Shown here: one piece after another, positions 1 through 64,000 of the stretch
How the letters are laid out: each line of letters opens with the position of its first letter
Numbering within the stretch: the first letter of the stretch is position 1
NCBI RefSeq assembly: GCF_058153355.1
Contig: NZ_CM177019.1
Reading direction: 5' to 3' (one strand)
DNA: 64,000 nt
The notes under the pieces: model-generated
What the model saw: the letters and a program-made list of their open reading frames with translations, nothing else
Database searches by the model: none
What the model was told of the DNA's origin: nothing
Made by a program: the position numbers and the translations under genes

Positions 1-241
1 CGGTATCAACCACGCGCCAGACGCCGTAAAGCTGATTATGGCTGTAGAGCGTTAACCCGTTGGAAAAATGAGTTAACAACGCCTTACCTCGCGTTTCCAC
101 ATGGGTAACGTGTTGACCGATAAGTTGTGATTGATAAGGTTTTAACTGCGGGAAGGCAAACCAGACATCAGTTAGAGGTTTGCCTTTGATCGCCGCCTCC
201 AGGTTATCCGCTGCACGGCGGATCTCCGGGCCTTCAGGCAT
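1..241 (-). CDS. nei: Endonuclease VIII (Nei), N-terminal part only; gene runs off the window start
   Basis: Reverse strand from ATG at 239-241 encodes [22 protein letters not shown]..., the Fpg/Nei N-terminal catalytic Pro2-Glu3 signature; position downstream of pxpA matches K-12 order. Confidence 0.8.
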
Positions 242-276
242 GGTGATATCCTTTTTTCATTCTTTATTAAGCGGGG

Positions 277-1011
277 TTATGCTGCGACAACAATCCCCTT
301 TTCGGCAAATGTAGAGCGTAGTCGGCGGGCGAACGCCAGTGCGTGTTCTCCATCGCCATGCAGGCAGACCGTTTGCGCCGTGACCGTTGCCCATTCGCCG
401 TTGATACTTTTGACTCTGCCGTGTTGCACCATCTCCAGCGTCTGCGCCAGCGCCTGTTCTTCGTTTTCAATCAACGCGCCAGGCTGACTTCGCGGTACCA
501 GTGAGCCGTCAGCCTGATATCCGCGATCGGCAAATACTTCCTCGCGCGTTGTCAGGCCATATTGCTTGCCTGCACGAATCAGCTCGCTTCCCGCCAGCCC
601 AACGAGAATCAACGCCGGATCGCAAGCGTAAACTGCTCTGGCAATGGCGTCTGCCAGTTGTGCCTCTTTCGCCGCCTGGTTGTATAACATGCCGTGCGGT
701 TTGACGTGACGCATCACGCCGCCTTGCGCGCGAGCAATAGCGGCCAGCGCACCAATTTGATACAGCGTTTGGGCGTAAACGGTTTCCGGCGGCAATTGCA
801 TGGCGCTACGGCCAAAATGTTCCCTGTCCGGAAAGCTCGGGTGAGCGCCAATGGCGACACCATTTTGTATGGCGTCACGCACACAAGCCTGCATGGTTTG
901 TGCATCGCCTGCATGAAATCCACAGGCAATATTGGCTGAGGAAACCAGCGTTAATAGCTCTGCATCACTCGCGCAGCCTTCGCCCAGATCGGCGTTCAGG
1001 TCAATTTTCAT
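277..1011 (-). CDS. pxpA: 5-oxoprolinase subunit A (LamB/YcsF family)
   Basis: 244-aa ORF; last gene of a three-gene overlapping operon; recognised as ybgL/pxpA. Confidence 0.85.
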
Positions 1012-1933
1012 TGTGCAGCCGCCACGCTAATTGTTCGAAATAACGTTGCTGATCTTGCCGCGCTTTCAGTGCCTCTTCCAGTGAACACTGGACAAAATGA
1101 ATCGGCTGACCGAGCGGAATTTGCGCCAGATGATACATATCAGCCTCAATGATACAGGCAATACGCGGGTACCCACCGGTGGTTTGCGCGTCGTTCATCA
1201 ACACAATCGGCTGCCCGTTATGCGGCACCTGCACCACGCCCGGCAACAAACCATGAGATAACAGTTCGCGATCGGTGGTGCGTTTTAAAATTTGCCCCTG
1301 TAAGCGATAACCCATGCGGTTACTTTGCGGGCTAAGTTGCCAGGGCGAACGCCAGAATGCATCCTGCGAGGCACGATCGAACTCATGATATTCCGGCCCT
1401 GGCAAGGCGCGAATGCGGTTGCCCCACAGCAGCTGTTTAACGCCCTGCGCTTCCATAAAATCACGCTTCGATTTACCCATCGGGAGTCGGTCACCATCCT
1501 TCAGTAAACGGCCTTCCAGCCCACCAATCCCCACTTTGAGATCGGTACTGCATGACCCCATTACCGGCGGAACATCAATACCACCCGCGACCGCCAGATA
1601 ACTGCGCATCCCGTGCTGCGGGCGTTTAAGCGTTAAACGCTGGCCTGCTTTCATCGGCAATCGCCAGCCAGTCCAGACGGCATTATCATCCAGCCGCGCT
1701 TCGCAACCTGCCCCCGTCAGGGCAAACCAACCATCAGTTTCGAACTCTACCGTTAACTGACCGAGCGTGATTTCCAGCGCCGGAGCGTTGGCATCATTAC
1801 CCACCAGCAGGTTAGCAATGCGTAACGCAGGCATATCCAGTGCGCCGCAGTGGCTGATACCCGACTGGCGAAAACCGTGACGACCGCCATCCTGCACAGT
1901 AGTATACATGCCCGCACGAATAATCTTCAGCAT
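1001..1933 (-). CDS. pxpC: 5-oxoprolinase subunit C (allophanate hydrolase subunit 2-like)
   Basis: 310-aa ORF; start overlaps pxpB stop by 7 bp and stop overlaps pxpA start by 11 bp. Confidence 0.85.
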
Positions 1934-2583
1934 ACTCCCTCCTTCTGCGGTACAAAGCGCACGCTGTCTCCCGGACGTAATAAGATGGGTTCGTCACGCG
2001 CCGGATCAAACAGGCTGAGTGAGGTATGACCAATCAACTGCCAGCCGCCCGGCGTTGCCAGCGGATAAACACCGGTCTGCGGCCCGCCGATCCCGACAGA
2101 ACCTGCCGGAACGAGCAAGCGCGGTTCAGCGCGCCGTGGCGTGTGTAGTTGTTCCGGCAAACTCCCGAGATACGGGAAGCCCGGTTGAAAACCTAAAAAC
2201 CAGACCACGTATTCCACAGAGGAGTGCAATTCAACAACCTGTTTTTCGCTCAATCCACAATGCGCCGCGACCACCGCCAAATCCGGTCCGCCTGCGCCAC
2301 CGTAAACCACCGGAATTTCAATAAAACGAGACTCCGGCTCCAGCGCCTCACTCTCCTCCCACCAGCGTTGCAAACGCTCTATGGCATCCAGCGCCAGCGA
2401 CTCAGGATTACGTAAAATCACCGTGATATTGTTCATGCCGGGAATGGCTTCAACCACATTCGGCATATCCACCAGACGCTGCGCCAGTCGCCAGATCCGT
2501 TTCTGGCTAGCCAGCGTCACCGGCGGTTCCAGCTCCAGCACTACCGCCGTTTCACCTATCAGATAACAACGCGCTCGTTGCAC
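1927..2583 (-). CDS. pxpB: 5-oxoprolinase subunit B (KipI-like)
   Basis: 218-aa ORF; first gene of the pxpBCA operon. Confidence 0.85.
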
Positions 2584-2605
2584 TTTCGATCCCTCTGATT
2601 ATTCG

Positions 2606-3349
2606 TTATGCAGGATTAGGAATATCAATAAAGGTCACATCAAGATCGGTATTTTCATTCAGCCACTCGCTCAATGCGCGAATACCACCGCGTTCAGTGG
2701 CATGGTGACCCGCAGCATAAAAATGCAATCCCTGCTCGCGGGCTGAATGAATGGTCTGTTCAGAAACTTCGCCAGTAATAAAAGCATCCACGCCAAAACG
2801 CGCGGCGCTATCGATAAAACTCTGCCCGCCGCCCGTGCACCAGGCAACGCGCTGAACCACCTCAGGTCCGGTATCGCCACACCATAACGGCTTACGACCC
2901 AGACGCGCTTCAATCCAGGAAGCCAGCTCCAGTCCCGGCACAGGCATGGTCAGTTCGCCCCACGGCACCAACGGCTCAATTTCGCCCAAGACCGTAATCC
3001 CAAGTAACGCCGCCAGCTGTGCGTTATTGCCCAGCTCTGGATGTGCGTCAAGCGGCAAATGCCAGCCATACAGGTTGATATCATTCGCCAGCAACGTTTT
3101 TAAACGGTTACGCTTCATGCCGCGAATTACCGGGGATTCGCCTTTCCAGAAGTAGCCATGATGCACAATGACCGCATCCGCGCCCAGACGCACCGCTTCA
3201 TCGAGCAAAGCCTGGCTGGCGGTGACACCGGTAACAATTTTTTGCACCGTCTCTTTGCCTTCCACCTGCAAACCATTCGGCGCGTAATCACTAATCGCCG
3301 CGCTGTTCAGTTTTTCGTTAATCAGTTGTTCCAGTTCGATGTTTTTCAT
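2606..3349 (-). CDS. ybgI: Nif3-family metal-binding protein (GTP cyclohydrolase 1 type 2 homolog)
   Basis: 247-aa ORF directly upstream of pxpB on the same strand; recognised YbgI sequence. Confidence 0.85.
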   Translation of the reverse strand: MKNIELEQLINEKLNSAAISDYAPNGLQVEGKETVQKIVTGVTASQALLDEAVRLGADAVIVHHGYFWKGESPVIRGMKRNRLKTLLANDINLYGWHLPLDAHPELGNNAQLAALLGITVLGEIEPLVPWGELTMPVPGLELASWIEARLGRKPLWCGDTGPEVVQRVAWCTGGGQSFIDSAARFGVDAFITGEVSEQTIHSAREQGLHFYAAGHHATERGGIRALSEWLNENTDLDVTFIDIPNPA

Positions 3350-3436
3350 CTTCGCGCCTTCCGTATTCTGATAGCTACACCGTTAACATAGCGTTACCTC
3401 GCCTGTTCGTCGATAGCCAATCTTTTGACATATTAA

Positions 3437-5101
<1,665 letters not shown>

Positions 5102-5116
5102 CAGGTCAGCACCGAT

Positions 5117-5149
5117 GCCTGATAAGACGCTCGCTGCGTTTTATCAGGC
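5117..5149. terminator. Hairpin between convergent dtpD and phr (gcctgataa ... ttatcaggc), likely bidirectional terminator / REP-like
   Basis: Perfect 9-bp inverted repeat with 15-nt loop located between two convergent stops. Confidence 0.5.
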
Positions 5150-6562
5150 TCCTTTCCTCGCTTCTTCGTACGCTGCCAGCGTTCGCAGCCTTGCCTCTTT
5201 GTGATCAACTATCGGTTGCGGATAATCCAGCGTCACACCTGCTTTCTGCGCCCACTTCCACGGTTCATGCACCGCTTTCCCTGGTACATCACGCAACTCT
5301 GGTAACCACTGGCGGATAAACTCACCTTCGTGGTCAAATTTCTCGCCCTGAGTTGTCGGGTTGAAAATACGGAAATACGGTGCAGCATCAGTTCCAGTAG
5401 AAGCCGCCCATTGCCAGCCACCGTTATTGGCTGCCAAATCACCATCAATCAGTTGCGACATGAAATATCGCTCGCCTTCCCGCCAGTCGATCAGCAAATC
5501 TTTCACCAGAAAACTGGCAGTAATCATCCGCAGGCGATTATGCATCCAGCCAGCGCTGTTAAGCTGACGCATGGCCGCATCAACAATCGGGTATCCCGTT
5601 TTGCCTTCCTGCCAGGCCTTTAAATGCGCGGGATTGCTTTGCCACTGTACGCGATCGGTCCAGGCAATAAAGGGGCGATGCTTACACAGTGACGGGTGAT
5701 ACGTCATCAAATGACGGTAGAACTCGCGCCAGATCAGCTCATTAAGCCAGACGCTACCCGGTCCGCCTTCCAGCGCCTGCGGCTGTTCCGCCAACAGGCG
5801 ATGCAGACACTGGCGAGGCGATAACCTACCCGTTGCAAGGCTTGCAGACAAACGGCTGGTGCCTTCCACTGCCGGAAAATCACGCTGCTGATCGTACTGA
5901 CTCGCACCGTTCTGGCAAAACTGGCGTAATTGCGCAATCGCCGCTTTTTCTTCCACCGGGAAATGCGCGGTATCGAAAGACTGACGAGGGTAATTCAGCG
6001 TAATAGATGGCGCGGGATCTAATGATCCGCTACTCCGAACTTTTGGCGCAGCGACGCACTCCGGCATCCCTTCCCGCAGCCGTTTCAGCCAGGCATTCTT
6101 AAAAGGCGTAAAGACTTTGTACATCTCATGATTGCCAGTCATCACCGCCCCCGGCGGCAGGATCACGCTGTCATCGAACCCTTCACACACCACGTTACTC
6201 AGCGCTCTTTCAACTTCCACATCCCGCGCCCGCTCATTCACCTCATACTGATAGTTATAAAACAGATGGGTAACACGATTTTCCGCGCACACCTGTTTAA
6301 CTATTTCGACGCTGGCGGCAAAGTCATCCACTTCATGAAACAGCAAAGGAATGCCTTTTTCCGCCAGCGCGATTTGTAGCCCGTTCAGTTGTGCATTGAT
6401 AAATTCAGCCTGACGCGGCGACATATTATGCGCCGCCCACTGGCGTGGTGTAGCGATATACAACGCCAGCACGCGTGCAGACGAATAGCGGCAAGCGGCC
6501 GCCAGCGCGAGATTATCATGCAGACGTAAATCCTGGCGAAACCAGACCAGATGGGTAGTCAT
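5144..6562 (-). CDS. phr: Deoxyribodipyrimidine photolyase
   Basis: 472-aa ORF with C-terminal FAD-binding region (WQWAASTGTDAAPYFRIFNP). Confidence 0.9.
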   Translation of the reverse strand: MTTHLVWFRQDLRLHDNLALAAACRYSSARVLALYIATPRQWAAHNMSPRQAEFINAQLNGLQIALAEKGIPLLFHEVDDFAASVEIVKQVCAENRVTHLFYNYQYEVNERARDVEVERALSNVVCEGFDDSVILPPGAVMTGNHEMYKVFTPFKNAWLKRLREGMPECVAAPKVRSSGSLDPAPSITLNYPRQSFDTAHFPVEEKAAIAQLRQFCQNGASQYDQQRDFPAVEGTSRLSASLATGRLSPRQCLHRLLAEQPQALEGGPGSVWLNELIWREFYRHLMTYHPSLCKHRPFIAWTDRVQWQSNPAHLKAWQEGKTGYPIVDAAMRQLNSAGWMHNRLRMITASFLVKDLLIDWREGERYFMSQLIDGDLAANNGGWQWAASTGTDAAPYFRIFNPTTQGEKFDHEGEFIRQWLPELRDVPGKAVHEPWKWAQKAGVTLDYPQPIVDHKEARLRTLAAYEEARKGA

Positions 6563-7113
6563 AAAACTCCTGCATGGCGCAAGTTAATCACCCGCGGCCA
6601 AAGTTCGAAATAACGCTGCTCTGAAAGCCAGGCGTCAGGATAAAGCGCCATATAGTGTTTGATACGCATCAGCGGCGCAAGAAGCGGTTGCTCGCCACGG
6701 CGATAACTGTCGATAAGCGCCGCCAGCTGCTGGCGTTCTGTGGAATCAATATGTGGGCGAAAATAACCCTGAACGTGCATCAAAACGTTGGTGTGATCGC
6801 GCGGGTTGGCGGGATGAGAAAGCAAAACAATGACGCGTTGGCGGTACTGGTTGTAATAGTCATCCAGATTTTGCCACTGGTGAATATCAGCCACAAACGG
6901 GCCAAGTTTGCGGTATTCCGGCTGGGAATGAGCCAGAAAGACGAGTTTATAGCGGCTGTGATAATCGTTGAGCGCCCCGCGCGTTAAGCCATGTTCTTTC
7001 AGTCGATGTAACTCATAAAGCGCGAAGATACGGATTAAAGTGCTTTCATCAAATCGTTGCTGATTCATTACTGCTCCTGAACGGTTTACAGGAGTAAGTG
7101 TAGACGTTGGCAA
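6559..7113 (-). CDS. ybgA: DUF1722 protein YbgA (co-transcribed with phr)
   Basis: ORF whose stop overlaps phr start by 4 bp; true start may be an internal ATG (K-12 protein is shorter than the 184-aa maximal ORF). Confidence 0.7.
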   Translation of the reverse strand: MPTSTLTPVNRSGAVMNQQRFDESTLIRIFALYELHRLKEHGLTRGALNDYHSRYKLVFLAHSQPEYRKLGPFVADIHQWQNLDDYYNQYRQRVIVLLSHPANPRDHTNVLMHVQGYFRPHIDSTERQQLAALIDSYRRGEQPLLAPLMRIKHYMALYPDAWLSEQRYFELWPRVINLRHAGVL

Positions 7114-7128
7114 ATGATGTTTGTGAAG

Positions 7129-7986
7129 TTAATCCTGTTGTAGCAGGGCAAGATTACGAAAGCACGCTCCCCGCAAGGACTGACGCCAGGTAGTTTCTGT
7201 CCATGGCTGCCCTTTCCATTCACACGTGAAATCAATAAGTTCATCAGGGACATCGCAAACAATGTGAAGACGGATTTCTTCTCTGCCGTGACTCTTTTCA
7301 CTAATTGCGTAACTGTCATGCTCTGGATTATTTAATTCTTTCAGTGAGAATTTTTCCTCAAAGGCTTTATTTAGCCGCCCCTGGTTTCCTTTTACAGCGA
7401 ATAAATAATCACCTCCCTGTTTTTGTATCTTCTCTGCAATATCTTTCTGGCAACCCATCGCATCAGTTGTGATGATTTTTCCTTTAATATCCAGCATGTT
7501 AAGAAGTTCAGGGATAGCTGTAATTTCATTTGATTTCTCATCCGTCCTGATCTGTCCGATGACCAGACTGTGCATTGTTGAGAACGCACTAATGACATGA
7601 ATCGCTCCCCTGCAGCGACTCTTGTCATAAGAATGCCGGAGCTTTTTTCCATCAATTGCAATGACGTCTTTATCATCTGAAGAATGGCAGTCACGCATCC
7701 AGTTAATAAAGCACTCGTGAAATTTTGCAGGACTGATACAGGATACAACTCTGGCAATGGTATCGTGAACAGGAATACCATTTTCAAAATCACCCTATTG
7801 CTTCAAAAAATCGAGATGTGTTTCCCCAAAATCCTCTATATCTTCTCAACCTTCTGCACCCGAAATAACGGCGCAAATAGTCAACAGTAGAATATCCGAT
7901 AATTTATGTTCCACTTTCCAGGCTTGTCTGTAATCGGGGATAATAGAAATATGTTCCATCAATTTTTTAAGTACCATTTTGTTCTC
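7129..7986 (-). pseudogene. Decayed H-repeat (ISAs1-family) transposase: frameshifted and internally deleted
   Basis: N-terminus [43 protein letters not shown] then stop; body in two overlapping frames (7392-7793 and 7129-7698); the canonical C-terminal peptide [12 protein letters not shown] appears out of frame after ...EWKG, indicating an internal deletion. Confidence 0.8.
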
Positions 7987-8370
7987 CTTAATTATGTAAG
8001 GAGTATTTGATCATGTATAAGCAATAAAAAACAGCTTCAGGTAATGAGGAATATCTCAATTTTTAAACATAAAATGCGAATTGTTTAGTACAAAAAAGCA
8101 GCGTTACGTGATCTTTTCCTGCCATGGGTCTTTACCACAGCAGCTGGGGTTGTTTGGGACCGACTTCCGACAGCAGATCCCGGTGAGCCTGCCACCATCT
8201 CTTCACAAGCTTATGCTTATTACATGCAAAACGTCCCGTTTTGCATCTTTGTGCCTACGGCACACGATGATCTTTCCCTGAGGAGTCATACTTTGTTAGG
8301 ATAAAAAACCTTTAAATAGCTTTCCTACCTTCCAATAAAAACCACAGAATCAGCAATGTTTAAATTTCAA

Positions 8371-9192
8371 TCAGTATTGAGTTTCATTTGTGATCTCTAC
8401 ATTCACTCCTGATGGCTTCTCGCTAAATAAATATCTCATACTCTCATTCTCCATAATCACGGATATATTTAACCCTCCATGAATCCATTGATATGTAATA
8501 TTTTTATCATCAATCTTATAACTAAAATTCCCAATTGGTAACTTTTCCTTCAGATAATTATTCTCCTCATAACTAAGTGCTAGTAATTTATCATAGGCAC
8601 CTTTTAAATCAAAACCCTCAAAATAGCAATGTTCTTTTGATGAACCATCAAATTCTTTTCTGGGATTAGCATCATGACACCAAGTCGACCATTTTTCTTT
8701 TTTTTCCTCAGAAGTATGTTTTTTTTCATTGAAAAACAGCACATAATATTTCTCTGGGATTATTATCTGATCATTAATTTTTAAGATATCTCTATATGGC
8801 CCAGGACATTTATGAACAGAATCCATAATGGATATTTCTTCAGGAAAAAGTTTGCCTTCATGTTTAAATAATTTCCTGTACATACCAACTGTTGTTTGTG
8901 ATAAGTAATATGACAAGGGCTTTTTTTTAACTTCAACATAGTCAGTCGAGCATACGAGACTATTTTCCAATGAATAATCATTTATCGTTAGCTTTCGCCC
9001 ATCCATATTTATCACTACCTTACTGTATGTTTCATCAAGGGCACTTATTATAAGCGAATCATGTTTACCAAAAACATCGATATCTGAAACATTATGATAA
9101 ATCCATACGGTATTTTTAGTATTATCATTAGAATATGCGATACCATGAATAAAAAAAATCATTAGAAAGCCCATAAAAAATTTACCGCGCAT
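8371..9192 (-). CDS. Secreted (signal-peptide) protein of unknown function; candidate immunity protein for the upstream effector
   Basis: 273-aa ORF, N-terminal hydrophobic signal peptide (MRGKFFMGFLMIFFIHGIAYS), very AT-rich and K/N/E-rich; AAGGA ribosome-binding site; starts 19 bp after the effector stop. Confidence 0.6.
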   Translation of the reverse strand: MRGKFFMGFLMIFFIHGIAYSNDNTKNTVWIYHNVSDIDVFGKHDSLIISALDETYSKVVINMDGRKLTINDYSLENSLVCSTDYVEVKKKPLSYYLSQTTVGMYRKLFKHEGKLFPEEISIMDSVHKCPGPYRDILKINDQIIIPEKYYVLFFNEKKHTSEEKKEKWSTWCHDANPRKEFDGSSKEHCYFEGFDLKGAYDKLLALSYEENNYLKEKLPIGNFSYKIDDKNITYQWIHGGLNISVIMENESMRYLFSEKPSGVNVEITNETQY

Positions 9193-9211
9193 ACAAATTC
9201 CTTAATGTAAA

Positions 9212-11977
9212 TCAATGTGATGAATCATAAACATTATTCAAAAATAGATTTTGTTCTTTTCGGCGTCGTATAACAAGGCCAGCAACTCCGCCATTTGTAA
9301 TATCAAGAAATTCATTGGAGGCACCTATATAATCCTTTTGATTAAGTTTAGAATTCAAATTCGGTGCCTTACTCATGCTCCCCATATTAAACAATAAACT
9401 TATTAACGCATCAAATTCGTACTGATATAAATCCACACTCACTGTTCTTTTAAGCTCACTAACAAAACCAGATAAACGCTCTTCAAATAACTCATCAGCT
9501 TTAGCAATTGTTATTCCATGCTGAAATTCTTCTGGTAAAACTATATCATTGCAACGTTGTGTAGCAATTAAATGTCCATAACCTATAGTACAGTAACCTT
9601 CTGAATCATTATATGCTGTTAGTTGTAAATATTCCCATTCTTTTATAAAACCCTTACCTTTATTTGATACATTCAAATCTGCAATGGCGATCCTTTCAGC
9701 AGTTTGTTCTTCGTTAAAACTATTGATGTACCCCTCCATCAATATATCAATTGGATCATGTAAATCATCCCGTCTATAAAATGGAGGTATTTGTGTATTA
9801 TTCGGCGGAGGCGCTCCATTGTTTCCTGGATAGTATTCAAAATGCAACATATAAACCACTTCTTCCCCAGGGATTATAACTGGAGGCCTCCCTGTATCAG
9901 GTTTAATCATCAACCCTGTTTTGGCAATTATTGCCCCTTGCATAATATGATCATTAATCTTTACTAAAATACTTGATGGATCAACTTCACCATACCGCAC
10001 ATAGAAATGCCGACCATCTCTAGTCGAGTGCTCAATCGTAACTTGCCAAGTACCGTAATAGTATCGAGAAATAGCTCTTACTATTCCGTTGCAAACCGAA
10101 ACAATATCAGACTTCGGTTCCGTATATAGATCACGCGCTCCATGTTTTCTATTACCATTATTACGATTTCGTCCAAATATAGCTTGAGAGGCATTTCGAT
10201 CTGTCAAGGCAGCAGCCCAAAAATAATTTTTCCACTTTCCATTTTTGTCATTATTAGGTTTTACTTTTAAAGGAAAAATAATTTGATTTGATTTTTTCTG
10301 AGATAATGAATCTAAAAACACAACCGGATGAAAATGCCACACAGCATCATCACTATTAAACGGAGATACCCCGCTCATCCACTCCAGATCCAGCTGCCAC
10401 TTCTCACAGTATGCCACTTCCTCTGTATCCAGATCTTTATAAAATCCTTCCCACCGCCCTGTCGAGCGCCCTCCGTACCATTCGCTGTGGTGTTTAACTA
10501 TCAGATGATTCACCACATTTCTCACCAGTGGTTCACGCACGATCAGCGCCTGTCTGATCTCTTCCTCCGTCACTTTTCCATCACCGTCCTGATCCATACC
10601 CGCCATCAGCTCACGATAAAAGGGCGGTACCTGCTCATACAGCCACTCATCTCCCTGTTCTGCGGCACGGCTTATTGAGTCAAACGCTTCCGGCACCCAT
10701 CCTTCGTACGGGCTGTACGTCATGTCACCGCTGCTGTTCTCCTCCAGCGGTTGAAAACCCAGCTTCAGTAAATCATACTGTCCGGCCTCTTCAACATCCT
10801 TTTGTGGCAGCCAGCCGGTTCCGGTGATATTAAACCACCACTGCTGCGATTCATCCGTGACTGGTGTCGTGGCTTCCCGCGGAAGAACGCGCTGAGCACC
10901 CAGCGTGGCTGCGGTTGCGGTAAATACCTCCTGTCCCGGAACGGCCTGCCGGGTGTATAAAATTATCCCTTTTGGTGCCAGAACAGTCCGTTTTTCTCCC
11001 TTAACGCCTGCCGGGTTGGATAAGAACTTTGGCATATTCGGGTCTGTACTCAGAACCTCCAGATGGACGAACCACTCGCGCTCAATCTCACCGCTTCCCT
11101 CGCCAGGATAATCCTCGCATCCCATAAATCCGACCGGTGTTCCGGCACTGACTTTCCACTCTTCCGTTTCGTCGACCGTCTGTACCGAGTCAAAAATGCC
11201 TTTTGCCTTCGCCTTCTGCATCCACTCAGGCATCAGCATCTGTATTTCGCCATCTGACTCCATCAGATCCGGATCCAGGGTCACCCAGTACTGCTCATTC
11301 CCCGGTTTATTGCCTTCCAGCAGGCGAACCAGTCCGAATGTCGTCAGGACCGGCTGGCCGTTATTGGTCACGTAAAAACGTCCGGTCCGGGATGACACAA
11401 ACCGATCTCCCGCATTAAGTGTCCTGTTTCCGCTGATTTTCGGGGGTATCCAGTACGTGGCATGATCTCCGCTTTCCTGCCCCTCGGGAAGGCCGTTCTT
11501 TCCCGGGATGTATCGGTGCAGCAATATGCCACCATGCCCGGTTTTAACTTTATAGCAGGGGGAGCCGGGATAATCGTTCACCGGGGCCAGATGCATATAG
11601 AGACAGTAAAATTCCAGCCAGCTTTCTTTTTTTTGCGGGTCTGGCTGGCACTGCGATTTCACCAGAACAAATGTGCTGCTGTAACGGAGTTGCTGCCCTT
11701 TGTAGGGGCCTTTCAGGTAATCATTATTTATCCGGTACGCCGCAATGGTGCCATCGGCCATAAACTGAAGAGGAACCGGTTCTCCGGTAGCGGCGGTATC
11801 CGGTTTCAGGGCTGATAACGGATTAGACACGTCACTGATATGTATCCCGCCGTGCCACAGCCCGTTTCCACCCAGCAGCCAGGTTCCGTGCGCTTCTTTG
11901 TCAATAAGCCGCATTATCTCATCCAGTGAGCGAAACTCTTTGCCTTCTTTATCCCTGATGGGATGGCTGATTTTCAT
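9212..11977 (-). CDS. Candidate T6SS cargo effector: multidomain peptidoglycan hydrolase (M23/LytM-like domain plus C-terminal T4-lysozyme-like GH24 domain), with an EF-hand-like loop
   Basis: 921-aa ORF starting 9 bp after the vgrG stop with an AAGGA ribosome-binding site; C-terminus carries the phage-lysozyme signature EWEYLQLTAYNDSEGYCTIGYGHL; middle region has KHGARD (HxxxD) ... YMLHFEY (M23-like); DQDGDGKVTEEE calcium-binding-type loop. Confidence 0.7.
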   Translation of the reverse strand: MKISHPIRDKEGKEFRSLDEIMRLIDKEAHGTWLLGGNGLWHGGIHISDVSNPLSALKPDTAATGEPVPLQFMADGTIAAYRINNDYLKGPYKGQQLRYSSTFVLVKSQCQPDPQKKESWLEFYCLYMHLAPVNDYPGSPCYKVKTGHGGILLHRYIPGKNGLPEGQESGDHATYWIPPKISGNRTLNAGDRFVSSRTGRFYVTNNGQPVLTTFGLVRLLEGNKPGNEQYWVTLDPDLMESDGEIQMLMPEWMQKAKAKGIFDSVQTVDETEEWKVSAGTPVGFMGCEDYPGEGSGEIEREWFVHLEVLSTDPNMPKFLSNPAGVKGEKRTVLAPKGIILYTRQAVPGQEVFTATAATLGAQRVLPREATTPVTDESQQWWFNITGTGWLPQKDVEEAGQYDLLKLGFQPLEENSSGDMTYSPYEGWVPEAFDSISRAAEQGDEWLYEQVPPFYRELMAGMDQDGDGKVTEEEIRQALIVREPLVRNVVNHLIVKHHSEWYGGRSTGRWEGFYKDLDTEEVAYCEKWQLDLEWMSGVSPFNSDDAVWHFHPVVFLDSLSQKKSNQIIFPLKVKPNNDKNGKWKNYFWAAALTDRNASQAIFGRNRNNGNRKHGARDLYTEPKSDIVSVCNGIVRAISRYYYGTWQVTIEHSTRDGRHFYVRYGEVDPSSILVKINDHIMQGAIIAKTGLMIKPDTGRPPVIIPGEEVVYMLHFEYYPGNNGAPPPNNTQIPPFYRRDDLHDPIDILMEGYINSFNEEQTAERIAIADLNVSNKGKGFIKEWEYLQLTAYNDSEGYCTIGYGHLIATQRCNDIVLPEEFQHGITIAKADELFEERLSGFVSELKRTVSVDLYQYEFDALISLLFNMGSMSKAPNLNSKLNQKDYIGASNEFLDITNGGVAGLVIRRRKEQNLFLNNVYDSSH

Positions 11978-11986
11978 GTTCAGTCC

Positions 11987-14186
11987 TTATCGTGAGAATC
12001 TTCCCGGCCGTTGTGGCGGTACCTTATCCTGCTGGGGAGGATCAAAGGCTTCCTGTACACTTTTCCGTGGTGGCTCCGCCCCTTCAGTTCCAGGTCCGCC
12101 ATTGTCATAATCTGCCAGCGCTTTCAAAACCGCCGGTCGTAGCGTCGGCACCGGCGTTCCCGGACTACCGCCGCTATTGAGATTGATTTTCGGCCCGACG
12201 ATGTCCACGCCCCCTGAATGGATGACCACAAACGAACCACCCACCTTTAGGGTGATTTTACCGCCACTCTCCAGTACGATTTCATTCCGGACCTTCATTC
12301 CCAGCGCACCGGTAATCTTCCTCGCCAGGTCGCCCTTCACCTCCAGACTGTGCTTTCCCTCCACCAGGCTGATATGGTTCCCCGTCGTCTTATGCTCCTG
12401 CTTCCCTTCCACCGTCACTTTACGGTCGTTTCTGACATACAGGCCGTCATCGTGACTCACGCTCACCGTCCGGTCATTCGTCACCTTCAGCGTCTGGTCA
12501 TTACGTACCGTTATGCGCCGGTCGTTCGCCACCGTGATACTCTGGTCGTGACCCCCTTCTTTTCTGGTGCCGACCTCAACCGTCTGCCCCTTCACCACCC
12601 TTATCTTCTGGTCGTTACCGATGGTCTCCGTATGGTCATGCTTCACGTCCGTCGTCCGGTCGTTAAGCACCTCCGTGTCCATGTTCTTCTGCGCGTGGAT
12701 ATACACCTGCTCACTGTCCGTCGCATCCTCGAAACGCAGTTCATTAAAGCCGCTTCCTTTATAGGTCTTCGAGCGGATGGTCATCTGCGTCCGCGTGCCC
12801 GGTAAATCCCCCGGTGAACGGTTATCTTCATGGTAGGTCCGCCCCGTCACAATGGGCTGGTCCGGGTCGCCGTTCAGAAAGTCCACTATCACTTCCTGAC
12901 CCACACGCGGTATCGCCAGATTGCCGAACCCCGGTCCCGCCCATGCCTGCGACACCCGTATCCAGCACGAACTCTCCTCCGTCATCCCGTGATAACGGTC
13001 CCAGTGAAACTTCACCCGTACCCGGCCATGCTCGTCGCAGAATATCTCCTCACCCTTCGGCCCGGTCACGATGGCACTCTGCGGGCCGTCCACCTTCGGC
13101 TTCGGCAGCGGCGCGTGACGCCACGTCCTGTCTGCCGGTATCACCTCAAACTGATTGCTCAGTGTCGTCCCTTCACCGTGACTCCCGTGCAGCGCCTGCG
13201 GCTGTTCTCCCCGCAGTGTGCTTCCCACAACCTGCCATTCCCGGTTCAGCGTCTCTGAGGGATGGCCCGTCAGCCGGAACCGCGTTCCCGGCCACAGCCG
13301 CGCCGTGTTACACACCCCGCTCGCCGTCTCCGCCCCGTTCCGCCACCCTTCCGTCTGGTAACGCGCAAAATCCTGGCCATGCTGCTCATCCTTGAAACGC
13401 CCCGGATAATCAAATATCTCGTACTGCGTTCCCTGCCCGTTCAGGCTCTCCCCGTCATGGCTGTAGTACCCCGGCCACCCCGGCGTTTTGAACGTATAAT
13501 CCTGCGTCTCCACCGACGCCACGCTTATCTGCGCACGGTAACGAAACTCACTGATGTACTCCGTCGTTCCCCCGGTCGTGGTATTCGGGTTAAACGCCAG
13601 CGCCCCCATTCCCGTCAGCCCCGCCACGTCATCACACACCGCCAGCTTCTGCTCCGGCCCTTCCTGACCGCAGCGCTCATAAAAGAAGATACCTTCCTCC
13701 GCCCACAGCCGGGTCAGGAATGCCAGGTCGCTCTCCCCGTACTGCACGCAGAACTCCCGCGCCGGGTGCGCCTCATAGAACAGCGGCATCCACGCCGTCA
13801 CCCCGTTCTCTCTCAGAAGCTGTGCTGATATCGTCTGAATGTCCTGCTGCTGGAAGATACGGAAGTTCTGCCGTAACCCTGCCCGCCACAGCGGCGGGCT
13901 GATGCTCAGGGAATAACGCATCTGCCAGTCGTTGTTCTCACCGAGCTGCACCTCCGTCACGATACCGCTGACGTAACGCTGCGGGATATCACCCTGCCAG
14001 ACCGTCAGCACCGCGCTCTTCTCCAGAAAATCCTCCGCCATCAGGTCGGACAGCCCGCTGGCGATATCCACATCCAGGATGAACGACGTGCAGTGGTGCT
14101 GGTACAGACGGAAGCTCACCACCGCCGTCGCCATCTCCACGATACCGTCCACCGACAGCGTGAAACGTAATCCTTCTGAGGACATA
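11987..14186 (-). CDS. vgrG: Type VI secretion spike protein VgrG (gp27/gp5-like)
   Basis: About 733 aa from MSSEGLRFTL; characteristic VgrG N-terminus, gp5-like beta-helix repeats (VTVxNDRxxTV...) and Pro-rich C-terminal tail; the maximal ORF extends 11 codons further upstream. Confidence 0.85.
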
Positions 14187-14360
14187 TAAACCCCATAGCT
14201 ACCGCACTCATGGTGCAAACCATACGGGCTTATAAGAAAGGCTTAAGTGAGATATCTGCCAGATAGCAACTATTAGGAAAATATTTATATATATTTCATG
14301 AATATATATTTCGGTTGGTATAACGGTGTCTAAATATTCCTCTGAACATCTTCCTGATAC

Positions 14361-14394
14361 AAAAAAACCGCCAGCGTCTCCGCTGGCGGTTTTC
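14361..14394. terminator. Rho-independent terminator downstream of ybfA
   Basis: GC hairpin accgccagcg/cgctggcggt flanked by A-run and T-run. Confidence 0.6.
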
Positions 14395-14415
14395 TTTGAA
14401 CGTCATGTTTAGCAA

Positions 14416-14622
14416 TCAGTAAAAATCACCGGTTGCCTTTTCGGCCTGATCCATCCACACCGGTTTATCGCTGGTTTTCGACCAGACGCGATGCAGGTAG
14501 CTGTAAAAGCGGGCGCGGTCTTTCCAGAAAAGCATGAAAGGCAGCGCCAGGACGCCCGCTGCAACCGCATAAGTACGGCGTAAAAAGATAAGCCATGCAG
14601 GATATTCTCTGTAGAGTTCCAT
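14416..14622 (-). CDS. ybfA: DUF2517 small membrane protein YbfA
   Basis: 68-aa ORF recognised as YbfA. Confidence 0.8.
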
Positions 14623-14830
14623 ACTTTTCTCCCCCTTTTGTATCTACCCGGTGAATGGCACCGGAAAAATGAATTTGTTTATCTGATGAAAATAGTACCG
14701 CCTTTTGTGTAATTTTACTACTCATCCGACCACTTATTTTTGCTTATTGATGGTTTATTTACATTCACTCTGTAATTAAGTTACACAAAAGTTAAATTAA
14801 TACTAAACATTAGTTAAATCATGGCTTTTG

Positions 14831-14857
14831 CCATTTTTATACTTTTTTTACACCCCG
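14831..14857 (+). promoter_or_regulatory. T-rich KdpE operator in the kdpFABC promoter
   Basis: ccatttttatacttttttttacacc about 80 bp upstream of kdpF; recalled KdpE binding site. Confidence 0.5.
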
Positions 14858-14934
14858 TCCGCAGATTTTTGCGAAATCTTTGCAGCCAGAATTCTACCCT
14901 TCCGGTATCACTTTTAGGCCACTGGAGGTGCACT

Positions 14935-15024
14935 GTGAGTGCAGGCGTGATAACCGGCGTATTGCTGGTGTTTTTATTACTGGGTTATCTGGTTTATGCC
15001 CTGATCAATGCGGAGGCGTTCTGA
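14935..15024 (+). CDS. kdpF: Kdp-ATPase small subunit KdpF
   Basis: 29-aa hydrophobic peptide [29 protein letters not shown]; GTG start preceded by GGAGG; stop overlaps kdpA start. Confidence 0.8.
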
Positions 15025-16697
15025 TGGCTGCGCAAGGGTTCTTACTGATTGCCACGTTTTTACTGGTATTAATGGTACTGTCGCGTCCTTTAGGCAGCGG
15101 GCTGGCGCGGCTGATTAATGACATACCTCTTCCCGGTACAGCGGGCGTTGAGCGCGTACTTTTTCGTTTACCTGGCGTCTCTGACCGTGAGATGAACTGG
15201 AAGCAGTATCTCTGTGCCATTCTCGGCCTGAACATGCTGGGGCTGGCAGTGCTGTTTTTTATGTTGCTCGGTCAGCACTATCTGCCGCTTAACCCGCAGC
15301 AACTGCCGGGGCTGTCGTGGGATCTGGCGCTGAATACCGCCGTCAGCTTTGTCACGAATACCAACTGGCAATCTTACAGCGGTGAAACCACATTAAGCTA
15401 TTTCAGCCAGATGGTGGGCTTAACGGTACAAAACTTTCTTTCTGCCGCCAGCGGGATTGCGGTGATTTTTGCCCTCATCCGTGCATTTACCCGCCAGAGC
15501 ATGAGCACACTCGGGAATGCCTGGGTCGATCTGCTACGCATCACGTTATGGGTGCTAGTCCCTGTGGCGTTGTTGATCGCACTGTTTTTTATTCAACAAG
15601 GTGCGCTGCAAAACTTTCTGCCCTATCAGGCGGTGAATACCGTTGAAGGAGCGCAACAGCTGTTACCCATGGGGCCTGTAGCTTCTCAGGAAGCGATCAA
15701 GATGCTCGGTACTAACGGCGGTGGCTTCTTTAATGCCAACTCGTCGCATCCGTTTGAAAACCCAACCGCACTGACCAACTTCGTGCAGATGCTGGCGATT
15801 TTCTTGATCCCAACAGCGCTGTGCTTTGCCTTTGGTGAAGTGGCAGGCGATCGCCGCCAGGGGCGCATGTTGCTGTGGGCGATGTCAGTGATTTTTGTCA
15901 TCTGCGTAGGCGTGGTGATGTGGGCAGAAGTTCAGGGTAATCCTCATCTGCTGGCGCTGGGTGCGGACAGCAGCATCAATATGGAAGGTAAAGAGAGCCG
16001 TTTCGGCGTGCTGGTCAGTAGCCTGTTTGCGGTCGTGACTACAGCGGCTTCCTGTGGCGCGGTGATTGCGATGCATGATTCGTTTACCGCTCTCGGCGGC
16101 ATGGTGCCGATGTGGCTGATGCAAATTGGTGAAGTGGTGTTCGGCGGTGTCGGTTCTGGTCTTTACGGCATGATGCTGTTTGTCCTGCTGGCGGTGTTTA
16201 TTGCTGGGCTGATGATTGGTCGTACGCCGGAATATCTGGGTAAAAAAATCGACGTACGCGAGATGAAACTGACCGCACTGGCGATTCTGGTCACTCCAAC
16301 GCTGGTACTGATGGGCGCAGCACTGGCGATGATGACCGACGCCGGACGTAGCGCCATGCTCAACCCTGGCCCGCATGGTTTTAGCGAAGTGCTGTACGCC
16401 GTGTCATCCGCCGCTAACAACAACGGCAGCGCCTTTGCCGGATTAAGCGCCAACTCTCCGTTCTGGAACTGTTTACTGGCGTTCTGCATGTTTGTCGGTC
16501 GCTTCGGGGTGATTATCCCGGTAATGGCAATTGCCGGTTCGCTGGTGAGTAAAAAGAGCCAACCCGCCAGCTCCGGCACGCTGCCAACGCACGGCCCGCT
16601 GTTTGTTGGCCTGTTAATCGGCACCGTGTTGCTGGTTGGCGCACTGACCTTTATCCCTGCCCTGGCGCTTGGTCCGGTGGCGGAATATCTCTCCTGA
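15024..16697 (+). CDS. kdpA: Potassium-transporting ATPase subunit A
   Basis: 557 aa from [12 protein letters not shown]...; the six-frame ORF over-extends upstream. Confidence 0.9.
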
Positions 16698-16719
16698 TGA
16701 TATTGAGTGAGCACTGAAT

Positions 16720-18768
16720 ATGAGTCGTAAACAACTGGCGCTATTCGAACCAACACTTGTCGTTCAGGCGCTGAAAGAAGCGGTGAAAAAATTAAACCCG
16801 CAGGCGCAATGGCGCAATCCGGTGATGTTTATCGTCTGGATCGGCAGTCTGCTGACCACCTGTATTAGCATCGCGATGGCAAGCGGCGTGATGCCTGGCA
16901 ATGCGCTGTTTAGCGCGGCAATTAGCGGCTGGCTGTGGGTCACCGTACTGTTCGCTAATTTCGCCGAGGCGCTGGCAGAAGGCCGCAGTAAAGCGCAGGC
17001 CAACAGTCTGAAAGGGGTGAAAAAAACTGCCTTTGCCCGCAAGCTGCGTGAGCCGAAATATGGCGCTGTGGCAGACAAAGTTCCTGCCGATCAACTGCGT
17101 AAAGGCGATATCGTACTAGTAGAAGCTGGCGATATTATCCCCTGCGATGGTGAAGTCATTGAAGGGGGTGCATCGGTCGATGAAAGCGCCATCACTGGGG
17201 AATCGGCACCGGTGATCCGTGAATCCGGTGGCGATTTTGCCTCCGTCACTGGCGGCACGCGTATTCTTTCTGACTGGCTGGTGATTGAGTGCAGCGTTAA
17301 CCCCGGTGAGACATTTCTGGATCGGATGATCGCGATGGTGGAAGGCGCGCAGCGACGTAAAACGCCGAACGAGATTGCCCTGACCATTCTGCTGATTGCC
17401 CTGACTATCGTCTTTTTACTGGCAACCGCCACGCTGTGGCCGTTTTCCGCGTGGGGCGGTAATGCAGTCAGCGTAACGGTACTGGTGGCGCTGTTGGTCT
17501 GTCTGATCCCAACCACTATTGGCGGCCTGTTGTCAGCGATCGGCGTCGCCGGAATGAGTCGGATGCTGGGCGCGAATGTGATTGCCACCAGCGGACGTGC
17601 AGTTGAAGCGGCGGGCGACGTGGACGTCCTGCTGCTGGATAAAACCGGCACCATCACACTCGGTAACCGTCAGGCATCAGAGTTTATCCCTGCGCAGGGC
17701 GTAGAGGAAAAAACGCTGGCCGACGCAGCACAACTGGCTTCGCTGGCCGACGAAACGCCGGAAGGCCGCAGTATTGTGATCCTCGCCAAGCAGCGTTTTA
17801 ACCTGCGCGAGCGCGATGTGCAGTCGCTTCACGCCACTTTTGTACCGTTTACTGCGCAAAGTCGAATGAGCGGGATCAATATCGACAACCGTATGATCCG
17901 TAAAGGTTCTGTCGATGCCATTCGCCGCCATATTGAAGCTAACGGTGGTCACTTCCCTGCCGATGTCGATCAAAAAGTCGATCAGGTTGCGCGTCAGGGG
18001 GCCACGCCTCTGGTAGTGGTGGAAGGTTCCCGCGTGCTGGGCGTTATTGGGCTGAAAGATATCGTCAAAGGCGGCATTAAAGAGCGCTTCGCCCAACTGC
18101 GCAAAATGGGCATTAAAACGGTGATGATTACCGGTGATAACCGTCTGACTGCCGCCGCGATAGCTGCGGAAGCGGGTGTCGATGATTTTCTCGCCGAAGC
18201 GACACCGGAGGCCAAGCTGGCATTGATTCGTCAGTATCAGGCGGAAGGCCGTTTGGTGGCGATGACCGGCGACGGCACCAACGATGCTCCGGCGCTGGCG
18301 CAGGCAGATGTCGCGGTAGCGATGAACTCCGGCACTCAGGCGGCGAAAGAAGCGGGCAATATGGTGGATCTCGACTCTAACCCGACCAAGTTGATCGAGG
18401 TGGTGCATATTGGCAAACAGATGCTGATGACCCGTGGCTCGCTCACTACCTTCAGCATCGCCAACGATGTGGCGAAATACTTCGCCATTATTCCGGCGGC
18501 GTTCGCGGCAACGTATCCGCAGTTAAATGCGCTGAACATCATGCGCCTGCATTCGCCCGACTCCGCCATTCTCAGTGCGGTCATTTTCAACGCCTTGATT
18601 ATCGTCTTTTTGATTCCCCTGGCGTTAAAAGGCGTGAGTTATAAACCGCTTACCGCTTCTGCCATGTTGCGCCGTAACTTATGGATTTACGGTCTGGGTG
18701 GGCTGCTGGTGCCGTTTATTGGTATCAAAGTCATTGATTTACTGCTGACCGTTTGCGGTCTGGTGTGA
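16720..18768 (+). CDS. kdpB: Potassium-transporting P-type ATPase subunit B
   Basis: 682 aa; P-type ATPase motifs DKTGTIT and [12 protein letters not shown]. Confidence 0.95.
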
Positions 18769-18776
18769 GGTTTACC

Positions 18777-19349
18777 ATGAGTGGATTACGTCCGGCATTA
18801 TCAACATTTCTCTTTTTGTTACTGATTACTGGCGGTGTTTACCCGCTGCTGACCACCGCGCTGGGGCAATGGTGGTTTCCCTGGCAGGCCAATGGTTCGT
18901 TGATTCGCGAAGGTGATACGGTGCGCGGCTCGGCATTAATCGGGCAGAATTTTACCGGCAACGGCTATTTTCATGGTCGCCCGTCGGCAACGGCAGAAAT
19001 GCCCTATAATCCACAGGCTTCTGGCGGGAGCAATCTGGCGGTCAGTAACCCTGAGCTGGATAAACAAATCGCTGCACGCGTTGCCGCATTACGGGCCGCT
19101 AACCCGGACGCCAGCACGAGCGTTCCGGTTGAACTGGTGACGGCGTCAGCAAGCGGGCTGGACAATAACATTACCCCGCAAGCGGCGGCCTGGCAGATTC
19201 CTCGCGTGGCGAAAGCGCGTAATCTCAGCGTTGAACAGCTCACGCAGCTGATCGCAAAATATAGCCAACAACCGCTGGTGAAATATATCGGCCAGCCGGT
19301 CGTCAACATTGTCGAACTCAATCTGGCGCTGGATAAGCTTGATGAATAA
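18777..19349 (+). CDS. kdpC: Potassium-transporting ATPase subunit C
   Basis: 190 aa from [11 protein letters not shown]... Confidence 0.9.
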
Positions 19350-22026
19350 CGAACCCTTACGTCCCGACCCCGATCGTCTGCTGGAACAAACTGCCGCGCC
19401 GCACCGGGGGAAGCTGAAAGTTTTTTTCGGTGCCTGTGCAGGCGTCGGGAAGACCTGGGCGATGCTGGCAGAAGCCCAACGACTGCGGGCGCAAGGGCTG
19501 GATATTGTGGTTGGCGTGGTTGAAACTCACGGACGGAAAGATACCGCCGCAATGCTGGAAGGGCTGGCTGTTCTGCCGCTAAAACGCCAGGCGTACCGTG
19601 GGCGGCATATCAGCGAGTTTGATCTCGATGCCGCCCTCGCCCGCCGTCCGGCGCTGATCTTAATGGACGAACTGGCGCACAGTAATGCGCCAGGTTCTCG
19701 TCATCCTAAACGCTGGCAGGACATTGAAGAGCTGCTGGAAGCAGGCATTGATGTTTTCACTACCGTCAACGTTCAGCATCTGGAAAGTCTGAATGATGTG
19801 GTCAGTGGCGTCACCGGAATTCAGGTACGGGAAACCGTGCCCGATCCTTTTTTTGATGCTGCCGACGACGTGGTGCTGGTGGACTTGCCCCCGGACGATC
19901 TGCGCCAGCGGCTGAAAGAAGGCAAAGTCTATATTGCCGGGCAGGCGGAGCGCGCCATTGAACACTTTTTCCGCAAAGGCAATCTGATCGCCCTGCGCGA
20001 ACTGGCACTGCGCCGTACTGCCGATCGCGTAGATGAGCAAATGCGCGCCTGGCGGGGGCATCCTGGCAAAGAGAAAGTCTGGCACACGCGCGACGCGATC
20101 CTTTTATGTATTGGGCATAACACCGGCAGCGAAAAACTGGTCCGCGCGGCGGCGCGGTTGGCGTCACGGCTGGGGAGCATCTGGCACGCGGTGTATGTTG
20201 AAACCCCTGCCCTGCACCGCTTACCGGAGAAAAAACGTCGGGCAATTCTCAGCGCCTTACGTCTGGCGCAGGAGCTGGGCGCGGAGACGGCAACACTTTC
20301 TGATCCAGCGGAAGAGAAAGCGGTAGTGCGTTATGCCCGTGAACATAATCTCGGCAAGATTATTCTCGGTCGCCCGGCCTCGCGCCGCTGGTGGCGTCGG
20401 GAAACGTTTGCTGACCGACTGGCGCGAATCGCCCCCGATCTCGATCAGGTGCTGGTCGCGCTTGATGAACCACCCGCCCGCACGATTAACAACGCGCCGG
20501 ATAGCCGCTCTTTTAAAGACAAGTGGCGGGTACAGATTCAGGGATGCGTGGTTGCCGCCGCGTTATGCGCCGTTATCACCTTAATTGCCATGCAGTGGCT
20601 GATGGCGTTTGATGCCGCCAACCTAGTGATGCTGTATCTGCTTGGCGTGGTGGTGGTGGCGCTATTTTATGGACGCTGGCCTTCGGTGCTTGCTACCGTC
20701 ATTAATGTGGTGAGTTTCGATCTCTTTTTTATCGCCCCACGCGGCACGCTCGCCGTCTCTGATGTGCAGTATCTGCTGACTTTCGCGGTGATGTTAACCG
20801 TCGGGCTGGTGATCGGGAATCTTACTGCTGGCGTACGTTATCAGGCGCGGGTAGCCCGTTACCGCGAGCAACGCACACGACACTTATATGAAATGTCGAA
20901 AGCTCTGGCTGTGGGACGCAGTCCGCAGGACATCGCCGCCACCAGCGAACAATTTATTGCTTCCACGTTTCATGCCCGCAGTCAGGTGTTGTTGCCCGAT
21001 GACAACGGCAAATTGCAGCCGTTGACACATCCGCAAGGAATGACGCCGTGGGACGATGCCATCGCGCAATGGAGTTTTGATAAAGGCCTGCCTGCGGGCG
21101 CGGGCACCGACACGTTACCCGGTGTGCCATACCAGATTTTGCCGTTAAAAAGCGGCGAGAAAACCTACGGACTGGTGGTGGTGGAACCGGGGAATCTGCG
21201 CCAGTTGATGATCCCGGAACAGCAACGCCTGCTGGAGACGTTCACGCTGTTAGTTGCCAATGCCCTGGAACGCCTGGCACTGACCGCCAGCGAAGAACAG
21301 GCGCGGATGGCAAGCGAACGAGAACAGATCCGCAACGCCCTGCTGGCGGCGCTTTCGCATGATTTACGCACGCCGCTTACGGTGCTGTTCGGTCAGGCAG
21401 AAATCTTAACGCTCGATCTGGCAAGCGAAGGATCGCCTCACGCCCGCCAGGCCAGCGAGATTCGTCAGCATGTGCTGAACACGACCCGACTGGTGAATAA
21501 TCTACTGGATATGGCGCGAATTCAGTCCGGCGGCTTTAATTTGAAGAAAGAGTGGTTAACGCTGGAAGAAGTGGTCGGCAGCGCGCTGCAAATGCTGGAA
21601 CCGGGTTTATCCTCGCCCATCAACCTTTCTCTGCCAGAACCGCTGACCTTAATCCACGTTGACGGGCCACTCTTTGAACGGGTGCTGATTAATCTGCTGG
21701 AGAACGCGGTGAAATACGCGGGTGCGCAGGCCGAAATTGGTATCGATGCCCACGTTGAGGGCGAAAATCTACAACTGGATGTCTGGGATAACGGCCCCGG
21801 TCTTCCACAAGGCCTGGAGCAGGCGATATTCGATAAGTTTGCTCGTGGAAATAAAGAGTCGGCGGTGCCGGGCGTTGGGCTTGGGCTGGCAATTTGTCGG
21901 GCGATTGTGGATGTACACGACGGCACCATTACCGCGTTCAACCGACCGCAAGGTGGTGCCTGTTTTCGTGTTACACTTCCCCAGCAAACTGCCCCTGAAC
22001 TTGAAGAATTTCATGAGGATATGTGA
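19342..22026 (+). CDS. kdpD: Sensor histidine kinase KdpD
   Basis: 894 aa from [14 protein letters not shown]; histidine-kinase H-box (LSHDLRTPL) and ATPase motifs; start overlaps kdpC stop. Confidence 0.9.
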
Positions 22027-22700
22027 CAAACGTTCTGATTGTTGAAGATGAACAGGCTATTCGTCGCTTTCTGCGCACAGCGCTGGAGGGCGATGGGATG
22101 CGCGTCTTTGAGGCCGAAACGCTGCAACGCGGCTTGCTGGAAGCGGCAACCCGTAAGCCAGATTTGATTATTCTCGATCTCGGCCTGCCAGACGGTGATG
22201 GGATTGAGTTTATCCGCGACCTGCGCCAGTGGAGCGCGGTGCCAGTAATTGTGCTTTCCGCCCGCAGCGAAGAGAGCGACAAAATCGCCGCGCTGGATGC
22301 CGGAGCGGATGATTACCTGAGTAAGCCATTTGGTATTGGCGAATTACAGGCCCGTCTGCGCGTTGCTTTACGCCGCCACTCTGCTACCACCGCGCCCGAT
22401 CCGCTGGTGAAATTTTCTGATGTTACCGTCGATTTAGCCGCCCGCGTAATCCACCGCGGCGAGGAAGAGGTGCACCTCACACCGCTTGAGTTCCGCCTGC
22501 TGGCGGTGCTGCTCAACAACGCCGGAAAAGTGCTCACCCAGCGCCAGCTCCTCAACCAGGTGTGGGGGCCAAATGCGGTCGAACACAGCCACTATTTGCG
22601 TATATATATGGGGCATCTGCGACAAAAACTGGAGCAAGATCCCGCCCGCCCTCGCCATTTTATTACTGAAACCGGTATTGGGTATCGGTTTATGCTTTGA
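22023..22700 (+). CDS. kdpE: Response regulator KdpE (OmpR family)
   Basis: 225 aa; receiver domain plus winged-helix; overlaps kdpD stop by 4 bp. Confidence 0.9.
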   Translation: MTNVLIVEDEQAIRRFLRTALEGDGMRVFEAETLQRGLLEAATRKPDLIILDLGLPDGDGIEFIRDLRQWSAVPVIVLSARSEESDKIAALDAGADDYLSKPFGIGELQARLRVALRRHSATTAPDPLVKFSDVTVDLAARVIHRGEEEVHLTPLEFRLLAVLLNNAGKVLTQRQLLNQVWGPNAVEHSHYLRIYMGHLRQKLEQDPARPRHFITETGIGYRFML

Positions 22701-22933
22701 ATGTTAATTTTAATATATCCTGTCTTTTATTAATTAAAGCCGTAATAATAAATACGGCTTTTTATCTTAAACAACACACAAAAATAACAATTCAATATTT
22801 TATATTACTGAGTGAAAAACTCATCATTAAATAAATTAAGGTTGATCATTTTTTATTGATCACCTTCACAGTTCAACCGTATTTTCTGGATAGAATACCT
22901 TCACCTTCATTCACATCAGGAAAGGTAAATCAA

Positions 22934-23038
22934 ATGGAAAACAACAGCCGCACTATGCCCCATATAAGGCGGACAACCCATATTATGAAGTTTGCTCATC
23001 GTAATAGCTTCGACTTTCACTTCTTCAATGCCCGTTAG
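22934..23038 (+). CDS. speFL: speF leader (ornithine-sensing arrest peptide) SpeFL
   Basis: 34-aa ORF MENNSRTMPHIRRTTHIMKFAHRNSFDFHFFNAR about 260 bp upstream of speF. Confidence 0.75.
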   Translation: MENNSRTMPHIRRTTHIMKFAHRNSFDFHFFNAR

Positions 23039-23295
23039 TCTGTCGACTAAGGGCACTTCAGCGTACAGGTCTTCCTGACTCTCTGTATTACAGGCATACG
23101 CCTGTATTCCGCAGTGCTCATTCTCTGTTAACCCTTATATTATCAGCCACCGGACTGGTAAGGGTTTCTGCATTCTGAAAAAAGCAATCTACTGATTTAT
23201 TTATCAGCGGGGTAACTTTGCTTTTTTTCCGGCACGATCGATTTCTCATTCGAGAAATTGAGGACCTGCTATTACCTAAACTAAAGAGATGAAAA

Positions 23296-25494
23296 ATGTC
23301 AAAATTAAAAATTGCGGTTAGTGATTCTTGCCCGGACTGTTTTACCACGCAGCGAGAATGTATCTATATTAATGAAAACAGTAATATCGATGTGGCGGCA
23401 ATAGTTTTATCGATCAACGATGTTGCACGAGGAAAACTCGATGAAATCGATGCCACGGGTTATGGCATCCCGGTATTTATTGCTACTGAAGATAAAGAAC
23501 GTGTACCCGCAGAGTATTTGCCCCGTATTTCGGGTGTATTTGAGAATTGCGAATCACGACGAGAATTTTATGGTCGTCAGTTAGAAACCGCAGCCAGCCA
23601 TTATGAAACTCAACTGCGCCCGCCCTTCTTCCGCGCACTGGTCGATTATGTCAATCAGGGCAATAGCGCTTTTGACTGCCCGGGTCATCAGGGGGGTGAG
23701 TTTTTCCGTCGCCATCCGGCAGGCAATCAGTTCGTGGAATATTTTGGCGAAATGCTCTTCCGCTCCGACTTGTGTAATGCCGACGTAGCAATGGGCGATC
23801 TACTGATTCATGAAGGTGCGCCATGCATTGCACAGCAACATGCGGCTAAAGTGTTTAATGCCGATAAAACGTACTTTGTTTTAAACGGCACCTCCTCTTC
23901 CAACAAAGTGGTTTTAAACGCCCTGCTAACACCGGGTGATCTGGTGCTGTTTGACCGCAATAACCATAAGTCTAACCACCACGGGGCCTTGCTACAGGCT
24001 GGTGCAACACCGGTTTATCTGGAAACAGCACGTAACCCGTATGGTTTTATCGGTGGTATTGATGCGCACTGCTTCGAAGAAAGTTATCTGCGTGAACTGA
24101 TTAGAGAAGTTGCACCGCAACGGGCAAAAGAGGCGCGTCCGTTCCGCCTCGCTGTGATTCAGTTAGGCACCTACGACGGTACTATTTATAACGCCCGCCA
24201 GGTGGTGGATAAAATCGGTCATCTGTGTGACTACATCCTGTTTGACTCAGCATGGGTCGGCTATGAACAGTTTATTCCGATGATGGCGGACTGTTCGCCG
24301 CTGCTACTGGAGCTTAATGAGAACGATCCGGGTATTCTGGTTACGCAATCTGTACATAAGCAGCAGGCTGGTTTTTCTCAGACTTCACAAATTCATAAAA
24401 AAGACAGCCATATCAAAGGGCAACAGCGTTATGTACCGCACAAACGCATGAACAACGCCTTTATGATGCACGCCTCCACCAGCCCGTTCTATCCGCTGTT
24501 TGCCGCACTGGATATTAACGCCAAAATGCATGAAGGTGTCAGCGGTCGTAATATGTGGATGGATTGTGTGGTTAACGGTATTAATGCCCGCAAATTGATC
24601 CTCGATAACTGCCAGCACATTCGTCCGTTCGTTCCTGAACTGGTGGATGGTAAACCCTGGCAATCGTATGAAACAGCGCAAATTGCGGTTGATCTGCGCT
24701 TCTTTAAATTTGTACCCGGTGAGCACTGGCATTCTTTTGAAGGTTACGCAGAGAATCAATACTTTGTCGATCCGTGCAAACTGTTGCTGACAACCCCAGG
24801 TATTGATGCACGTAACGGCGAATACGAAGCGTTCGGTGTACCCGCGACGATTCTTGCTAACTTCCTGCGCGAAAATGGCGTAGTGCCGGAAAAATGCGAT
24901 CTTAACTCCATCCTCTTCCTGCTGACTCCGGCAGAAGATATGGCCAAACTGCAGCAACTTGTTGCCCTGCTGGTACGCTTCGAAAAACTACTGGAAGCTG
25001 ATGCGCCTCTGGCGGAAGTATTGCCTTCCATCTACAAACAGCATGAAGAGCGCTACGCCGGTTATACCCTGCGTCAGTTGTGCCAGGAAATGCATGATTT
25101 GTATGCCCGTCACAACGTGAAACAACTGCAAAAAGAGATGTTCCGTAAGGAACACTTCCCACGCGTCAGCATGAATCCACAGGAAGCCAACTATGCCTAC
25201 TTACGCGGTGAAGTGGAATTGGTTCGTCTGCCGGATGCAGAAGGCCGTATCGCAGCCGAAGGTGCGCTTCCTTATCCTCCGGGTGTGCTGTGTGTTGTTC
25301 CGGGTGAAATCTGGGGTGGTGCTGTTCTGCGTTACTTCAGCGCTCTGGAAGAAGGGATCAATCTGCTGCCAGGTTTTGCACCGGAGCTGCAGGGTGTCTA
25401 TATCGAAGAACATGATGGTCGTAAGCAAGTTTGGTGCTATGTCATCAAGCCTCGTGATGCGCAAAGCACCCTGTTGAAAGGGGAAAAATTATGA
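23296..25494 (+). CDS. speF: Inducible ornithine decarboxylase
   Basis: 732-aa ORF followed by overlapping potE. Confidence 0.9.
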   Translation: MSKLKIAVSDSCPDCFTTQRECIYINENSNIDVAAIVLSINDVARGKLDEIDATGYGIPVFIATEDKERVPAEYLPRISGVFENCESRREFYGRQLETAASHYETQLRPPFFRALVDYVNQGNSAFDCPGHQGGEFFRRHPAGNQFVEYFGEMLFRSDLCNADVAMGDLLIHEGAPCIAQQHAAKVFNADKTYFVLNGTSSSNKVVLNALLTPGDLVLFDRNNHKSNHHGALLQAGATPVYLETARNPYGFIGGIDAHCFEESYLRELIREVAPQRAKEARPFRLAVIQLGTYDGTIYNARQVVDKIGHLCDYILFDSAWVGYEQFIPMMADCSPLLLELNENDPGILVTQSVHKQQAGFSQTSQIHKKDSHIKGQQRYVPHKRMNNAFMMHASTSPFYPLFAALDINAKMHEGVSGRNMWMDCVVNGINARKLILDNCQHIRPFVPELVDGKPWQSYETAQIAVDLRFFKFVPGEHWHSFEGYAENQYFVDPCKLLLTTPGIDARNGEYEAFGVPATILANFLRENGVVPEKCDLNSILFLLTPAEDMAKLQQLVALLVRFEKLLEADAPLAEVLPSIYKQHEERYAGYTLRQLCQEMHDLYARHNVKQLQKEMFRKEHFPRVSMNPQEANYAYLRGEVELVRLPDAEGRIAAEGALPYPPGVLCVVPGEIWGGAVLRYFSALEEGINLLPGFAPELQGVYIEEHDGRKQVWCYVIKPRDAQSTLLKGEKL

Positions 25495-26810
25495 GTCAGG
25501 CTAAATCGAACAAAATGGGCGTCGTTCAGTTAACCATACTGACGATGGTCAACATGATGGGCTCCGGCATCATCATGCTGCCGACAAAGCTTGCCGAAGT
25601 TGGGACAATCTCAATAATCTCCTGGTTGGTGACAGCCGTAGGCTCAATGGCGCTGGCATGGGCATTCGCAAAATGCGGTATGTTCAGCCGTAAATCAGGC
25701 GGTATGGGCGGTTATGCCGAGTATGCTTTCGGTAAATCCGGTAACTTTATGGCGAACTATACCTACGGCGTCTCGCTGCTGATTGCTAACGTGGCGATTG
25801 CTATTTCGGCAGTTGGTTACGGCACCGAACTGCTCGGCGCGAGTTTGTCACCAGTGCAGATTGGTCTGGCAACCATCGGAGTGCTGTGGATTTGTACCGT
25901 GGCTAACTTTGGTGGTGCGCGCATTACCGGGCAAATCAGTAGCATTACCGTGTGGGGGGGCATTATTCCGGTGGTAGGCTTGTGCGTTATCGGCTGGTTC
26001 TGGTTTAGCCCGACACTTTACGTTGATTCCTGGAATCCGCATCATGCACCGTTCTTCAGTGCGGTAGGTTCTTCCATCGCCATGACGCTGTGGGCTTTTC
26101 TTGGTCTGGAGTCTGCGTGTGCGAATACTGATGTAGTGGAAAACCCGGAACGTAATGTGCCAATCGCGGTACTCGGCGGTACGTTAGGTGCGGCGGTGAT
26201 TTATATCGTCTCCACCAACGTGATTGCCGGGATTGTGCCCAATATGGAGCTGGCAAATTCAACGGCACCATTTGGTCTGGCCTTCGCGCAAATGTTCACA
26301 CCGGAAGTGGGTAAAGTCATTATGGCGCTGATGGTGATGTCCTGCTGCGGTTCGCTACTTGGCTGGCAGTTCACCATTGCCCAGGTGTTTAAATCTTCAT
26401 CTGATGAAGGCTACTTCCCTAAAATTTTCTCCCGTGTAACCAAAGTGGATGCACCGGTTCAGGGGATGTTGACCATTGTGATTATTCAGAGTGGATTGGC
26501 ACTGATGACCATTAGCCCGTCACTGAACAGCCAGTTCAACGTGCTGGTTAACCTGGCCGTGGTGACCAATATCATCCCATATATTCTGTCGATGGCGGCA
26601 TTAGTCATTATTCAGAAGGTCGCCAATGTGCCACCATCAAAAGCGAAAGTAGCAAACTTTGTTGCCTTTGTTGGTGCGATGTACAGTTTCTATGCGCTGT
26701 ACTCATCCGGGGAAGAAGCCATGCTGTACGGTTCCATCGTGACTTTCCTTGGTTGGACACTGTATGGTCTGGTATCACCACGCTTTGAACTGAAAAACAA
26801 ACACGGTTAA
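25491..26810 (+). CDS. potE: Putrescine/ornithine antiporter
   Basis: 439-aa APC-family transporter; start overlaps speF stop. Confidence 0.9.
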   Translation: MSQAKSNKMGVVQLTILTMVNMMGSGIIMLPTKLAEVGTISIISWLVTAVGSMALAWAFAKCGMFSRKSGGMGGYAEYAFGKSGNFMANYTYGVSLLIANVAIAISAVGYGTELLGASLSPVQIGLATIGVLWICTVANFGGARITGQISSITVWGGIIPVVGLCVIGWFWFSPTLYVDSWNPHHAPFFSAVGSSIAMTLWAFLGLESACANTDVVENPERNVPIAVLGGTLGAAVIYIVSTNVIAGIVPNMELANSTAPFGLAFAQMFTPEVGKVIMALMVMSCCGSLLGWQFTIAQVFKSSSDEGYFPKIFSRVTKVDAPVQGMLTIVIIQSGLALMTISPSLNSQFNVLVNLAVVTNIIPYILSMAALVIIQKVANVPPSKAKVANFVAFVGAMYSFYALYSSGEEAMLYGSIVTFLGWTLYGLVSPRFELKNKHG

Positions 26811-26825
26811 TAAAGCGAAATAAAA

Positions 26826-26856
26826 AAGGGCGATTGAATGATCGCCCTTTCTGTTT
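26826..26856 (+). terminator. Rho-independent terminator after potE
   Basis: gggcgat...atcgccc hairpin followed by T-rich tract. Confidence 0.6.
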
Positions 26857-26894
26857 GTTGACAAAGAGTTCGTTATTTATGCCGCATCCGGCAG

Positions 26895-27034
26895 GTGTAG
26901 GGTCCAAACGCGGTCGAACACAGCAACTATTTGCGTAATTATATGAGGCATTTGCGACAAAAACTGGAACAGGATCTCGTCCGCCCCGCCATTTCATTAC
27001 TGAAACCGGTATTGGGTATCGGTTTATGCTTTGA
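26895..27034 (+). repeat. Diverged duplicate of the kdpE 3' end (last ~140 bp including stop)
   Basis: Aligns to 22561-22700 at roughly 85-90% identity, ending in the identical aaaccggtattgggtatcggtttatgctttga. Confidence 0.85.
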
Positions 27035-27157
27035 AAAAAGTGGCAATGTATGGATAAAGTCATTTTTTATTCAAATATAAGGAACTTAATATTTAAAAAA
27101 TGTCCCATACAATGCCTCATCATAAATGACACCGTAGCACACAAGGAGCAAGTAGCG

Positions 27158-27808
27158 ATGCGTGAAGTGAGTCAGTTAGTAAATACTGAAGATTCAGCCT
27201 GGCCAATAATCCAGAATTGGTTAAAAGAAGCCACAAACCATGCCGAACTCTTACCGGTTAATAAAGATTTAGCCGAAACCGCGCTTTATCAATTACAGGT
27301 TACAACAAAATCACCGATGGGTGCGCTTGTCTATGGCTCCGGAGGTCTGCTGATTGATAACGGTTGGTTACGCATAGCAGGCTCTGGTCACCCCCGGTTA
27401 CCACGAGATCCAGCAAGTTGGACACAACGCCCTGAATTCGCAAGCGTGCGGGCTTTACCCATCGCCGATGATGTCGCAGGGGGAATTTTTGCTCTTAATG
27501 GTGGCGATCTTGGGGAAGATACTGGCTGCGTTTATTATTTTGCGCCAGATACGCTGAATTGGGAAAGTCTGGAGGTTGGATATTCTGAGTTTCTTCAGTG
27601 GGCATTATCCGGTGATTTAGATACCTTCTATGAAAATGTACGCTGGCCGCAATGGCAAGAAGACGTAATAAAATTATCGGCAACGGAAGCCTTCACTTTC
27701 TACCCTTTCTTATGGGTACAAAGTGAAGAAGCAAGAACAAGAAAAGTTATTTCGCTTACTGAACTCTGGGAAATGCAGTATCAAATGAAAGAAACAATCA
27801 CGCAATAA
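27158..27808 (+). CDS. DUF2625-family protein (YbfG-like), apparently intact
   Basis: 216-aa ORF from MREVSQLVNTEDS preceded by AAGGAG; maximal ORF starts at 27050. Confidence 0.6.
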   Translation: MREVSQLVNTEDSAWPIIQNWLKEATNHAELLPVNKDLAETALYQLQVTTKSPMGALVYGSGGLLIDNGWLRIAGSGHPRLPRDPASWTQRPEFASVRALPIADDVAGGIFALNGGDLGEDTGCVYYFAPDTLNWESLEVGYSEFLQWALSGDLDTFYENVRWPQWQEDVIKLSATEAFTFYPFLWVQSEEARTRKVISLTELWEMQYQMKETITQ

Positions 27809-27848
27809 GACATGTTCAGGTCCGGGTTTCATTCCCGGACTCGCTATT

Positions 27849-28343
27849 TTAATGTGTGTTTATCGCTTTCAATTCTTGCTGGCAATTTTCTGACTGACAG
27901 CGTCGCAACTCAATAATCCCGACATGCATCATCGAGCCAAAAAATCCGCTTTCGCTGACATAATCCTCATTAACTATCGGTCGAGTGCCGGGCTTACCCT
28001 GGCAAATCCCCATAAAAAATGAGGTGTAGCATTGCCATTCAGGATTTAAACCGGTCTTTTCTTGTGCTGACATATCATGAAGATAAGTAAGTTCTTTTTC
28101 GTTCCCGCCTGACAACTGCCAGCGGCGGGTATTATCAGGTAAGTTATCGCCACGGCAATTTGTCTTACACCGGGAAGGCGCAATATTTACCGCAATGCTA
28201 CCCGTTAATCCTCTGGTTTTATCTTTAGGGGTCAGTAACCAGTCACCAGCTAATGATGATTGTTCAGGTTGGGCGCATGCTGTCAGCAGTAGTGTGGCGG
28301 TAATTAATGCCACTCTGACGACCAGACTCCTTTTGGTCTTCAT
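27849..28343 (-). CDS. ybfP: Lipoprotein YbfP
   Basis: 164 aa from MKTKRSLVVRVALITATLLLTAC (lipobox). Confidence 0.75.
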   Translation of the reverse strand: MKTKRSLVVRVALITATLLLTACAQPEQSSLAGDWLLTPKDKTRGLTGSIAVNIAPSRCKTNCRGDNLPDNTRRWQLSGGNEKELTYLHDMSAQEKTGLNPEWQCYTSFFMGICQGKPGTRPIVNEDYVSESGFFGSMMHVGIIELRRCQSENCQQELKAINTH

Positions 28344-28394
28344 TTTGAATTCCCTTGAGCTATTCAGTTTGTTGGCAAAGTACTCGTTGTTCAT

Positions 28395-28493
28395 GCCGGA
28401 TGCGGCGTGAACGCCTTATCCGTCCTACAAAATAGTGCAAATTCAATATATTGCACCATCCTCGTAGGCCTGATGAACGTAGCGTATCAGGCT
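28395..28493. repeat. REP/BIME cluster (two inverted REP units)
   Basis: gccggatgcggcgtgaacgccttatccg..cctac and gtaggcctgatgaacgtagcgtatcaggc. Confidence 0.8.
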
Positions 28494-28546
28494 ATCATAA
28501 GTAAAAAGGGCGATCTTCCGACCGCCCTTTTTCTTATTTAATGTGT

Positions 28547-30187
28547 TTACGCGTTTTTCAGAACTTCGCTAACAATCTCAACCGCTTCTTTCTCGATCTG
28601 CTTGCGATGTTCTTCACCGAGGAAGCTTTCGCAGTAGATTTTGTATGCGTCTTCCGTGCCTGACGGACGCGCGGCGAACCAGCCGTTGTCAGTCATCACT
28701 TTCAGACCGCCAATAGAAGCACCGTTGCCCGGTGCCGCCGTCAGGCGCGCGGTGATCGGGTCACCAGCCAGGGTGCTGGCGCTCACCATTTCCGGAGACA
28801 GCTTAGACAGCGCCGCTTTTTGCGCGGAAGTCGCAGCTGCCTGCAAACGGTTATAGCTCGGCGCACCAAACCGTTTTGCCAGTTCGTTGTAGTGTTCCTG
28901 CGGGTTCTTACCGGTGACCGCGGTGATTTCTGCCGCCAGCAGACACATAATGATACCGTCTTTATCGGTGGACCACGGCGTGCCGTCGAAACGCAGGAAG
29001 GAAGCCCCTGCGCTCTCTTCGCCGCCAAAGCCGAAGCTGCCGTCGAACAGACCATCAACAAACCATTTGAAGCCTACCGGGACTTCTACCAGCTTACGGC
29101 CCAAATCATTGACCACACGGTCGATCATCGCAGATGAAACCAGCGTTTTACCGACAGCAACATCTTTGCCCCACTGCGGACGATGCTGGAACAGGTAGTT
29201 GATCGCCACTGCCAGGTAATGGTTAGGATTCATCAAACCTGCCGGAGTGACGATACCGTGACGGTCATAATCCGGGTCGTTAGCAAACGCCAGATCGAAC
29301 TTATCACGCAGTGCCAGCAGACCCGCCATCGCACACTCGGAGGAGCAGTCCATACGGATCGCGCCGTCTTTATCAAGGTGCATAAAGCGGAAGGTTTGAT
29401 CGACCTGATCGTTAACGATGGTCAGGTTGAGGTTGTAATACTCGCCAATGCGCTTCCAGTATTCAATACCGGAACCGCCCAGCGGATCAACGCCCAGCGT
29501 CAGGCCCGCTTTCTGAATCGCCGCCATATCAACTATATCGGCCAGACCTTCCACAAACGGCTGCACCAGATCCTGCTCTTTCACATGACCGGATGCCATC
29601 GCTTCGTCGAGGGAGATACGCTTCACACCTTTCAGGCCATCGGCCATCAGTGCGTTGGCCCTGTCCTCCACCACTTTGGTGACGTTAGTATCAGCCGGGC
29701 CACCATTTGGTGGATTGTACTTGATACCACCATCTTCCGGCGGGTTATGGGACGGTGTAATCACGATACCGTCTGCCAGCGGGCCACCTTTTTTATTGTG
29801 AACCAGGATGGCATTGGAAACGGCAGGCGTCGGAGTGAAGCCATTGTTTTCCTGCACAATAACATCTACGCCGTTCGCTGCCAGCACTTCCAGTACGGAA
29901 ATGAACGCAGGCTCGGACAGGGCGTGAGTATCTTTACCCACATAGCAAGGGCCAGTGATGCCGTTTTTCGCACGTTCTTCAGCAATTGCCTGAGCGATCG
30001 CCAGAATATGCGGCTCGTTAAAGCTGTGGCGCGCTGCACTGCCACGGTGACCGGAAGTACCGAATTTCACCGCGTGCTCCGCATTCCCTGCTTCTGGTTT
30101 CAGTACATAGTATTGCGCCGTCAGTTGGGCGACGTTAATCAAATCACTCTGTTGTGCAGGTTGGCCTGCACGATTGTGGATTGCCAT
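28547..30187 (-). CDS. pgm: Phosphoglucomutase
   Basis: 546 aa from [13 protein letters not shown]; active-site TPSHNP motif. Confidence 0.9.
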
Positions 30188-30212
30188 TGCTTTGTCCTTT
30201 GTCTGCAACGTT

Positions 30213-30758
30213 TTAGATAGTTCCGCAAACCTTCTCAATCAATTCCGCCGGGAATTGCATCGACTGCATGATGTGTTCGATCATGCTGCATTTACGGCCG
30301 GTGTTGGTGTTGGTGATCACCCAATACGGCGTGCCTGGCACATGTTTCGGCTTGGTCTGATTACCATTTTTCAGCAGCGTTTGTTCATCTGCCGCAAAGT
30401 AAACGCGTGTACGACCGTGCAACGATTCCGTGGCCTCGGCAAACGCCTGGGCGTCAAGAGAATATAGTGTAGACAACAGCAGCATGAAGCGATTGACCGC
30501 TCGCTTTTGCTCTGCGTATTCGTCTGAAAGCAAAAGTTCACGCATTGCGCGAACCTTGTCTTTAATCGTTTTGACCGGCTTCGCTTCGACGATAGCAGGT
30601 GACGCAACGCGAACCTCTTTCGTCACCGGAGCAGCAGGCTGTGATGCGGCGGAAAATTTCAACATACGCCGTAAAATGTCGGATGCGCTCTCGCCGATAT
30701 GCTTAGTGTGGCTGGCAATATAGCTGTAGAGTTCATCATCAACTTCAATCGTTTTCAT
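30213..30758 (-). CDS. seqA: Replication-initiation negative regulator SeqA
   Basis: 181 aa from [22 protein letters not shown]. Confidence 0.9.
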
Positions 30759-30942
30759 CTTAATCCAGTGCAGTGTCTTAGCTGAATACAAGTCGCCAGG
30801 AGTATATGAATAAATCCCGGCAGCGGATAGCGTCAAGCCTGGCTTGCAGAAAAACTCGGATTAAACCTTATTTGTTGCAGCCCTGTGGCACAATGGTCAA
30901 CATAATACCCTAACCCGACAACGCGAAAAAAAGAACTTTGCC

Positions 30943-31707
30943 ATGAAATTGAATATCCGCGCGCAAACTGCACAAAACCAGCACAATAATTCTCCCATCG
31001 TTCTTGTCCATGGTCTGTTTGGCAGCCTCGACAACCTTGGCGTACTGGCTCGCGATCTGGTAAACGATCACAATATCATCCAGGTTGATATGCGTAACCA
31101 CGGTCTTTCCCCGAGAGATCCGGTGATGAGTTACCCGGCGATGGCCCAGGATCTTGTTGACACTCTGGATGCACAGCAGATCGATAAGGCAACATTTATT
31201 GGACACTCAATGGGCGGTAAAGCGGTGATGGCACTGACTGCACTGGCCCCCGATCGCATCGATAAACTGGTGGCGATTGACATCGCGCCGGTCGACTATC
31301 ACGTACGCCGTCATGATGAGATTTTCGCGGCCATCAACGCAGTCAGTGAATCAGACGCACAAACACGCCAGCAAGCAGCGGCAATAATGCGCCAGCATCT
31401 TAATGAAGAAGGGGTGATTCAGTTTCTGTTGAAATCTTTTGTTGACGGGGAGTGGCGCTTTAACGTGCCAGTATTGTGGGATCAGTATCCGCATATTGTG
31501 GGTTGGGAGAAAATCCCGGCATGGGATCACCCTGCCCTGTTTATCCCAGGCGGCAATTCTCCGTATGTTAGCGAGCAGTATCGTGATGATTTACTGACAC
31601 AATTTCCACAGGCACGAGCGCATGTGATTGCTGGCGCGGGTCACTGGGTCCATGCTGAAAAACCGGATGCGGTATTACGCGCTATCCGTCGCTATCTCAA
31701 TGATTAA
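30943..31707 (+). CDS. ybfF: Alpha/beta-hydrolase esterase YbfF
   Basis: 254 aa; HSMGG nucleophile elbow. Confidence 0.85.
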   Translation: MKLNIRAQTAQNQHNNSPIVLVHGLFGSLDNLGVLARDLVNDHNIIQVDMRNHGLSPRDPVMSYPAMAQDLVDTLDAQQIDKATFIGHSMGGKAVMALTALAPDRIDKLVAIDIAPVDYHVRRHDEIFAAINAVSESDAQTRQQAAAIMRQHLNEEGVIQFLLKSFVDGEWRFNVPVLWDQYPHIVGWEKIPAWDHPALFIPGGNSPYVSEQYRDDLLTQFPQARAHVIAGAGHWVHAEKPDAVLRAIRRYLND

Positions 31708-31846
31708 CGTAACTGATTAAAAACCCAGCGTCCGCGTCGCTTTCCGCGCGTGGGCGTTGGCGTGACTCATCGCGCTGATGTATTATGGCGCGCTATCCAT
31801 CCGGGCAGAGGCCTGGCTGATTGTTTCCCCCGAAGTCACCAAGATC

Positions 31847-32140
31847 ATGGCCAAAGAACAAACGGACCGTACGACATTAGATCTGTTCGCGCACGAGCGT
31901 CGACCGGGACGACCGAAAACTAATCCGCTTTCGCGCGATGAACAGCTGCGTATTAATAAACGCAACCAGCTAAAACGCGACAAAGTACGTGGCCTTAAGC
32001 GTGTCGAACTGAAGCTGAACGCGGAAGCTGTCGAGGCACTGAACGAGCTGGCAGAATCGCGCAATATGAGCCGTAGCGAACTGATCGAAGAGATGTTAAT
32101 GCAGCAACTGGCGGCGCTGCGTAGTCAGGGCATCGTTTAA
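31847..32140 (+). CDS. ybfE: Small DNA-damage-inducible protein YbfE
   Basis: 97 aa from [14 protein letters not shown]; maximal ORF starts at 31778. Confidence 0.7.
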
Positions 32141-32279
32141 ATTTCCACTTTCATGTAGCACAGTGTGCAGTCCTGCTCGTTTGCTGATTCCGCAAGACTG
32201 CCTGTTCTGCTATGATTGCCTTTATCCGTGGGCAATTTTCCACCCCCATTTCAATAAGTTTCAAGAGGTTATTTCACTC

Positions 32280-32810
32280 ATGGCTATCACTGGCATCTTT
32301 TTCGGCAGCGACACCGGTAATACCGAAAATATCGCAAAAATGATTCAAAAACAGCTTGGTAAAGACGTTGCCGATGTCCATGACATTGCAAAAAGCAGCA
32401 AAGAAGATCTGGAAGCTTATGACATTCTGCTGCTGGGCATCCCAACCTGGTATTACGGCGAAGCGCAGTGTGACTGGGATGACTTCTTCCCGACTCTCGA
32501 AGAGATTGATTTCAATGGCAAACTGGTTGCGCTGTTTGGTTGTGGTGACCAGGAAGATTACGCTGAATACTTCTGTGACGCATTGGGCACCATCCGCGAC
32601 ATCATTGAACCGCGCGGTGCAACCATCGTTGGTCACTGGCCAACTGCGGGCTACCATTTCGAAGCATCAAAAGGTCTGGCAGATGACGACCACTTTGTCG
32701 GTCTGGCTATCGACGAAGACCGTCAGCCGGAACTGACCGCTGAACGTGTAGAAAAATGGGTTAAACAGATTTCTGAAGAATTGCATCTCGACGAAATTCT
32801 CAATGCCTGA
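32280..32810 (+). CDS. fldA: Flavodoxin 1
   Basis: 176 aa from [19 protein letters not shown] (FMN-binding loop). Confidence 0.9.
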
Positions 32811-33019
32811 TGTGATGCGGCGTAGACTCATGTCTACGCCGTATTAATAGATAATGCCAATCAAAATAATTGCTACAAATTTGTAACTTTTGCTGTTGTA
32901 CCTGTACAATGTCCCGGTGTTCAAGTGGCCTTGCCGTTGTAAATGTAAGCTGTGCCACGTTTTTATTAACAATATTTGCCAGGGACTTGTGGTTTTCATT
33001 TAGGCGTGGCAATTCTATA

Positions 33020-33106
33020 ATGATACGCATTATCTCAAGAGCAAATTCTGTCACTTCTCCTAATGAAGTGAACCGCTTAGTAACAGGACAGATTCCGCAT
33101 GACTGA
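33020..33106 (+). CDS. uof: fur upstream leader peptide Uof
   Basis: 28-aa ORF MIRIISRANSVTSPNEVNRLVTGQIPHD overlapping the fur start by 8 bp. Confidence 0.7.
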   Translation: MIRIISRANSVTSPNEVNRLVTGQIPHD

Positions 33107-33545
33107 TAACAATACCGCCCTAAAGAAAGCTGGCCTGAAAGTAACGCTTCCTCGTTTAAAAATCCTGGAAGTTCTTCAGGAGCCGGACAACCATCACGTC
33201 AGTGCGGAAGATTTATACAAACGTCTGATCGATATGGGTGAAGAAATTGGTCTGGCTACGGTATATCGCGTACTGAACCAGTTTGACGATGCTGGTATCG
33301 TCACCCGCCACAATTTTGAAGGCGGTAAATCCGTATTTGAACTGACACAGCAACATCACCACGATCACCTGATCTGCCTCGACTGCGGCAAGGTTATCGA
33401 ATTTAGTGATGATTCCATCGAAGCGCGTCAGCGTGAAATTGCCGCCAAACATGGCATTCGCCTGACTAACCACAGTCTCTATCTTTACGGTCACTGTGCC
33501 GAAGGCGATTGCCGCGAAGATGAGCACGCGCACGAAGGCAAATAA
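33099..33545 (+). CDS. fur: Ferric uptake regulator
   Basis: 148 aa; HHHDHLICLDCGK metal-binding motifs. Confidence 0.95.
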   Translation: MTDNNTALKKAGLKVTLPRLKILEVLQEPDNHHVSAEDLYKRLIDMGEEIGLATVYRVLNQFDDAGIVTRHNFEGGKSVFELTQQHHHDHLICLDCGKVIEFSDDSIEARQREIAAKHGIRLTNHSLYLYGHCAEGDCREDEHAHEGK

Positions 33546-33561
33546 GCCAGCCTGAACGAGA

Positions 33562-33589
33562 AAAGCCAACCTGCGGGTTGGCTTTTTTA
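33562..33589 (+). terminator. Rho-independent terminator after fur
   Basis: agccaacc..ggttggct hairpin followed by tttttt. Confidence 0.7.
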
Positions 33590-33628
33590 TGCAAGGGAAA
33601 TAAGAAAAGCGAGAGTTACAGCTCTCAC

Positions 33629-33955
33629 TTATTTGTTATTACTGCGAATTTCCTGCCAGACTTTATCACAATCGGCTTTCACCGCCTGATCATTTCCGGT
33701 TTGCGTTGCACGCAGACACTGCTGATAATCCAGTACGCGTACACTTTCCTGCTCGGCAAACTGCTGATGTTGTTTCTCTTTCTTCAGCACGTTTAACACG
33801 CTCTGACAGGCTTCAATTTTTTCCGGCGAACCTTGCGCGGTGTTGATACAGGCGCTGTAAGCTTCTTTCAGATGGCTGTCTTCCTGTGGCGCGGTGGATT
33901 GTGCACAAGCCACCAGCCCCGATGCCATCATGGCGATGAGAATCAGTTTTTTCAT
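33629..33955 (-). CDS. chiQ: Lipoprotein ChiQ (YbfN)
   Basis: 108 aa with lipoprotein signal (LVAC); immediately downstream of chiP. Confidence 0.8.
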   Translation of the reverse strand: MKKLILIAMMASGLVACAQSTAPQEDSHLKEAYSACINTAQGSPEKIEACQSVLNVLKKEKQHQQFAEQESVRVLDYQQCLRATQTGNDQAVKADCDKVWQEIRSNNK

Positions 33956-34004
33956 TGCAAATTCCTCAAACGTGCGGCAGGCACAAAACCTGCCGCGTCG
34001 GGCA

Positions 34005-35411
34005 TCAGAAGATGGTGAATGGTGCGATTACCATAAATTTCACGTCACGCTCATCCTGGAAGATGTTGCCGTAACCACCGCCCCAGCTTGGGATGTCGGA
34101 GTGGTTGTCGTATTCGGTAAAGTGCAGTTTGAACATCGTGCCTTTGGCGCGACCGTCCTGAATGGTGTAGACCGCATCCAGGCTGTACGCAGACTCTTCA
34201 ATAGTCCGGTTCTTGTCGTAGTATGCATCCGGATTGCTCTGCCAGGTAGCGGGTTTAGCATCCCATGCGTAAACGTAGGAAGCGCCGATGGCGAAGCCTG
34301 GAAGATTCCAGTTTTTCAGGTCATACATCGCACCGAAGAAGACCGCTTTTTCGCCGTTGGCGTTGAAGTCAGAACGGTTATCCCACCAGATATCCAGGCG
34401 ACCGTTCGAGGAAGCATAGGTTGGAGTCATACGTTGCAGGAAGTATCCCTGCTGACCGTCGGCTTTAACCCAGGTGCCTTCCAGACGCAAATCCACTACG
34501 TCAGCCGCCCGGTAACCAAAGGTCAACGCTTGCAGCCAGGCAGTGCCGTCGTAAAGGTCGTTGACGCTGCGATCGTCAACTTTATCGCGCGTACCGTAGA
34601 ACTGGTAGCTGGTGGTTAACGGGCTACCGGCGATATCAAATTTATAGCTGGCTTTGGCAAAATACTGATCAATATACCCTTCCGCCTGACCAAACGCCGC
34701 TTCCAGTACGAAGTTATTTTTGAAGTCGTACTTCGCCCCAAGGGAGTGTAGATAATCAACTTTGGTGGTTTTATCGTTCTGATAAAACTCATCCATTTCC
34801 AGATGCCACGGCGCTTTATATTCGTTGGTCCACATGTAGGAGAAACTCAACGCACCAGCATCGCCGTAATCAAAATTCGCCCCCGCTTCCGCCCCCTGAT
34901 AAGTACCCGGCATAAAGCTCCAGTGCGGCGCTAACAGCGTCTGACCGGTTGGCTGAATATAACCTGCCCGCGCCCACACCGGACCGTATTTAAATTTGGC
35001 CGCTGCTTTATACAGGCTTATACCGCTTTTATCGCCGGACCAGTCTTCGTCATAGGCTTTATTGCTTTTTGAAAACGCGATTTCGTTCGGGTGAGAACTG
35101 TCGCCGTTTTCCGCCATTTCAATCGCCGTAAACGCCGCAATATCAAGGCCGAACATATCAGCAGCATAACCAGACTGAAAATCGAGGTTGGCGTTCCAGG
35201 TGGAATGAGAAAGGTTGGTTTTGTATTTGTCGCCGTCGGTAACGTCTTTACGGTCGCGTTCACGCTGCCAGTAATAGATACCGCCGGTTAAGGTTGAATC
35301 GTCGATGAATCCTTCGGCGCGAGCCTCCGGCATTGCCATAAAGCCCGACATTGCTGTAACACCGGCGATAGCCAGCGCCAGCGTACTACGTTTGCCACTA
35401 AACGTACGCAT
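34005..35411 (-). CDS. chiP: Chitoporin ChiP (OprD-family outer membrane porin)
   Basis: 468 aa with signal peptide; C-terminal aromatic residue typical of beta-barrels. Confidence 0.85.
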
Positions 35412-35858
35412 GGGTTAATCCTCTTTGACGTATAAATTGCTGCACCAAAGGTGAACAGCGAAAAAAATAAAAATTAAAAAAGTAGCGTTGAGAAAAGTCT
35501 CGCTGACTACAGGAACAGACTATTTTTCGCGACGCGAATTATCAATCTCTTTCTGTAACCAGAATGTAAGAACATGAGCAACCGCACATATTTTGATGAT
35601 TTTTGTTACAAGGCTTAAGTTTGCAGTTGAAAGGCTTGCAGAAGAATAAAAGCGTGAATTTCCAGCAAGATGAAAACGGTTACATTTTATTTAATTATGG
35701 TTTGTGATTTTAAATTTGTTTTATGGATAAATTGCGAAGCGGAATTAATTCGCGAAGAAAAGCAGAAAAAAACGCCGCGGAGCGCGGCGTTTGGGTTTGT
35801 TTGCTATTTCTTGCCGGATGCGACGTAAACGCCTCACCCGGCCTGGTAGAACTTAAAA

Positions 35859-37523
35859 TTACTCGCCTACTTTCGCCCAGGTATCACGCAGCCCAACGGT
35901 GCGGTTAAATACCGGTTTTTCCGCCGTAGAATGGCGGCTGTCGAGGCAGAAATAACCTTCACGCTCAAACTGGAATGCTTTGCCCGCTACCGCGTCTTTC
36001 AGCGACGGTTCAGCAAAGCCCTGTTTGATCACCAGCGATTCCGGGTTAATCACCGACAGGAAATCATCCGCAGCACCTGGGTTCGGCACGCTGAACAGAC
36101 GATCATACAGACGAATTTCTACCGGCAACGCATGTGCCGCGCTCACCCAGTGAATAACACCTTTTACTTTACGACCATCTGCCGGATCTTTGCTTAAGGT
36201 GTCAGCATCATAAGTACAGAAGATAGTGGTGATATTGCCTTCGGCATCTTTCTCCACGCGCTCTGCCTTAATAACGTAAGCATTACGCAGACGCACTTCT
36301 TTACCCAGCACCAGACGCTTGTACTGCTTGTTAGCTTCTTCGCGGAAATCAGCGCGATCGATCCAAATCTCACCGCTGAATGGCACCTGACGGCTGCCCA
36401 TTTCCGGTTTGTTCGGATGGTTCGGCATGGTGACCATTTCGCCTTCGCCCTGATAGTTTTCGATAACCAGTTTCACCGGATCGATAACCGCCATTGCGCG
36501 CGGGGCGTTTTCGTTGAGATCTTCACGAATGCAGGATTCCAGCGACGCCATCTCAATGGTGTTGTCCTGCTTGGTCACGCCAATGCGTTTGCAGAACTCA
36601 CGAATAGAAGCCGCCGTGTAACCACGACGACGCAGACCGGAAATAGTCGGCATACGCGGATCATCCCAGCCTTCAACGTGCTTGTCGGTCACCAGCAGGT
36701 TCAGCTTACGCTTGGACATCACGGTGTATTCCAGATTCAGGCGCGAGAATTCGTACTGGCGCGGGTGAACAGGAATGGTGATGTTGTCCAGTACCCAGTC
36801 GTACAGACGACGGTTGTCCTGGAACTCAAGCGTACACAGAGAGTGCGTAATACCTTCCAGCGCATCGCTGATGCAGTGTGTGAAGTCGTACATCGGGTAG
36901 ATGCACCACTTGTTGCCAGTCTGGTGGTGTTCAGCAAATTTAATGCGGTACAGCACCGGATCGCGCATTACGATAAATGGCGACGCCATGTCGATTTTCG
37001 CACGCAGGCAGGCTTTACCTTCTTCAAAACCGCCGGTACGCATTTTTTCGAACAGCGCCAGGTTCTCTTCAACGCTACGGTCGCGGTACGGGCTGTTTTT
37101 ACCCGGCTGAGTCAGGGTGCCGCGGTATTCGCGGATCTGTTCCGGTGTCAGTTCATCAACGTACGCCAGGCCTTTATTGATCAGTTCGATCGCATAGGCG
37201 TGGAGCTGATCAAAATAATCGGAGGAGTAACGGACGTTACCAGACCAGTGAAAACCTAACCACTCAACGTCGTTTTTGATCGACTCAACATACTCGATAT
37301 CTTCTTTTACCGGGTTAGTGTCGTCGAAACGCAGGTTGCACTGGCCTTTATAGTCCTGGGCGATCCCGAAGTTCAGGCAGATAGATTTCGCATGCCCAAT
37401 ATGCAGATAGCCATTCGGCTCCGGCGGGAAACGGGTGTGTACTGTGGTGTGCTTACCACTGGCCAGATCTTCATCGATGATCTGACGAATAAAGTTAGTC
37501 GGGCGGGCTTCTGCCTCACTCAT
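35859..37523 (-). CDS. glnS: Glutaminyl-tRNA synthetase
   Basis: 554 aa; class I HIGH motif (HIGH) and KMSKS-like (VMSKR). Confidence 0.95.
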
Positions 37524-37696
37524 CGCGGATTCCTCAAAGCGTAAACAACGTATAACGGCGTATGATCTTATAAGCGGGACAGGCTGACAACTGTTAGTTA
37601 GTGAAAATCGAAAATCTCACTGAGATTATGGGGATGATTGATGAAAAAAAAAGCGGCAGAGAAGATCTCCACCGCTTCTGCCAGTCCTGCGTCATT

Positions 37697-37780
37697 GTTG
37701 GATGCGACGCTTAAGCGTCTTATCCAACCTGGACTGAGCTTTTGTAGGCCTGATAAGACGCGTCATGCGTCGCATCAGGC
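37697..37780. repeat. REP/BIME cluster between glnS and nagE
   Basis: Two inverted REP units (gttggatgcgacgcttaagcgtcttatccaacc; gtaggcctgataagacgcgtcatgcgtcgcatcaggc). Confidence 0.8.
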
Positions 37781-37790
37781 ATGAAGCAGA

Positions 37791-39737
37791 TTACTTTTTG
37801 ATTTCATACAGCGGCGTTTGACCCGCCACAACATGACCCTGAGCTTTAATGATAAGGCCGCTGAAATCGTCGATATTGCTGCAAACCACCGGGCTAATCA
37901 TCGAACGGGCGTTAGCGTTCAGGTAATCCAGATCCATTTCCAGAATCGGTTGCCCTGCGCTTACTTGCGCCCCCTCTTCCACCAGACGTTTAAAGCCTTT
38001 GCCTTCCAGCGCTACGGTGTCGATACCCATATGGACGACAATCTCAGCGCCTTTTTCGGTTTCCAGGCAGAACGCGTGATTGGTGTTGAAGATTTTCACG
38101 ATTGTCCCTGCGGCTGGCGATACGACGATTTTATCCGTCGGTTTCACCGCCACACCGTCACCCACCGCTTTGCTGGCAAATGCTTCGTCAGGAACCTGAT
38201 CCAGCGCCACAACATCACCGGTAATCGGCGATACCAGCTCCGCGACAGACACCGCGTTTGGTACAGCCTGCGGTTTTGCTACAGGCGCGGCAGTTACAGG
38301 CGCAGTTTCAGCTGACGCAGCGGCTACCGGACCACGGGCAACAACTTTCTTCATTGCATCGCCAATGGATTCCGCTTTCGCGCCAACAATCACCTGAATA
38401 GTCTGTTTGTTCAGTTTCACTACCCCAGAAGCACCCAGACGTTTACACATCGTATCGTTAACGCGGGCAGAGTCAGCCACGGTCAGACGCAGACGGGTGA
38501 TACAGGCGTCAATCGCTTTCAGGTTGTCAGTACCGCCAACCGCAGCAATATAGTTGGTCGCCAGTTGAGTCAGGCCTTCCTCGGTATTGCTGTTGGCTTC
38601 TTCAGTAACGATCTCGTCTTCTTTATCTTCGCGACCCGGCGTTTTCAGATTGAACATGCGGATAACCACACTGAACACCACGAAGTAGATAGCGAAGAAC
38701 ACAACCCCCATCACCAGCAGCATCCAGACGTTCTGGCTGGCGGCCGGCAGGTTATACATCAACGCGTAGTCGATAGCCCCCGCAGAGAAGGAGAAGCCAG
38801 CATGGATACCCAGCAGCGTTGCCACAAACAGGCTGATACCCGTCAGCAGTGCGTGCAGGAGGTACAGCAGCGGTGCAAGGAACATGAACAGGAATTCCAG
38901 CGGCTCAGTCACACCGGTCAGGAACGCAGTAACAGCAACAGAAAGCAGCATACCGCCAACCATCGGACGACGCTCTTTCGGTGCTGCGAAGTACATCGCC
39001 AGCGCCGCGCCCGGCAGACCGAACATCATAATCGGGAAGAAGCCGGACATGAACATCCCCGCGGTGCCGTCACCGGCATAGAAGCGGTTAATGTCGCCGT
39101 GGAAAACCGTACCCGCCGCGTTGGTGAATTCACCAATCTGGAACCAGGCGATGGTGTTCAGCACCTGATGCAGACCGGTTGGGATCAGCAGACGGTTGAT
39201 GAAACCAAAGATACCGGAACCCAGCGCGCCCGCAGAAACGATCCATTCGCCGCCTGCATGGATAGCGTGCTGTACCGGTGGCCAGACGTAACCAAAAATG
39301 GCCGCCAGCACCAGGCAGAAGAAGCCGGTGGCGATCGGCACAAAACGTTTGCCGCCGAAGAAGCTCAGGAAGTCCGGCAGTTTAATATCGGACCAACGGT
39401 TATAGGCAGCACCACCGACCAGACCGGTAATGATACCCGCCAGTACACCCATGTTAATTTCTGGGTTGATGGTCACCATCGCTTTGGTTAACACAAAGTA
39501 ACCGACCGCACCCGCCAGCGCCGCCGCACCTGCGCTGTCTTTCGACCAGCTGGATGCCACACCGATGGCGAAGATTAATGCGAGGTTATCAAAAATCGCA
39601 CCGCCCGCCTGGGCAATAAACGCAACGTTAAGTAAATCTGGCTGACCGAATCGCAGCAACAGTGCCGCCACCGGCAGCACCGCGATAGGGAGCTGTAACG
39701 CCCTACCGAGTCGCTGGAAAAAACCTAAAATATTCAT
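37791..39737 (-). CDS. nagE: PTS N-acetylglucosamine-specific EIICBA
   Basis: 648 aa; membrane domain plus EIIB/EIIA domains. Confidence 0.9.
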   Translation of the reverse strand: MNILGFFQRLGRALQLPIAVLPVAALLLRFGQPDLLNVAFIAQAGGAIFDNLALIFAIGVASSWSKDSAGAAALAGAVGYFVLTKAMVTINPEINMGVLAGIITGLVGGAAYNRWSDIKLPDFLSFFGGKRFVPIATGFFCLVLAAIFGYVWPPVQHAIHAGGEWIVSAGALGSGIFGFINRLLIPTGLHQVLNTIAWFQIGEFTNAAGTVFHGDINRFYAGDGTAGMFMSGFFPIMMFGLPGAALAMYFAAPKERRPMVGGMLLSVAVTAFLTGVTEPLEFLFMFLAPLLYLLHALLTGISLFVATLLGIHAGFSFSAGAIDYALMYNLPAASQNVWMLLVMGVVFFAIYFVVFSVVIRMFNLKTPGREDKEDEIVTEEANSNTEEGLTQLATNYIAAVGGTDNLKAIDACITRLRLTVADSARVNDTMCKRLGASGVVKLNKQTIQVIVGAKAESIGDAMKKVVARGPVAAASAETAPVTAAPVAKPQAVPNAVSVAELVSPITGDVVALDQVPDEAFASKAVGDGVAVKPTDKIVVSPAAGTIVKIFNTNHAFCLETEKGAEIVVHMGIDTVALEGKGFKRLVEEGAQVSAGQPILEMDLDYLNANARSMISPVVCSNIDDFSGLIIKAQGHVVAGQTPLYEIKK

Positions 39738-40069
39738 CTTATTCCCCCTACGAGAACCCTATTTGGCTCGTTTAAAGCCGTATTTTTATTTTGCTGCAAA
39801 TTGTACTGCCGATGTTCTGTAATCAGATTGTTAGATCATCTGCTACAGAGTGTGTGAAAATTTAATTCGTATCGCAAATTAAACGCGTGTCTTTTGTGAG
39901 TTTTGTCACCAAATATCGTTATCATCACTCCCTTTTACTGGCTAAACCAGAAAACTTATTTTATCATTCAAAAAATCAGGTCGGATTGACGCCTGTCTGC
40001 GCAAATCCAGGTTACGCTTAAAGATGCCTAATCCGCCAACGGCTTACATTTTACTTACTGAGGTGAATA
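39738..40069. promoter_or_regulatory. Divergent nagE / nagBACD promoter region (NagC and CRP sites expected)
   Basis: 332-bp AT-rich intergenic region between divergently oriented operons; individual sites not resolved by eye. Confidence 0.5.
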
Positions 40070-42078
<2,009 letters not shown>

Positions 42079-42086
42079 GAGAAAGT

Positions 42087-43307
42087 ATGACACCAGGCGG
42101 ACAAGCTCAGATAGGTAATGTTGATCTCGTAAAACAGCTTAACAGCGCGGCGGTTTATCGCCTGATTGACCAGTATGGGCCAATCTCGCGGATTCAGATT
42201 GCCGAGCAAAGCCAGCTTGCCCCCGCCAGCGTAACAAAAATTACGCGTCAGCTTATCGAACGCGGGCTGATTAAAGAAGTTGATCAGCAGGCCTCCACCG
42301 GGGGCCGCCGCGCTATCTCTATCGTCACCGAAACCCGCAATTTCCACGCAATCGGCGTACGGCTTGGTCGTCACGACGCCACCATCACCCTGTTTGATCT
42401 CAGCAGCAAAGTGCTGGCAGAAGAACATTACCCGCTGCCAGAACGTACCCAGCAGACGCTGGAACATGCCCTGCTGAATGCCATTGCTCAGTTTATTGAT
42501 AGCTACCAGCGCAAACTGCGCGAGCTGATCGCCATTTCCGTGATCCTGCCAGGGCTTGTTGACCCGGACAGCGGCAAAATTCATTACATGCCGCATATTC
42601 AGGTGGAAAACTGGGGACTGGTAGAAGCACTGGAAGAGCGTTTTAAAGTGACCTGTTTCGTCGGTCACGATATCCGTAGTCTGGCACTGGCAGAGCACTA
42701 CTTCGGTGCAAGTCAGGATTGCGAAGATTCCATTCTGGTGCGTGTCCATCGCGGGACCGGGGCCGGGATTATCTCTAATGGGCGCATTTTTATCGGCCGC
42801 AACGGCAACGTCGGTGAAATTGGCCATATTCAGGTCGAACCGCTGGGTGAACGCTGCCACTGCGGCAACTTTGGCTGCCTGGAAACTATCGCCGCCAACG
42901 CTGCCATTGAACAACGGGTGTTGAATCTGTTAAAGCAGGGCTACCAGAGCCGTGTGCCACTGGACGACTGCACCATCAAAACTATCTGCAAAGCCGCGAA
43001 CAAAGGCGATAGCCTGGCGTCGGAAGTGATTGAGTATGTCGGTCGTCATCTGGGCAAAACCATCGCCATTGCTATCAACTTATTTAATCCGCAAAAAATT
43101 GTTATTGCCGGTGAAATCACCGAAGCCGATAAAGTGCTGCTCCCTGCTATTGAAAGCTGCATTAATACCCAGGCGCTGAAGGCGTTTCGTACTAATCTGC
43201 CGGTGGTACGTTCTGAGCTGGATCACCGCTCGGCAATCGGCGCTTTTGCGCTGGTAAAACGCGCCATGCTCAACGGTATTTTGCTCCAGCATTTGCTGGA
43301 AAATTAA
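42087..43307 (+). CDS. nagC: ROK-family transcriptional repressor NagC
   Basis: 406 aa; N-terminal helix-turn-helix and ROK domain with CxCGxxGC. Confidence 0.9.
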   Translation: MTPGGQAQIGNVDLVKQLNSAAVYRLIDQYGPISRIQIAEQSQLAPASVTKITRQLIERGLIKEVDQQASTGGRRAISIVTETRNFHAIGVRLGRHDATITLFDLSSKVLAEEHYPLPERTQQTLEHALLNAIAQFIDSYQRKLRELIAISVILPGLVDPDSGKIHYMPHIQVENWGLVEALEERFKVTCFVGHDIRSLALAEHYFGASQDCEDSILVRVHRGTGAGIISNGRIFIGRNGNVGEIGHIQVEPLGERCHCGNFGCLETIAANAAIEQRVLNLLKQGYQSRVPLDDCTIKTICKAANKGDSLASEVIEYVGRHLGKTIAIAINLFNPQKIVIAGEITEADKVLLPAIESCINTQALKAFRTNLPVVRSELDHRSAIGAFALVKRAMLNGILLQHLLEN

Positions 43308-43354
43308 TGTGCTTTTATAGTGGCGCTTATTGTTGTCAATATTCTGGGTAGTCC

Positions 43355-44107
43355 ATGACCATTAAAAATGTAATTTGCGATATCGACGGCGTGCTGATGC
43401 ACGATAACGTCGCCGTACCGGGTGCAGCGGAATTTTTGCACGGGATTATGGATAAAGGCCTGCCGCTGGTGTTGCTGACCAACTATCCTTCGCAGACCGG
43501 GCAAGATCTGGCGAACCGCTTTGCCACTGCGGGTGTCGATGTGCCGGACAGCGTGTTTTATACCTCCGCGATGGCGACCGCCGATTTCCTGCGTCGCCAG
43601 GAAGGTAAGAAAGCGTATGTGGTGGGCGAAGGCGCACTGATTCATGAACTGTACAAAGCCGGTTTCACTATTACCGATGTGAACCCTGATTTTGTGATTG
43701 TTGGCGAAACGCGTTCCTACAACTGGGACATGATGCATAAAGCAGCCTATTTCGTCGCTAACGGTGCACGCTTTATCGCCACCAACCCGGACACCCACGG
43801 GCGCGGTTTTTATCCGGCCTGTGGCGCGCTATGCGCGGGGATCGAAAAAATCTCCGGACGTAAACCGTTCTATGTTGGTAAGCCGAGTCCGTGGATCATC
43901 CGCGCAGCATTAAACAAAATGCAGGCGCATTCGGAAGAAACGGTGATTGTCGGCGATAACTTGCGCACCGACATTCTGGCGGGCTTCCAGGCCGGTCTGG
44001 AGACGATTCTGGTGCTTTCTGGTGTTTCATCGCTCGACGATATCGACAGTATGCCGTTCCGCCCAAGCTGGATTTACCCGTCAGTCGCTGAAATCGACGT
44101 TATCTGA
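43355..44107 (+). CDS. nagD: HAD-family UMP phosphatase NagD (UmpH)
   Basis: 250 aa; HAD motif I (CDIDGVL). Confidence 0.9.
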   Translation: MTIKNVICDIDGVLMHDNVAVPGAAEFLHGIMDKGLPLVLLTNYPSQTGQDLANRFATAGVDVPDSVFYTSAMATADFLRRQEGKKAYVVGEGALIHELYKAGFTITDVNPDFVIVGETRSYNWDMMHKAAYFVANGARFIATNPDTHGRGFYPACGALCAGIEKISGRKPFYVGKPSPWIIRAALNKMQAHSEETVIVGDNLRTDILAGFQAGLETILVLSGVSSLDDIDSMPFRPSWIYPSVAEIDVI

Positions 44108-44180
44108 ATACCACCCACGTCTGCGGACGTGGTTGGCTCTGATGACAAACGCCAAACTGCCTGATGCGCTACGCTTATCA

Positions 44181-45407
<1,227 letters not shown>

Positions 45408-45783
45408 CATGCCTGCAATCTGGGAAACCGGGGTAGAAAAAAACTTGCAGGCCATAACAGTATCTACGCAGCTCCTGCAATATATTGAATTTTCATGCTT
45501 TTGTAGGCAGGATAAGGCGTTCACGCCGCATCCGGCATGAACAAATCGCACTTTGTCAGCAATTTGGCCCCCGTAAAATATAACCATTTAATAAAACCCG
45601 CTAAAAATTATCGATTCATCAATAAATACATCCTCACACCAGACCTTTTTTCACCAATCGACAATCACCATTACGTTTTTTATTCCCCCCCTGCCAAATC
45701 GCTTGCGCACAGTGCTGCTTTGCGGCATTTTTTTAAACAAGCAAACACAACAAGCAACAAATACCAGGTTAACGGAGAAGGTT

Positions 45784-47448
45784 ATGTGTTCAATTTTTGG
45801 CGTATTCGATATCAAAACAGACGCAGTTGAGCTGCGTAAGAAAGCACTCGAGCTGTCACGCCTGATGCGTCATCGTGGCCCGGACTGGTCCGGTATTTAT
45901 GCCAGCGATAACGCCATTCTCGCCCACGAACGTCTGTCCATTGTTGACGTTAACGCGGGGGCGCAACCTCTCTACAACCAACAAAAAACGCATGTGCTGG
46001 CGGTAAACGGTGAAATCTACAACCACCAGGCATTGCGCGCTGAATATGGCGATCGTTACCAGTTCCAGACCGGGTCTGACTGTGAAGTGATCCTCGCGCT
46101 GTATCAGGAAAAAGGGCCGGAATTTCTCGACGATTTGCAGGGCATGTTCGCTTTTGCCCTGTACGACAGCGAAAAAGATGCGTATCTGATTGGTCGCGAC
46201 CATCTGGGGATCATCCCACTGTATATGGGCTATGACGAACATGGTCAGCTGTATGTGGCCTCAGAAATGAAAGCCCTGGTGCCGGTATGCCGCACGATTA
46301 AAGAGTTCCCGGCGGGGAGCTATTTGTGGAGTCAGGACGGCGAAATCCGTTCTTATTATCACCGCGACTGGTTCGACTACGATGCGGTGAAAGATAACGT
46401 GACCGACAAAAACGAGCTGCGTCAGGCGCTGGAAGATTCCGTTAAAAGCCATCTGATGTCTGACGTGCCTTACGGTGTGCTGCTTTCTGGTGGTCTGGAT
46501 TCCTCAATTATTTCCGCGATCACCAAGAAATACGCCGCCCGTCGCGTGGAAGATCAGGAACGCTCTGAAGCCTGGTGGCCGCAGCTGCACTCCTTTGCTG
46601 TAGGTCTGCCGGGTTCACCGGATCTGAAGGCAGCCCAGGAAGTGGCAAACCATCTGGGCACTGTGCATCATGAAATTCACTTCACTGTACAGGAAGGTCT
46701 GGATGCCATCCGCGATGTTATTTACCACATCGAAACCTATGACGTGACGACTATCCGCGCTTCAACGCCGATGTATTTAATGTCGCGTAAGATCAAGGCG
46801 ATGGGCATTAAAATGGTGCTGTCCGGTGAAGGTTCTGATGAAGTGTTTGGCGGTTATCTCTACTTCCACAAAGCACCAAACGCCAAAGAGCTACATGAAG
46901 AGACGGTGCGTAAACTGCTGGCCCTGCATATGTATGATTGCGCGCGTGCCAACAAAGCGATGTCAGCCTGGGGCGTGGAAGCGCGCGTTCCGTTCCTCGA
47001 CAAGAAATTCCTCGACGTGGCAATGCGTATTAACCCACAGGATAAAATGTGCGGTAACGGCAAAATGGAAAAACACATCCTGCGTGAATGTTTTGAAGCG
47101 TATCTGCCTGCAAGCGTGGCCTGGCGGCAGAAAGAGCAGTTTTCCGATGGCGTCGGTTACAGTTGGATAGACACTCTGAAAGAAGTGGCGGCGCAGCAGG
47201 TTTCTGATCAACAACTGGAAACTGCCCGTTTCCGCTTCCCGTACAACACGCCGACCTCAAAAGAAGCGTATCTGTACCGGGAGATCTTTGAAGAACTGTT
47301 CCCGCTACCGAGCGCCGCTGAGTGTGTACCGGGCGGCCCGTCCGTCGCGTGTTCTTCCGCTAAAGCGATTGAATGGGATGAGGCGTTCAAGAAAATGGAC
47401 GATCCGTCTGGTCGTGCGGTTGGCGTTCACCAGTCGGCCTATAAGTAA
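45784..47448 (+). CDS. asnB: Asparagine synthetase B (glutamine-hydrolysing)
   Basis: 554 aa from MCSIFGVFDIK (N-terminal nucleophile Cys2); maximal ORF over-extends. Confidence 0.9.
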   Translation: MCSIFGVFDIKTDAVELRKKALELSRLMRHRGPDWSGIYASDNAILAHERLSIVDVNAGAQPLYNQQKTHVLAVNGEIYNHQALRAEYGDRYQFQTGSDCEVILALYQEKGPEFLDDLQGMFAFALYDSEKDAYLIGRDHLGIIPLYMGYDEHGQLYVASEMKALVPVCRTIKEFPAGSYLWSQDGEIRSYYHRDWFDYDAVKDNVTDKNELRQALEDSVKSHLMSDVPYGVLLSGGLDSSIISAITKKYAARRVEDQERSEAWWPQLHSFAVGLPGSPDLKAAQEVANHLGTVHHEIHFTVQEGLDAIRDVIYHIETYDVTTIRASTPMYLMSRKIKAMGIKMVLSGEGSDEVFGGYLYFHKAPNAKELHEETVRKLLALHMYDCARANKAMSAWGVEARVPFLDKKFLDVAMRINPQDKMCGNGKMEKHILRECFEAYLPASVAWRQKEQFSDGVGYSWIDTLKEVAAQQVSDQQLETARFRFPYNTPTSKEAYLYREIFEELFPLPSAAECVPGGPSVACSSAKAIEWDEAFKKMDDPSGRAVGVHQSAYK

Positions 47449-47826
47449 GAAAGGCGGTACTGCCCCGGAGAAATCCGGGGCTGTTTCAGTTATTGAGCTG
47501 CTTGTTGATTCTCATATGCAGTAAGGAAATGTTCCGGGTTTGCCACATCACTGTTTGACAACTCATCACTGTAGGCCAGTACTTCATAGATTAATTTCCT
47601 ACCACTATTGTTGAATTCCGAATTTCATCCTGTATGACAAAAGAATGGCTGTAGGGTGGGGAAAAAACACAAAGTAAACAATAATTGACGAATATAGCGC
47701 CACGCTGTTCGCAACCTAACCAAACAGTCACTTTCGAGCAATTTTCCTTGAAAAAGAGGTTGACGCTGCAAGGCTCTATACGCATAATGCGCCCCGCAAC
47801 GCCGATAAGGTATCGCGAAAAAAAGA

Positions 47827-47903
47827 TGGCTACGTAGCTCAGTTGGTTAGAGCACATCACTCATAATGATGGGGTCACAGGTTCGAATCCCGTCGTAGCC
47901 ACC
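47827..47903 (+). tRNA. metT: tRNA-Met (elongator, anticodon CAU)
   Basis: 77-nt cloverleaf ggctacgtagctcag...ctCATaa...gtagccacca. Confidence 0.9.
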
Positions 47904-47911
47904 ATCTTTTT

Positions 47912-47996
47912 TGCGGGAGTGGCGAAATTGGTAGACGCACCAGATTTAGGTTCTGGCGCCGCAAGGTGTGCGAGTTCAAGTCTCGCCTCCCGCACC
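47912..47996 (+). tRNA. leuW: tRNA-Leu (anticodon UAG)
   Basis: 85-nt sequence with long variable arm, ends ...cccgcacca. Confidence 0.85.
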
Positions 47997-48019
47997 ATTC
48001 ACCAGAAAGCGTTGTACGG

Positions 48020-48094
48020 ATGGGGTATCGCCAAGCGGTAAGGCACCGGTTTTTGATACCGGCATTCCCTGGTTCGAATCCAGGTACCCCAGCC
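48020..48094 (+). tRNA. glnU: tRNA-Gln (anticodon UUG)
   Basis: 75-nt tggggtatcgccaagcggtaaggcaccggtttTTGat... Confidence 0.9.
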
Positions 48095-48129
48095 ATCTTC
48101 TTCGAATAAGCGGTTCACCGCCCGGTTAT

Positions 48130-48204
48130 TGGGGTATCGCCAAGCGGTAAGGCACCGGTTTTTGATACCGGCATTCCCTGGTTCGAATCCAGGTACCCCA
48201 GCCA
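48130..48204 (+). tRNA. glnW: tRNA-Gln (anticodon UUG), tandem copy
   Basis: Identical to the 48020-48094 copy. Confidence 0.9.
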
Positions 48205-48219
48205 TCGAAGAAACAATCT

Positions 48220-48296
48220 GGCTACGTAGCTCAGTTGGTTAGAGCACATCACTCATAATGATGGGGTCACAGGTTCGAATCCCGTCGTAGCCACCA
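48220..48296 (+). tRNA. metU: tRNA-Met (elongator, anticodon CAU), second copy
   Basis: Identical to the 47827-47903 copy. Confidence 0.9.
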
Positions 48297-48344
48297 AATT
48301 CTGAATGTGTCGAATGCGTTCGGCAAATTCACAAACCAATTTGT

Positions 48345-48419
48345 TGGGGTATCGCCAAGCGGTAAGGCACCGGATTCTGATTCCGGCATTCCGAGGTTCG
48401 AATCCTCGTACCCCAGCCA
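48345..48419 (+). tRNA. glnV: tRNA-Gln (anticodon CUG)
   Basis: 75-nt ...ccggattCTGattccgg... Confidence 0.9.
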
Positions 48420-48456
48420 ATTTATTCAAGACGCTTATATTGTAAGTGCACCCAGT

Positions 48457-48531
48457 TGGGGTATCGCCAAGCGGTAAGGCACCGGATTCTGATTCCGGCA
48501 TTCCGAGGTTCGAATCCTCGTACCCCAGCCA
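48457..48531 (+). tRNA. glnX: tRNA-Gln (anticodon CUG), tandem copy
   Basis: Identical to the 48345-48419 copy. Confidence 0.9.
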
Positions 48532-48540
48532 CATTAAAAA

Positions 48541-48570
48541 AACTCGCTTCGGCGAGCTTTTTGCTTTTCT
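48541..48570 (+). terminator. Rho-independent terminator closing the tRNA operon
   Basis: ctcgcttcggcgag hairpin followed by ctttttgcttttc. Confidence 0.75.
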
Positions 48571-48619
48571 GCGTATATTCAATGTCGAATGCGATGTTGA
48601 CACGTCTTATTCTTCAAAG

Positions 48620-48655
48620 TCGGATGCGACGCTGATGCGTCTTATCCGACCTACA
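48620..48655. repeat. REP element
   Basis: gtcggatgcgacgctgatgcgtcttatccgacctac. Confidence 0.75.
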
Positions 48656-48684
48656 GTTGGCATGCATCCGTCAATGTTGTAAGG

Positions 48685-49860
48685 CTACAACCCTAACGCA
48701 TATTTCAGCGCCTGCCGTTTCAATACGCCAGCACGCTCCGCCGCCATTAACCCGAGATTACGCATAAAACGCAGTGGCGGCAGATTATTGCTGAATCCGG
48801 CATAAAACAGATCCATACCGCTTTGCATAATGAAGTTATCCGCCATACGCCGCATCTGGTAACGCTTGAGGACAGGATAACTGGCCCACGCTTCACCGTA
48901 GCTGCGGGCATTCACCAGAACGTCAATCAGCGCATCAACATCGCGATAACCGAGGTTAACCCCCTGCCCCGCCAACGGATGAATGGTGTGCGCGGCATCG
49001 CCCACCAGCGCAAGCCCTGGTTGCACATACTGCAACGCATGGCGGCGCGTCAGCGGAAACGCACCAGCGGCGAGTGGCATCACGTACCCAAGACGCGACG
49101 GGAAATGCTTCGCGATTTCCGCCTGTAACTGCGCCATATTCATATTCTGCAACTGGCGAATGCGTGCCGGAGAGTCATACCACACCAGCGATGCCCAGTT
49201 ATCAAACAGCGGCAGAAACGCACGAGGTCCATCCGGGGTAAATTGCTGCCAGGTGCTGTCGCCGGGATCGTTCTCACACTGTACGCTAATCAACATACAC
49301 GACTGTGCATACTGCCAGGCATGAACGCCAATTCCCGCCATCTGCCGCACCTGCGAATTTGCGCCGTCGGCACCAATCACCAGCTTCGCGCGGATCGTTT
49401 CACCGCCCTTCAGTTCCAGCTCCTGAAGATCATTATGGCGATGCAGCGCAATCAGCGAGCCTGGCACACGTAACGTTACTTTCGGATGCGCTTCCAGCGC
49501 CTGCCACAGCGCCTGTTGCAGGACAGTGTTTTCCACCATATAGCCAAGCAACGGCAGCTTCAATTCGGCTGCATCAAACACCACATGCGCCGTTTCCCAC
49601 TCCCACGTTTCCAGTCTGCGATAAGGATGGCAACGCATGGCCTGTACCGCGTCCCAGACGCCTAAACCTTTAAGCAATGATACCGAAGCCGCACTAATCG
49701 CCGAGATCCGCACGTCAGGCTGGCTGTCAGCGACAAACGGTGCAGGTTGGGCATGTTCGATAACCGTTACCGAAAATCCGTGCTGAGCCAGTCCCAGCGC
49801 CAGTGCGCCGCCGACCATTCCTCCGCCGACAATGGCAATTTCCGTTGGTTGATTTGTCAT
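48685..49860 (-). CDS. ubiF: 2-octaprenyl-3-methyl-6-methoxy-1,4-benzoquinol hydroxylase
   Basis: 391 aa from MTNQPTEIAIVGGGMVGG (FAD-binding GxGxxG). Confidence 0.85.
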   Translation of the reverse strand: MTNQPTEIAIVGGGMVGGALALGLAQHGFSVTVIEHAQPAPFVADSQPDVRISAISAASVSLLKGLGVWDAVQAMRCHPYRRLETWEWETAHVVFDAAELKLPLLGYMVENTVLQQALWQALEAHPKVTLRVPGSLIALHRHNDLQELELKGGETIRAKLVIGADGANSQVRQMAGIGVHAWQYAQSCMLISVQCENDPGDSTWQQFTPDGPRAFLPLFDNWASLVWYDSPARIRQLQNMNMAQLQAEIAKHFPSRLGYVMPLAAGAFPLTRRHALQYVQPGLALVGDAAHTIHPLAGQGVNLGYRDVDALIDVLVNARSYGEAWASYPVLKRYQMRRMADNFIMQSGMDLFYAGFSNNLPPLRFMRNLGLMAAERAGVLKRQALKYALGL

Positions 49861-50005
49861 GGTCAATCATCCTGTTAGCAATATGCTTTAAGTTTACAGG
49901 ATTTTTACCCCCAAGGGCTGATAACGCTCATACTGGTCACAACGGCAGCAAAGCATTACACTATGCGCCCTGCATTCCTGGCTACTATTTCGCAAGAGCA
50001 AGTCG

Positions 50006-51430
50006 ATGACCAAAAAACTCCATATTAAAACCTGGGGCTGTCAGATGAATGAGTACGATTCATCGAAGATGGCCGATCTGCTGGATGCCACCCACGGCTA
50101 TCAACTGACCGACGTGGCGGAAGAAGCGGATGTGCTGCTGCTGAACACCTGCTCAATCCGCGAGAAGGCTCAGGAAAAAGTCTTCCATCAGTTGGGTCGC
50201 TGGAAACTGTTAAAAGAGAAGAATCCAGACCTGATTATCGGCGTCGGCGGCTGCGTGGCATCGCAAGAAGGCGAGCACATTCGCCAGCGCGCCCACTATG
50301 TTGATATTATTTTTGGGCCGCAAACGCTGCACCGTCTGCCGGAGATGATCAACTCCGTGCGCGGCGATCGCAGCCCGGTTGTAGATATCAGCTTCCCGGA
50401 AATCGAGAAGTTTGACCGTCTGCCGGAACCGCGTGCCGAAGGACCAACCGCGTTTGTCTCCATCATGGAAGGCTGCAATAAATATTGCACCTACTGTGTG
50501 GTGCCTTACACCCGTGGTGAAGAGGTAAGCCGTCCTTCCGACGATATTCTGTTTGAGATTGCCCAGCTTGCGGCTCAGGGCGTGCGTGAAGTCAACCTGC
50601 TCGGTCAGAACGTGAACGCCTGGCGTGGTGAGAACTACGACGGCACCACCGGATCGTTTGCCGATCTGCTGCGTCTGGTTGCGGCGATCGACGGGATCGA
50701 TCGTATTCGCTTTACCACCAGCCATCCGATCGAATTCACCGACGATATAATCGAGGTGTACCGCGACACGCCGGAGCTGGTGAGCTTCCTGCATCTGCCG
50801 GTTCAGAGCGGTTCCGATCGCATTCTAAACCTGATGGGACGTACCCACACGGCGCTGGAGTACAAAGCGATCATCCGTAAATTGCGTGCGGCGCGTCCTG
50901 ATATTCAGATCAGTTCTGACTTCATTGTCGGCTTCCCGGGCGAAACCACCGAAGACTTCGAAAAAACGATGAAGCTGATTGCCGACGTCAATTTCGACAT
51001 GAGCTACAGCTTTATCTTCTCCGCTCGTCCAGGAACGCCTGCCGCCGATATGGTTGATGATGTTCCGGAAGAAGAGAAGAAGCAGCGTCTGTATATTCTG
51101 CAAGAGCGCATTAATCAGCAAGCGATGGCATGGAGCCGCCGTATGCTCGGCACCACCCAGCGTATTCTGGTAGAAGGTACATCGCGTAAGAGCATCATGG
51201 AGCTTTCCGGTCGTACTGAAAATAACCGCGTGGTCAACTTCGAAGGTACGCCGGATATGATCGGTAAATTCGTCGATGTAGAAATTACCGACGTCTACCC
51301 GAACTCTCTGCGCGGTAAAGTGGTGCGTACTGAAGATGAAATGGGTCTGCGCGTGGCAGAAACACCGGAATCGGTGATTGCCCGTACCCGCAAAGAAAAT
51401 GACCTGGGCGTGGGTTATTATCAGCCGTAA
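50006..51430 (+). CDS. miaB: tRNA-i6A37 methylthiotransferase
   Basis: 474 aa; radical-SAM CxxxCxxC (CNKYCTYC) and TRAM domain. Confidence 0.9.
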
Positions 51431-51582
51431 TTCTCAGGCCCGCCGTTCCGGTGGGCCTTGTTTTTTCTCTCTTTATCCCCATCTTTATCGCAATGCTTGC
51501 GCCTTTTTCCTGTGGCGTGAATAATTTCCTTATAGGCCGGTGAATGTTCAGCTTCCGGCGGCATACAGATAAGAGGAACGGT

Positions 51583-52623
51583 TTGAACATAGACACTCGC
51601 GAAATCACTCTGGAGCCAGCAAACAACGCACGTCTGTTGAGCCTGTGCGGCCCGTTTGATGACAACATCAAACAACTCGAACGCCGTCTCGGCATCGAAA
51701 TCAATCGCCGCGATAACCACTTTAAACTGACCGGCCGTCCGATTTGCGTCACCGCTGCGGCAGACATTCTGCGTAGCCTGTATGTCGATACTGCCCCGAT
51801 GCGCGGTCAGATTCAGGATATCGAGCCGGAACAGATCCACCTGGCGATTAAAGAAGCGCGCGTGCTGGAACAAAGTGCGGAGAGCGTGCCGGAGTATGGC
51901 AAAGCGGTCAATATCAAGACCAAACGAGGTGTAATTAAACCGCGCACGCCAAACCAGGCGCAGTACATCGCCAATATTCTCGACCATGATATTACCTTCG
52001 GCGTTGGCCCGGCGGGTACGGGTAAAACCTACCTGGCAGTGGCTGCGGCAGTTGATGCCCTGGAGCGTCAGGAAATTCGCCGTATTCTGCTGACTCGTCC
52101 GGCGGTAGAAGCCGGTGAGAAACTGGGCTTCCTGCCTGGCGATTTAAGCCAGAAAGTGGACCCGTATCTGCGCCCGCTGTATGACGCGCTGTTTGAAATG
52201 TTGGGCTTTGAGAAAGTCGAGAAGCTGATTGAGCGCAACGTTATTGAAGTCGCGCCACTGGCCTATATGCGTGGTCGTACGCTGAACGACGCGTTTATCA
52301 TTCTTGATGAGAGCCAGAACACCACCATCGAACAGATGAAGATGTTCCTGACTCGTATCGGTTTTAACTCAAAAGCGGTTATTACCGGCGATGTCACGCA
52401 GATCGACTTACCGCGTAATACTAAATCAGGTTTACGTCACGCTATCGAAGTGTTAGCCGATGTCGAAGAGATCAGCTTTAACTTCTTCCACAGCGAAGAC
52501 GTGGTTCGTCACCCGGTGGTAGCGCGTATCGTTAACGCTTATGAAGCCTGGGAAGAAGCCGAACAAAAACGAAAAGCGGCGCTGGCAGCAGAACGCAAGC
52601 GCGAAGAACAGGAACAAAAATGA
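51583..52623 (+). CDS. ybeZ: PhoH-like ATPase YbeZ
   Basis: Walker A GPAGTGKT; start uncertain (possible TTG at 51583 versus ATG at 51544). Confidence 0.8.
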
Positions 52624-53087
52624 GTCAGGTGATCCTCGATTTACAACTGGCATGTGAAGATAATTCCGGGTTACCGGAAGAGAGCCAGTTTCAGACATGG
52701 CTGAATGCGGTGATCCCGCAGTTTCAGGAAGAATCGGAAGTGACGATTCGCGTGGTCGATACCGCCGAAAGCCACAGTCTCAATCTGACCTATCGCGGTA
52801 AGGATAAGCCGACCAACGTGCTCTCCTTCCCGTTTGAAGTACCGCCTGGCATGGAGATGTCGCTGCTGGGCGATCTGGTTATCTGCCGTCAGGTCGTTGA
52901 GAAGGAAGCACAAGAGCAAGGCAAACCACTGGAAGCGCACTGGGCGCATATGGTGGTGCACGGCAGTCTGCATTTGTTAGGTTACGATCACATCGAAGAC
53001 GACGAAGCAGAAGAAATGGAAGCCCTCGAAACAGAGATTATGCTTGCTCTGGGCTATGAGGATCCGTACATTGCCGAGAAAGAATAA
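52620..53087 (+). CDS. ybeY: Endoribonuclease YbeY (rRNA maturation)
   Basis: 155 aa with [11 protein letters not shown] zinc motif; overlaps ybeZ stop. Confidence 0.9.
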
Positions 53088-53176
53088 TTTGCCAGGCATT
53101 TGACTGGCAGACATCCCCGCCGTTGGTGATTAACGACGGCGTTTTGATTAACCAACATGAGAACCCATACGACGCC

Positions 53177-54055
53177 ATGAGCGACGACAATTCACACAGT
53201 AGTGACACGATAAGCAACAAGAAGGGATTTTTCTCCCTGTTACTCAGCCAACTTTTCCACGGTGAACCGAAAAACCGTGACGAACTGCTGGCGCTGATCC
53301 GTGATTCCGGGCAGAACGACCTTATCGACGAAGATACGCGCGATATGCTCGAAGGGGTGATGGACATCGCAGACCAACGCGTTCGCGACATCATGATCCC
53401 CCGCTCCCAGATGATTACCCTGAAACGCAACCAGACGCTGGACGAATGCCTTGATGTCATCATCGAGTCCGCCCACTCACGTTTCCCGGTGATTAGCGAA
53501 GACAAAGATCACATTGAAGGGATTCTGATGGCGAAAGACTTGCTGCCGTTTATGCGCAGCGATGCAGAAGCCTTCAGCATGGACAAAGTGTTACGTCAGG
53601 CGGTTGTCGTTCCTGAAAGTAAGCGCGTAGACCGGATGCTGAAAGAGTTTCGCTCTCAGCGTTACCACATGGCGATCGTCATTGACGAATTCGGTGGGGT
53701 TTCCGGTCTGGTGACCATTGAAGATATCCTGGAACTGATTGTTGGTGAGATTGAAGACGAGTATGACGAAGAAGATGATATCGACTTCCGTCAGCTGAGT
53801 CGTCATACCTGGACCGTGCGCGCACTGGCTTCCATCGAAGATTTCAACGAAGCCTTCGGCACCCACTTTAGCGATGAAGAAGTCGACACCATCGGAGGTC
53901 TGGTGATGCAGGCATTTGGGCATCTCCCGGCGCGTGGCGAAACCATCGACATCGACGGTTACCAGTTCAAAGTGGCGATGGCCGACAGTCGGCGTATTAT
54001 TCAGGTTCATGTCAAAATCCCGGATGACTCACCCCAGCCAAAGCTGGATGAATAA
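53177..54055 (+). CDS. corC: Magnesium/cobalt efflux protein CorC (CBS-pair plus CorC_HlyC domains)
   Basis: 292 aa from [11 protein letters not shown]. Confidence 0.85.
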
Positions 54056-54079
54056 AACCGAAACTGGATAGATAACTAC

Positions 54080-55618
54080 ATGGCTTTTGCCTCATTAATT
54101 GAACGCCAGCGCATTCGCCTGCTGCTGGCGTTATTATTCGGTGCCTGCGGAACGCTGGCCTTCTCTCCTTACGATGTCTGGCCTGCGGCGATTATTTCGC
54201 TGATGGGACTTCAGGCGCTCACCTTTAACCGCCGTCCACTCCAGTCTGCCTCTATTGGCTTTTGCTGGGGATTTGGCCTGTTTGGCAGCGGTATTAACTG
54301 GGTCTATGTCAGCATCGCGACCTTTGGCGGAATGCCTGGCCCGGTTAACATCTTCCTGGTGGTGCTGCTGGCGGCGTATTTGTCGCTGTATACCGGACTG
54401 TTTGCTGGCGTGCTGTCGCGTCTGTGGCCGAAAACCACCTGGCTGCGCGTGGCGATTGCCGCCCCTGCTCTCTGGCAAGTGACCGAGTTTCTGCGCGGTT
54501 GGGTGCTGACTGGCTTCCCGTGGTTGCAGTTCGGCTATAGCCAGATTGACGGTCCGTTAAAAGGACTGGCACCGATAATGGGCGTGGAAGCCATTAACTT
54601 CCTGCTGATGATGGTAAGCGGCCTGCTGGCACTGGCGTTGGTCAAACGCAACTGGCGTCCGCTGGTGGTGGCCGTCGTGCTGTTTGCCCTTCCCTTCCCG
54701 CTACGTTACATCCAGTGGTTTACCCCGCAACCGGAGAAAACCATTCAGGTTTCGATGGTTCAGGGCGACATTCCGCAATCGCTGAAGTGGGATGAAGGCC
54801 AGCTTCTCAATACGCTGAAGATTTACTACAACGCAACGGCACCGCTGATGGGCAAGTCATCGCTGATTATCTGGCCTGAATCGGCGATAACCGACCTGGA
54901 AATTAATCAGCAGCCGTTCCTCAAAGCACTGGACGGTGAGTTGCGTGATAAAGGTAGCTCGCTGGTCACCGGGATTGTCGACGCGCGTCTCAATAAGCAG
55001 AATCGCTACGATACCTACAACACCATCATCACGCTGGGTAAAGGTGCACCGTATAGCTACGAATCAGCCGATCGCTATAACAAAAACCATCTGGTACCGT
55101 TTGGCGAGTTTGTCCCGCTGGAGTCGATTCTGCGTCCGTTAGCACCGTTCTTTGATCTGCCGATGTCGTCATTCAGCCGTGGACCATATATCCAACCACC
55201 GCTGTCGGTAAATGGTATTGAGCTTACTGCGGCTATTTGCTACGAGATCATTCTCGGCGAGCAAGTGCGCGATAACTTCCGCCCGGATACCGACTATCTG
55301 CTGACTATCTCCAACGATGCGTGGTTTGGTAAGTCTATTGGCCCATGGCAGCACTTTCAGATGGCGCGAATGCGTGCGCTGGAGCTGGCGCGCCCGCTGC
55401 TGCGTAGCACCAACAACGGCATTACGGCGGTGATTGGCCCGCAGGGTGAGATTCAGGCGATGATCCCGCAATTCACCCGCGAGGTGTTGACCACTAATGT
55501 GACGCCGACTACCGGACTCACACCGTACGCACGTACCGGCAACTGGCCGCTGTGGGTACTGACGGCACTGTTTGGTTTTGCCGCTGTGTTGATGAGACTG
55601 CGAGCACGTCAACGTTAA
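54080..55618 (+). CDS. lnt: Apolipoprotein N-acyltransferase
   Basis: 512 aa; N-terminal transmembrane segments plus C-terminal nitrilase-fold domain. Confidence 0.9.
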
Positions 55619-55748
55619 TGTGAATGATGCACTGGCCAGCAAAATCGCATCATTTTTGCAGGCCAGATAAACTGTTCACACCACATCCGGTATCAACAAA
55701 ACGTACTTTCTCATTGAGCTGTGGGGCGTGATTATCATGCCCCTTTTT

Positions 55749-57626
55749 TTACGGTTCAGGGATACAAGCCACATCGCCATATTGGGGATGCCGAATAATT
55801 GCCTGCGGATCAAGCGAGCGCGTCCTGTCCATTTGGATTAACCCGTTCTTCGCCATAACAAATATCTTTCTACCATCCGCTGAAAAACGAAGATGATTAA
55901 CGTAGCTGGCAGGATAAACGCCAATAATCTGCCCGGCATTAATATTGAGCAGGATGACATAACCTTGCAGGCCATATGACACCAACGCTAAATACTGACC
56001 GTCCGGGCTAATACCCTCAACAGAATAAACGCTCCTGCTACACCATTGCGTCATAATGCTGGCTTGTTGATCCCCTGTGCTTATACGTGAAATCCCCTGA
56101 CTATCGGCAAAAATAACCTCACCATTTTTTGGTCGGAATCCCATCGCAGAAACGACACCACGCGCATCACCTGCGGGAAAGTCTTCTTTCTGATGCGTGA
56201 TGGTATTGATCCGCACGATGTTACCTCTGCCTGCTCCTGGAACCAGTAATGTTTTTTCATCCGGGGAAAGTGCCATAACCCAGGCGCCTGGTTTACCGCT
56301 CGTCCCCGTCCCGTCGTATTTCTCCAGTGCGATATCCGCCACATGCTGATAAGTCACCAGATCAATCGCTGACACACTATTACTGGTGCGATTCATCACC
56401 CAGGCTTTTGTGCCATCACGCGAGAGGATAAGGCTGTCAGGATGGGCGCCGGTGGTAATCGACTGAATAATCTCCCCCGTCGCCACGTTAACGACCGATA
56501 ATGCATTCGCTTCAAATGAAGTCGCATACAGCAACTTTTCATCGGGGCTTAACACCAGCGATCTGACGCCCTGATCTTTACAGCCACCACAATGTTTGAC
56601 TGACTTTTCTTTCGCTATGGGCGCTGTAAAGGTATGCAGGATTTTCTTTTGTCCGAGGTCGAAAACAACAATACTGTTCGTGTTTTCAATTGCGGCATAT
56701 AACGTATTACCATCCCGATTGATCGCCATATCATGGATATCGGCAATCTCAGCGAGCAAATCACCACTGGCCTGTTCACGACTTACCGGAGCGGATAATG
56801 TTTCCCTGAGGGCATTGCGTTCCTCCGCTAACTGCTGCTTTTTATGCCGTCGCTCTTGTTCAATCTCCTGCGGATAAAACTCTTCACGCAGGCTTTGCCT
56901 GACCTGCAAAACTGATTCATCAATCTGCTGCTGCACAAGCCAGATAGCCCCGGTCAGTAGAAGACTACCCGCAACAATAATCCCACCTTCCGTAACGAGC
57001 CGGTTTTGCCCAGATAAACGCGCACTCAGCCAACCCAACGCTCCACCTGCCATCAGGCCGCCAATGTGGCAAGCGTTATCTATTCCTGCTTGCCGGGCAC
57101 CATACAACAGTGTCAGCGCCACCATACCCAACAGAGAAAATACTCGCCGCTGGTTTTTATGGTGTGTACCCGCACCTGAAGAAAGCTGTGTTGCTATCGC
57201 AGCGCCAGCTATTCCCATAATTGCCCCGGATGCCCCAACGCTGATGACTATCTGCTCACTTTCGCGTAACGCATAACAGGCGCTGATGAGCCCACCAAAG
57301 ATGCCGGAGAATAACCAGATAATCAGGAGTCGCCATTTCCCCAGTATCCGTTCCGCCACTGTCCCCACCACCAGGAGTGCAAACATATTCATCAGCAAAT
57401 GGGAAAAACTACTGTGCAGAAAAACACTGCTCAATAAGCGCCAGGGTTCACCCGACAACGTGAGAGAGGCAACGTTAGCGCCGAGATGGATGAGTGCGGA
57501 TTGATCGACTTCTTCATAACTCATCCATTGTGCGAGGTAACAAAATATCCCAACACATAGCGCAAAAAGGATCAGGGTTATTGCGGGTAATTGAACATTT
57601 AACGGCTTAACCGAAGATGCAGACAT
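55749..57626 (-). CDS. Rhomboid-family intramembrane serine protease fused to a C-terminal beta-propeller (YVTN-like repeat) domain
   Basis: About 625 aa from MSASSVKPLN (AAGGAAG ribosome-binding site); rhomboid signatures GASGAIMG (GxSG) and HIGG; coiled-coil linker; repeated S/T-rich beta-strand motifs (e.g. NSIVVFDL, NALSVVNVATGE, NSVSAIDL). Confidence 0.7.
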   Translation of the reverse strand: MSASSVKPLNVQLPAITLILFALCVGIFCYLAQWMSYEEVDQSALIHLGANVASLTLSGEPWRLLSSVFLHSSFSHLLMNMFALLVVGTVAERILGKWRLLIIWLFSGIFGGLISACYALRESEQIVISVGASGAIMGIAGAAIATQLSSGAGTHHKNQRRVFSLLGMVALTLLYGARQAGIDNACHIGGLMAGGALGWLSARLSGQNRLVTEGGIIVAGSLLLTGAIWLVQQQIDESVLQVRQSLREEFYPQEIEQERRHKKQQLAEERNALRETLSAPVSREQASGDLLAEIADIHDMAINRDGNTLYAAIENTNSIVVFDLGQKKILHTFTAPIAKEKSVKHCGGCKDQGVRSLVLSPDEKLLYATSFEANALSVVNVATGEIIQSITTGAHPDSLILSRDGTKAWVMNRTSNSVSAIDLVTYQHVADIALEKYDGTGTSGKPGAWVMALSPDEKTLLVPGAGRGNIVRINTITHQKEDFPAGDARGVVSAMGFRPKNGEVIFADSQGISRISTGDQQASIMTQWCSRSVYSVEGISPDGQYLALVSYGLQGYVILLNINAGQIIGVYPASYVNHLRFSADGRKIFVMAKNGLIQMDRTRSLDPQAIIRHPQYGDVACIPEP

Positions 57627-57959
57627 AAGGTGATTCTTCCTTGAAAAGACAGGTAAAAAAGCATTTTTCCCGTGTGCAGTTATCATCCCGGCAAACGTCC
57701 CATACCGAAAAGTTAACTCTGTCCGAAATATGACTTTTTCAGCCTGAAATTACAATCGTAATTAATTCACCCCTAAGTATTTTTTGGCATGTAAGTTGCT
57801 TTATTTACTGTGTAAGCAATGAAATCAGCCGCAACGCAACCGGGTTGCACCAACACAAATCAGCGGTAGCACCAAAAAGGTGCGGTTTAAGAGTTTTGCT
57901 TCGGAATGGTGCGGCGCATCTCGCAAAAACAAACAATAAAACATCAATATCTTTACATT

Positions 57960-58081
57960 TAACCAAACTAAATGTTACCTAACAAACACAACACTGCACA
58001 ATAAAGTTGCAGATGATAACAACACAAACACTCACAACGGGTATCCATGCGTTCTTAACGCAGAAGATAAAGGAGTTGGAT
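57960..58081 (+). promoter_or_regulatory. C/A-rich gltI 5' leader (translational enhancer / candidate sRNA target)
   Basis: Long run of acaaac / caacac repeats immediately upstream of the gltI ribosome-binding site AAGGAG. Confidence 0.45.
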
Positions 58082-58990
58082 ATGCAATTACGTAAACCTG
58101 CCACAGCAATCCTGGCCCTGGCGCTTTCCGCAGGACTGGCACAGGCAGATGACGCCGCCCCGGCAGCAGGCAGTACGCTGGACAAAATCGCCAAAAACGG
58201 TGTGATTGTCGTCGGTCACCGTGAATCTTCAGTACCTTTCTCTTATTACGACAATCAGCAAAAAGTGGTGGGTTACTCGCAGGATTACTCCAACGCCATT
58301 GTTGAAGCAGTGAAAAAGAAACTCAACAAACCGGACTTGCAGGTGAAATTGATTCCGATCACCTCACAAAACCGTATTCCGCTGCTGCAAAACGGCACTT
58401 TCGATTTTGAATGTGGTTCTACCACCAACAACGTCGAACGCCAGAAACAGGCGGCTTTCTCCGACACTATTTTCGTGGTCGGTACGCGCCTGCTGACAAA
58501 AAAAGGCGGCGATATTAAAGATTTTGCCGATCTGAAAGACAAAGCCGTCGTAGTCACTTCCGGCACCACCTCTGAAGTTTTGCTCAACAAACTGAATGAA
58601 GAGCAAAAAATGAACATGCGCATCATCAGCGCCAAAGATCACGGTGACTCTTTCCGCACCCTGGAAAGCGGTCGTGCCGTTGCCTTTATGATGGATGACG
58701 CTCTGTTAGCCGGTGAGCGAGCGAAAGCGAAGAAACCAGACAACTGGGAAATCGTCGGCAAGCCGCAGTCTCAGGAAGCCTACGGTTGCATGTTGCGTAA
58801 AGACGATCCGCAGTTCAAAAAGCTGATGGATGACACTATCGCTCAGGTGCAGACCTCCGGTGAAGCGGAAAAATGGTTTGATAAGTGGTTCAAAAATCCA
58901 ATTCCGCCGAAAAACCTGAACATGAATTTCGAACTGTCGGACGAAATGAAAGCACTGTTCAAAGAACCGAATGACAAGGCACTGAACTAA
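58082..58990 (+). CDS. gltI: Glutamate/aspartate ABC transporter periplasmic binding protein
   Basis: 302 aa from MQLRKPATAILALALSAGLAQA (signal peptide). Confidence 0.9.
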   Translation: MQLRKPATAILALALSAGLAQADDAAPAAGSTLDKIAKNGVIVVGHRESSVPFSYYDNQQKVVGYSQDYSNAIVEAVKKKLNKPDLQVKLIPITSQNRIPLLQNGTFDFECGSTTNNVERQKQAAFSDTIFVVGTRLLTKKGGDIKDFADLKDKAVVVTSGTTSEVLLNKLNEEQKMNMRIISAKDHGDSFRTLESGRAVAFMMDDALLAGERAKAKKPDNWEIVGKPQSQEAYGCMLRKDDPQFKKLMDDTIAQVQTSGEAEKWFDKWFKNPIPPKNLNMNFELSDEMKALFKEPNDKALN

Positions 58991-58994
58991 TTAC

Positions 58995-59150
58995 AAGAAC
59001 CAGGGGCGGAAATTCCAGCCCTCTCGATTGTTACGTAGCACGGACAGACTATACGCCTGATGGTCGTTCCCCATCGGGCCTGAAAACCGCAATACGCTGG
59101 GTAACAATCTTCGAGGGTAGCAGTTAACGCTGCTACCCTTTTTTTTCTGG
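58995..59150 (+). ncRNA. sroC: Candidate SroC-type sRNA from the gltI-gltJ spacer
   Basis: 169-bp structured intergenic segment ending in a strong terminator hairpin gggtagcagttaacgctgctaccc plus T8. Confidence 0.45.
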
Positions 59151-59159
59151 AGTAGATTT

Positions 59160-59900
59160 ATGTCTATAGACTGGAACTGGGGTATTTTTTTACAACAAGC
59201 CCCGTTCGGCAACACCACCTATCTTGGTTGGATCTGGAGTGGTTTTCAGGTGACGATTGCTTTGTCGATCTGCGCCTGGATTATCGCTTTCCTCGTCGGT
59301 TCATTTTTCGGCATTTTACGTACCGTTCCAAACCGTTTTCTCTCCGGTCTGGGTACGTTGTATGTCGAACTGTTCCGCAACGTGCCGTTGATTGTGCAAT
59401 TCTTTACCTGGTATCTGGTTATCCCTGAACTGTTGCCGGAAAAAATCGGCATATGGTTTAAGGCAGAACTAGACCCAAATATTCAGTTTTTCCTCTCCTC
59501 CATGCTCTGTCTGGGACTGTTTACTGCAGCTCGTGTTTGCGAACAAGTACGCGCCGCGATTCAGTCGCTGCCGCGTGGGCAAAAAAATGCCGCGCTGGCG
59601 ATGGGTCTGACGCTTCCGCAGGCTTACCGCTACGTACTGTTGCCTAACGCTTATCGCGTTATCGTCCCGCCAATGACCTCTGAGATGATGAACCTGGTAA
59701 AAAACTCCGCCATCGCCTCGACCATCGGTCTGGTAGATATGGCGGCGCAGGCCGGTAAATTGCTCGATTACTCAGCCCACGCCTGGGAGTCATTTACCGC
59801 CATTACGTTGGCGTATGTGTTGATTAACGCTTTTATCATGCTGGTGATGACGCTGGTTGAACGTAAAGTTCGCCTGCCCGGCAACATGGGGGGCAAATAA
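59160..59900 (+). CDS. gltJ: Glutamate/aspartate ABC transporter permease
   Basis: 246-aa membrane protein. Confidence 0.9.
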
Positions 59901-60573
59901 TGTACGAGTTTGACTGGAGTTCCATTGTTCCTTCCCTGCCATATCTGCTCGACGGGCTGGTGATCACCCTGAAAATCACCATCACGGCGGTGGTCATTGG
60001 TATTTTGTGGGGTACGTTGCTGGCAGTAATGCGCTTGTCCAGCTTTGCGCCGATTGCCTGGTTTGCCAAAGCCTACGTTAACGTGTTCCGTTCGATCCCG
60101 TTAGTCATGGTTTTGCTATGGTTTTACCTGATTGTGCCGGGTTTTCTGCAAAACGTGCTGGGATTATCGCCAAAAAATGATATCCGTTTAATTTCGGCGA
60201 TGGTGGCGTTTTCGATGTTTGAAGCGGCCTACTATTCAGAGATTATCCGTGCCGGTATTCAAAGTATTTCCCGTGGTCAGTCGAGCGCCGCGCTGGCGTT
60301 GGGGATGACTCACTGGCAGTCGATGAAACTGATTATTCTGCCGCAGGCGTTCCGCGCGATGGTGCCGCTGCTGCTCACTCAGGGCATCGTACTGTTCCAG
60401 GATACCTCGCTGGTGTATGTGTTATCTCTGGCCGATTTCTTCCGTACCGCCTCAACCATTGGTGAGCGTGATGGTACGCAGGTTGAGATGATCCTGTTTG
60501 CCGGATTTGTTTATTTCGTTATTAGCCTTAGCGCATCGTTGTTGGTCAGCTACTTGAAAAGAAGGACAGCTTA

Positions 60574-60574
<1 letters not shown>
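59900..60574 (+). CDS. gltK: Glutamate/aspartate ABC transporter permease
   Basis: 224-aa membrane protein; start overlaps gltJ stop. Confidence 0.9.
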
Positions 60575-61299
<725 letters not shown>

Positions 61300-61416
61300 T
61301 CACTCTGGCGCGCATACCCAAGTGCGCGCCATCTCACGCTTTATCGTTTCGCTCCTCGTATCTGTTACATCCTGGCGGTACCCTTGTCGCAAAGAAGCAC
61401 ACAACAAGGAGCAACA

Positions 61417-62352
61417 ATGGCACTGCCAATTCTGTTAGATTGCGACCCAGGTCATGACGACGCTATCGCAATAGTTCTTGCCCTCGCCTCACCAGAGCTT
61501 GATGTCAAAGCAATTACGTCTTCCGCCGGAAACCAGACTCCAGAAAAAACCTTACGCAATGTTCTGCGTATGCTGACCTTGCTCAATCGCACCGATATTC
61601 CGGTAGCAGGCGGCGCGGTAAAACCGTTAATGCGTGAGTTGATTATCGCGGACAATGTGCACGGCGAAAGCGGTCTCGACGGCCCGGCATTACCGGAACC
61701 AACGTTCGCACCGCAAAACTGCACGGCGGTGGAGTTGATGGCGAAAACGCTGCGTGAAAGTGCGGAACCTGTCACGATTGTTTCTACCGGGCCGCAAACT
61801 AACGTTGCCTTGCTGCTCAATAGCCATCCGGAACTGCATAGCAAAATGGCCCGTATCGTGATTATGGGCGGCGCAATGGGGCTTGGTAACTGGACGCCAG
61901 CGGCAGAATTTAATATTTACGTTGACCCAGAAGCGGCAGAAATTGTCTTCCAGTCAGGGATACCGGTGGTGATGGCCGGTCTGGATGTTACTCACAAAGC
62001 GCAAATTCACGTTGAGGACACCGAGCGTTTCCGCACCATTGGTAACCCGGTTTCTACCATTGTTGCCGAACTGCTGGATTTCTTCCTCGAATATCACAAA
62101 GACGAAAAATGGGGCTTTGTGGGCGCACCGCTGCATGACCCATGCACCATCGCCTGGCTGTTGAAACCCGAGTTGTTTACCACTGTTGAGCGCTGGGTTG
62201 GCGTGGAAACACAGGGGAAATATACTCAGGGCATGACGGTTGTTGATTATTATTATCTGACGGGCAATAAACCGAATGCCACTGTAATGGTCGACGTTGA
62301 TCGTCAGGGCTTTGTTGATTTACTGGCTGAGCGTCTGAAATTTTACGCTTAA
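61417..62352 (+). CDS. rihA: Pyrimidine-specific ribonucleoside hydrolase
   Basis: 311 aa from [16 protein letters not shown] (nucleoside hydrolase DxDxxxDD motif). Confidence 0.9.
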
Positions 62353-62435
62353 CACACGTCATTGATTAAGATCACCACGCGTTACCTGGGTGGTCTTAAT
62401 CTGTTTATCTCTTTTTCCTTTAAGATATAAATGCA

Positions 62436-64000
62436 ATGGATAATGCAGAACTCGCCATTGGTATCTATCTCGGTACTACCAATAGTTTAATTGCCGTCTG
62501 GAAAGACGGTGCCGCGCAATTAATTCCAAATAAGTTCGGTGAATATTTAACACCATCCATAATTAGCATGGATGAAAATAATCATATTTTAGTCGGAAAA
62601 CCGGCTGTATCACGGCGCACTTCGCATCCGGATAAAACCGCCGCATTATTTAAACGCTCAATGGGCAGTAATACCAACTGGCGGTTAGGCAGCGACACAT
62701 TTAACGCACCAGAACTGTCCTCTTTGGTCTTACGTTCATTAAAAGAAGATGCCGAAGAATTTCTGCAACGTTCTATTAAAAATGTGGTGATCTCCGTTCC
62801 GGCTTATTTCAGCGATGAACAACGCAAGCATACCCGTTTAGCAGCGGAGTTAGCCGGGTTAAATGCGGTACGCTTAATTAATGAACCCACAGCAGCTGCA
62901 ATGGCGTATGGCCTGCATACCCAACAAAATACCCGTTCGCTGGTGTTTGATCTCGGTGGCGGCACGTTTGACGTTACGGTGCTTGAGTACGCCACGCCGG
63001 TGATTGAAGTTCACGCCTCCGCTGGCGACAACTTTCTTGGCGGCGAAGATTTTACTCATATGCTGGTGGATGAAGTTTTAAAACGCGCCGCAGTGGCTAA
63101 AAACATGCTCAACGAAAGTGAGCTGGCAGCCCTGTACACCAGCGTGGAAGCGGCAAAATGCAGCAATCAATTACCGCTACAAATTAGCTGGCAGTATCAG
63201 GAAGAAACGCGTGAGTGCGAATTTTACGAGAACGAACTGGAAGATTTGTGGTTGCCGCTGCTCAATCGCTTGCGAGTGCCGATTGAACAGGCGTTGCGCG
63301 ATGCGCGTCTGAAACCGAGTCAAATCGACAGTCTGGTGCTGGTTGGCGGCGCGTCACAAATGCCGCTAGTGCAACGAATCGCCGTGCGTCTGTTTGGCAA
63401 ATTGCCATATCAAAGTTACGACCCGAGCACCATTGTCGCGCTGGGCGCAGCGATCCAGGCCGCCTGCCGCTTACGCAGCGAAGACATTGAAGAAGTGATC
63501 CTCACCGATATTTGCCCCTACTCCTTAGGTGTTGAAGTTAACCGCCAGGGCGTTTCCGGCATTTTCTCACCGATTATTGAACGAAACACCACTGTACCGG
63601 TGTCGCGTGTAGAAACTTACTCGACCATGCACCCGGAACAGGATTCAATTACGGTTAACGTCTATCAGGGAGAAAACCACAAAGTTAAAAATAACATTCT
63701 GGTGGAATCCTTCGATGTGCCGTTGAAGAAAACCGGGGCTTATCAGTCGATTGATATTCGCTTTAGTTATGATATCAACGGGTTGCTTGAAGTTGACGTG
63801 CTTCTGGAAGACGGCAGCGTTAAGTCCAGAGTCATTAATCACAGTCCTGTAACATTGAGCGCACAGCAGATTGAAGAGAGTCGGACGCGGTTATCCGCAT
63901 TGAAAATTTATCCACGCGATATGCTCATCAACCGCACCTTTAAGGCCAAACTGGAAGAGTTGTGGGCGCGGGCGCTGGGTGACGAGCGAGAAGAGATCGG
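62436..64000 (+). CDS. hscC: Hsp70-family chaperone HscC, 5' portion only; continues beyond window end
   Basis: Open frame from MDNAELAIGIYLGTTNSLIAVW with Hsp70 signatures (DLGGGTFD); no stop within the window. Confidence 0.8.
   Translation, partial: MDNAELAIGIYLGTTNSLIAVWKDGAAQLIPNKFGEYLTPSIISMDENNHILVGKPAVSRRTSHPDKTAALFKRSMGSNTNWRLGSDTFNAPELSSLVLRSLKEDAEEFLQRSIKNVVISVPAYFSDEQRKHTRLAAELAGLNAVRLINEPTAAAMAYGLHTQQNTRSLVFDLGGGTFDVTVLEYATPVIEVHASAGDNFLGGEDFTHMLVDEVLKRAAVAKNMLNESELAALYTSVEAAKCSNQLPLQISWQYQEETRECEFYENELEDLWLPLLNRLRVPIEQALRDARLKPSQIDSLVLVGGASQMPLVQRIAVRLFGKLPYQSYDPSTIVALGAAIQAACRLRSEDIEEVILTDICPYSLGVEVNRQGVSGIFSPIIERNTTVPVSRVETYSTMHPEQDSITVNVYQGENHKVKNNILVESFDVPLKKTGAYQSIDIRFSYDINGLLEVDVLLEDGSVKSRVINHSPVTLSAQQIEESRTRLSALKIYPRDMLINRTFKAKLEELWARALGDEREEI

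Follow-up and report, generated by a model that had tools for sequence, protein, structure and literature searches.

The window analysed here is a stretch of 64,000 nt from contig NZ_CM177019.1 (NCBI RefSeq assembly GCF_058153355.1). It harbours an intact kdpFABC-kdpDE locus, in which kdpA, kdpB, kdpC, kdpD and kdpE all gave full-length Pfam matches (Table 1). The kdp operon is known to be activated by KdpE and to be induced at low K+ concentrations. The gene ybfA, which codes for a DUF2517 protein, was found upstream of kdpF on the opposite strand. The start codon of kdpA read from the window is the same as that given by RefSeq. Downstream of the kdpF-kdpA junction, the remaining junctions of the operon are mixed, with values of +22, +8, -8 and -4 nt.

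Table 1 Position of the kdp genes, their control elements and other features of the window
Feature	Position	Strand	Remarks
In-frame N-terminal extension of kdpF, spurious	14821-14934	+	38 codons from ATG 14821; makes a 67-aa ORF 14821..15024
KdpE binding site, direct-repeat half-sites	14836-14852	+	S1 TTTATA 14836-14841, S2 TTTACA 14847-14852, 5 bp between
Putative core promoter end	14895-14907	+	Candidate -10 TACCCT 14895-14900; probable transcription start ~14903-14907
kdpF Shine-Dalgarno GGAGG	14924-14928	+	6-nt spacer to GTG 14935-14937
kdpF CDS	14935-15024	+	29 codons + TGA, GTG start; single transmembrane helix, GRAVY 1.89
kdpA Shine-Dalgarno GGAGG	15012-15016	+	Within kdpF codons Ala-Glu-Ala, 7 nt before kdpA ATG
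kdpA (557 aa), channel-like subunit	15024-16697	+	Pfam KdpA 798.9 bits; ATG shares A of kdpF TGA
kdpB (682 aa), P-type ATPase subunit	16720-18768	+	Pfam E1-E2_ATPase, Hydrolase; 22-nt gap after kdpA
kdpC (190 aa)	18777-19349	+	Pfam KdpC 236.9 bits; 8-nt gap after kdpB
kdpD (894 aa), sensor kinase	19342-22026	+	Pfam KdpD, DUF4118, GAF_3, HisKA, HATPase_c; 8-nt overlap with kdpC
kdpE (225 aa), response regulator	22023-22700	+	Pfam Response_reg, Trans_reg_C; GTG start, GTGA overlap with kdpD
ISAs1-type DDE transposase remnant	7129-7698	-	
Rfam group-II-D1D4-2 (group II intron domain)	8079-8196	-	Marginal: 42.9 bits, gathering score 36
273-aa ORF	8371-9192	-	No Pfam match
921-aa ORF	9212-11977	-	EF-hand, M23-like (below cut-off) and phage-lysozyme domains
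vgrG/tssI	11987-14218	-	Left of ybfA
ES036/CssrF sRNA	28429-28471		45.5 bits
Seven tRNA genes	47828-48531		Met-Leu-Gln-Gln-Met-Gln-Gln
sroC sRNA	58986-59148		173.9 bits

On the plus strand, positions 14935-15024 read GTG AGT GCA ... TTC TGA. Translation gave 29 codons and a stop codon, and the encoded peptide is markedly hydrophobic, with a value of 2.56 for the best 19-residue window. An earlier sequence-only reading of this DNA had described a hydrophobic peptide of this length with a GTG start preceded by GGAGG, and both elements were found at the expected place (Table 1). Characteristic for the KdpF family (PF09604, TIGR02115) are hydrophobic peptides of 25-31 residues with one transmembrane helix and a C-terminal motif of the YLxYALxxxExF type, which are encoded immediately 5' of kdpA. 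The peptide from the window has these properties: it consists of 29 residues that form one helix, and its stop codon overlaps the ATG of kdpA, which is followed by kdpB and kdpC. The scores obtained were above the cut-off values of Pfam PF09604 (28.9 bits, cut-off 21.2), the NCBIfam equivalog NF011332 (76.7 bits, cut-off 56, with residues 1-29 aligned to model positions 1-29) and NCBIfam TIGR02115 (34, cut-off 26.85).

With Met in place of the initiator, the peptide is the same as the 29-residue, single-helix chain D of PDB entry 6HRA (14 PDB entries in the set). The 27-residue KdpF chains of the 5MRW type (11 PDB entries) correspond to its residues 1-27. It thus shows 100% identity with the E. 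coli KdpFABC chain of at least 25 PDB structures, and also with the KdpF peptide that co-purifies with the complex.

Short ORFs are plentiful in this region: the 9.5 kb around the gene contain 129 that are 20 aa or longer. Because of this number, the 29-codon ORF by itself is within chance expectation, and it is homology and context that raise it above chance. That the ORF arose by chance and has no product is nevertheless a practically negligible possibility: homology, structural data and conservation all speak against it, and the peptide is identical to a subunit resolved by crystallography and cryo-EM.

Comparison with E. coli K-12 yielded identical DNA over the promoter, the leader, the GTG codon, the 29 codons and the TGATG junction of kdpF (b4513; YP_588443.1). 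In K-12 MG1655, the gene is located on the minus strand at 728732-728821 and has one base in common with kdpA. It is also flanked by the same genes as in the window, kdpABCDE being downstream and ybfA, on the other strand, upstream. Over 341 nt (14720-15060), the two sequences differ at four positions, three of which are upstream of kdpF and one in kdpA; one of the three upstream differences is a C-to-T exchange just 3' of the KdpE site. A 501-nt query around kdpF had matches in 5423 of 5426 complete E. coli genomes, and the matched region carries annotations of kdpF and kdpA. The same number was obtained with a 201-nt query, in this case with 3475 genomes at an identity of at least 99%. kdpF was annotated in every E. 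coli record among the matches listed and in every region compared, and its RefSeq boundaries in all other E. coli records examined are those of the window.

Divergent alleles of the gene in E. coli, coding for T7A or for T7A together with N25H, keep the GTG codon and TCTGATG. In E. coli SCU-301 (NZ_CP051751.1; L015:376-453), an in-frame deletion of 12 nt leads to a KdpF of 25 residues without four residues of the N-terminal side, which is still annotated as kdpF.

The earlier reading had named the ORF kdpF. This assignment was confirmed, as the sequence agrees in every base with b4513, whose annotated GTG start and stop are the same, and the comparison with the annotated gene showed complete agreement with the RefSeq boundaries. 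It is virtually certain that we are dealing with kdpF, which as first cistron opens the kdpFABC operon of Escherichia coli, an operon inducible by K+ limitation. The gene at 14935-15024 is an already known and annotated, ordinary gene. Observed directly were the identity of the sequence, its membership in the family, its context in the operon and the conservation of start codon and junction; membership in the complex, the stabilising role and the KdpE sites are taken from the literature.

The same reading had remarked that kdpF is buried in a longer spurious ORF, which turned out to be true in two frames. In the phase of kdpF, the ORF list reports a 67-aa ORF starting with ATG (14821..15024) that contains the gene, and the 29-codon frame is never listed separately. 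In the phase of kdpA, the frame is open for 48 codons upstream of the kdpA ATG (14880-15023, plus strand), with TTG 14880 and GTG 14928 in frame, and a 605-aa ORF starting with TTG extends over 14880..16697 on the plus strand. Since open frames overlap kdpF in two phases, a caller that selects the longest ORF would yield a KdpA of 605 aa and lose kdpF.

Several in-frame alternatives to the annotated start codon exist, namely ATG 14821 and TTG 14869 upstream, and GTG at codon 5, TTG at codon 10 and GTG at codon 12 within the gene. ATG 14821 indeed opens the frame, and the internal GTG and TTG codons are present, so that the true gene could be the 67-codon ORF or kdpF could start at codon 5, 10 or 12. 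We consider this very improbable. ATG 14821 precedes both the KdpE sites and the probable transcription start and would hence not be part of the kdp mRNA; TTG 14869 likewise lies ahead of this start. The 38-aa extension has no match to any NCBIfam family, and the in-frame upstream stretch is devoid of any ATG, GTG or TTG in Klebsiella aerogenes and Proteus mirabilis. For these three reasons, the 67-codon ORF is regarded as spurious. None of the internal candidates is preceded by a Shine-Dalgarno sequence at working distance, and two of the three are lost in K. aerogenes, which has ATC at codon 5 and ACG at codon 10. GTG at codon 12 is kept in K. aerogenes, but without a Shine-Dalgarno sequence before it. 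The end-to-end alignment with NF011332 and the PDB chains, which begin with M-S-A-G, are also at odds with any other start. The literature searched yielded reviews and citations of Gassel 1999 on this point, and no ribosome-profiling, start-codon or N-terminal data for the GTG codon of kdpF.

The sequences of the KdpE half-sites and their 5-bp spacing are as defined previously (PMC3264566). In the window, the distance of TTTATA-N5-TTTACA from kdpF agrees with that in the literature, with kdpD and kdpE intact downstream, and the region of the site is identical to K-12. The kdp leader, which we take to be 28 nt long, would place the transcription start at 14907. With this start, both half-sites fall inside the KdpE footprint of -72..-50 (PMC3264566) and TACCCT is located at -12..-7, which is compatible with a figure that was not itself derived from the footprint. 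The half-sites have also been numbered -67..-62 and -56..-51 relative to a promoter derivative (bioRxiv 10.1101/256826), from which a +1 position of 14903 follows. From these two estimates, which are 4 nt apart, we infer a transcription start at approximately 14903-14907 and a leader of 28-32 nt. A scan of 14400-15100 for the sigma-70 consensus revealed no promoter, which is uninformative and was to be expected of a promoter that depends on the activator KdpE.

A hairpin of 9 bp with three G-U pairs (14909-14930, plus strand) pairs the GGAGG of kdpF in the minimum free energy fold of the leader. As a regulatory element it was rejected: K. aerogenes does not share the hairpin, and in strain SCU-301 an A-to-C exchange breaks one pair without compensation. 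A terminator-like hairpin inside kdpF (14953-14969) was attributed to chance, with a count of 2 in the region compared to 0.9 +/- 1.1 in shuffled sequences.

Beyond E. coli, kdpF of K. aerogenes differs from that of the window in 14 codons, seven of which are synonymous only, while seven change the amino acid. The amino acid changes are for the most part conservative and located in the N-terminal third of the peptide. In the 60 nt upstream of kdpF, 43 of 60 ungapped positions differ between the two. GGAGG-N6-GTG is kept in K. aerogenes and in the divergent E. coli alleles, including the spacing. In the GenBank annotation of K. aerogenes NCTC10006, kdpF is uncalled and kdpA is split in two.

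A tblastn search of plasmid records with the N-terminus of KdpA yielded 471 records, and 12 loci were sampled. A short hydrophobic ORF was present just upstream of kdpA in 11 of these 12; in the record of Acinetobacter baumannii, the scan upstream of kdpA detected no KdpF-like ORF. The motif YLxYALxxxExF was found in KdpF-like ORFs of Proteobacteria, Actinomycetota and Halobacterium, and in a slightly divergent form in Bacillota and Deinococcus. Among the ten other taxa, eight have an ORF that can start with ATG (six of these are annotated and two are not called). In L. grayi, TTG is the sole option, and in Deinococcus, GTG is the sole candidate with which the motif is retained. In this sample, the GTG start of kdpF is characteristic of the Escherichia/Klebsiella lineage.

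The distance between kdpF and kdpA in other taxa ranges from -4 to +129 nt. E. coli, K. aerogenes and Tsukamurella share a value of -1 nt, and Mycetohabitans has -4 nt; for Acetobacter, Halobacterium and Proteus the value is +2 nt, and for S. meliloti it is +129 nt. On the megaplasmid of Mycetohabitans rhizoxinica, a micro-ORF of 34 aa annotated as 'potassium ABC transporter ATPase' (L005:308-412) has 4 nt in common with the start of kdpF, so that this kdp operon opens with two tiny cistrons.

KdpF-like ORFs without annotation were found in K. aerogenes (L003:412-501), P. mirabilis (L004:415-498), Deinococcus (L010:439-519) and on plasmids of L. plantarum (L007:392-472) and L. grayi (L011:401-478), with the reservation for plasmid kdpF ORFs that the gene table of PLSDB records is incomplete. 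The records of K. aerogenes, L. plantarum, Deinococcus and Listeria grayi bear out the remark of the earlier reading that the gene is easy to miss. Some deposited records, such as that of Klebsiella aerogenes NCTC10006 and those of several plasmid-borne kdp operons, are still without a kdpF annotation.

At the junction itself, the stop codon of kdpF (TGA, 15022-15024) and the start codon of kdpA (ATG, 15024-15026) form TGATG with an overlap of 1 nt, exactly as read before from the sequence. The stretch GCGGAGGC(G/A)TTCTGATG is conserved in the E. coli variants and in K. aerogenes. Coupled translation of the two genes had been deduced from this overlap. Of the two properties looked for in this respect, the overlapping or abutting stop and start codons are present as UGAUG (15022-15026), again conserved in the E. 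coli variants and K. aerogenes. The second, a dependence of kdpA translation on kdpF through a masked start or the lack of a Shine-Dalgarno sequence, was not found, as kdpA is preceded by GGAGG. For 14907-15060, the predicted mRNA fold does not exceed shuffled sequences in stability (z = -1.16; 25 of 200 shuffles at least as good). As the fold is not significant, nothing suggests that the start of kdpA is masked until kdpF has been translated. Because kdpA has its own Shine-Dalgarno sequence, coupling is not needed to explain its translation, and in other taxa the two genes are set apart. The overlap is real and conserved in close relatives, and none of the features examined pointed to a dependence of kdpA translation on kdpF. 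Translational coupling of kdpF and kdpA, with which the overlap is compatible, is plausible and would probably be partial.

KdpF has been reported to stabilise the complex in vitro, and Kdp reportedly functions in vivo without it (PMC3618439, with reference to Gassel 1999). This reported dispensability would argue against a strict dependence of kdpA on kdpF. It would also fit an ORF that acts mainly as a regulatory uORF or leader, in which termination and reinitiation at UGAUG set the translation of kdpA and the peptide is secondary. The overlap of 1 nt in E. coli, K. aerogenes and Tsukamurella, the overlap of 4 nt in Mycetohabitans and the position of the kdpA Shine-Dalgarno sequence inside codons of kdpF point in the same direction. 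Such a mainly regulatory role is, however, quite unlikely. At least 25 PDB entries show the peptide as a stoichiometric subunit, and kdpA has a consensus Shine-Dalgarno sequence at optimal spacing with no significant masking structure. In addition, the amino acid motif is conserved across phyla, even in S. meliloti. Its conservation despite the gap of 129 nt in this species indicates that selection preserves the peptide itself. We also rejected the idea that the C-terminal ExF motif exists only to supply the Shine-Dalgarno sequence of kdpA, as the motif persists in S. meliloti with kdpA 129 nt away.

Apart from its role as a subunit gene, kdpF might be under a dual constraint in Escherichia and Klebsiella. 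The last five codons together with UGAUG would then serve both as coding sequence of the peptide and as ribosome-loading site of kdpA, and the weak GTG start would partly set the rate of KdpA synthesis by termination and reinitiation. We put this forward as a tentative and rather doubtful idea; if true, the stoichiometry of the tiny subunit would be tied to that of the channel subunit.

The discovery of KdpF dates from 1999, when the kdp operon was examined, and the peptide co-purifies with the complex (Gassel et al., J Biol Chem 274:37901, cited in PMC10723866). It has been described as a 'lipid-like single spanner' (PMC6255902) and as one transmembrane helix which sits at the KdpA/KdpB interface and is static through the cycle (bioRxiv 10.1101/2021.01.09.426067). 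For the operon in the window, the following course is proposed. When K+ is scarce, phosphorylated KdpE would bind to TTTATA-N5-TTTACA (14836-14852) and activate transcription from approximately 14903-14907. The resulting mRNA would carry a leader of about 30 nt with GGAGG 6 nt before the GTG initiation codon, and translation of kdpF would yield the hydrophobic peptide of 29 residues with one transmembrane helix. Within the KdpFABC P-type ATPase, this helix would pack at the interface between KdpA and KdpB and probably act as a 'lipid-like' stabiliser, taking no part in the conformational changes. Ribosomes that terminate on kdpF could reinitiate on kdpA at UGAUG, and free 30S subunits could also load directly; both routes are possible given the UGAUG overlap and the kdpA Shine-Dalgarno sequence in the last codons of kdpF.

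AcrZ, CydX and MgtS, which are named in reviews (PMC12648545, PMC12350097, PMC10723866), are likewise very short transmembrane peptides associated with a larger membrane complex. They are unrelated to KdpF in sequence and belong to other partner complexes; the likeness is one of analogy only. Since KdpF has been known since 1999, is annotated in RefSeq and has been resolved by crystallography and cryo-EM, its detection carries little weight as a discovery. The recovery of a GTG-initiated gene of 29 codons from raw sequence under two longer open frames can instead serve as a positive control.

The region beyond ybfA differs from K-12. In K-12, rhsC is located beside ybfA, whereas the window features an island with vgrG and a putative effector gene at this position (7129-14218, minus strand). 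None of the complete E. coli genomes covers at least 80% of the 7.7 kb between 7000 and 14700 in one place. The best E. coli match to 7000-14700 has a coverage of 56% and an identity of 93% and lies at a different chromosomal position. The 273-aa ORF may code for an immunity protein. The group-II-D1D4-2 match is flanked by the transposase remnant and the 273-aa ORF and may represent an intron fragment in the island. Elsewhere in the window, sroC, ES036/CssrF and the tRNA cluster are known RNA features of E. coli.

What the first reader, a model, noticed from the sequence alone, without database searches (positions are those of the whole stretch)
22561..27034. Diverged direct repeat of the kdpE 3' end brackets the speFL-speF-potE block
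The last ~140 bp of kdpE (22561-22700) recur at 26895-27034 just after the potE terminator with many substitutions, yet both copies end in the identical aaaccggtattgggtatcggtttatgctttga. Everything between the repeats is the speFL-speF-potE unit. This looks like an ancient insertion of the inducible ornithine decarboxylase cassette into or next to the kdpE terminus with target duplication, and could still mediate deletion or exchange of the cassette.
Basis: seen in the sequence. Interest (0 to 1): 0.55.

Follow-up and report, generated by a model that had tools for sequence, protein, structure and literature searches.

The report
ybfI, a leftover kdpE tail
The second copy of the kdpE 3' end is real, but it is the already annotated dead gene fragment ybfI; it travels with the optional ybfG-ybfP segment carried by about a third of E. 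coli strains, not with the speF-potE genes, and its only demonstrated effect is to allow rare deletion of speF-potE.

Summary
The repeat is confirmed. Window 22557-22701 (last 48 codons of kdpE plus one base) recurs at 26892-27035 with 131/145 identical positions. The second copy has an in-frame TAG, missense changes and a 1-nt deletion. It is the annotated pseudogene ybfI (b4636 in K-12).

The proposed origin, speF-potE cassette insertion with target duplication, is only partly supported.
- 29 of 80 other enterobacterial species carry speF(-potE) between kdpE and pgm, none with a kdpE duplicate.
- About 59% of 5,426 complete E. coli genomes have kdpE-speFL-speF-potE-pgm with no ybfI.
- ybfI occurs only in the ~34% that also carry ybfG-ybfP. 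It forms the left edge of that ~1.7-kb optional segment and abuts a truncated REP.
- Two more direct-repeat pairs (B1/B2, and terminators T1/T2) show the locus is a mosaic of two alternative kdpE-pgm arrangements joined by illegitimate recombination.

Strain CUWW10 lacks exactly the 4,429 bp between the repeats compared with near-identical XYEH3934, with the crossover in the last 19 shared bases.

Verdict: a known pseudogene and an ordinary recombination scar; low interest.

The parts
22023..22700 (+). kdpE, intact response-regulator gene (225 aa)
   Evidence: ORF; PGAP annotation of the matching IAI39 locus; 100% protein identity to K-12 and IAI39 KdpE
22557..22701 (+). Repeat copy A1: last 48 codons of kdpE plus 1 base
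22736..22761 (+). kdpE intrinsic-terminator-like hairpin
   Evidence: inverted repeat I5
22934..23038 (+). speFL leader peptide gene (34 aa)
   Evidence: translation; annotation of the homologous position
23296..25494 (+). speF, inducible ornithine decarboxylase
25491..26810 (+). potE, putrescine-ornithine antiporter
26823..26850 (.). Terminator T1 (loop TTGAATGA). It is one base different from the single potE/pgm terminator of E. albertii and is a diverged paralogue of T2.
   Evidence: (D3, I1)
26851..26891 (+). B1: about 30 nt copied from the region just upstream of ybfP, followed by a truncated, flipped REP head (GCCGCATCCGG). It forms the junction between the potE side and ybfI.
   Evidence: 0 of 1000 shuffles reach the observed score; only about 2 copies per genome
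26892..27035 (+). Repeat copy A2 = pseudogene ybfI: 3' fragment of a kdpE gene with an in-frame TAG, missense changes and a 1-nt deletion
   Evidence: annotated as ybfI b4636 in K-12 and as an incomplete winged-helix pseudogene by PGAP
27158..27808 (+). ybfG (DUF2625 protein), intact here but a pseudogene in K-12. It belongs to the optional segment.
27849..28343 (-). ybfP lipoprotein gene, part of the optional segment
28365..28405 (+). B2: native copy of the B repeat, just upstream of the ybfP start codon and running into the first REP of the BIME
28395..28492 (.). BIME (two REPs). The same element lies directly after kdpE in Escherichia lineages that lack speF-potE.
   Evidence: Rfam ES036/naRNA4 hits
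28505..28532 (.). Terminator T2 (loop CTTCCGAC), the pgm-side terminator, identical in type to that of L003 and E. whittamii
28547..30187 (-). pgm, the conserved convergent neighbour of kdpE across Enterobacterales

Best explanation
The second copy is ybfI, a dead 3' fragment of a kdpE gene.

Shown: it is not part of the speF-potE block. It is the left edge of an optional ~1.7-kb segment (B1, ybfI, ybfG, ybfP, B2, BIME, T2) that about one third of E. coli genomes carry between the potE terminator and pgm.

Inferred: two alternative arrangements of the kdpE-pgm interval once coexisted. One had kdpE followed by speFL-speF-potE-T1, as in E. albertii. The other had kdpE followed directly by ybfG-ybfP-B-BIME-T2. 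Illegitimate recombination at a REP head joined the DNA downstream of the potE terminator to the middle of the second allele's kdpE, with a homologous crossover elsewhere. This is homology-facilitated illegitimate recombination or unequal exchange, not transposition. The truncated kdpE tail was carried along.

Shown: the fragment has since decayed neutrally. Four changes, including the stop codon, are shared by both haplogroups, and about five more are private to each. ybfI has no detectable function. As a 145-bp, ~90% identical direct repeat of the live kdpE end, it is a substrate for rare precise deletion of speFL-speF-potE. The B and T repeat pairs likewise account for the other arrangements seen in the population.
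For: Identity as ybfI: K-12 annotation, PGAP pseudogene, disrupted frame.

Linkage to ybfG-ybfP rather than speF-potE:
- The whole block is present in 1,847 of 5,426 genomes.
- About 1,860 genomes have two copies of the repeat.
- 3,191 genomes have potE followed directly by pgm; O157:H7, ST131 and O103 strains have only the kdpE copy.
- The alignment places ybfI inside the segment that separates the two types.

Comparative data:
- The convergent kdpE/pgm adjacency is widespread.
- 29 of 80 species carry speF after kdpE, none with a duplicate.
- ybfP was found only in E. coli among those loci. The nearest non-E. coli YbfG homologues are about 55% identical.

Mosaic signature:
- T1 matches the E. 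albertii terminator to one base.
- T2 and the BIME match the speF-less Escherichia loci L003 and L004.
- B1 is a significant copy of the ybfP-upstream sequence B2.
- The junction next to ybfI is a truncated REP head.

Neutral decay: ybfI differs by 11/145 (0.076) between the two haplogroups, against ybfG Ks 0.081. The shared and private changes are read.

Deletion substrate: CUWW10 versus XYEH3934.

No mobile-element genes or terminal inverted repeats. No RNA family hit and no excess of promoter-like sites in ybfI.
Against: - The order of events cannot be proven from the structure. The same architecture arises if a circular or linear piece carrying kdpE-3'/speF-potE/T1/B1 entered a kdpE-ybfG-ybfP ancestor.
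- Two genomes do have kdpE directly followed by ybfG. For one of them, GF4-3, I could not show a recent deletion.
- At least two illegitimate joins (T1|B1 and B1|ybfI) are required, so the history involves more than one step.
- No extant lineage outside E. coli with a native kdpE-ybfG-ybfP arrangement was found.
E. fergusonii, E. marmotae, E. ruysiae, Shigella and Salmonella were not among the 80 loci.
- The role of the REP in the join is inferred from position only.
Confidence: 0.7

Rival explanations
1. An ancestor had kdpE directly followed by ybfG-ybfP. A piece carrying its own kdpE 3' end plus speFL-speF-potE, taken from a genome where speF-potE already lay after kdpE, integrated by a single crossover within the kdpE 3' homology (Campbell type) or by homology-facilitated illegitimate recombination. 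This duplicated the kdpE end; ybfI is then the displaced original end.
For: The architecture is formally identical: A1, cassette, A2, then the native ybfG flank. Genomes with kdpE directly followed by ybfG exist, and GF4-3 has no close relative with the standard arrangement. speF-potE lies after kdpE in many possible donors.
Against: - CUWW10 is demonstrably a recent deletion, not an ancestor. GF4-3 is equally compatible with a deletion whose crossover lay in the identical tail.
- speF-potE alleles at this locus are older (Ks 0.14-0.25) than the ybfI-ybfG-ybfP block (0.08-0.12). speF-potE is also shared with E. albertii at the same site, with the same terminator.
- 59% of E. coli genomes have speF-potE without ybfI.
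- The B1 fragment between T1 and ybfI needs an extra step.
- It is not a target-site duplication in the transposition sense: 145 bp, no transposase, no inverted repeats.
Confidence: 0.2
2. In-place tandem duplication of a segment beginning inside kdpE, followed by loss or replacement of most of one copy. Under this model both copies derive from the same resident kdpE, and all differences arose after the duplication.
For: REP sequences are known join points of tandem duplications (own knowledge: Shyamala, Schneider and Ames 1990), and the ybfI left junction is at a REP head. The four stem changes on ybfI are mostly non-synonymous, as expected if the divergence is post-duplication decay.
Against: The DNA following the two copies is entirely different: speFL-speF-potE after one, ybfG-ybfP after the other. 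The two terminators belong to different lineage types, E. albertii type versus L003/E. whittamii type. This fits a fusion of two alleles better than duplication of one. A duplication model needs additional replacement events.
Confidence: 0.07
3. ybfI is retained because it is functional, for example as a small ORF encoding the KdpE 'wing', a promoter or insulator for ybfG, or a regulatory RNA.
For: The 3' tail is identical to kdpE over 40 nt in this window. Weak promoter-like matches lie at 27031-27060 and 27086-27113.
Against: - Divergence between haplogroups equals the neutral rate of the neighbouring genes.
- The frame is broken differently in different strains: the 1-nt deletion is only in the window type, and the stop codon is shared.
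- The identical tail is not conserved in K-12.
- There is no Rfam hit, and promoter-like sites are at the shuffle expectation.
- Two thirds of E. coli genomes lack it.
Confidence: 0.03

Closest known systems
ybfI (b4636), annotated pseudogene of E. coli K-12 between potE and ybfG
   Same: It is the same feature: same position, same flanks, same kdpE C-terminal homology and a disrupted frame.
   Different: The window carries the other haplogroup (IAI39-like), with a 1-nt deletion and five private substitutions. It is 92.4% identical to the K-12 copy.
icdC / e14: displaced 3' gene fragment left when the e14 element integrated into icd in E. coli K-12 (own knowledge: Hill et al. 1989; not tested here)
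   Same: A diverged direct repeat of the 3' end of a gene brackets inserted DNA. One copy completes the live gene; the other is a pseudogene fragment.
   Different: e14 is a prophage with an integrase and att sites. Here the bracketed DNA holds only speFL, speF and potE, with no integrase or att core, and the junction is at a REP.
Homology-facilitated illegitimate recombination, and REP-associated duplication join points (own knowledge: de Vries and Wackernagel 2002; Shyamala et al. 1990)
   Same: One end is anchored in homologous flanking DNA and the other joined at a non-homologous site. Here that site is a REP head fused to mid-kdpE with 3-nt (CAG) overlap.
   Different: The mechanism is inferred from the scar only. 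No experimental or intermediate evidence was obtained, and at least two joins are needed.
Short-homology direct-repeat deletion of chromosomal segments
   Same: In CUWW10 the 145-bp repeats produced a precise deletion of the intervening 4,429 bp.
   Different: The crossover used only the last 19 identical bases, below the usual minimum for efficient RecA-dependent exchange, and this is the position that keeps kdpE intact. Whether that reflects mechanism or selection is unknown.

Membership tests
ybfI pseudogene (E. coli K-12 b4636) | Lies between potE and ybfG, downstream of the potE terminator | tested here: met
   Window 26892-27035 aligns column for column with the K-12 ybfI region and its flanks
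ybfI pseudogene (E. coli K-12 b4636) | Homologous to the C-terminal (winged-helix) end of KdpE, with a disrupted reading frame | tested here: met
   131/145 nt identical to kdpE; in-frame TAG and frameshift; PGAP note 'incomplete, missing N-terminus'
Transposon or IS insertion with target-site duplication | Short (about 2-14 bp) identical duplication flanking an element with terminal inverted repeats and a transposase | tested here: not met
   The repeat is 145 bp and 90% identical. No inverted repeats lie at 22702 or 26891. The only genes between the copies are speFL, speF and potE.
Integrase-mediated island at the 3' end of a gene (attL/attR, e14-icd type) | Tyrosine or serine recombinase gene next to one att site, and mobile-element genes in the insert | tested here: not met
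   No recombinase is annotated or visible as an ORF in 22702-26891. The same cassette sits at this site in 29 other species without att-like repeats.
Integrase-mediated island at the 3' end of a gene (attL/attR, e14-icd type) | Conserved identical core shared by both att copies | tested here: not met
   The 40-nt identical tail in the window is interrupted by two differences in K-12
Direct repeats acting as a deletion substrate | Natural derivative lacking exactly one repeat plus the intervening DNA, in an otherwise identical background | tested here: met
   CUWW10 versus XYEH3934: 4,429 bp missing; flanks differ by 1 in 5,444 and 0 in 5,301 bases; switch from kdpE-type to ybfI-flank sequence after the last discriminating site
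REP/BIME-associated illegitimate recombination junction | Novel joint located at or within a REP element | tested here: met
   The ybfI left boundary is GCCGCATCCGGCAG|GTGTAG; the 12-mer is the reverse complement of the REP head that follows B2
REP/BIME-associated illegitimate recombination junction | Demonstrated involvement of REP-binding or REP-cleaving activity (gyrase, RAYT) in forming the joint | not testable with these tools
   Requires experiment

The most novel reading that the evidence does not exclude
The kdpE-pgm interval of E. coli could be a REP/BIME-seeded modular hotspot. Three nested direct-repeat pairs (A: kdpE tail, 145 bp; B: ybfP-upstream plus REP head, ~40 bp; T: terminators, ~30 bp) would make speF-potE and ybfG-ybfP independently and recurrently excisable. 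The repeat scars, ybfI included, would then be retained because this gain/loss flexibility of the acid-inducible ornithine decarboxylase system is itself advantageous, i.e. second-order selection for a contingency locus rather than a passive relic.
Probability: 0.05. Interest if true: 0.45.

Novelty: already known. Interest (0 to 1): 0.18.

Why it matters
There is little at stake for biology at large: the feature is an annotated pseudogene and a recombination scar. It has modest value for E. coli genome evolution.
- The kdpE-pgm interval is shown to be polymorphic, with at least five arrangements in 5,426 genomes.
- The inducible ornithine decarboxylase/antiporter pair is absent from about 5% of strains.
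- ybfI belongs to the ybfG-ybfP accessory segment, not to speF-potE.
- There is a clean natural example of a gene-preserving deletion through a 145-bp diverged repeat.

For annotation, ybfI should not be read as evidence that speF-potE is a mobile cassette.

Tried and rejected
- Transposition or integrase models: no inverted repeats, transposase or integrase.
- A conserved att-like core in the identical 3' tail: rejected, because K-12 differs at two tail positions.
- Natural diverged relatives of the ybfI-ybfG-ybfP block. Logan contigs L088-L090 are 86-88% identical, but L088 differs only by transitions and L089/L090 almost only by C-to-T. They look like mutagenesis or conversion artefacts. 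Megablast found no close relative in the E. coli collection. I therefore did not use them.
- B as a dispersed repeat family: rejected, with a median of 2 copies per genome.
- RNA families and promoter scans over ybfI: nothing beyond chance.
- Literature searches for ybfI, b4636, ybfG/ybfP/kdpE: only unrelated B. subtilis ybfI papers and chance string matches. The 'already known' status therefore rests on the K-12 and PGAP annotations, not on a paper.
- Gene conversion between kdpE and ybfI. Some synonymous variants are shared between ybfI alleles and kdpE alleles of other strains, but not within the same genome for the window or K-12. This is inconclusive.
- Type 3 (R32_14_1F, N96) as a recent B1 x B2 deletion. 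Its B allele carries three private changes and is B2-like from its first base. It is therefore an old allele, and I could not decide whether it is an intermediate or a derivative.
Full report
**1. Observation**

Reading the two stretches and aligning them confirms the repeat. Window 22557-22701 recurs at 26892-27035 with 131 identical positions in 145 columns and one 1-nt gap. The repeat finder reports the same pair at a spacing of 4,334-4,335 nt.

The first copy is the last 48 codons of kdpE (ORF 22023-22700) plus one base. The second translates as QV*GPNAVEHSNYLRNYMRHL..., with an in-frame TAG, several missense changes and then a frameshift. Homology starts at CAG|GTG within kdpE and ends one base after the stop codon; the flanks are unrelated.

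The last 40 nt are identical in this window. That is a post-hoc probability of about 0.01 given 14 differences. K-12 has two differences in the same tail, so it is not a conserved core.

**2. What it is called**

The E. coli collection shows that the second copy is annotated. It is pseudogene ybfI (b4636) in K-12 MG1655, between potE and ybfG. PGAP records it as 'winged helix-turn-helix domain-containing protein, incomplete, missing N-terminus' in IAI39, XYEH3934 and others.

The window is closest to phylogroup-F-like strains such as IAI39, whose ybfI is 100% identical. No paper on the E. coli ybfI was found in the held library.

**3. Comparison with other species**

A scan of one genome per species with KdpE returned 80 loci.
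- Across Pantoea, Serratia, Dickeya, Yersinia, Buttiauxella and many Enterobacteriaceae, kdpE and pgm are convergent neighbours, often about 50 nt apart.
- 29 of the 80 loci carry speF (28 of them also potE) between kdpE and pgm. These include E. albertii, several Citrobacter, Enterobacter, Kluyvera, Leclercia and Atlantibacter.
- None has a second copy of its own kdpE 3' end or of the E. coli one.
- ybfP was found only in E. coli. The nearest non-E. coli YbfG homologues are about 55% identical.
- Two Escherichia lineages, E. whittamii and the GTDB-separated 'E. coli' SCPM-O-B-8794, have kdpE-BIME-T2-pgm with neither speF-potE nor ybfG-ybfP.
- Klebsiella indica keeps a 66-nt potE 3' remnant right after kdpE, so speF-potE has also been lost by deletion.

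Where speF-potE is missing, kdpE abuts pgm, not the gene that follows ybfI.

**4. Variation within E. coli**

Chimeric junction queries against 5,426 complete genomes show at least five arrangements.

| Type | Arrangement | Genomes |
|---|---|---|
| 1 | kdpE-speFL-speF-potE-T-pgm; no ybfI, ybfG or ybfP (includes O157:H7, O103 and ST131 strains) | about 3,189 (59%) |
| 2 | The window, K-12 and IAI39 arrangement, with ybfI-ybfG-ybfP | 1,847 (34%) |
| 3 | potE-T1-B-BIME-T2-pgm | 2 |
| 4 | kdpE directly followed by ybfG-ybfP | 2 |
| 5 | kdpE (TAG stop)-BIME-ybfP-B-BIME-T2-pgm; no speF-potE or ybfG | 247 (4.6%) |

There are also IS1-mediated deletions. The number of genomes with two copies of the repeat (about 1,860) matches the number carrying the ybfG-ybfP block. 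ybfI therefore travels with ybfG-ybfP, not with speF-potE.

**5. Anatomy of the mosaic**

Relative to type 1, type 2 contains an extra ~1.7 kb that runs from the loop of the potE terminator to the loop of the pgm terminator. ybfI lies inside this extra DNA.
- The potE-side terminator T1 (26823-26850) differs by one base from the single terminator of E. albertii.
- The pgm-side terminator T2 (28505-28532) and the adjacent BIME match those of the speF-less Escherichia lineages.
- Between T1 and ybfI lies B1 (26851-26891). It is a copy of about 30 nt that otherwise occurs just upstream of the ybfP start codon (B2, 28365-28405), followed by a truncated REP head. 0 of 1,000 shuffles reach the observed score in two genomes, and there are about two copies per genome.
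- The REP 12-mer next to ybfI is the exact reverse complement of the one after B2.

The locus thus reads as A1 ... T1 B1 | A2 ... B2 BIME T2. That is a left part of the E. albertii type fused to a right part of the speF-less type whose kdpE was cut at CAG|GTG and joined to a REP.

The terminator of type 1 has the T1 left flank and the T2 loop, as expected for a T1 x T2 exchange. Type 3 has the T1|B junction but lacks ybfI-ybfG-ybfP. Its B allele is old, so its place in the history is open.

**6. Age and mode of evolution**

Both ybfI haplogroups share four changes absent from every kdpE allele examined: TGG>TAG, GGG>GGT, CAC>AAC and ATT>AAT. Each haplogroup has about five private changes.

Between the window and K-12, ybfI differs at 11 of 145 positions (0.076), the same as the synonymous divergence of ybfG (Ks 0.081). 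By contrast, kdpE and speF show Ks of 0.23-0.25. ybfI therefore evolves neutrally and is as old as the ybfG-ybfP block. That block coalesces more recently than the speF-potE alleles at the same locus.

Together with the presence of speF-potE-T1 at the same site in E. albertii, this favours speF-potE as the older resident and ybfI-ybfG-ybfP as the newcomer. The polarity is inferred, not proven.

**7. Does the repeat do anything?**

No Rfam family, no excess of promoter-like sites and no conserved frame were found in ybfI.

The one demonstrated effect is recombination. Strain CUWW10 has an intact kdpE followed directly by the ybfI-downstream flank. Compared with XYEH3934 it differs by 1 base in 5,444 on the left and 0 in 5,301 on the right, and it lacks exactly 4,429 bp. 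All discriminating sites up to GGC are kdpE-type, so the exchange lay in the final 19 shared bases.

GF4-3 has the same arrangement on a different background. Its closest relative in the collection is only 98.4% identical, so I could not show that its deletion is recent.

**8. Comparison with known systems and verdict**

The feature is the known pseudogene ybfI. It resembles the displaced icd fragment left by e14 integration (own knowledge) in being a diverged 3' gene fragment bracketing inserted DNA. It fails the defining tests for an integrase island and for a transposon target duplication. The best mechanistic analogues are homology-facilitated illegitimate recombination and REP-associated join points (own knowledge); only the scar is observed here.

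The finding is ordinary and already annotated.

**Limits**

Arrangement counts come from coverage thresholds of BLAST places, not from a phylogeny.

Noticed in passing
L017:10673-10850 (Klebsiella indica): Directly after the kdpE stop lies a 66-nt remnant of the potE 3' end (..FLGWTLYGLVSPRFELKNKHG*), followed by a REP and pgm. It is a scar showing that speF-potE was deleted in this lineage.
   Followed up: partly
L093:3145-3955 (E. coli MMC-J-0066) and 246 other genomes: A fifth E. coli arrangement lacks speF-potE and ybfG. kdpE ends in TAG as in E. whittamii, followed by a BIME, ybfP, B, a second BIME, T2 and pgm. About 4.6% of complete E. coli genomes therefore lack the inducible ornithine decarboxylase system.
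   Followed up: partly
window 26851-26891 and 28365-28405: A second direct-repeat pair (B1/B2, ~30 nt plus a REP head) brackets ybfI-ybfG-ybfP. The REP 12-mer in B1 is the exact reverse complement of that in B2, i.e. a flipped quasi-palindrome.
   Followed up: yes
window 26823-26850 and 28505-28532; L091:5811-5866: The potE and pgm terminators are diverged paralogues: T1 is the E. albertii type and T2 the E. whittamii type. The single terminator of the majority E. coli arrangement is a T1-flank/T2-loop hybrid, which suggests it arose by T1 x T2 exchange.
   Followed up: partly
window 22023-25494 versus K-12 (L002): kdpE and speF of the window strain are unusually diverged from K-12 (Ks 0.23 and 0.25), compared with seqA 0.05 and pgm 0.14. 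The window's kdpE 3' end also differs from IAI39 at 9 of 145 synonymous positions, although its ybfI is identical to IAI39's. This points to recombinational import of the kdpE-speF stretch.
   Followed up: no
L085:5524-6221 (KL53) and L087:5768-6465 (ET846): Independent IS1-associated deletions remove speFL-speF-potE-ybfI and clip the start of ybfG.
   Followed up: partly
L088, L089, L090 (Logan contigs): Contigs are 86-88% identical to the ybfI-ybfG-ybfP block but differ only by transitions (L088) or almost only by C-to-T (L089/L090). They look like mutagenesis or base-conversion data, not natural relatives.
   Followed up: partly
window 28389-28471: An Rfam ES036 (CssrF) hit above gathering score and a partial naRNA4 hit coincide with the BIME between ybfP and pgm. 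These 'sRNA' families are REP/BIME-derived.
   Followed up: no
L086:5445-6133 (XYEH3934) versus window 22701-23295: The kdpE-speFL-speF intergenic regions differ in length between strains by about 40-50 nt each. In some records they carry small, dubious annotated ORFs ('hypothetical protein', 'TonB-dependent receptor', 44 aa) that overlap speFL.
   Followed up: no
L023:3251-5476 (Pseudocitrobacter faecalis): A speF homologue follows kdpE, but no potE was detected before pgm. This is a possible partial cassette.
   Followed up: no

Follow-up and report, generated by a model that had tools for sequence, protein, structure and literature searches.

Between the kdp genes and the speF-potE operon of contig NZ_CM177019.1 (NCBI RefSeq assembly GCF_058153355.1) lies a short open reading frame, raising the question of whether it encodes the ornithine-sensing leader peptide of speF and, if so, at which codon that peptide begins. 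The question is approached within a 64,000-nucleotide stretch of the contig, termed the window, by asking what the peptide is, which genes surround it, how well it is conserved and which RNA elements lie around it. With a probability of about 97%, the frame is speFL, the leader peptide gene of the speF-potE operon in its K-12 form, acting by ornithine-dependent stalling and relief of Rho termination. Nothing in the window sequence speaks against the identity as speFL. The gene is already known, annotated and structurally characterised, and the finding is correct and ordinary.

The locus has the gene order kdpD-kdpE, speFL and speF-potE. On the upstream side, full-length kdpD (19309-22026) is followed by full-length kdpE (22023..22700, plus strand; NF007820, 485.7 bits), and the kdp operon is closed by a terminator-like hairpin at 22736-22761, located by a terminator scan. 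The speFL coding sequence occupies 22934..23038 on the plus strand and consists of 34 sense codons and a UAG stop, its translation from ATG to TAG being MENNSRTMPHIRRTTHIMKFAHRNSFDFHFFNAR. It starts 233 nt past the kdpE stop and ends 257 nt short of the speF ATG, both distances equal to those in K-12. The regulated gene, speF (23296..25494, plus strand), encodes a full-length inducible ornithine decarboxylase of 732 aa (TIGR04301 ODC_inducible, 1433.8 bits against a cut-off of 1310). It overlaps by 4 nt with potE (25491..26810, plus strand), which is co-transcribed with it and encodes the full-length putrescine-ornithine antiporter of 439 aa (NF007938, 853 bits; TIGR04299, 846 bits).

Among all PDB chain sequences the peptide has one match, the SpeFL chain in 6TBV and 6TC3, with 34/34 residues identical (E = 7.6e-20). 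The K-12 locus, which RefSeq annotates as 'speFL: leader peptide SpeFL' (WP_211180488.1), encodes the same 34 residues. The NCBIfam scan of the 34-aa peptide returns no family, and NCBIfam holds no SpeFL HMM; NCBI probably names SpeFL by another rule, so that this null result is uninformative and the identification rests on the direct comparisons with PDB and RefSeq K-12. A 34-codon frame can arise by chance in an AT-rich spacer, but a 34/34 match to SpeFL cannot. An intact 34-codon speF leader frame at 22934-23038 was the principal claim of the first-pass annotation, and it holds in full, the ATG-TAG frame encoding the published SpeFL at all 34 positions. The comparison with the published speFL sequence, which that annotation had proposed, gives identity with the arrest motif included. 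Its reading of the frame as a metabolite-responsive stalling peptide is well supported at the level of sequence, which equals that of the characterised E. coli SpeFL with every arrest residue in place.

Agreement with K-12 extends beyond the 34 identical residues (WP_211180488.1; 6TBV, 6TC3; Herrero del Valle et al., bioRxiv 10.1101/604074). Both loci share the UAG stop, the rare Arg codons, the flanking genes and the 257-nt spacer, which is the speFL-speF distance given for E. coli in that study (bioRxiv 10.1101/604074). The leader DNA is 98% identical over 610 nt; the differences comprise three synonymous substitutions in the frame (Asn3, Thr15 and Arg23), two base changes just after the stop, both in the loop of a hairpin, plus a small number of base substitutions and 1-nt indels in the spacer.

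The residues needed for arrest by mutagenesis are all present: residues 1-7, His10, Ile11, Arg12, Arg13, His16, Phe26, Phe28, Phe30 and Phe31. The N-terminal sensor-hairpin segment reads MENNSRT (residues 1-7), whose deletion abolishes arrest (bioRxiv 10.1101/604074). Pro9 then leads into the ornithine-recognition loop HIRRXXH (together residues 9-16), here HIRRTTH, encoded by codons 10-16 (22961..22981, plus strand) and defined by motif and mutagenesis (bioRxiv 10.1101/604074). The effector domain spans codons 14-34 (22973..23035, plus strand) and contains Phe20, Phe26, Phe28, Phe30, Phe31 and Asn32, with FDFHFF at residues 26-31; in the published description Phe26 is strictly conserved, and Phe28, Phe30 and Phe31 also belong to this domain (bioRxiv 10.1101/604074).

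The function of these residues has been established on the identical peptide, for which toeprinting reveals ornithine-dependent, puromycin-insensitive arrest at codons 33/34 (bioRxiv 10.1101/604074). Replacement of Arg12 or Arg13 by Ala or Lys abolishes stalling, the two arginines forming part of the ornithine pocket, and cryo-EM places a single ornithine between the 23S rRNA and Pro9, Arg12 and Arg13, with the Phe core compacted and Asn32 pushing U2585 into the path of RF1 (bioRxiv 10.1101/604074). A speF fusion becomes constitutive in the presence of bicyclomycin (bioRxiv 10.1101/604074), and in Salmonella a translated orf34 keeps Rho from terminating transcription and unfolds the helix at the ribosome-binding site (PMC6386406). 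Rho dependence is thus on record for K-12 (bioRxiv 10.1101/604074) and for Salmonella (PMC6386406). Judged by sequence, every feature found necessary in the published experiments is present in the window. For this strain, we infer the stalling, Rho loading and RNase G steps by analogy, and ornithine binding, stalling and Rho dependence would carry over from the literature on the identical sequence.

In the mechanism proposed for this locus, transcription would begin about 31 nt 5' of the speFL ATG, and RNA polymerase would pause at the hairpin around the speFL stop and wait there for the first ribosome. With little ornithine available, that ribosome would terminate at UAG and depart, leaving the C-rich leader RNA exposed; Rho would then load onto it and transcription would stop a few nucleotides past the hairpin. 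The speF ribosome-binding site could in addition be captured through base pairing with the 3' part of speFL. With ample ornithine, a single L-ornithine would be trapped between the tunnel wall of 23S rRNA and the nascent HIRRXXH loop, the Phe-rich C-terminal domain would compact and U2585 would be displaced, preventing RF1 from acting. The ribosome held on the stop codon would cover rut and keep the inhibitory helix open, thereby allowing speF-potE to be transcribed and translated.

Two known kinds of leader resemble this arrangement. TnaC, which governs tnaCAB in response to tryptophan, likewise stalls at its own stop codon once the exit tunnel holds a free amino acid; the release factor is blocked, rut is masked and Rho termination is prevented (bioRxiv 10.1101/604074). 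It differs in its unrelated peptide and ligand and in its use of RF2 at UGA, making it an analogue of SpeFL and not a relative. The classical attenuators trpL and hisL share with speFL a short 5'-leader frame with consecutive codons for one amino acid, whose translation status decides transcriptional read-through. What they sense is charged tRNA, by way of runs of regulatory codons, and they act through an intrinsic terminator/antiterminator pair, whereas with SpeFL it is a free metabolite that the nascent peptide detects, and Rho that terminates transcription.

The leader RNA and its promoter contain counterparts of the published elements. A scan for consensus sigma-70 promoters gives no hit at threshold and no consensus -35 at normal spacing, and the promoter is placed by cross-genus conservation together with the primer-extension result from Salmonella. 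The -10-like hexamer TAGAAT (22891..22896, plus strand), TAAAAT in most other genera, lies within a near-invariant GATA(G/A)AAT, with 37 nt between its end and the ATG in the window as in Salmonella. The orf34 AUG of Salmonella is at +32 by primer extension (PMC6386406), and by homology the transcription start in the window would lie at about A22903, some 31 nt 5' of the ATG. Further upstream, a block at 22843..22871 (plus strand) comprises TGATCA (22843-22848), a T-run, TTGATCA (22856-22862) and TTCACAG (22865-22871), reading TGATCA-T6-ATTGATCA-CC-TTCACAG. The upstream alignment shows it in Escherichia, Citrobacter, Salmonella, Enterobacter, Kluyvera, Yokenella and Trabulsiella; the block and the hexamer are conserved in at least 10 genera, and the block may be a putative regulator-binding or -35 region. 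The repeated TGATCA with the T-run and TTCACAG looks like a putative regulator site for the acid or anaerobic induction of speF. The speFL Shine-Dalgarno region, AGGAAAGG, lies at 22918..22925 (plus strand), with GAAAGG conserved 8-9 nt before the ATG; in Salmonella the orf34 Shine-Dalgarno sequence is AGGA (PMC6386406).

Around the stop codon, the minimum-free-energy (MFE) and centroid folds both form the hairpin U-GCCC-(G)-UUAGUC / loop UGUC / GACUAA-GGGC-A (23029..23055, plus strand), which reaches -15.2 kcal/mol when folded alone and corresponds to the published RNA-polymerase pause hairpin (bioRxiv 10.1101/604074). The hairpin is kept throughout Enterobacteriaceae, the third base of codon 32 covarying with the base after GGGC (UA 11, CG 10, UG 8). 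It is absent from the Hafnia, Edwardsiella, Proteus and Buttiauxella homologues, which have a C-rich run after the stop instead; the hairpin therefore defines an enterobacterial subgroup only. A match to the pause consensus, G-11 G-10 ... Y-1 G+1 (23052..23063, plus strand), a weak pattern that carries little information, would place the 3' end of a short transcript at C23062, +160 from the putative start. The Rho-terminated short transcript of Salmonella orf34 is of similar length, about 157 nt from its start (PMC6386406). The candidate rut region at 22940..23130 (plus strand), C-rich and G-poor, is defined by composition: in 40-nt windows C counts of 7-15 exceed G counts of 6-10 throughout, which fits a candidate rut and is no proof of one. 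In the published model, rut overlaps speFL (bioRxiv 10.1101/604074).

The MFE structure of 22903-23320 pairs 23012..23025 (plus strand; speFL codons 27-31) with 23284..23300 (plus strand), the latter containing the speF Shine-Dalgarno sequence AAGAG and AUG (23296-23298), so that in the prediction the speF ribosome-binding site is hidden. This predicted helix is the counterpart of the Salmonella helix between nt 99-125 and 502-535, validated by compensatory mutations (PMC6386406). As a whole, the leader folds far better than shuffled controls (z = -4.27). A consensus scan also reports a terminator-like hairpin with a T-run at 23206..23229 (plus strand), found in both E. coli leader alleles and about 70 nt 5' of the speF ATG; in the full fold its T-run pairs with an upstream A-run. 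The supplementary tables of an E. coli Term-seq paper list no 3' end in the speFL leader, the only one nearby being an antisense 3' end within speF. Rfam includes an alphaproteobacterial speF RNA element. With Rfam 15, no family is found on 22700-23300 at the gathering score or even at E <= 1, and the two weak, irrelevant matches at a permissive threshold both lie outside the leader.

The rival reading that survives best gives the coding sequence a different signal. It holds that the frame mainly senses arginine supply through the rare codons AGG CGG (codons 12-13; 22967-22972, plus strand), pausing at which would change the leader fold and RNase G decay, as in the Salmonella orf34 model; we consider this possible, at somewhat less than even odds. 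K-12 and the other E. coli allele have the same two codons, which are also the majority state in the SpeFL homologues among the matches listed. In Salmonella Typhimurium, whose orf34 (Ben-Zvi et al. 2019, PMC6386406) belongs to the same peptide family as the window SpeFL, arginine repression, RNase G dependence and alternative structures have been shown, the Arg codons adding an arginine-dependent control of mRNA stability through RNase G (PMC6386406). In E. coli, a synonymous swap of codon 12 alters basal expression (bioRxiv 10.1101/604074). Against this, Arg12 and Arg13 belong to the ornithine pocket, and their conservation alone therefore does not show codon-level sensing.

The comparison of the two leaders bears on the same point. 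Window and Salmonella share the AUG 37 nt past a -10-like hexamer, AGG CGG at codons 12-13, a hairpin round the stop codon and, as a prediction in the window, the helix between the 3' part of the frame and the speF ribosome-binding site. They differ in the spacer, which is 257 nt in E. coli and 378-379 nt in Salmonella, about 120 nt longer, and in the stop codon, UAG in the window and UGA in S. Typhimurium orf34 (PMC6386406). Three residues, 5, 7 and 19, set the window peptide apart from its homologues in S. enterica subsp. arizonae and diarizonae. No counterpart of the Salmonella 'ring-like' structure and DS hairpin is found in the window leader, and the arginine/RNase G layer is shown only in Salmonella. 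The arginine codons would probably coexist with ornithine sensing as an added layer, no true alternative to it.

The reading of the frame as an ornithine-responsive arrest peptide can be further weighed against its conservation. One genome per species (GTDB set) was scanned with the back-translated pattern Pro9-HIRRxxH-x9-Phe26-x-Phe28, yielding at least 120 loci; positions 9-13, 16, 26 and 28 are imposed by this pattern and are not independent conservation. At least 99 loci, all Enterobacterales, contain a frame that begins with MENN and is SpeFL-like along its whole length. One further match listed, L073 (Raoultella), is a SpeFL frame that runs off the end of its locus. Another 20 matches listed are evident chance matches in unrelated phyla. 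A speF homologue lies 200-450 nt downstream of about 80 of the 99 SpeFL-like frames listed, and most of the remaining ones reach the end of the locus. Homologues among the matches listed are 33-41 codons long, mostly 34. At positions free of the pattern, all 37 unique 34-aa homologues listed have Met18, Arg23, Phe31 and Asn32, and 36 of the 37 have Thr15, Asp27 and His29; Lys19 is Escherichia-specific, with Met in other genera among the matches listed. Relative to 11 homologues, pS ranges from 0.16 to 0.77 and pN from 0 to 0.08, and the differences among the 99 homologous frames listed are almost all synonymous (pN/pS about 0.02-0.1). This pattern indicates that the SpeFL peptide is under strong purifying selection, as expected if the peptide is the effector.

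Several loci recovered by the scan stand apart. Two unlike speFL-like frames occur at separate loci in Edwardsiella hoshinae, E. anguillarum, E. piscicida and Morganella psychrotolerans. The loci concerned in these two genera are L009/L010, L012, L062/L063 and L071/L072 in Edwardsiella, L026/L027 in M. psychrotolerans, and L059 and L121 in M. morganii. A speF-like decarboxylase follows the speFL-like frame in 5/8 two-copy loci, those extending far enough, and one Morganella copy is extended to 39 aa. An exact K-12-type speFL, with a speF 97% identical to that of the window, also appears on a 2.2-kb contig of an actinobacterium bin labelled 'MAG: Collinsella sp.' (L083; JAIJJM010000551.1), which is almost certainly E. 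coli contamination of the bin.

Conservation also decides where the peptide begins. In the six-frame list, the frame runs from a TTG start at 22856 to 23038 (60 aa), and since it is open over this whole length the true product could in principle be the 60-aa protein, with the 34-aa peptide as its C-terminal part. We regard this as having hardly any chance of being correct, and it is rejected: both the conserved -10 element and the start site near 22903, placed by homology with Salmonella, lie 3' of TTG 22856, and the in-frame sequence 5' of MENN is unconserved between genera, many homologues having a stop 1-3 codons upstream of it. In every SpeFL-like homologue among the matches listed, the N-terminus is MENN. 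RefSeq annotates ATG 22934 as the start of a 34-aa product, and the change of AUG to AAA in Salmonella orf34 abolishes translation of the leader (PMC6386406). The first-pass annotation had described the listed frame as over-extended and the internal ATG at 22934 as the functional start, and both statements agree with these observations. The result is of use as a check on annotation, as six-frame callers stretch speFL to 60 aa and some RefSeq records label it 'hypothetical protein'.

The reading of the frame as an untranslated chance ORF in an AT-rich spacer, with purely RNA-based regulation, draws on the frequency of small ORFs (111 of at least 25 aa overlap a 9-kb stretch) and on the strong leader structure (z = -4.27), but it is given next to no credence and is rejected, being already refuted for the identical K-12 peptide: substitutions are almost all synonymous across the roughly 100 loci listed, the leader has no Rfam match even at E <= 1, structures of the nascent SpeFL peptide have been solved (6TBV/6TC3), and a double-frameshifted template loses ornithine-dependent stalling (bioRxiv 10.1101/604074).

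The speFL leader exists in two forms within E. coli. By megablast it is found in only 1,727/5,426 complete E. coli genomes, and by the more sensitive blastn in 5,044, in two forms. The idea that two thirds of E. coli lack the leader is thus rejected as an artefact of megablast sensitivity, blastn revealing a version of about 73% identity. The window/K-12 form is carried by about 1,700 of the 5,044 genomes and is 95-99% identical to the window; the second form, about 73% identical to the window, is carried by about 3,305 of them (e.g. E. coli ST131, L002, and strain 147, L003). The second form encodes MENNNRLMPH... (S5N/T7L) with residues 8-34 unchanged, and its spacer contains a 51-nt insertion, presumably akin to the end of an ERIC/IRU repeat. 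The divergent block measures about 850 bp, beginning at the kdpE stop and reaching about 250 nt into speF (about codon 83; window 22700-23545), and its flanks are 93-99% identical. The nearest relatives of the window/K-12 form are in Citrobacter (82-83%) and those of the second form in E. albertii (84-85%), a distribution that points to an import by recombination long ago. Between the two E. coli alleles pS is about 0.6 over the whole frame, yet residues 8-34 are identical. In the predicted fold, the C-to-T change of the second allele at 23023 falls on a paired helix base and converts G-C to G-U, and two further C-to-T changes, at 23020 and 23026, fall on unpaired bases. The two haplotypes might confer distinct thresholds for speF-potE induction and owe their persistence to selection, but we consider this unlikely relative to a neutral relic of one old recombination. 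A RefSeq 45-aa 'hypothetical protein' overlapping the promoter and start of the second-allele speFL (L002:3402-3536, L003:3421-3555) was discarded as a candidate gene: it is of low complexity, lies in another frame and is unconserved, and it looks like an annotation artefact.

The source of the window is related to, and somewhat diverged from, the sequenced E. coli. Three 15-20 kb stretches of the window are about 96-96.6% identical to the best-covering of the 5,426 complete E. coli genomes, and the host therefore belongs to an Escherichia lineage that borders on, or falls slightly beyond, the sampled E. coli diversity. Divergence from the complete E. coli genomes is about 3.4%. In the first 15 kb partial matches reach about 98%, and none of the complete E. 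coli genomes reaches 80% coverage of window 1-15000. Elsewhere in the window, an Rfam match to group II intron D1-D4 is located at 8079-8196 on the minus strand (42.9 bits against a gathering score of 36); in the E. coli genomes matching this region, ltrA (group II intron reverse transcriptase) lies beside Rhs, T6SS or pyocin-type genes. Other RNA genes include a match to the sRNA ES036 (CssrF) at 28429-28471, sroC at 58986-59148 and a cluster of seven tRNAs, Met-Leu-Gln-Gln-Met-Gln-Gln, at 47828-48531.

A SpeFL-like frame also occurs ahead of a different operon. Six Proteus species among the matches listed (L016, L036, L046, L052, L088 and L099) contain a 33-aa SpeFL-like frame, MENNNRKTPHIRRIAHIMMYKQRQCFHFSVFNG, that keeps HIRRxxH and Phe26/28/31. 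In L016 it occupies 4292-4393 on the minus strand (L016:4292-4393), with the downstream genes at L016:585-4156. About 135 nt 3' of the Proteus frame are genes for ornithine carbamoyltransferase, carbamate kinase and a YfcC-family basic amino acid transporter, and no speF; this operon is complete in 4 of the 6 loci, L052 and L099 ending at the locus edge. P. mirabilis (L040) has an ordinary speFL-speF pair. The ornithine-sensing arrest peptide may have been re-used for a second ornithine-linked operon in Proteus. Among the papers searched, none mentions speFL together with carbamoyltransferase.

In conclusion, the whole SpeFL leader is intact in a somewhat divergent Escherichia lineage, in which ornithine probably induces speF-potE at acid pH, as it does in K-12. 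The paired leader alleles within one species, which keep SpeFL residues 8-34 and the rare Arg codons and vary at nearly all synonymous sites, offer a test of which RNA elements are key. The Proteus leader, which like the paired alleles may be of use to specialists, suggests that the nascent-peptide ornithine sensor has been adopted by a second pathway.

Follow-up and report, generated by a model that had tools for sequence, protein, structure and literature searches.

Organization of the ybfG locus

The 64,000-nucleotide stretch of DNA analysed here (the window) carries ybfG in the gene order kdpD-kdpE, speF, potE, ybfI, ybfG, followed on the opposite strand by ybfP, pgm and seqA. The features at and around ybfG are as follows.

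26823..26855: potE-side terminator hairpin, left-hand member of the direct repeat flanking the module
26886..27035, plus strand: ybfI, a frameshifted copy of the kdpE end, about 90% identical to the last ~150 nt of kdpE
27081..27107, plus strand: sigma-E-type promoter-like motif GGAACTT-15 nt-TCCCA, an inferred promoter 51 nt upstream of the ATG
27143..27148, plus strand: Shine-Dalgarno sequence AAGGAG, 9 nt 5′ of the ybfG ATG
27158..27808, plus strand: ybfG coding sequence, intact DUF2625 protein, ATG to TAA, 216 codons
27365..27367, plus strand: codon 70 of ybfG, TGG (Trp), aligned with TAG (amber) in K-12 MG1655
27819..27841: G+C-rich terminator-like hairpin between the convergent ybfG and ybfP
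27849..28343, minus strand: ybfP, running towards ybfG and encoding a 164-aa lipoprotein (lipobox LLTAC)
28503..28535: pgm-side terminator hairpin, right-hand member of the same direct repeat

A previous reading of the letters alone (the sequence-only reading) had described a single uninterrupted 216-aa DUF2625 open reading frame with an AAGGAG ribosome-binding site, and our analysis bears this out: the frame runs from 27158 to 27808 without interruption, the AAGGAG lies where listed above, and comparison with Pfam gives a full-length match to DUF2625 (PF10946; E 3.1e-87; 291.4 bits, cut-off 27; positions 2-206 of the 207 in the profile). The product also matches the NCBIfam equivalog PRK11408.1-1 (NF008494) at 509 bits (cut-off 278), a model whose product name is only ‘hypothetical protein’. 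The coding sequence is identical to the copy in E. coli 2020CK-00188, which is annotated as intact (WP_001209504.1), and the frame is a real conserved gene rather than a chance ORF. An in-frame ATG at 27050, which would give a 252-aa product, is not the true start because 53 homologues and the RefSeq copy of the identical gene begin at the MRE... methionine.

In an alignment of 54 family sequences, all 25 invariant columns are present in the window protein, and the invariant DUF2625 residues include GG62-63, D67, R72, SG76-77, R83, DD104-105, GG108-109, NGG114-116, P130 and YPFLW182-186. In nucleotides the window gene and the common allele are 97% identical (dS 0.081, dN 0.018, dN/dS 0.22). 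Set against the BL21 and K-12 alleles, the window gene has a dN/dS of 0.22-0.25; the value for the neighbouring potE is 0.014. YbfG has a size of ~25 kDa, and reading of its sequence (MREVSQLVNTEDSAWP...) reveals no visible N-terminal hydrophobic segment or lipobox. From the sequence and a globular structural model the protein is predicted to be cytoplasmic, the compartment of a DNase's target.

The ybfI scar carries one 1-nt deletion relative to the window's own kdpE (22023-22700) and includes the kdpE stop codon; it is probably the trace of an older rearrangement that put speF-potE between kdpE and ybfG. On the far side of ybfG, ybfP belongs to the same presence/absence module, and our search for a family match for it returned none. 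The module spans 1.68 kb between two similar hairpins in direct orientation. One genome examined that is devoid of the module has just one hairpin in the interval from the potE stop codon to that of pgm (L003, 5640-5690), and this is the pgm-side copy, which suggests module gain or loss by recombination between the hairpins. Genomes without ybfG make up two thirds of complete E. coli genomes; in one of these, FDAARGOS_448, 56 nt separate the potE stop codon from the pgm stop codon. REP-like GCCGGATGCGGC sequences lie near both ends of the module (26876-26893 and 28394-28411). We also observed that speF (23296..25494) is an intact 732-aa ORF in the window; in 2020CK-00188, the strain that carries the identical ybfG, speF contains an internal stop and is a pseudogene in RefSeq.

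Upstream of ybfG, the sigma-E-like motif is the one match to GGAACTT-N15-17-TCNNA in the 64-kb window, where chance would give 0.26. K-12 has the same −35 element, whereas its −10 element differs by one base. K-12 ybfH-ybfG have been reported as induced by sigma-E, 3.9-fold and 25.2-fold (PMC2731931).

Elsewhere in the window, between phr and the kdp operon, the minus strand carries an orphan T6SS trio resembling a vgrG-effector-immunity islet (8371-14218), composed of the following genes.

11987..14218, minus strand: VgrG (TIGR03361, E 5e-176)
9212..11977, minus strand: 921-aa protein with a C-terminal endolysin-like domain (BgtA-like, E 2e-18)
8371..9192, minus strand: 273-aa protein with no family match

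In K-12 the position of this islet is taken by the rhsC element.

The K-12 amber allele and the carriage of ybfG in E. coli

The sequence-only reading stated, at low confidence, that the K-12 counterpart is annotated as split or as a pseudogene. MG1655 ybfG (b0691, 715947-716597) is 651 nt long, as in the window, and is annotated as a pseudogene; its translation has a single in-frame stop, at codon 70, where alignment with the window gives TGG→TAG, and an older annotation split the gene as ybfH/ybfG, b0691-b0690 (PMC2731931). The pseudogene annotation, the stop at codon 70 and the earlier split show this statement to be right, and the K-12 gene is not equally intact. The two genes share their length and their flanks (potE, ybfI, ybfP and pgm) and are 97.0% identical in nucleotides; they differ in that the K-12 copy carries the W70 amber and a second change, G109V, and the window allele has neither. 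The G109V substitution (L001, 3159-3809) falls on the invariant Gly of the ADDxxGG motif, which BL21 keeps, and fits drift after inactivation.

We counted ybfG carriage in 5,426 complete E. coli genomes with a 51-nt probe that has the K-12 amber codon at its centre. The gene is present in 1,779 of the 5,426. The amber version gave an exact match in 364 of the 1,779 carriers, and each sampled row was a K-12 laboratory derivative (the sampled strains include MG1655, DH1, HB101, CJ236 and EPI300); this allele appears confined to the K-12 laboratory lineage. The TGG version of the same probe matched exactly in 1,280 genomes, and about 131 more carry the window-type allele, which is also TGG. BL21 ybfG is annotated as intact. 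Disruptions of other kinds occur sporadically: IS1 has inserted into the gene in RM14721, and some copies are partial.

Trp70 is at least 90% conserved among 54 family members from Enterobacterales, Burkholderia and Bacteroidota. This conservation, together with TGG in ~1,410 of the 1,779 carriers, indicates that the intact state is ancestral, and we hold with high confidence that the window carries the intact ancestral allele and K-12 a derived pseudogene. The earlier suggestion that this strain may retain the functional ancestral form thus stands as far as ancestral intactness is concerned; that the form is functional is our reading of its conservation and purifying selection. Intactness does not set the strain apart, since the intact allele is common and the amber allele is the oddity. 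An intact ybfG is ordinary: the annotations of well over a thousand complete E. coli genomes already list one, and the K-12 lesion was known before.

In an unrelated observation, a 1.9-kb contig of a Collinsella sp. metagenome-assembled genome (L014) encodes a YbfG that shares 96% identity with that of E. coli; the contig is almost certainly an E. coli contaminant of the Collinsella bin.

Predicted fold and genomic context of DUF2625 proteins

An AlphaFold2 model of YbfG built from 54 homologues (pLDDT 90.4, pTM 0.89) is globular throughout. The top Foldseek matches of the model are Tdi2 (8fzz_B) and Tdi1 (8g0k_B), with TM 0.53-0.59. Structural comparison with the model scored Bacteroides Tdi1 (8g0k_D) at 10.6, Agrobacterium Tdi1, Atu4351 (6itw), at 9.9, Lin2918 at 8.3, YobK at 7.4, a Smi1/Knr4 family protein at 6.4, FBXO3 at 6.2, Syd at 4.2 and RhsPI at 3.7. 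These matches all belong to the SUKH superfamily, and most of them are nuclease-toxin immunity proteins (PMC3113570, PMC10470768), and the YbfG model has the alpha+beta fold that the superfamily shares with Smi1/Knr4, YobK and Syd. On the basis of this predicted structure we file YbfG as a putative SUKH-fold protein. Sequence comparison places it at a distance: the match to Pfam SMI1_KNR4 is weak (E 0.018, 16.1 bits, below the cut-off of 25.4), four of 54 DUF2625 family sequences match SMI1_KNR4 and one matches SUKH_6 (E 0.074), and a sequence search of all PDB chains with YbfG returned nothing significant (best E 1.2). Membership of the Tdi1/DUF1851 family was considered and rejected, there being no DUF1851 match at E <= 10 and 10-14% identity; the likeness is one of fold only. 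The PADLOC defence models gave no match to YbfG or YbfP.

Of the structural relatives, Tdi1/Tdi2 of Bacteroidales and Atu4351/Tdi1 of Agrobacterium are DUF1851-type T6SS immunity proteins against Ntox15 DNases (8g0k, 8fzz, 6itw). Like YbfG they are about 195-220 aa long, and they neutralise a DNase toxin, the type of toxin to which DUF2625 is linked by gene order. They are also, like DUF2625 proteins, mostly orphans and far more numerous than their toxin, and Tdi orphans still protect. They differ from YbfG in sequence (only 10-14% identity, YbfG being without a Pfam DUF1851 match) and in toxin partner, which is Ntox15 for Tdi and PF14040 (NucA/NucB type) for DUF2625 relatives. With the SUKH-1 proteins (SMI1/KNR4, PF09346; B. 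subtilis YobK, RhsPI; PMC3113570) the YbfG model shares the superfamily fold and YbfG a common core motif around (I/F)A(D/E)D..GG.F ... VYYF.P(D/E)T, and both families are linked by gene order to nuclease toxins in Rhs, CDI and PT-HINT loci. DUF2625 also occurs fused with SMI1_KNR4 domains. YbfG is longer, however, at ~216 aa against ~130-150 aa, with extra N- and C-terminal elements; DUF2625 sequences are far more conserved than typical SUKH-1 sequences, and YbfG falls under the SMI1_KNR4 cut-off.

At 50% identity the DUF2625 family falls into about 1,480 clusters. Most are from Bacteroidota and Proteobacteria, with Firmicutes, Actinobacteria and other groups also represented. The family's fusions (DUF2625 with SMI1_KNR4, and tandem DUF2625) are of a kind typical of poly-immunity proteins. 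In the literature searched, the term ‘DUF2625’ does not occur, and mentions of ‘ybfG’ are confined to its use as a pseudogene control and to expression tables.

Most relatives of YbfG are solitary. Among 78 genome loci with YbfG-like genes, 77 have no toxin within 8 kb, and their neighbours are heterogeneous. Clustering of the neighbours at positions −3 to +3 by BLAST in 76 of the 78 loci (the target ORF was unrecovered in the other two) gave no conserved operon partner, the biggest neighbour cluster being six loci that reflect lineage synteny. When the ±2 neighbours of DUF2625 genes were scanned against Pfam, no toxin family was enriched near YbfG relatives; the matches were a scatter of DinB_2, GNAT, glyoxalase and DUF1801 with a few SMI1_KNR4/DUF4265. 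In nine other loci, close-spaced upstream genes were rejected as toxin partners, being unrelated enzymes or regulators.

A Clostridium homopropionicum locus (L049) is of another kind. It encodes an Rhs protein of 2,437 aa whose C-terminal domain is DNase_NucA_NucB-like, and 21 nt past the Rhs gene lies a DUF2625 gene (E 1e-80), followed by an orphan Rhs C-terminus and a small membrane protein and then by an Imm53 gene. The toxin domain itself scores 22.2 bits in Pfam, slightly under the gathering score of 23.8, and its homologues carry PF14040. Judged from its sequence, the locus looks like a textbook Rhs toxin/immunity array. We found 131 homologues of this toxin domain. PF14040 is present in almost all of them, and some have PT-HINT or bear an RHS or filamentous haemagglutinin label. 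In the three closest on usable contigs (L097, L098 and L099/L101), a PF10946 gene lies 1-19 nt downstream, and two of these loci belong to Rhs orphan-module arrays. L098 pairs a short stand-alone nuclease gene with DUF2625, and no delivery domain is recognisable within 4 kb. On a megaplasmid of C. butyricum, DUF2625 directly follows a toxin remnant inside a GH-E/ankyrin module array. In all, DUF2625 stands directly after an Rhs or orphan NucA/NucB-type toxin C-terminus in five unrelated low-GC loci (L049, L097, L098, L099/L101 and L104). YbfG is 45% identical to the toxin-linked DUF2625 members of L049 and L098.

Each of six more distant toxin homologues is followed by a gene of 171-217 aa from a sister family. 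These toxin loci are as follows.

L094: Enterobacteriaceae CdiA
L095: Salmonella
L096: Acidovorax Rhs
L102: Permianibacter
L103: Leptospira Rhs plasmid
L106: Rahnella VENN-CT

Their scaffolds are CdiA/VENN and Rhs, with one stand-alone gene. The sister family aligns with the DUF2625 profile over the same core motif, at an hhalign probability of 87% (E 3.7e-6, ~84 core columns). It resembles DUF2625 in length and in its position after the same toxin family, and it differs in that its members fall under the PF10946 threshold (E 0.006-0.09) and are toxin-linked in the sampled loci, whereas DUF2625 is mostly orphan. The sister family has no Pfam model at threshold and bears the PGAP label ‘SMI1/KNR4 family protein’; we note it as an immunity-position partner of proteobacterial and Leptospira NucA/NucB-type toxins and a distant DUF2625 relative.

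Thus the toxin is paired with DUF2625 or its sister family in 11 of the 11 toxin loci examined, the toxin domains being 56-79% identical to each other among the loci. The pattern is asymmetric: the toxins are always followed by DUF2625 or the sister family, and DUF2625 mostly occurs without a toxin. The window conforms to the second half of this pattern. No toxin lies directly upstream of its ybfG, where the neighbours are potE and the ybfI scar, and the 64-kb window has no PF14040-like sequence, so YbfG here can be an immunity gene only as an orphan. The Salmonella toxin-plus-immunity DNA had no match, at the DNA level, in complete E. coli genomes.

Proposed role of YbfG

On balance we lean towards YbfG being an orphan immunity protein against NucA/NucB-type DNase toxins. 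The members of the DUF2625 family would be the immunity partners of the PF14040 DNase domains borne C-terminally by Rhs and other polymorphic toxins. A competitor would deliver such a DNase domain into the cytoplasm, where YbfG would bind it 1:1 and block or distort its active site, preventing DNA degradation as Tdi1/Tdi2 do for Ntox15 DNases; expression of ybfG would probably be driven by the sigma-E-type promoter. Intactness, family membership, the K-12 lesion and its spread, the predicted fold and the order of toxin and immunity genes in relatives are shown directly; that YbfG binds and neutralises a toxin, that the E. coli orphan cross-protects and that the ybfG promoter is used are the steps that we infer. 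Orphan Tdi genes are about tenfold commoner than their toxins and yet still protect (PMC10470768), and the asymmetry between toxin-linked and orphan DUF2625 genes appears, by analogy, to follow the same pattern as this experimentally shown orphan immunity.

Several findings count against the immunity reading. Of the 78 loci with YbfG-like genes, 77 are free of a toxin within 8 kb, the window has no PF14040-like sequence, the Salmonella-type module had no DNA-level match in complete E. coli genomes, and the L049 toxin domain stays slightly under its Pfam gathering score, although its homologues carry PF14040. The E. coli, Burkholderia and Bacteroidota members are 45-55% identical, which is unusually high for an immunity family; the 56-79% identity among the toxins may lie behind this conservation. 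The many invariant charged residues of DUF2625 could fit an enzyme or a housekeeping binder equally. The partner of the enterobacterial toxins examined is the sister family rather than DUF2625 proper, and SUKH folds serve in non-immunity roles too (Syd, Smi1/Knr4, FBXO3). The sigma-E induction of K-12 ybfH-ybfG could point to an endogenous envelope-stress role instead.

That role is the core of one rival account, in which YbfG is a housekeeping or accessory adaptor of the sigma-E regulon whose SUKH fold binds an endogenous partner, as Syd binds SecY, and the toxin-linked members were recruited secondarily. Such an adaptor would accommodate the strength of the sigma-E response in K-12 (PMC2731931) and the PhoPQ-dependent expression in Shigella, the solitary state of ~99% of close YbfG homologues in unrelated contexts, the high cross-phylum conservation with its many invariant polar residues, and the presence of Syd, Knr4 and FBXO3 among the fold matches. 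A core envelope-stress role is nevertheless a poor fit, because the absence or disruption of ybfG is repeated across E. coli, the gene being missing from two thirds of genomes and repeatedly lost or disrupted. Nor was a conserved partner gene found near DUF2625 genes, and the pairing of toxin with DUF2625 or its sister family at every one of the 11 toxin loci sits badly with an endogenous partner. We consider this account unlikely. In a second rival account ybfG, though intact, is a functionally irrelevant remnant, drifting as a passenger on an old 1.7-kb islet and by chance not yet hit in this strain. The presence/absence polymorphism (1,779 of 5,426 genomes), the independent disruptions (the K-12 amber, the RM14721 IS1 insertion and the partial copies), the neighbouring ybfI, itself a pseudogene scar, and the service of a K-12 ybfG deletion mutant as a neutral control all agree with drift. 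A passenger would not be expected, however, to show a dN/dS of 0.22-0.25 between alleles with a dS of 0.08, to keep every invariant family residue in the window protein, to have codon 70 intact in ~80% of carriers, or to conserve its Shine-Dalgarno sequence and sigma-E-like motif between the window and K-12 (with one base of the −10 element different), and we regard it as quite improbable.

The pairing of DUF2625 with a nuclease domain would also suit a protein that inhibits or chaperones a nuclease or other enzyme of the same cell, in self-protection or in an antitoxin-like role, and the stand-alone nuclease of L098, with its DUF2625 gene and no delivery domain recognisable within 4 kb, is an arrangement of this kind. 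The window, however, is without a PF14040-like sequence, and most of the paired nucleases are on Rhs, PT-HINT, VENN or filamentous-haemagglutinin scaffolds, that is, they are delivered toxins; a same-cell target is therefore very improbable.

By itself the intact allele matters little, being common and annotated, with a well-known pseudogene in K-12. What is new here is a testable function for a domain of unknown function, drawn from its fold and a repeated gene order, together with the indel structure of the locus. Extending the immunity reading further, we propose tentatively that DUF2625 could be an orphan immunity family of wide distribution and unusual conservation, directed against NucA/NucB-type DNase toxins that arrive on Rhs, CDI and PT-HINT scaffolds, with the E. 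coli gene, present in a third of strains and lost in K-12, as a sigma-E-inducible, pre-emptive shield against interbacterial DNase toxins. If the immunity reading is true, K-12 strains would be natural nulls and convenient hosts for testing such toxins, carriage of ybfG could alter how well E. coli competes with bacteria armed with them, and sigma-E induction would tie envelope stress to immunity against incoming effectors.

Follow-up and report, generated by a model that had tools for sequence, protein, structure and literature searches.

The interval 32811-33106 of the window (the whole 64-kb stretch of DNA analysed here) is almost certainly the known composite control region between E. coli fldA and fur. 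An earlier reading of the same DNA, made from the letters alone (the sequence-only reading), had placed a candidate Fur box at 32850-32873 and had overlooked the functional Fur operator, which is located at 33016-33034, on the -10 element of the fur promoter Pfur and on the ATG of the leader ORF uof. The useful outcome of this study is a corrected map, in which the Fur operator is found at 33016-33034, not at 32850, and the conserved AT-rich block that follows the fldA terminator is an OxyR-type site, a feature absent from the RefSeq records. The components themselves are not novel: uof, Fur autoregulation, OxyR control of fur and the 3' end of fldA have all been published already. The anatomy, matrix scores, conservation and covariation are presented here, and OxyR, Fur and RyhB regulation, the coupling of uof to fur and the 3' end are taken from papers.

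The identity of the locus follows from several observations. The ORF list and the sequence give the order ybfE, fldA, a 28-codon ORF and fur within 32000-33800, followed by chiQ and chiP on the opposite strand. Over 32790-33120 the window differs from K-12 MG1655 by a single nucleotide, at 33059; its + strand corresponds to the minus strand of K-12, and window positions are converted to K-12 ones by subtracting them from 743,745. When 501 bases spanning the region were used as a query, matches were obtained in 5424 of the 5426 complete E. coli genomes, and the features annotated under the match are fldA, 'uof: fur leader peptide' and fur. The fldA-fur order is also retained in 79 of 80 related loci. 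For comparisons of the fldA-fur spacer, we used an alignment of the window with 63 other Enterobacteriaceae species. Rfam yields no family match within 32811-33106, its hits in the scanned stretch being located only outside this interval and far below the gathering scores. All of the strings quoted in the sequence-only reading occur at the positions given there. The features of the region are collected in Table 1.

Table 1. Features of the fldA-fur region of the window, ordered by position
Feature	Position	Strand	Basis or remark
fldA coding sequence (flavodoxin 1), upstream neighbour	32280..32810	+	ORF list, sequence, RefSeq annotation of identical DNA
fldA intrinsic terminator hairpin	32813..32846	+	GC-rich core stem 32818-32827 / 32832-32841, loop 32828-32831
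OxyR-type site, ATAG-N7-CAAT-N7-ATTG-N7-TTTG, 37 bp	32847..32883	.	OxyR matrix, conservation
Earlier candidate Fur box GATAATGCCAATCAAAATAATTGC	32850..32873	+	look-alike inside the OxyR-type site
Puof, upstream uof-fur promoter: -35 TTGTAA 32881-32886, -10 TACAAT 32905-32910	32881..32910	+	promoter scan
Pfur: -35 TTTTCA 32993-32998, 17-bp spacer, -10 TATAAT 33016-33021	32993..33021	+	promoter scan, 10/12 matches
Fur box TATAATGATACGCATTATC	33016..33034	+	consensus, Fur matrix, published binding; overlaps Pfur -10 and uof start codon
uof, 28-codon fur leader ORF	33020..33106	+	translation, annotation
fur Shine-Dalgarno-like AGGA, inside uof	33085..33088	+	read from sequence
fur coding sequence	33099..33545	+	ORF list, annotation

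Two scores single out the operator. With the 19-bp Fur consensus GATAATGATAATCATTATC and no more than 3 mismatches allowed, the entire 64 kb contains exactly one match, TATAATGATACGCATTATC at 33016-33034 (3 mismatches), and 100 shuffles of the window contain none. The second score comes from a Fur matrix trained on the best sites of 17 other K-12 Fur-regulated promoter regions, with the fur locus excluded (fepA-fes, fepD-entS, fepB-entC, ryhB, fhuA, cirA, fiu, fecI, fecA, tonB, exbB, fhuE, fhuF, sodA, feoA, sufA and mntH). On this matrix the same site obtains 17.3 bits and ranks first, a score as high being seen in 0.05% of intergenic shuffles. Across Enterobacteriaceae the site is 83-92% identical to that of the window. 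It lies 166 nt downstream of the earlier candidate, inside the very interval (32811-33106) that the sequence-only reading had delimited. TATAATGATACGCATTATC is also the fur-promoter Fur box of recent gel-shift and reporter experiments; the published 110-bp gel-shift fragment corresponds to window 33000-33109 and does not include the 32850 box, and the functional operator is described as overlapping the -10 element of Pfur (Pfura). The second-best hit of the matrix, 16.2 bits at 12173-12191, falls in a stretch matching T6SS vgrG and an adjacent gene and was treated as a chance match. That part of the window (11700-12700) matches a type VI secretion vgrG/tssI region; no more than 3 of the 5426 complete E. 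coli genomes cover it to at least 80%, and in those three it occupies a different chromosomal position.

Because the -10 element of Pfur is buried in the Fur box, iron-loaded Fur represses this promoter directly. The uof ATG (33020-33022) belongs to the same TATAATG and overlaps both the -10 element and the Fur box. Pfur transcripts would begin near 33028, inside uof, and the literature places the fura and furb start sites inside the uof ORF. Such transcripts would therefore be devoid of the uof start codon and unable to translate uof, so that coupling would be possible only on transcripts from Puof or on those reading through from fldA. Northern blots detect both a uof-fur mRNA and a shorter fur mRNA. 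Between Puof and Pfur there is also TGTAAGCTGTGCCACG (32944-32959), with 7 of 10 matches to the CRP core TGTGA-N6-TCACA, which is possibly the CAP site described for fur in older work.

For the site proposed in the sequence-only reading, the resemblance to a Fur box appears to be real but weak, below that of most validated sites. Its first 19 bp (32850-32868) match the consensus at 14 positions, i.e. with 5 mismatches, and so close a match (no more than 5 mismatches) turns up in 1.1% of shuffled versions of the 288-bp intergenic spacer and 1.5 times per shuffled window. On the Fur matrix they obtain 9.75 bits and rank 16th in the 64-kb window, a score within chance: shuffled windows contain 9.0 +/- 2.8 such hits, and at least one is found in 10.7% of intergenic shuffles. 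By comparison, bona fide Fur sites scored by leave-one-out have a median of about 19 bits, only two of the values being lower than 10 (7.0 and 8.3). In other words, the Fur-box matrix scan, which the sequence-only reading had itself suggested as a check, gives no above-threshold match at 32850. The Fur-like bases are not conserved either. In the 64 Enterobacteriaceae loci, the block orthologous to 32850-32873 has a median Fur score of 4.7 bits, 9.75 bits being attained in only 2 of them, and even in other Escherichia the score is low (E. albertii, 4.6 bits; another Escherichia genome, 6.1 bits), which suggests that these bases are not under selection as a Fur site.

What the block does fit is OxyR. 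The segment 32847-32883 carries four ATAG-like elements at 10-bp spacing, and it comes first in the window already with an untrained consensus seed, ATAGnTnnnAnCTAT-N7-ATAGnTnnnAnCTAT. We also trained an OxyR matrix on 10 other K-12 promoters (oxyS, katG, ahpC, dps, grxA, trxC, hemH, sufA, mntH and fhuF); the training sites were chosen by a seeded search and some of them are possibly wrong, but the untrained seed yields the same top hit. On this matrix 32847-32883 obtains 23.8 bits and ranks first in 64 kb, the runner-up having 13.8 bits. The best value in 100 whole-window shuffles is 18.8 bits, and none of 2000 intergenic shuffles reaches 23.8 bits. Each of the 64 Enterobacteriaceae loci has its best OxyR hit at the corresponding position (median, 24.7 bits), and the site can still be discerned in Erwinia, Pantoea, Pectobacterium and Dickeya. 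The block 32845-32912 belongs to the best-conserved ones of the fldA-fur spacer. Judging from these motif matches, the earlier box would be the promoter-distal half of an OxyR-type site, its GATAATG being made up of an OxyR ATAG element and free spacer bases. The bases responsible for the Fur-like GATAATG at 32850 lie where the OxyR motif has a free N7 spacer, and they vary even within Escherichia. The OxyR seed scan also came across identical 37-mers 4.3 kb apart, at 22662-22698 and 26996-27032, and therefore this part of the window contains some repeated sequence.

The end of the OxyR-type site (32883) overlaps the -35 element of Puof at 32881-32886, and both hexamers of this promoter are strongly conserved in the spacer alignment. 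Zheng et al. (1999) are said to have described OxyR control of fur. Published work also states that OxyR controls fur, and according to the literature uof has a start site of its own, located 5' of the uof ORF. In the arrangement that we propose, OxyR bound at 32847-32883 would activate Puof, transcription would start near 32917, and the transcript would consist of a leader of about 100 nt followed by uof and then fur.

The sequence-only reading also pointed to a hairpin right after fldA, and this structure is real. The string GCGGCGTAGACTCATGTCTACGCCG at 32817-32841, which was also called as an inverted repeat, folds with -26 kcal/mol compared with -10.6 +/- 2.5 for dinucleotide shuffles (z = -6.1), and none of 200 shuffles is as stable. 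A strong GC-rich hairpin is present 5-15 nt 3' of the fldA stop codon in nearly all of 78 Enterobacterales loci. The stem sequences differ widely among these loci, and an alignment of 30 loci reveals compensatory changes in 9 of the 10 base pairs; thus, it is the structure that is conserved across Enterobacterales. Term-seq data place the primary fldA 3' end at K-12 710897(-), i.e. window 32848, 7 nt past the core stem, with an intrinsic-terminator score of 19.7 (a value of at least 3 suggests an intrinsic terminator) and a Rho score of 0.92. The hairpin tail, UAUUAAU, is an interrupted U tract rather than a U-rich tract directly following the stem, and a simple terminator scan did not call the fldA hairpin. 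Both ybfE-fldA-uof-fur and fldA-fur cotranscripts have been reported. The hairpin is a Rho-independent fldA terminator, leaky to judge from the imperfect U tract and the reported cotranscripts, and most fldA transcripts would end at it, at about 32848.

As to the leader ORF, the sequence-only reading was exact: the 28 codons at 33020-33106 overlap the start of fur by 8 nt and represent the annotated uof (in K-12 MG1655, uof / b4637, 'RyhB-regulated fur leader peptide'). The translation is MIRIISRANSVTSPNEVNRLVTGQIPHD, followed by the stop codon, and the overlap with fur, the ATG of which is at 33099, reads ATGACTGA. The single nucleotide difference at 33059 turns codon 14 into CCT (Pro), compared with TCT (Ser) in K-12; the exact 61-nt Pro14 allele is a minority variant, present in 393 of 5424 complete E. 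coli genomes. Codon 6 is UCA (TCA), through which decoding is said to become dependent on MiaB, an iron-sulfur enzyme. Translation of uof, its coupling to fur and the effects of RyhB and MiaB have reportedly been demonstrated in published experiments, RyhB and the MiaB-dependent decoding of the UCA codon both lowering fur translation at low iron. The translational coupling that had been deduced from the overlap likewise agrees with the literature, in which reviews and papers citing Vecerek et al. 2007 give the uof-fur overlap as the basis of coupling. On transcripts from Puof or on fldA read-through transcripts, ribosomes would translate uof and stop at the UGA that overlaps the fur AUG (AUGACUGA); because of this overlap of stop and start codons, translation of fur would be coupled to that of uof.

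RNAduplex applied to full-length RyhB and leader RNAs returned meaningless long duplexes, and the RyhB core alone gave several weak sites of -12 to -14 kcal/mol, none of them prominent; a published benchmark found the interaction between RyhB and the fur leader to be likewise unpredictable. Folding of the single sequence, which is weak evidence, leaves the fur AGGA mostly paired (unpaired probability of about 0.3) and the AUG open. For the uof-fur leader, RNAalifold returned only an invariant 3-bp GGA/UCC hairpin and no significantly covarying structure. A hand-defined hairpin within uof (33052-33070, CACTTC / GAAGTG) has 81% of cells paired compared with 36-56% for slid controls and is kept in most relatives, its covariation being no better than that of shuffles.

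Comparison of uof across relatives is our modest addition to what is known. A uORF starting from the ATG of TATAATG is present wherever this motif is kept, and the position at which the ORF ends is variable. An ORF of 28-30 codons ending in the ATGACTGA overlap is found in 38 loci, the window included, which represent Escherichia, most Citrobacter, Enterobacter, Kosakonia, Kluyvera, Phytobacter and Leclercia; among these intact loci the length varies in frame (79, 82 or 85 nt). A 1-nt length change produces a 16-codon ORF from the same TATAATG start in Salmonella enterica subsp. arizonae, Citrobacter sedlakii and a few others (loci L027, L005, L014 and L017, about 1419-1500), and the stop codon of this ORF precedes fur by about 30 nt. 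In Klebsiella, Raoultella, Atlantibacter, Cedecea, Buttiauxella, Erwinia and Pantoea, the uORF is shorter or absent. Because the 16-codon form stops before fur, the overlapping, coupled form of uof appears to be confined to part of Enterobacteriaceae. Codon 6 is kept as UCA in Escherichia and Citrobacter and is CCA in Enterobacter. In the middle of uof, identity at codon positions 1, 2 and 3 is 0.70, 0.75 and 0.69, respectively, i.e. there is no relaxation at the third position. By comparison, the 24 nt from the fur SD to ATGACTGA (33083-33106) are 94-99% identical in the 63 Enterobacteriaceae species, uof wobble positions included, with an identity of 0.94 in species without the ORF and 0.99 in those with it. 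This alignment indicates an RNA- or DNA-level constraint on 33083-33106 that is stronger than a ribosome-binding site alone usually needs. Given both the lack of third-position relaxation and the conservation of these 24 nt with or without the ORF, the sequence of the uof peptide is probably unconstrained. Leader ORFs are typically free of constraint on the peptide, the act of translation being what matters.

Each of the three elements, the look-alike, the hairpin and the ORF, might nonetheless be read differently. It is conceivable that 32844-32880 is a genuine low-affinity auxiliary Fur site, competing with OxyR or repressing Puof in addition to the main operator at Pfur. Weak positive Fur matrix scores recur there in 6-bp phase (32844, 32850, 32856 and 32862), a pattern known from real Fur arrays and published clusters of sites, and the 9.75 bits do exceed the two weakest leave-one-out values of the training set. 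Consensus matches as numerous as the 14 of 19 are infrequent in intergenic shuffles, and a published expression table lists the uof transcript as iron- and Fur-responsive, a response for which the main box already accounts. However, the matrix score itself is at the level of chance both in the window and in intergenic shuffles, and it collapses in the orthologous blocks of other Escherichia. The block would occupy about -67 to -44 relative to the inferred promoter, an unusual position for a repressor to bind; the 110-bp fragment, which lacks it, is shifted in the published assay, and those bases that are conserved are explained by the OxyR model. Taken together, these data make an auxiliary Fur site highly improbable, and we prefer an OxyR-type site that happens to look like a Fur box. 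For the hairpin, it could be argued that it is a REP-type repeat or a mere 3' stabiliser against exonucleases rather than a terminator, since it has GATGCGGCGT in common with the two true REP elements of the window, its U tract is poor, the simple terminator scan missed it and fldA-fur cotranscripts exist. Yet there is no likeness to the REP copies outside these 10 nt, on which ground we rejected a REP origin, and the hairpin is present in a single copy per genome. Its conservation by structure, not sequence, right after the fldA stop codon across the order, as well as the Term-seq 3' end 7 nt past the core stem with a score of 19.7 and no Rho dependence, also argue against such a role, which we consider unlikely as the sole explanation. 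A stabilising function may well exist alongside termination, as Term-seq by itself does not distinguish a terminated end from one trimmed back to the hairpin. The REP elements of the window, at 28395-28440 and 45490-45535, are two typical ones (GCCGGATGCGGCGTGAACGCCTTATCCG.CCTAC), and the flanks that follow the two are nearly identical (…AAATTCAATATATT), pointing to a larger repeated unit.

The remaining alternative concerns uof, which might be a by-product and not a selected ORF, with the ATG supplied by TATAATG, the 3' end by the fur ribosome-binding region and the frame in between open by chance. Several of the observations above would be expected in that case: the start codon is embedded in the -10 element and the Fur box, the middle of the ORF has no codon periodicity, the last 24 nt are similarly conserved whether the ORF is present or not, and Pfur transcripts begin inside it. 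The overlapping ORF is moreover missing or shortened in several lineages, namely Salmonella arizonae, Klebsiella, Raoultella, Atlantibacter, Cedecea, Buttiauxella, Erwinia and Pantoea. On the other hand, the absence of peptide constraint is normal for leader ORFs, and in 38 loci the 28-30-codon ORF is intact, has the same overlap with fur and changes in length only in frame. Published experiments reportedly demonstrate translation of uof, coupling to fur and the effects of RyhB and MiaB. We therefore regard an accidental ORF as very unlikely and keep to the view of uof as a translated leader coupled to fur.

One published data point deserves separate mention. Term-seq places a 3' end at window 33100 (K-12 710645, minus strand), which is the second base of the fur start codon and falls 6 nt short of the last base of the uof stop codon. 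Where the values were retrieved, it is supported by 137,000-181,000 reads, compared with 48,000 for the fldA terminator. Both its intrinsic-terminator score and its Rho score are 1.1, i.e. there is neither a terminator signature nor Rho dependence. It is flagged 'uORF' and uof-associated, apparently on all three growth-condition sheets, and is not discussed in the source paper. It is tempting to imagine that the uof leader is released as an abundant discrete RNA ending exactly at the fur start codon, but we hold this to be a long shot. If the end at 33100 did reflect a regulated cleavage or stop, or a fragment with a function in trans, such as the titration of RyhB, Fur homeostasis would have a new layer beyond coupling.

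More generally, the region illustrates that an AT-rich operator can resemble the Fur consensus even when it serves another regulator, and that the two are told apart by conservation of the regulator-specific bases. It also lends itself to comparison, element by element, with systems that are well known. The Fur operator of the fur promoter, which is the basis of Fur autoregulation, has an identical sequence here at 33016-33034, whereas the box of the sequence-only reading is situated 166 nt upstream and has 5 mismatches to the consensus instead of 3. The 32847-32883 site shares with the OxyR-activated promoters (oxyS, katG, ahpC, grxA and dps) the 37-bp, four-element layout with 10-bp spacing and an adjoining -35 element, and its 23.8 bits resemble the scores of the best OxyR training sites, grxA and ahpC; unlike in those promoters, the fourth element (TTTG) is poor in the E. 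coli fur site, and the borders given here are those predicted from the motif. With Rho-independent terminators that close the upstream gene in read-through operons, the fldA hairpin has in common a GC-rich covarying stem, a 3' end 7 nt further on and independence of Rho, whereas its U tract is interrupted and its tail overlaps the start of the OxyR-type site, both being consistent with leakiness. Finally, the uof of K-12 (Vecerek, Moll and Blasi 2007) occupies the same locus and likewise has 28 codons, the ATGACTGA overlap and UCA as codon 6, with 27 of 28 residues identical; the only departure is residue 14, Pro (CCT) here and Ser (TCT) there.

Follow-up and report, generated by a model that had tools for sequence, protein, structure and literature searches.

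The locus analyzed here was a cluster of tRNA genes in a 64-kb stretch of DNA, which we refer to as the window. ARAGORN, applied to the whole window, called exactly seven tRNA genes, all of them on the plus strand and located between positions 47828 and 48531. Rfam model RF00005 scored the seven genes at 57.6 to 71.1 bits (gathering score, 29), and the CCA end was encoded in all seven, as read directly from the sequence. The two independent methods yielded the same calls in the same order on a single strand, Met(CAU)-Leu(UAG)-Gln(UUG)-Gln(UUG)-Met(CAU)-Gln(CUG)-Gln(CUG), which agreed with the seven-tRNA operon described in an earlier note on this DNA. The genes and the putative signals around them were as follows, with the basis of each assignment in parentheses.

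47760..47797, plus strand: putative promoter, with the -35 element TTGACG at 47760-47765, a 17-nt spacer, and the -10 element CATAAT at 47783-47788 (consensus and conservation)
47789-47797, plus strand: G+C-rich discriminator GCGCCCCGC (located directly after the -10 element)
47798..47827, plus strand: 5' leader, ending in the A-run AAAAAAAGAT (the A-run is complementary to the U-run after metT)
47828..47904, plus strand: metT, elongator tRNA-Met(CAU), encoded CCA (ARAGORN, Rfam; the same as K-12 metT)
47913..47997, plus strand: leuW, tRNA-Leu(UAG), encoded CCA (ARAGORN, Rfam; the same as K-12 leuW)
48021..48095, plus strand: glnU, tRNA-Gln(UUG) (ARAGORN, Rfam, alignment, K-12 comparison)
48130..48204, plus strand: glnW, tRNA-Gln(UUG), the same as glnU in sequence (ARAGORN, Rfam, alignment, K-12 comparison)
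48220..48296, plus strand: metU, elongator tRNA-Met(CAU), the same as metT in sequence (ARAGORN, Rfam, alignment, K-12 comparison)
48303..48330, plus strand: small predicted hairpin in the metU-glnV spacer (consensus fold of 7 Enterobacteriaceae sequences)
48345..48419, plus strand: glnV, tRNA-Gln(CUG), the supE locus (ARAGORN, Rfam, alignment, K-12 annotation and comparison)
48432..48448, plus strand: small predicted hairpin in the glnV-glnX spacer, CGCTTA-TATTG-TAAGTG (consensus fold of 8 sequences)
48457..48531, plus strand: glnX, tRNA-Gln(CUG), the same as glnV in sequence (ARAGORN, Rfam, alignment, K-12 comparison)
48543..48563, plus strand: putative Rho-independent terminator, CTCGC-TTCG-GCGAG followed by CTTTTTG (terminator scan; sequence signal)
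48578..48655, plus strand: two tandem REP-like units, 48578-48610 (degenerate) and 48613-48655 (direct-repeat family D3, 82% identity)

The paralogous genes in the cluster were identical to each other, as the earlier note had indicated: metT matched metU at 77 of 77 nt, and the glnU/glnW and glnV/glnX pairs each matched at 75 of 75 nt. The Gln(UUG) and Gln(CUG) genes differed at 7 of 75 positions (columns 30, 33, 38, 49, 50, 62, and 63). In tRNA numbering, the change from Gln(UUG) to Gln(CUG) consisted of the wobble base (U34 versus C34) and three base-pair swaps, namely, U-A to A-U at 31-39, C-G to G-C at 50-64, and U-A to A-U at 51-63. The differences were confined to the anticodon region and the T-arm, which was also in line with the note.

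Many short open reading frames (ORFs) crossed the tRNA cluster on both strands, and the longest of these (116 amino acids) spanned 48253-48603 on the minus strand. In five RefSeq genomes, K-12 among them, no annotated CDS overlapped the tRNA genes, and the four longest overlapping ORFs yielded no Pfam match. Given zero Pfam hits, the idea that these ORFs have protein-coding potential was dropped, and the view that they are artifacts was upheld.

We compared the locus with the metT operon of K-12 MG1655, in which glnX, glnV, metU, glnW, glnU, leuW, and metT occupy minus-strand positions 696430-697133, with ubiF and asnB on either side. In the window, the cluster was flanked by ORFs at 45703-47448 (plus strand) and 48685-49866 (minus strand), and the matching RefSeq genomes had asnB and ubiF at the corresponding positions. 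The gene order, anticodons, strand logic, asnB/ubiF flanks, and seven tRNA sequences were common to both loci, and the promoter block and terminator hairpin of K-12 matched those of the window. Pairwise alignment revealed 0 differences across the 544 nt of tRNA genes and about 19 point or indel differences, all of which were in the leader, spacers, and trailer. The leader contained 7 A nucleotides in the window but 8 in K-12, and 6 rather than 7 T nucleotides followed metT. The metU-glnV spacer contained GTCGAATGCG in the window versus ATCGAATATG in K-12, and the base of the terminator stem was A in the window versus G in K-12. The window's strain also differed from K-12 in carrying an IS621 element upstream, between nagD and asnB.

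A search of complete Escherichia coli genomes matched the 1.1-kb locus in 5424 of 5426, and the match was nearly full length in 5278. The best E. coli match over the locus was 99.5% rather than 100%, and thus the exact strain was absent from the genome collection. By every feature tested (order, sequence, context, and signals), the locus belongs to the known metT operon, and no evidence contradicting this identification was found. We consider it nearly certain that the locus is the E. coli metT operon, a long-known part of the core chromosome, and this confidence takes in the evolutionary account given below. The operon here is already known, and there is nothing new in the locus itself. As a discovery it carries little weight, given that the operon was sequenced in 1981 (Nakajima, Ozeki and Shimura, Cell 23:239, as cited in PMC4041420) and that there are already detailed studies of how it is processed and why it is essential. 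For annotation, the identification marks core E. coli chromosome, rules out the overlapping ORFs, and anchors the window between asnB and ubiF.

The putative promoter was the only sigma-70-like site in the region from 47400 to 48800 and matched 10 of 12 consensus positions. The block GTTGAC...CGCATAATGCGCCCCGCAAC(G/A)CCGA was nearly invariant from Escherichia to Pantoea, Photorhabdus, and Acerihabitans. We infer promoter function and the transcription start from these sequence features. Stable-RNA promoters under stringent control are usually marked by a G+C-rich discriminator, and the operon may be under stringent or growth-rate control via its own.

Downstream of the promoter, a 17-nt inverted repeat that was 88% complementary connected the leader to the metT trailer (47813-47829 and 47902-47918), and the minimum-free-energy fold paired the leader A-run with the U-run following metT. 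The window has one A and one T fewer than K-12 in these runs, and we considered whether this was a compensating indel in the leader/trailer helix. This idea was rejected because the combinations varied freely: among six E. coli sequences, A-runs of 7 or 8 and T-runs of 6 or 7 occurred together in three of the four possible ways, and the fourth was seen in Citrobacter werkmanii. E. albertii had 8 A in the leader and 5 T after metT. Covariation of the two run lengths was unsupported, as the lengths varied independently among E. coli strains.

At the other end of the operon, a terminator scan identified the hairpin CTCGCTTCGGCGAG followed by a T-run at 48543-48556. Escherichia, Citrobacter, Superficieibacter, and Enterobacter BIGb0383 all retained this hairpin; in Enterobacter Ag1 and Pantoea, its place was taken by another G+C hairpin with a T-run.

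In K-12, the seven genes are cotranscribed as one precursor that is processed by RNase E and RNase P; the last three tRNAs are separated by RNase E, and the first five are separated, and their 5' ends made, by RNase P (PMC2241853, PMC4191395, PMC9841416). RNase E removes the metT operon terminator (PMC2241853), its cuts have been mapped 2 nt and 39 nt downstream of metU (PMC4191395), and it depends on the adjacent glnW tRNA as a determinant of binding (PMC9841416). As the sole source of elongator tRNA-Met, both tRNA-Gln species, and tRNA-Leu(UAG), all genes for which it holds, the operon is essential (PMC11480407, PMC6265465).

We assume that cotranscription and processing by RNase E and RNase P carry over to the window, given that its tRNA genes do not differ from those of K-12 and that the two loci have matching promoter blocks and terminator hairpins. 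One sigma-70 promoter (47760-47797) would then drive a single transcript of about 0.75 kb ending at the hairpin and T-run at 48543-48563. RNase E would act first, taking the terminator off and cutting in the metU-glnV and glnV-glnX spacers. RNase P would act next and generate every mature 5' end, so that the upstream five tRNAs come apart, and 3' exonucleases would trim the products to the encoded CCA.

The mapped RNase E cuts 2 and 39 nt 3' of metU (PMC4191395) flank the predicted hairpin in the metU-glnV spacer. In the alignment of seven Enterobacteriaceae sequences from which the structure itself was derived, this hairpin had 9 pairs, 2 of which were changed on both sides, and a variable loop. 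The glnV-glnX hairpin had 6 pairs, 3 of which were changed on both sides, in a small sample of eight sequences that likewise supplied the structure; 95.8% of cells were paired, versus 23 to 50% when the partners were slid by 1 to 3 columns. As a lead only, these results suggest that both spacer hairpins may keep their pairing through compensatory changes across Enterobacteriaceae.

The papers cited above on the operon do not describe this pairing and assign no processing or regulatory role to either hairpin. Other E. coli polycistronic tRNA operons with spacers or trailers that give rise to functional RNA are comparable cases: they too are multi-tRNA transcripts, with A/U-rich spacers that are cut by RNase E and with small conserved spacer hairpins. 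One of them, glyW-cysT-leuZ, yields the functional 3'ETS-leuZ sponge (Lalaouna 2015, as cited in PMC9514646). For the metT operon, neither the present analysis nor the cited papers show any function or accumulation of a spacer fragment. We regard it as a speculative and rather unlikely idea that the hairpins are RNase E processing determinants or that they stabilize pieces of spacer that, once excised, have a small-RNA regulatory role like that of 3'ETS-leuZ.

The earlier note had drawn attention to a short motif in the metU-glnV spacer that recurs beyond the terminator. The 10-mer GTCGAATGCG did occur exactly twice in the window, at 48309-48318 and 48584-48593; the note had placed the first copy at 48311-48320, which was off by 2 nt. 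The run shared by the two sites was 11 nt, TGTCGAATGCG. When the 386 nt outside the tRNA genes at the locus were shuffled 2000 times, 23 of the shuffled sequences contained an exact repeat of at least 11 nt. Hence the 11-mer match was nominally unusual in the window's strain; it was the sole such motif there and did not hold up in other strains.

The downstream copy of GTCGAATGCG (48584-48593) formed the head of the degenerate REP unit at 48578-48610, beyond the terminator. Both REP-like units sit between the terminator and the ubiF stop codon and are outside the functional core of the transcript. A REP element is an extragenic unit of about 35 nt that has a conserved tail ending in CTTATCCGRCCTAC and is dispersed in many copies. 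In agreement with this consensus, the unit at 48613-48655 was extragenic and ended in GCGTCTTATCCGACCTAC, and the REP tail GCGTCTTATCCGRCCTAC had 5 matches in the window versus 0.05 expected. The curated Rfam model naRNA4, for a REP-derived RNA, scored the REP region at 32.7 bits (E = 0.0025), which is below its gathering score of 59.5.

The spacer copy of GTCGAATGCG (48309-48318) corresponded to the 5' arm and loop of the metU-glnV hairpin. The stem of this hairpin was conserved, and the variable bases, which were polymorphic in E. coli, were in the loop. Four alleles of the metU-glnV spacer were found in E. coli, namely, GTCGAATGCG, GTCGAATACG (ending in ACG), GTCGAATATG (ending in ATG), and ATCGAATATG (K-12), and the series was linked by single transitions. 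Only about 255 of 5416 genomes shared 99% or more identity with the window over this spacer, a threshold that corresponds to the window's allele or one base off. E. albertii carried GTCGAACAAG at the motif site, and Citrobacter and Enterobacter diverged further.

These observations bear on two related explanations for the match: that GTCGAATGCG is a functional motif, such as a processing or protein-binding signal, or that a short gene conversion tract carried it into the spacer from the REP-like unit lying 275 bp downstream. In their favor, the two sites share an exact 11-mer, a length reached in few of the shuffles, and three clustered spacer differences from K-12 create the match. However, the GCG, ACG, and ATG intermediates in E. 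coli fit stepwise transitions rather than one conversion event, and the window's allele or its nearest neighbors account for only about 255 of the 5416 genomes. Moreover, the conserved part of the spacer site is the stem and not the variable loop bases of GTCGAATGCG, and the downstream copy is part of a degenerate REP unit past the terminator. We consider both explanations quite improbable. The possibility that the spacer copy is a REP remnant was rejected as well; this copy consists of one arm and the loop of a hairpin, varies within E. coli, and resembles REP sequence in no more than the 11-mer. Judged from the sequences compared, the match appears to be a coincidence of one lineage.

The broader proposal that the spacers reuse conserved motifs did not hold up. 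The spacer copy of the motif varied within E. coli and between genera, and no significant similarity between spacers was found in 28 pairwise comparisons, the lowest p value being 0.019 (leader versus trailer).

To place the cluster in an evolutionary context, one genome per species was scanned for the Leu(UAG) anticodon arm, and tRNA detection was run on the gammaproteobacterial loci. The scan returned mostly Alphaproteobacteria, in which Leu(UAG) stood by itself or had other surroundings; the informative gammaproteobacterial loci numbered only about 38. The architectures found were as follows.

E. albertii, two Citrobacter species, and Enterobacter Ag1: all seven genes of the E. coli arrangement
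Enterobacter BIGb0383: a six-gene cluster with a single Gln(UUG)
Superficieibacter: an eight-gene cluster in which three Gln(CUG) genes are separated by two 69-nt spacers of identical sequence
Pantoea, Photorhabdus cinerea, and Acerihabitans: a six-gene cluster with a single Gln(CUG)
Pasteurellaceae: Met-Leu-Gln-Gln, with one further gene, Gln(CUG), in Necropsobacter
Vibrio species: repeated (Met-Leu-Gln)n arrays, without Gln(CUG)

The gammaproteobacterial clusters shared a Met(CAU)-Leu(UAG)-Gln(UUG) core in the same order in Enterobacterales, Pasteurellaceae, and Vibrio. They differed from the E. coli operon in copy number; Gln copies varied by genus, and the clusters held 6, 7, or 8 genes. 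The identical 69-nt spacers of Superficieibacter are the mark of a fresh tandem duplication, and tandem duplication and loss of units are real and ongoing at the locus across lineages. The earlier note had described the cluster as a record of tandem duplication. This description was correct in that the cluster was built by tandem duplication, as indicated by the Vibrio arrays, the variation in Gln copy number, and Superficieibacter, but the identity of the copies was not a record of recent duplication.

The reading implied by the earlier note was that the identical copies are recent tandem duplicates of whole units, spacers included. It would account for the 100% identity of the copies, and a recent duplication did occur at this locus elsewhere, in Superficieibacter. 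Junction counts also suggested copy-number variation in E. coli: the glnU-glnW junction was absent in 85 and the glnV-glnX junction in 159 of 5426 genomes, and some genomes held up to 3 to 4 copies of a junction, but these counts are upper bounds only. The one "deleted" genome that was inspected, WB61, was without any Gln(UUG) gene, had a damaged Leu gene, and looked like an assembly collapse, as some of the other absences may be. On the other side, no window spacer resembled another, and the 16 nt upstream of the two Met genes matched at 10 of 16 positions, which was not significant. Duplication of whole units including spacers was rejected because there was no significant local alignment between paralogous spacers. 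The window spacers were unrelated to each other, yet they were alignable with the corresponding Citrobacter and Enterobacter spacers. Because the seven-gene layout and alignable spacers were common to E. albertii, Citrobacter, and Enterobacter, the duplications must be old and predate these genera. We consider recent duplication of the window's copies very improbable.

The substitution patterns pointed to concerted evolution of the copies. Paralogs were usually identical within a genome and shared lineage-specific substitutions. For example, both Met copies carried C16 in C. werkmanii and Enterobacter Ag1, and both Gln(UUG) genes shared 7 to 8 changes in an Enterobacterales MAG, Photorhabdus cinerea, and Pasteurellaceae. 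Both Gln(CUG) copies had an A30/T38 form in E. coli and a T25/T27/A41 form in Citrobacter FP75 and Enterobacter Ag1, and C. werkmanii had one Gln(CUG) gene of each form. In this small sample, paralogs were closer to each other within a genome than orthologs were between genomes, despite the older duplication. Based on about 10 genera and a handful of substitutions, the copies bear the signature of concerted evolution, probably through gene conversion plus purifying selection. Repeated loss and reduplication, instead of gene conversion, would be less parsimonious.

We propose that the operon grew by tandem duplication from an old Met-Leu-Gln core and that one Gln lineage gained C34. Purifying selection on the tRNA, together with gene conversion from copy to copy, would have held the old copies identical, and the spacers would have drifted freely except for the small hairpins. 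The comparison provides a compact worked example of bacterial tRNA family evolution, in which an ancient Met-Leu-Gln core was repeatedly duplicated and pruned, paralogs were homogenized by gene conversion, and isoacceptors were set apart by compensated stem swaps and an anticodon change.

An alternative is that these tRNA genes are not core chromosome but came from a phage or an island, by horizontal transfer or as a mobile array. In its favor one could cite the IS621 element and REP sequences nearby and a few matches on plasmids (6 of 28336 places). This alternative has almost no chance of being correct and for practical purposes is refuted by universal presence and conserved synteny: the cluster is found between asnB and ubiF throughout essentially all E. 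coli and also in related genera, the only genes for three essential tRNA species lie in it (PMC11480407, PMC6265465), and no integrase or phage genes adjoin it.

The anticodon switching proposed in the earlier note was borne out in part. Gln(CUG) is a Gln(UUG) paralog with a U34-to-C34 change, but this change is only one of the seven differences. The other six are three compensated pair swaps, which implies that the Gln isoacceptors diverged long ago. A change from UUG-Gln to CUG-Gln is listed among the gains by duplication plus anticodon mutation in a large-scale survey (PMC4041420). In several lineages, the T-stem of Gln(CUG) was the same as that of the Gln(UUG) gene in its own genome, and the A31-U39 pair went with the CUG anticodon. 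The T-stem pattern suggests partial conversion between isoacceptors or a repeated origin of Gln(CUG) from Gln(UUG).

Compensatory changes maintained the pairing in two small hairpins of the metT operon RNA, one in the metU-glnV spacer and the other in the glnV-glnX spacer, among seven to eight Enterobacteriaceae sequences. RNase E cleavage has been mapped at +2 and +39 relative to the end of metU (PMC4191395), and the metU-glnV hairpin lay between these two sites. The spacer hairpins were as follows:

48110-48121, + strand, hairpin GCGGTTCACCGC in the glnU-glnW spacer, in which no covariation was found
48303-48330, + strand, small hairpin in the metU-glnV spacer, with compensatory changes
48432-48448, + strand, small hairpin in the glnV-glnX spacer, with compensatory changes

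The terminal A-run of the metT leader (47813-47829, + strand) was complementary to the U-run after metT (47902-47918, + strand), and pairing between the two runs lengthened the acceptor helix in the predicted fold. This complementarity was conserved across Enterobacterales, and the lengths of the A-run and the U-run varied independently between E. coli strains.

Variants of the tRNA cluster were observed in other species. In Orbaceae bacterium ESL0727 (locus L035, 11259-11990), the gene order was Met-Leu(UAG)-Gln(UUG)-Leu(CAG)-Gln(CUG), and the Leu(CAG) gene, which was of the 85-nt type, was identical to the adjoining Leu(UAG) gene at 71 of 85 positions. The gene order and the Leu identity suggested that a Leu-Gln unit was duplicated and that two parallel U34-to-C34 shifts followed. 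In Escherichia albertii (locus L044, 8783-8886), the leuW-glnU spacer was 104 nt compared to 23 nt, and the extra 81 nt opened with TGGGG, which resembled the start of a Gln gene. The additional sequence may have arisen through an insertion that duplicated its target, or it may be a Gln copy that has decayed.

Within E. coli, apart from Met and a single Gln(CUG), the only tRNA gene of the cluster in the WB61 assembly was a Leu gene whose T-arm was damaged. As it stands, this cluster would lack a reader of CAA codons; therefore, it is probably a collapsed repeat. Between asnB and metT, both WB61 and EC42405 carried a hypothetical gene of 145 aa that was absent from the window and from K-12. The coordinates for the reduced cluster and the hypothetical gene were 1335-1601 in comparison locus L126 (E. 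coli WB61) and 3460-3897 in comparison locus L001. In K-12 J53, TP6-3, and EC600 (matches H93, H101, and H108 of the junction search), only one annotated tRNA-Gln lay under the glnV-glnX junction. If glnV in these strains had the supE44 amber-suppressor anticodon and the annotation pipeline left that gene unlabelled as Gln, a single annotation would follow.

An insertion element of roughly 44110-45700 was located upstream of asnB. Its transposase gene lay between nagD and asnB, the matching RefSeq gene was named "IS110-like element IS621 family transposase," and a match to the entire nagD-IS621-asnB stretch was present in approximately 1222 of the 5426 complete E. coli genomes.

44378-45358, + strand, IS110-family transposase, 326 aa, with Pfam DEDD_Tnp_IS110 and Transposase_20
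45503-45520, - strand, match to the conserved end (tail) of repetitive extragenic palindromic (REP) elements, beside IS621

The region 8371-14218 (- strand) resembled a type VI secretion module of the orphan kind, at a place that would be occupied by rhsC in K-12. A group II intron match lay immediately downstream, no reverse-transcriptase ORF was found near it, and this match and the adjoining transposase ORF are probably a mobile-element remnant. The 273-aa ORF of the module may encode an immunity protein.

Within 8371-14218, - strand, VgrG-like spike, 743 aa, with Phage_GPD and Gp5 domains
Within 8371-14218, - strand, next, 921-aa protein that has a phage-lysozyme domain and, below the cutoff, a match to M23 peptidase
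Within 8371-14218, - strand, next, 273-aa ORF, no match in a Pfam search
8079-8196, - strand, group II intron D1-D4-2 (Rfam, 42.9 bits; gathering threshold, 36)
7129-7698, - strand, truncated DDE transposase ORF, 189 aa

Matches to the sroC sRNA and to ES036/CssrF were also present, and a REP-tail match (28411-28428) directly preceded the latter. The sroC match would be expected to lie in the gltI-gltJ region.

58986-59148, + strand, sroC sRNA, full-length, 173.9 bits
28429-28471, + strand, ES036/CssrF, 45.5 bits
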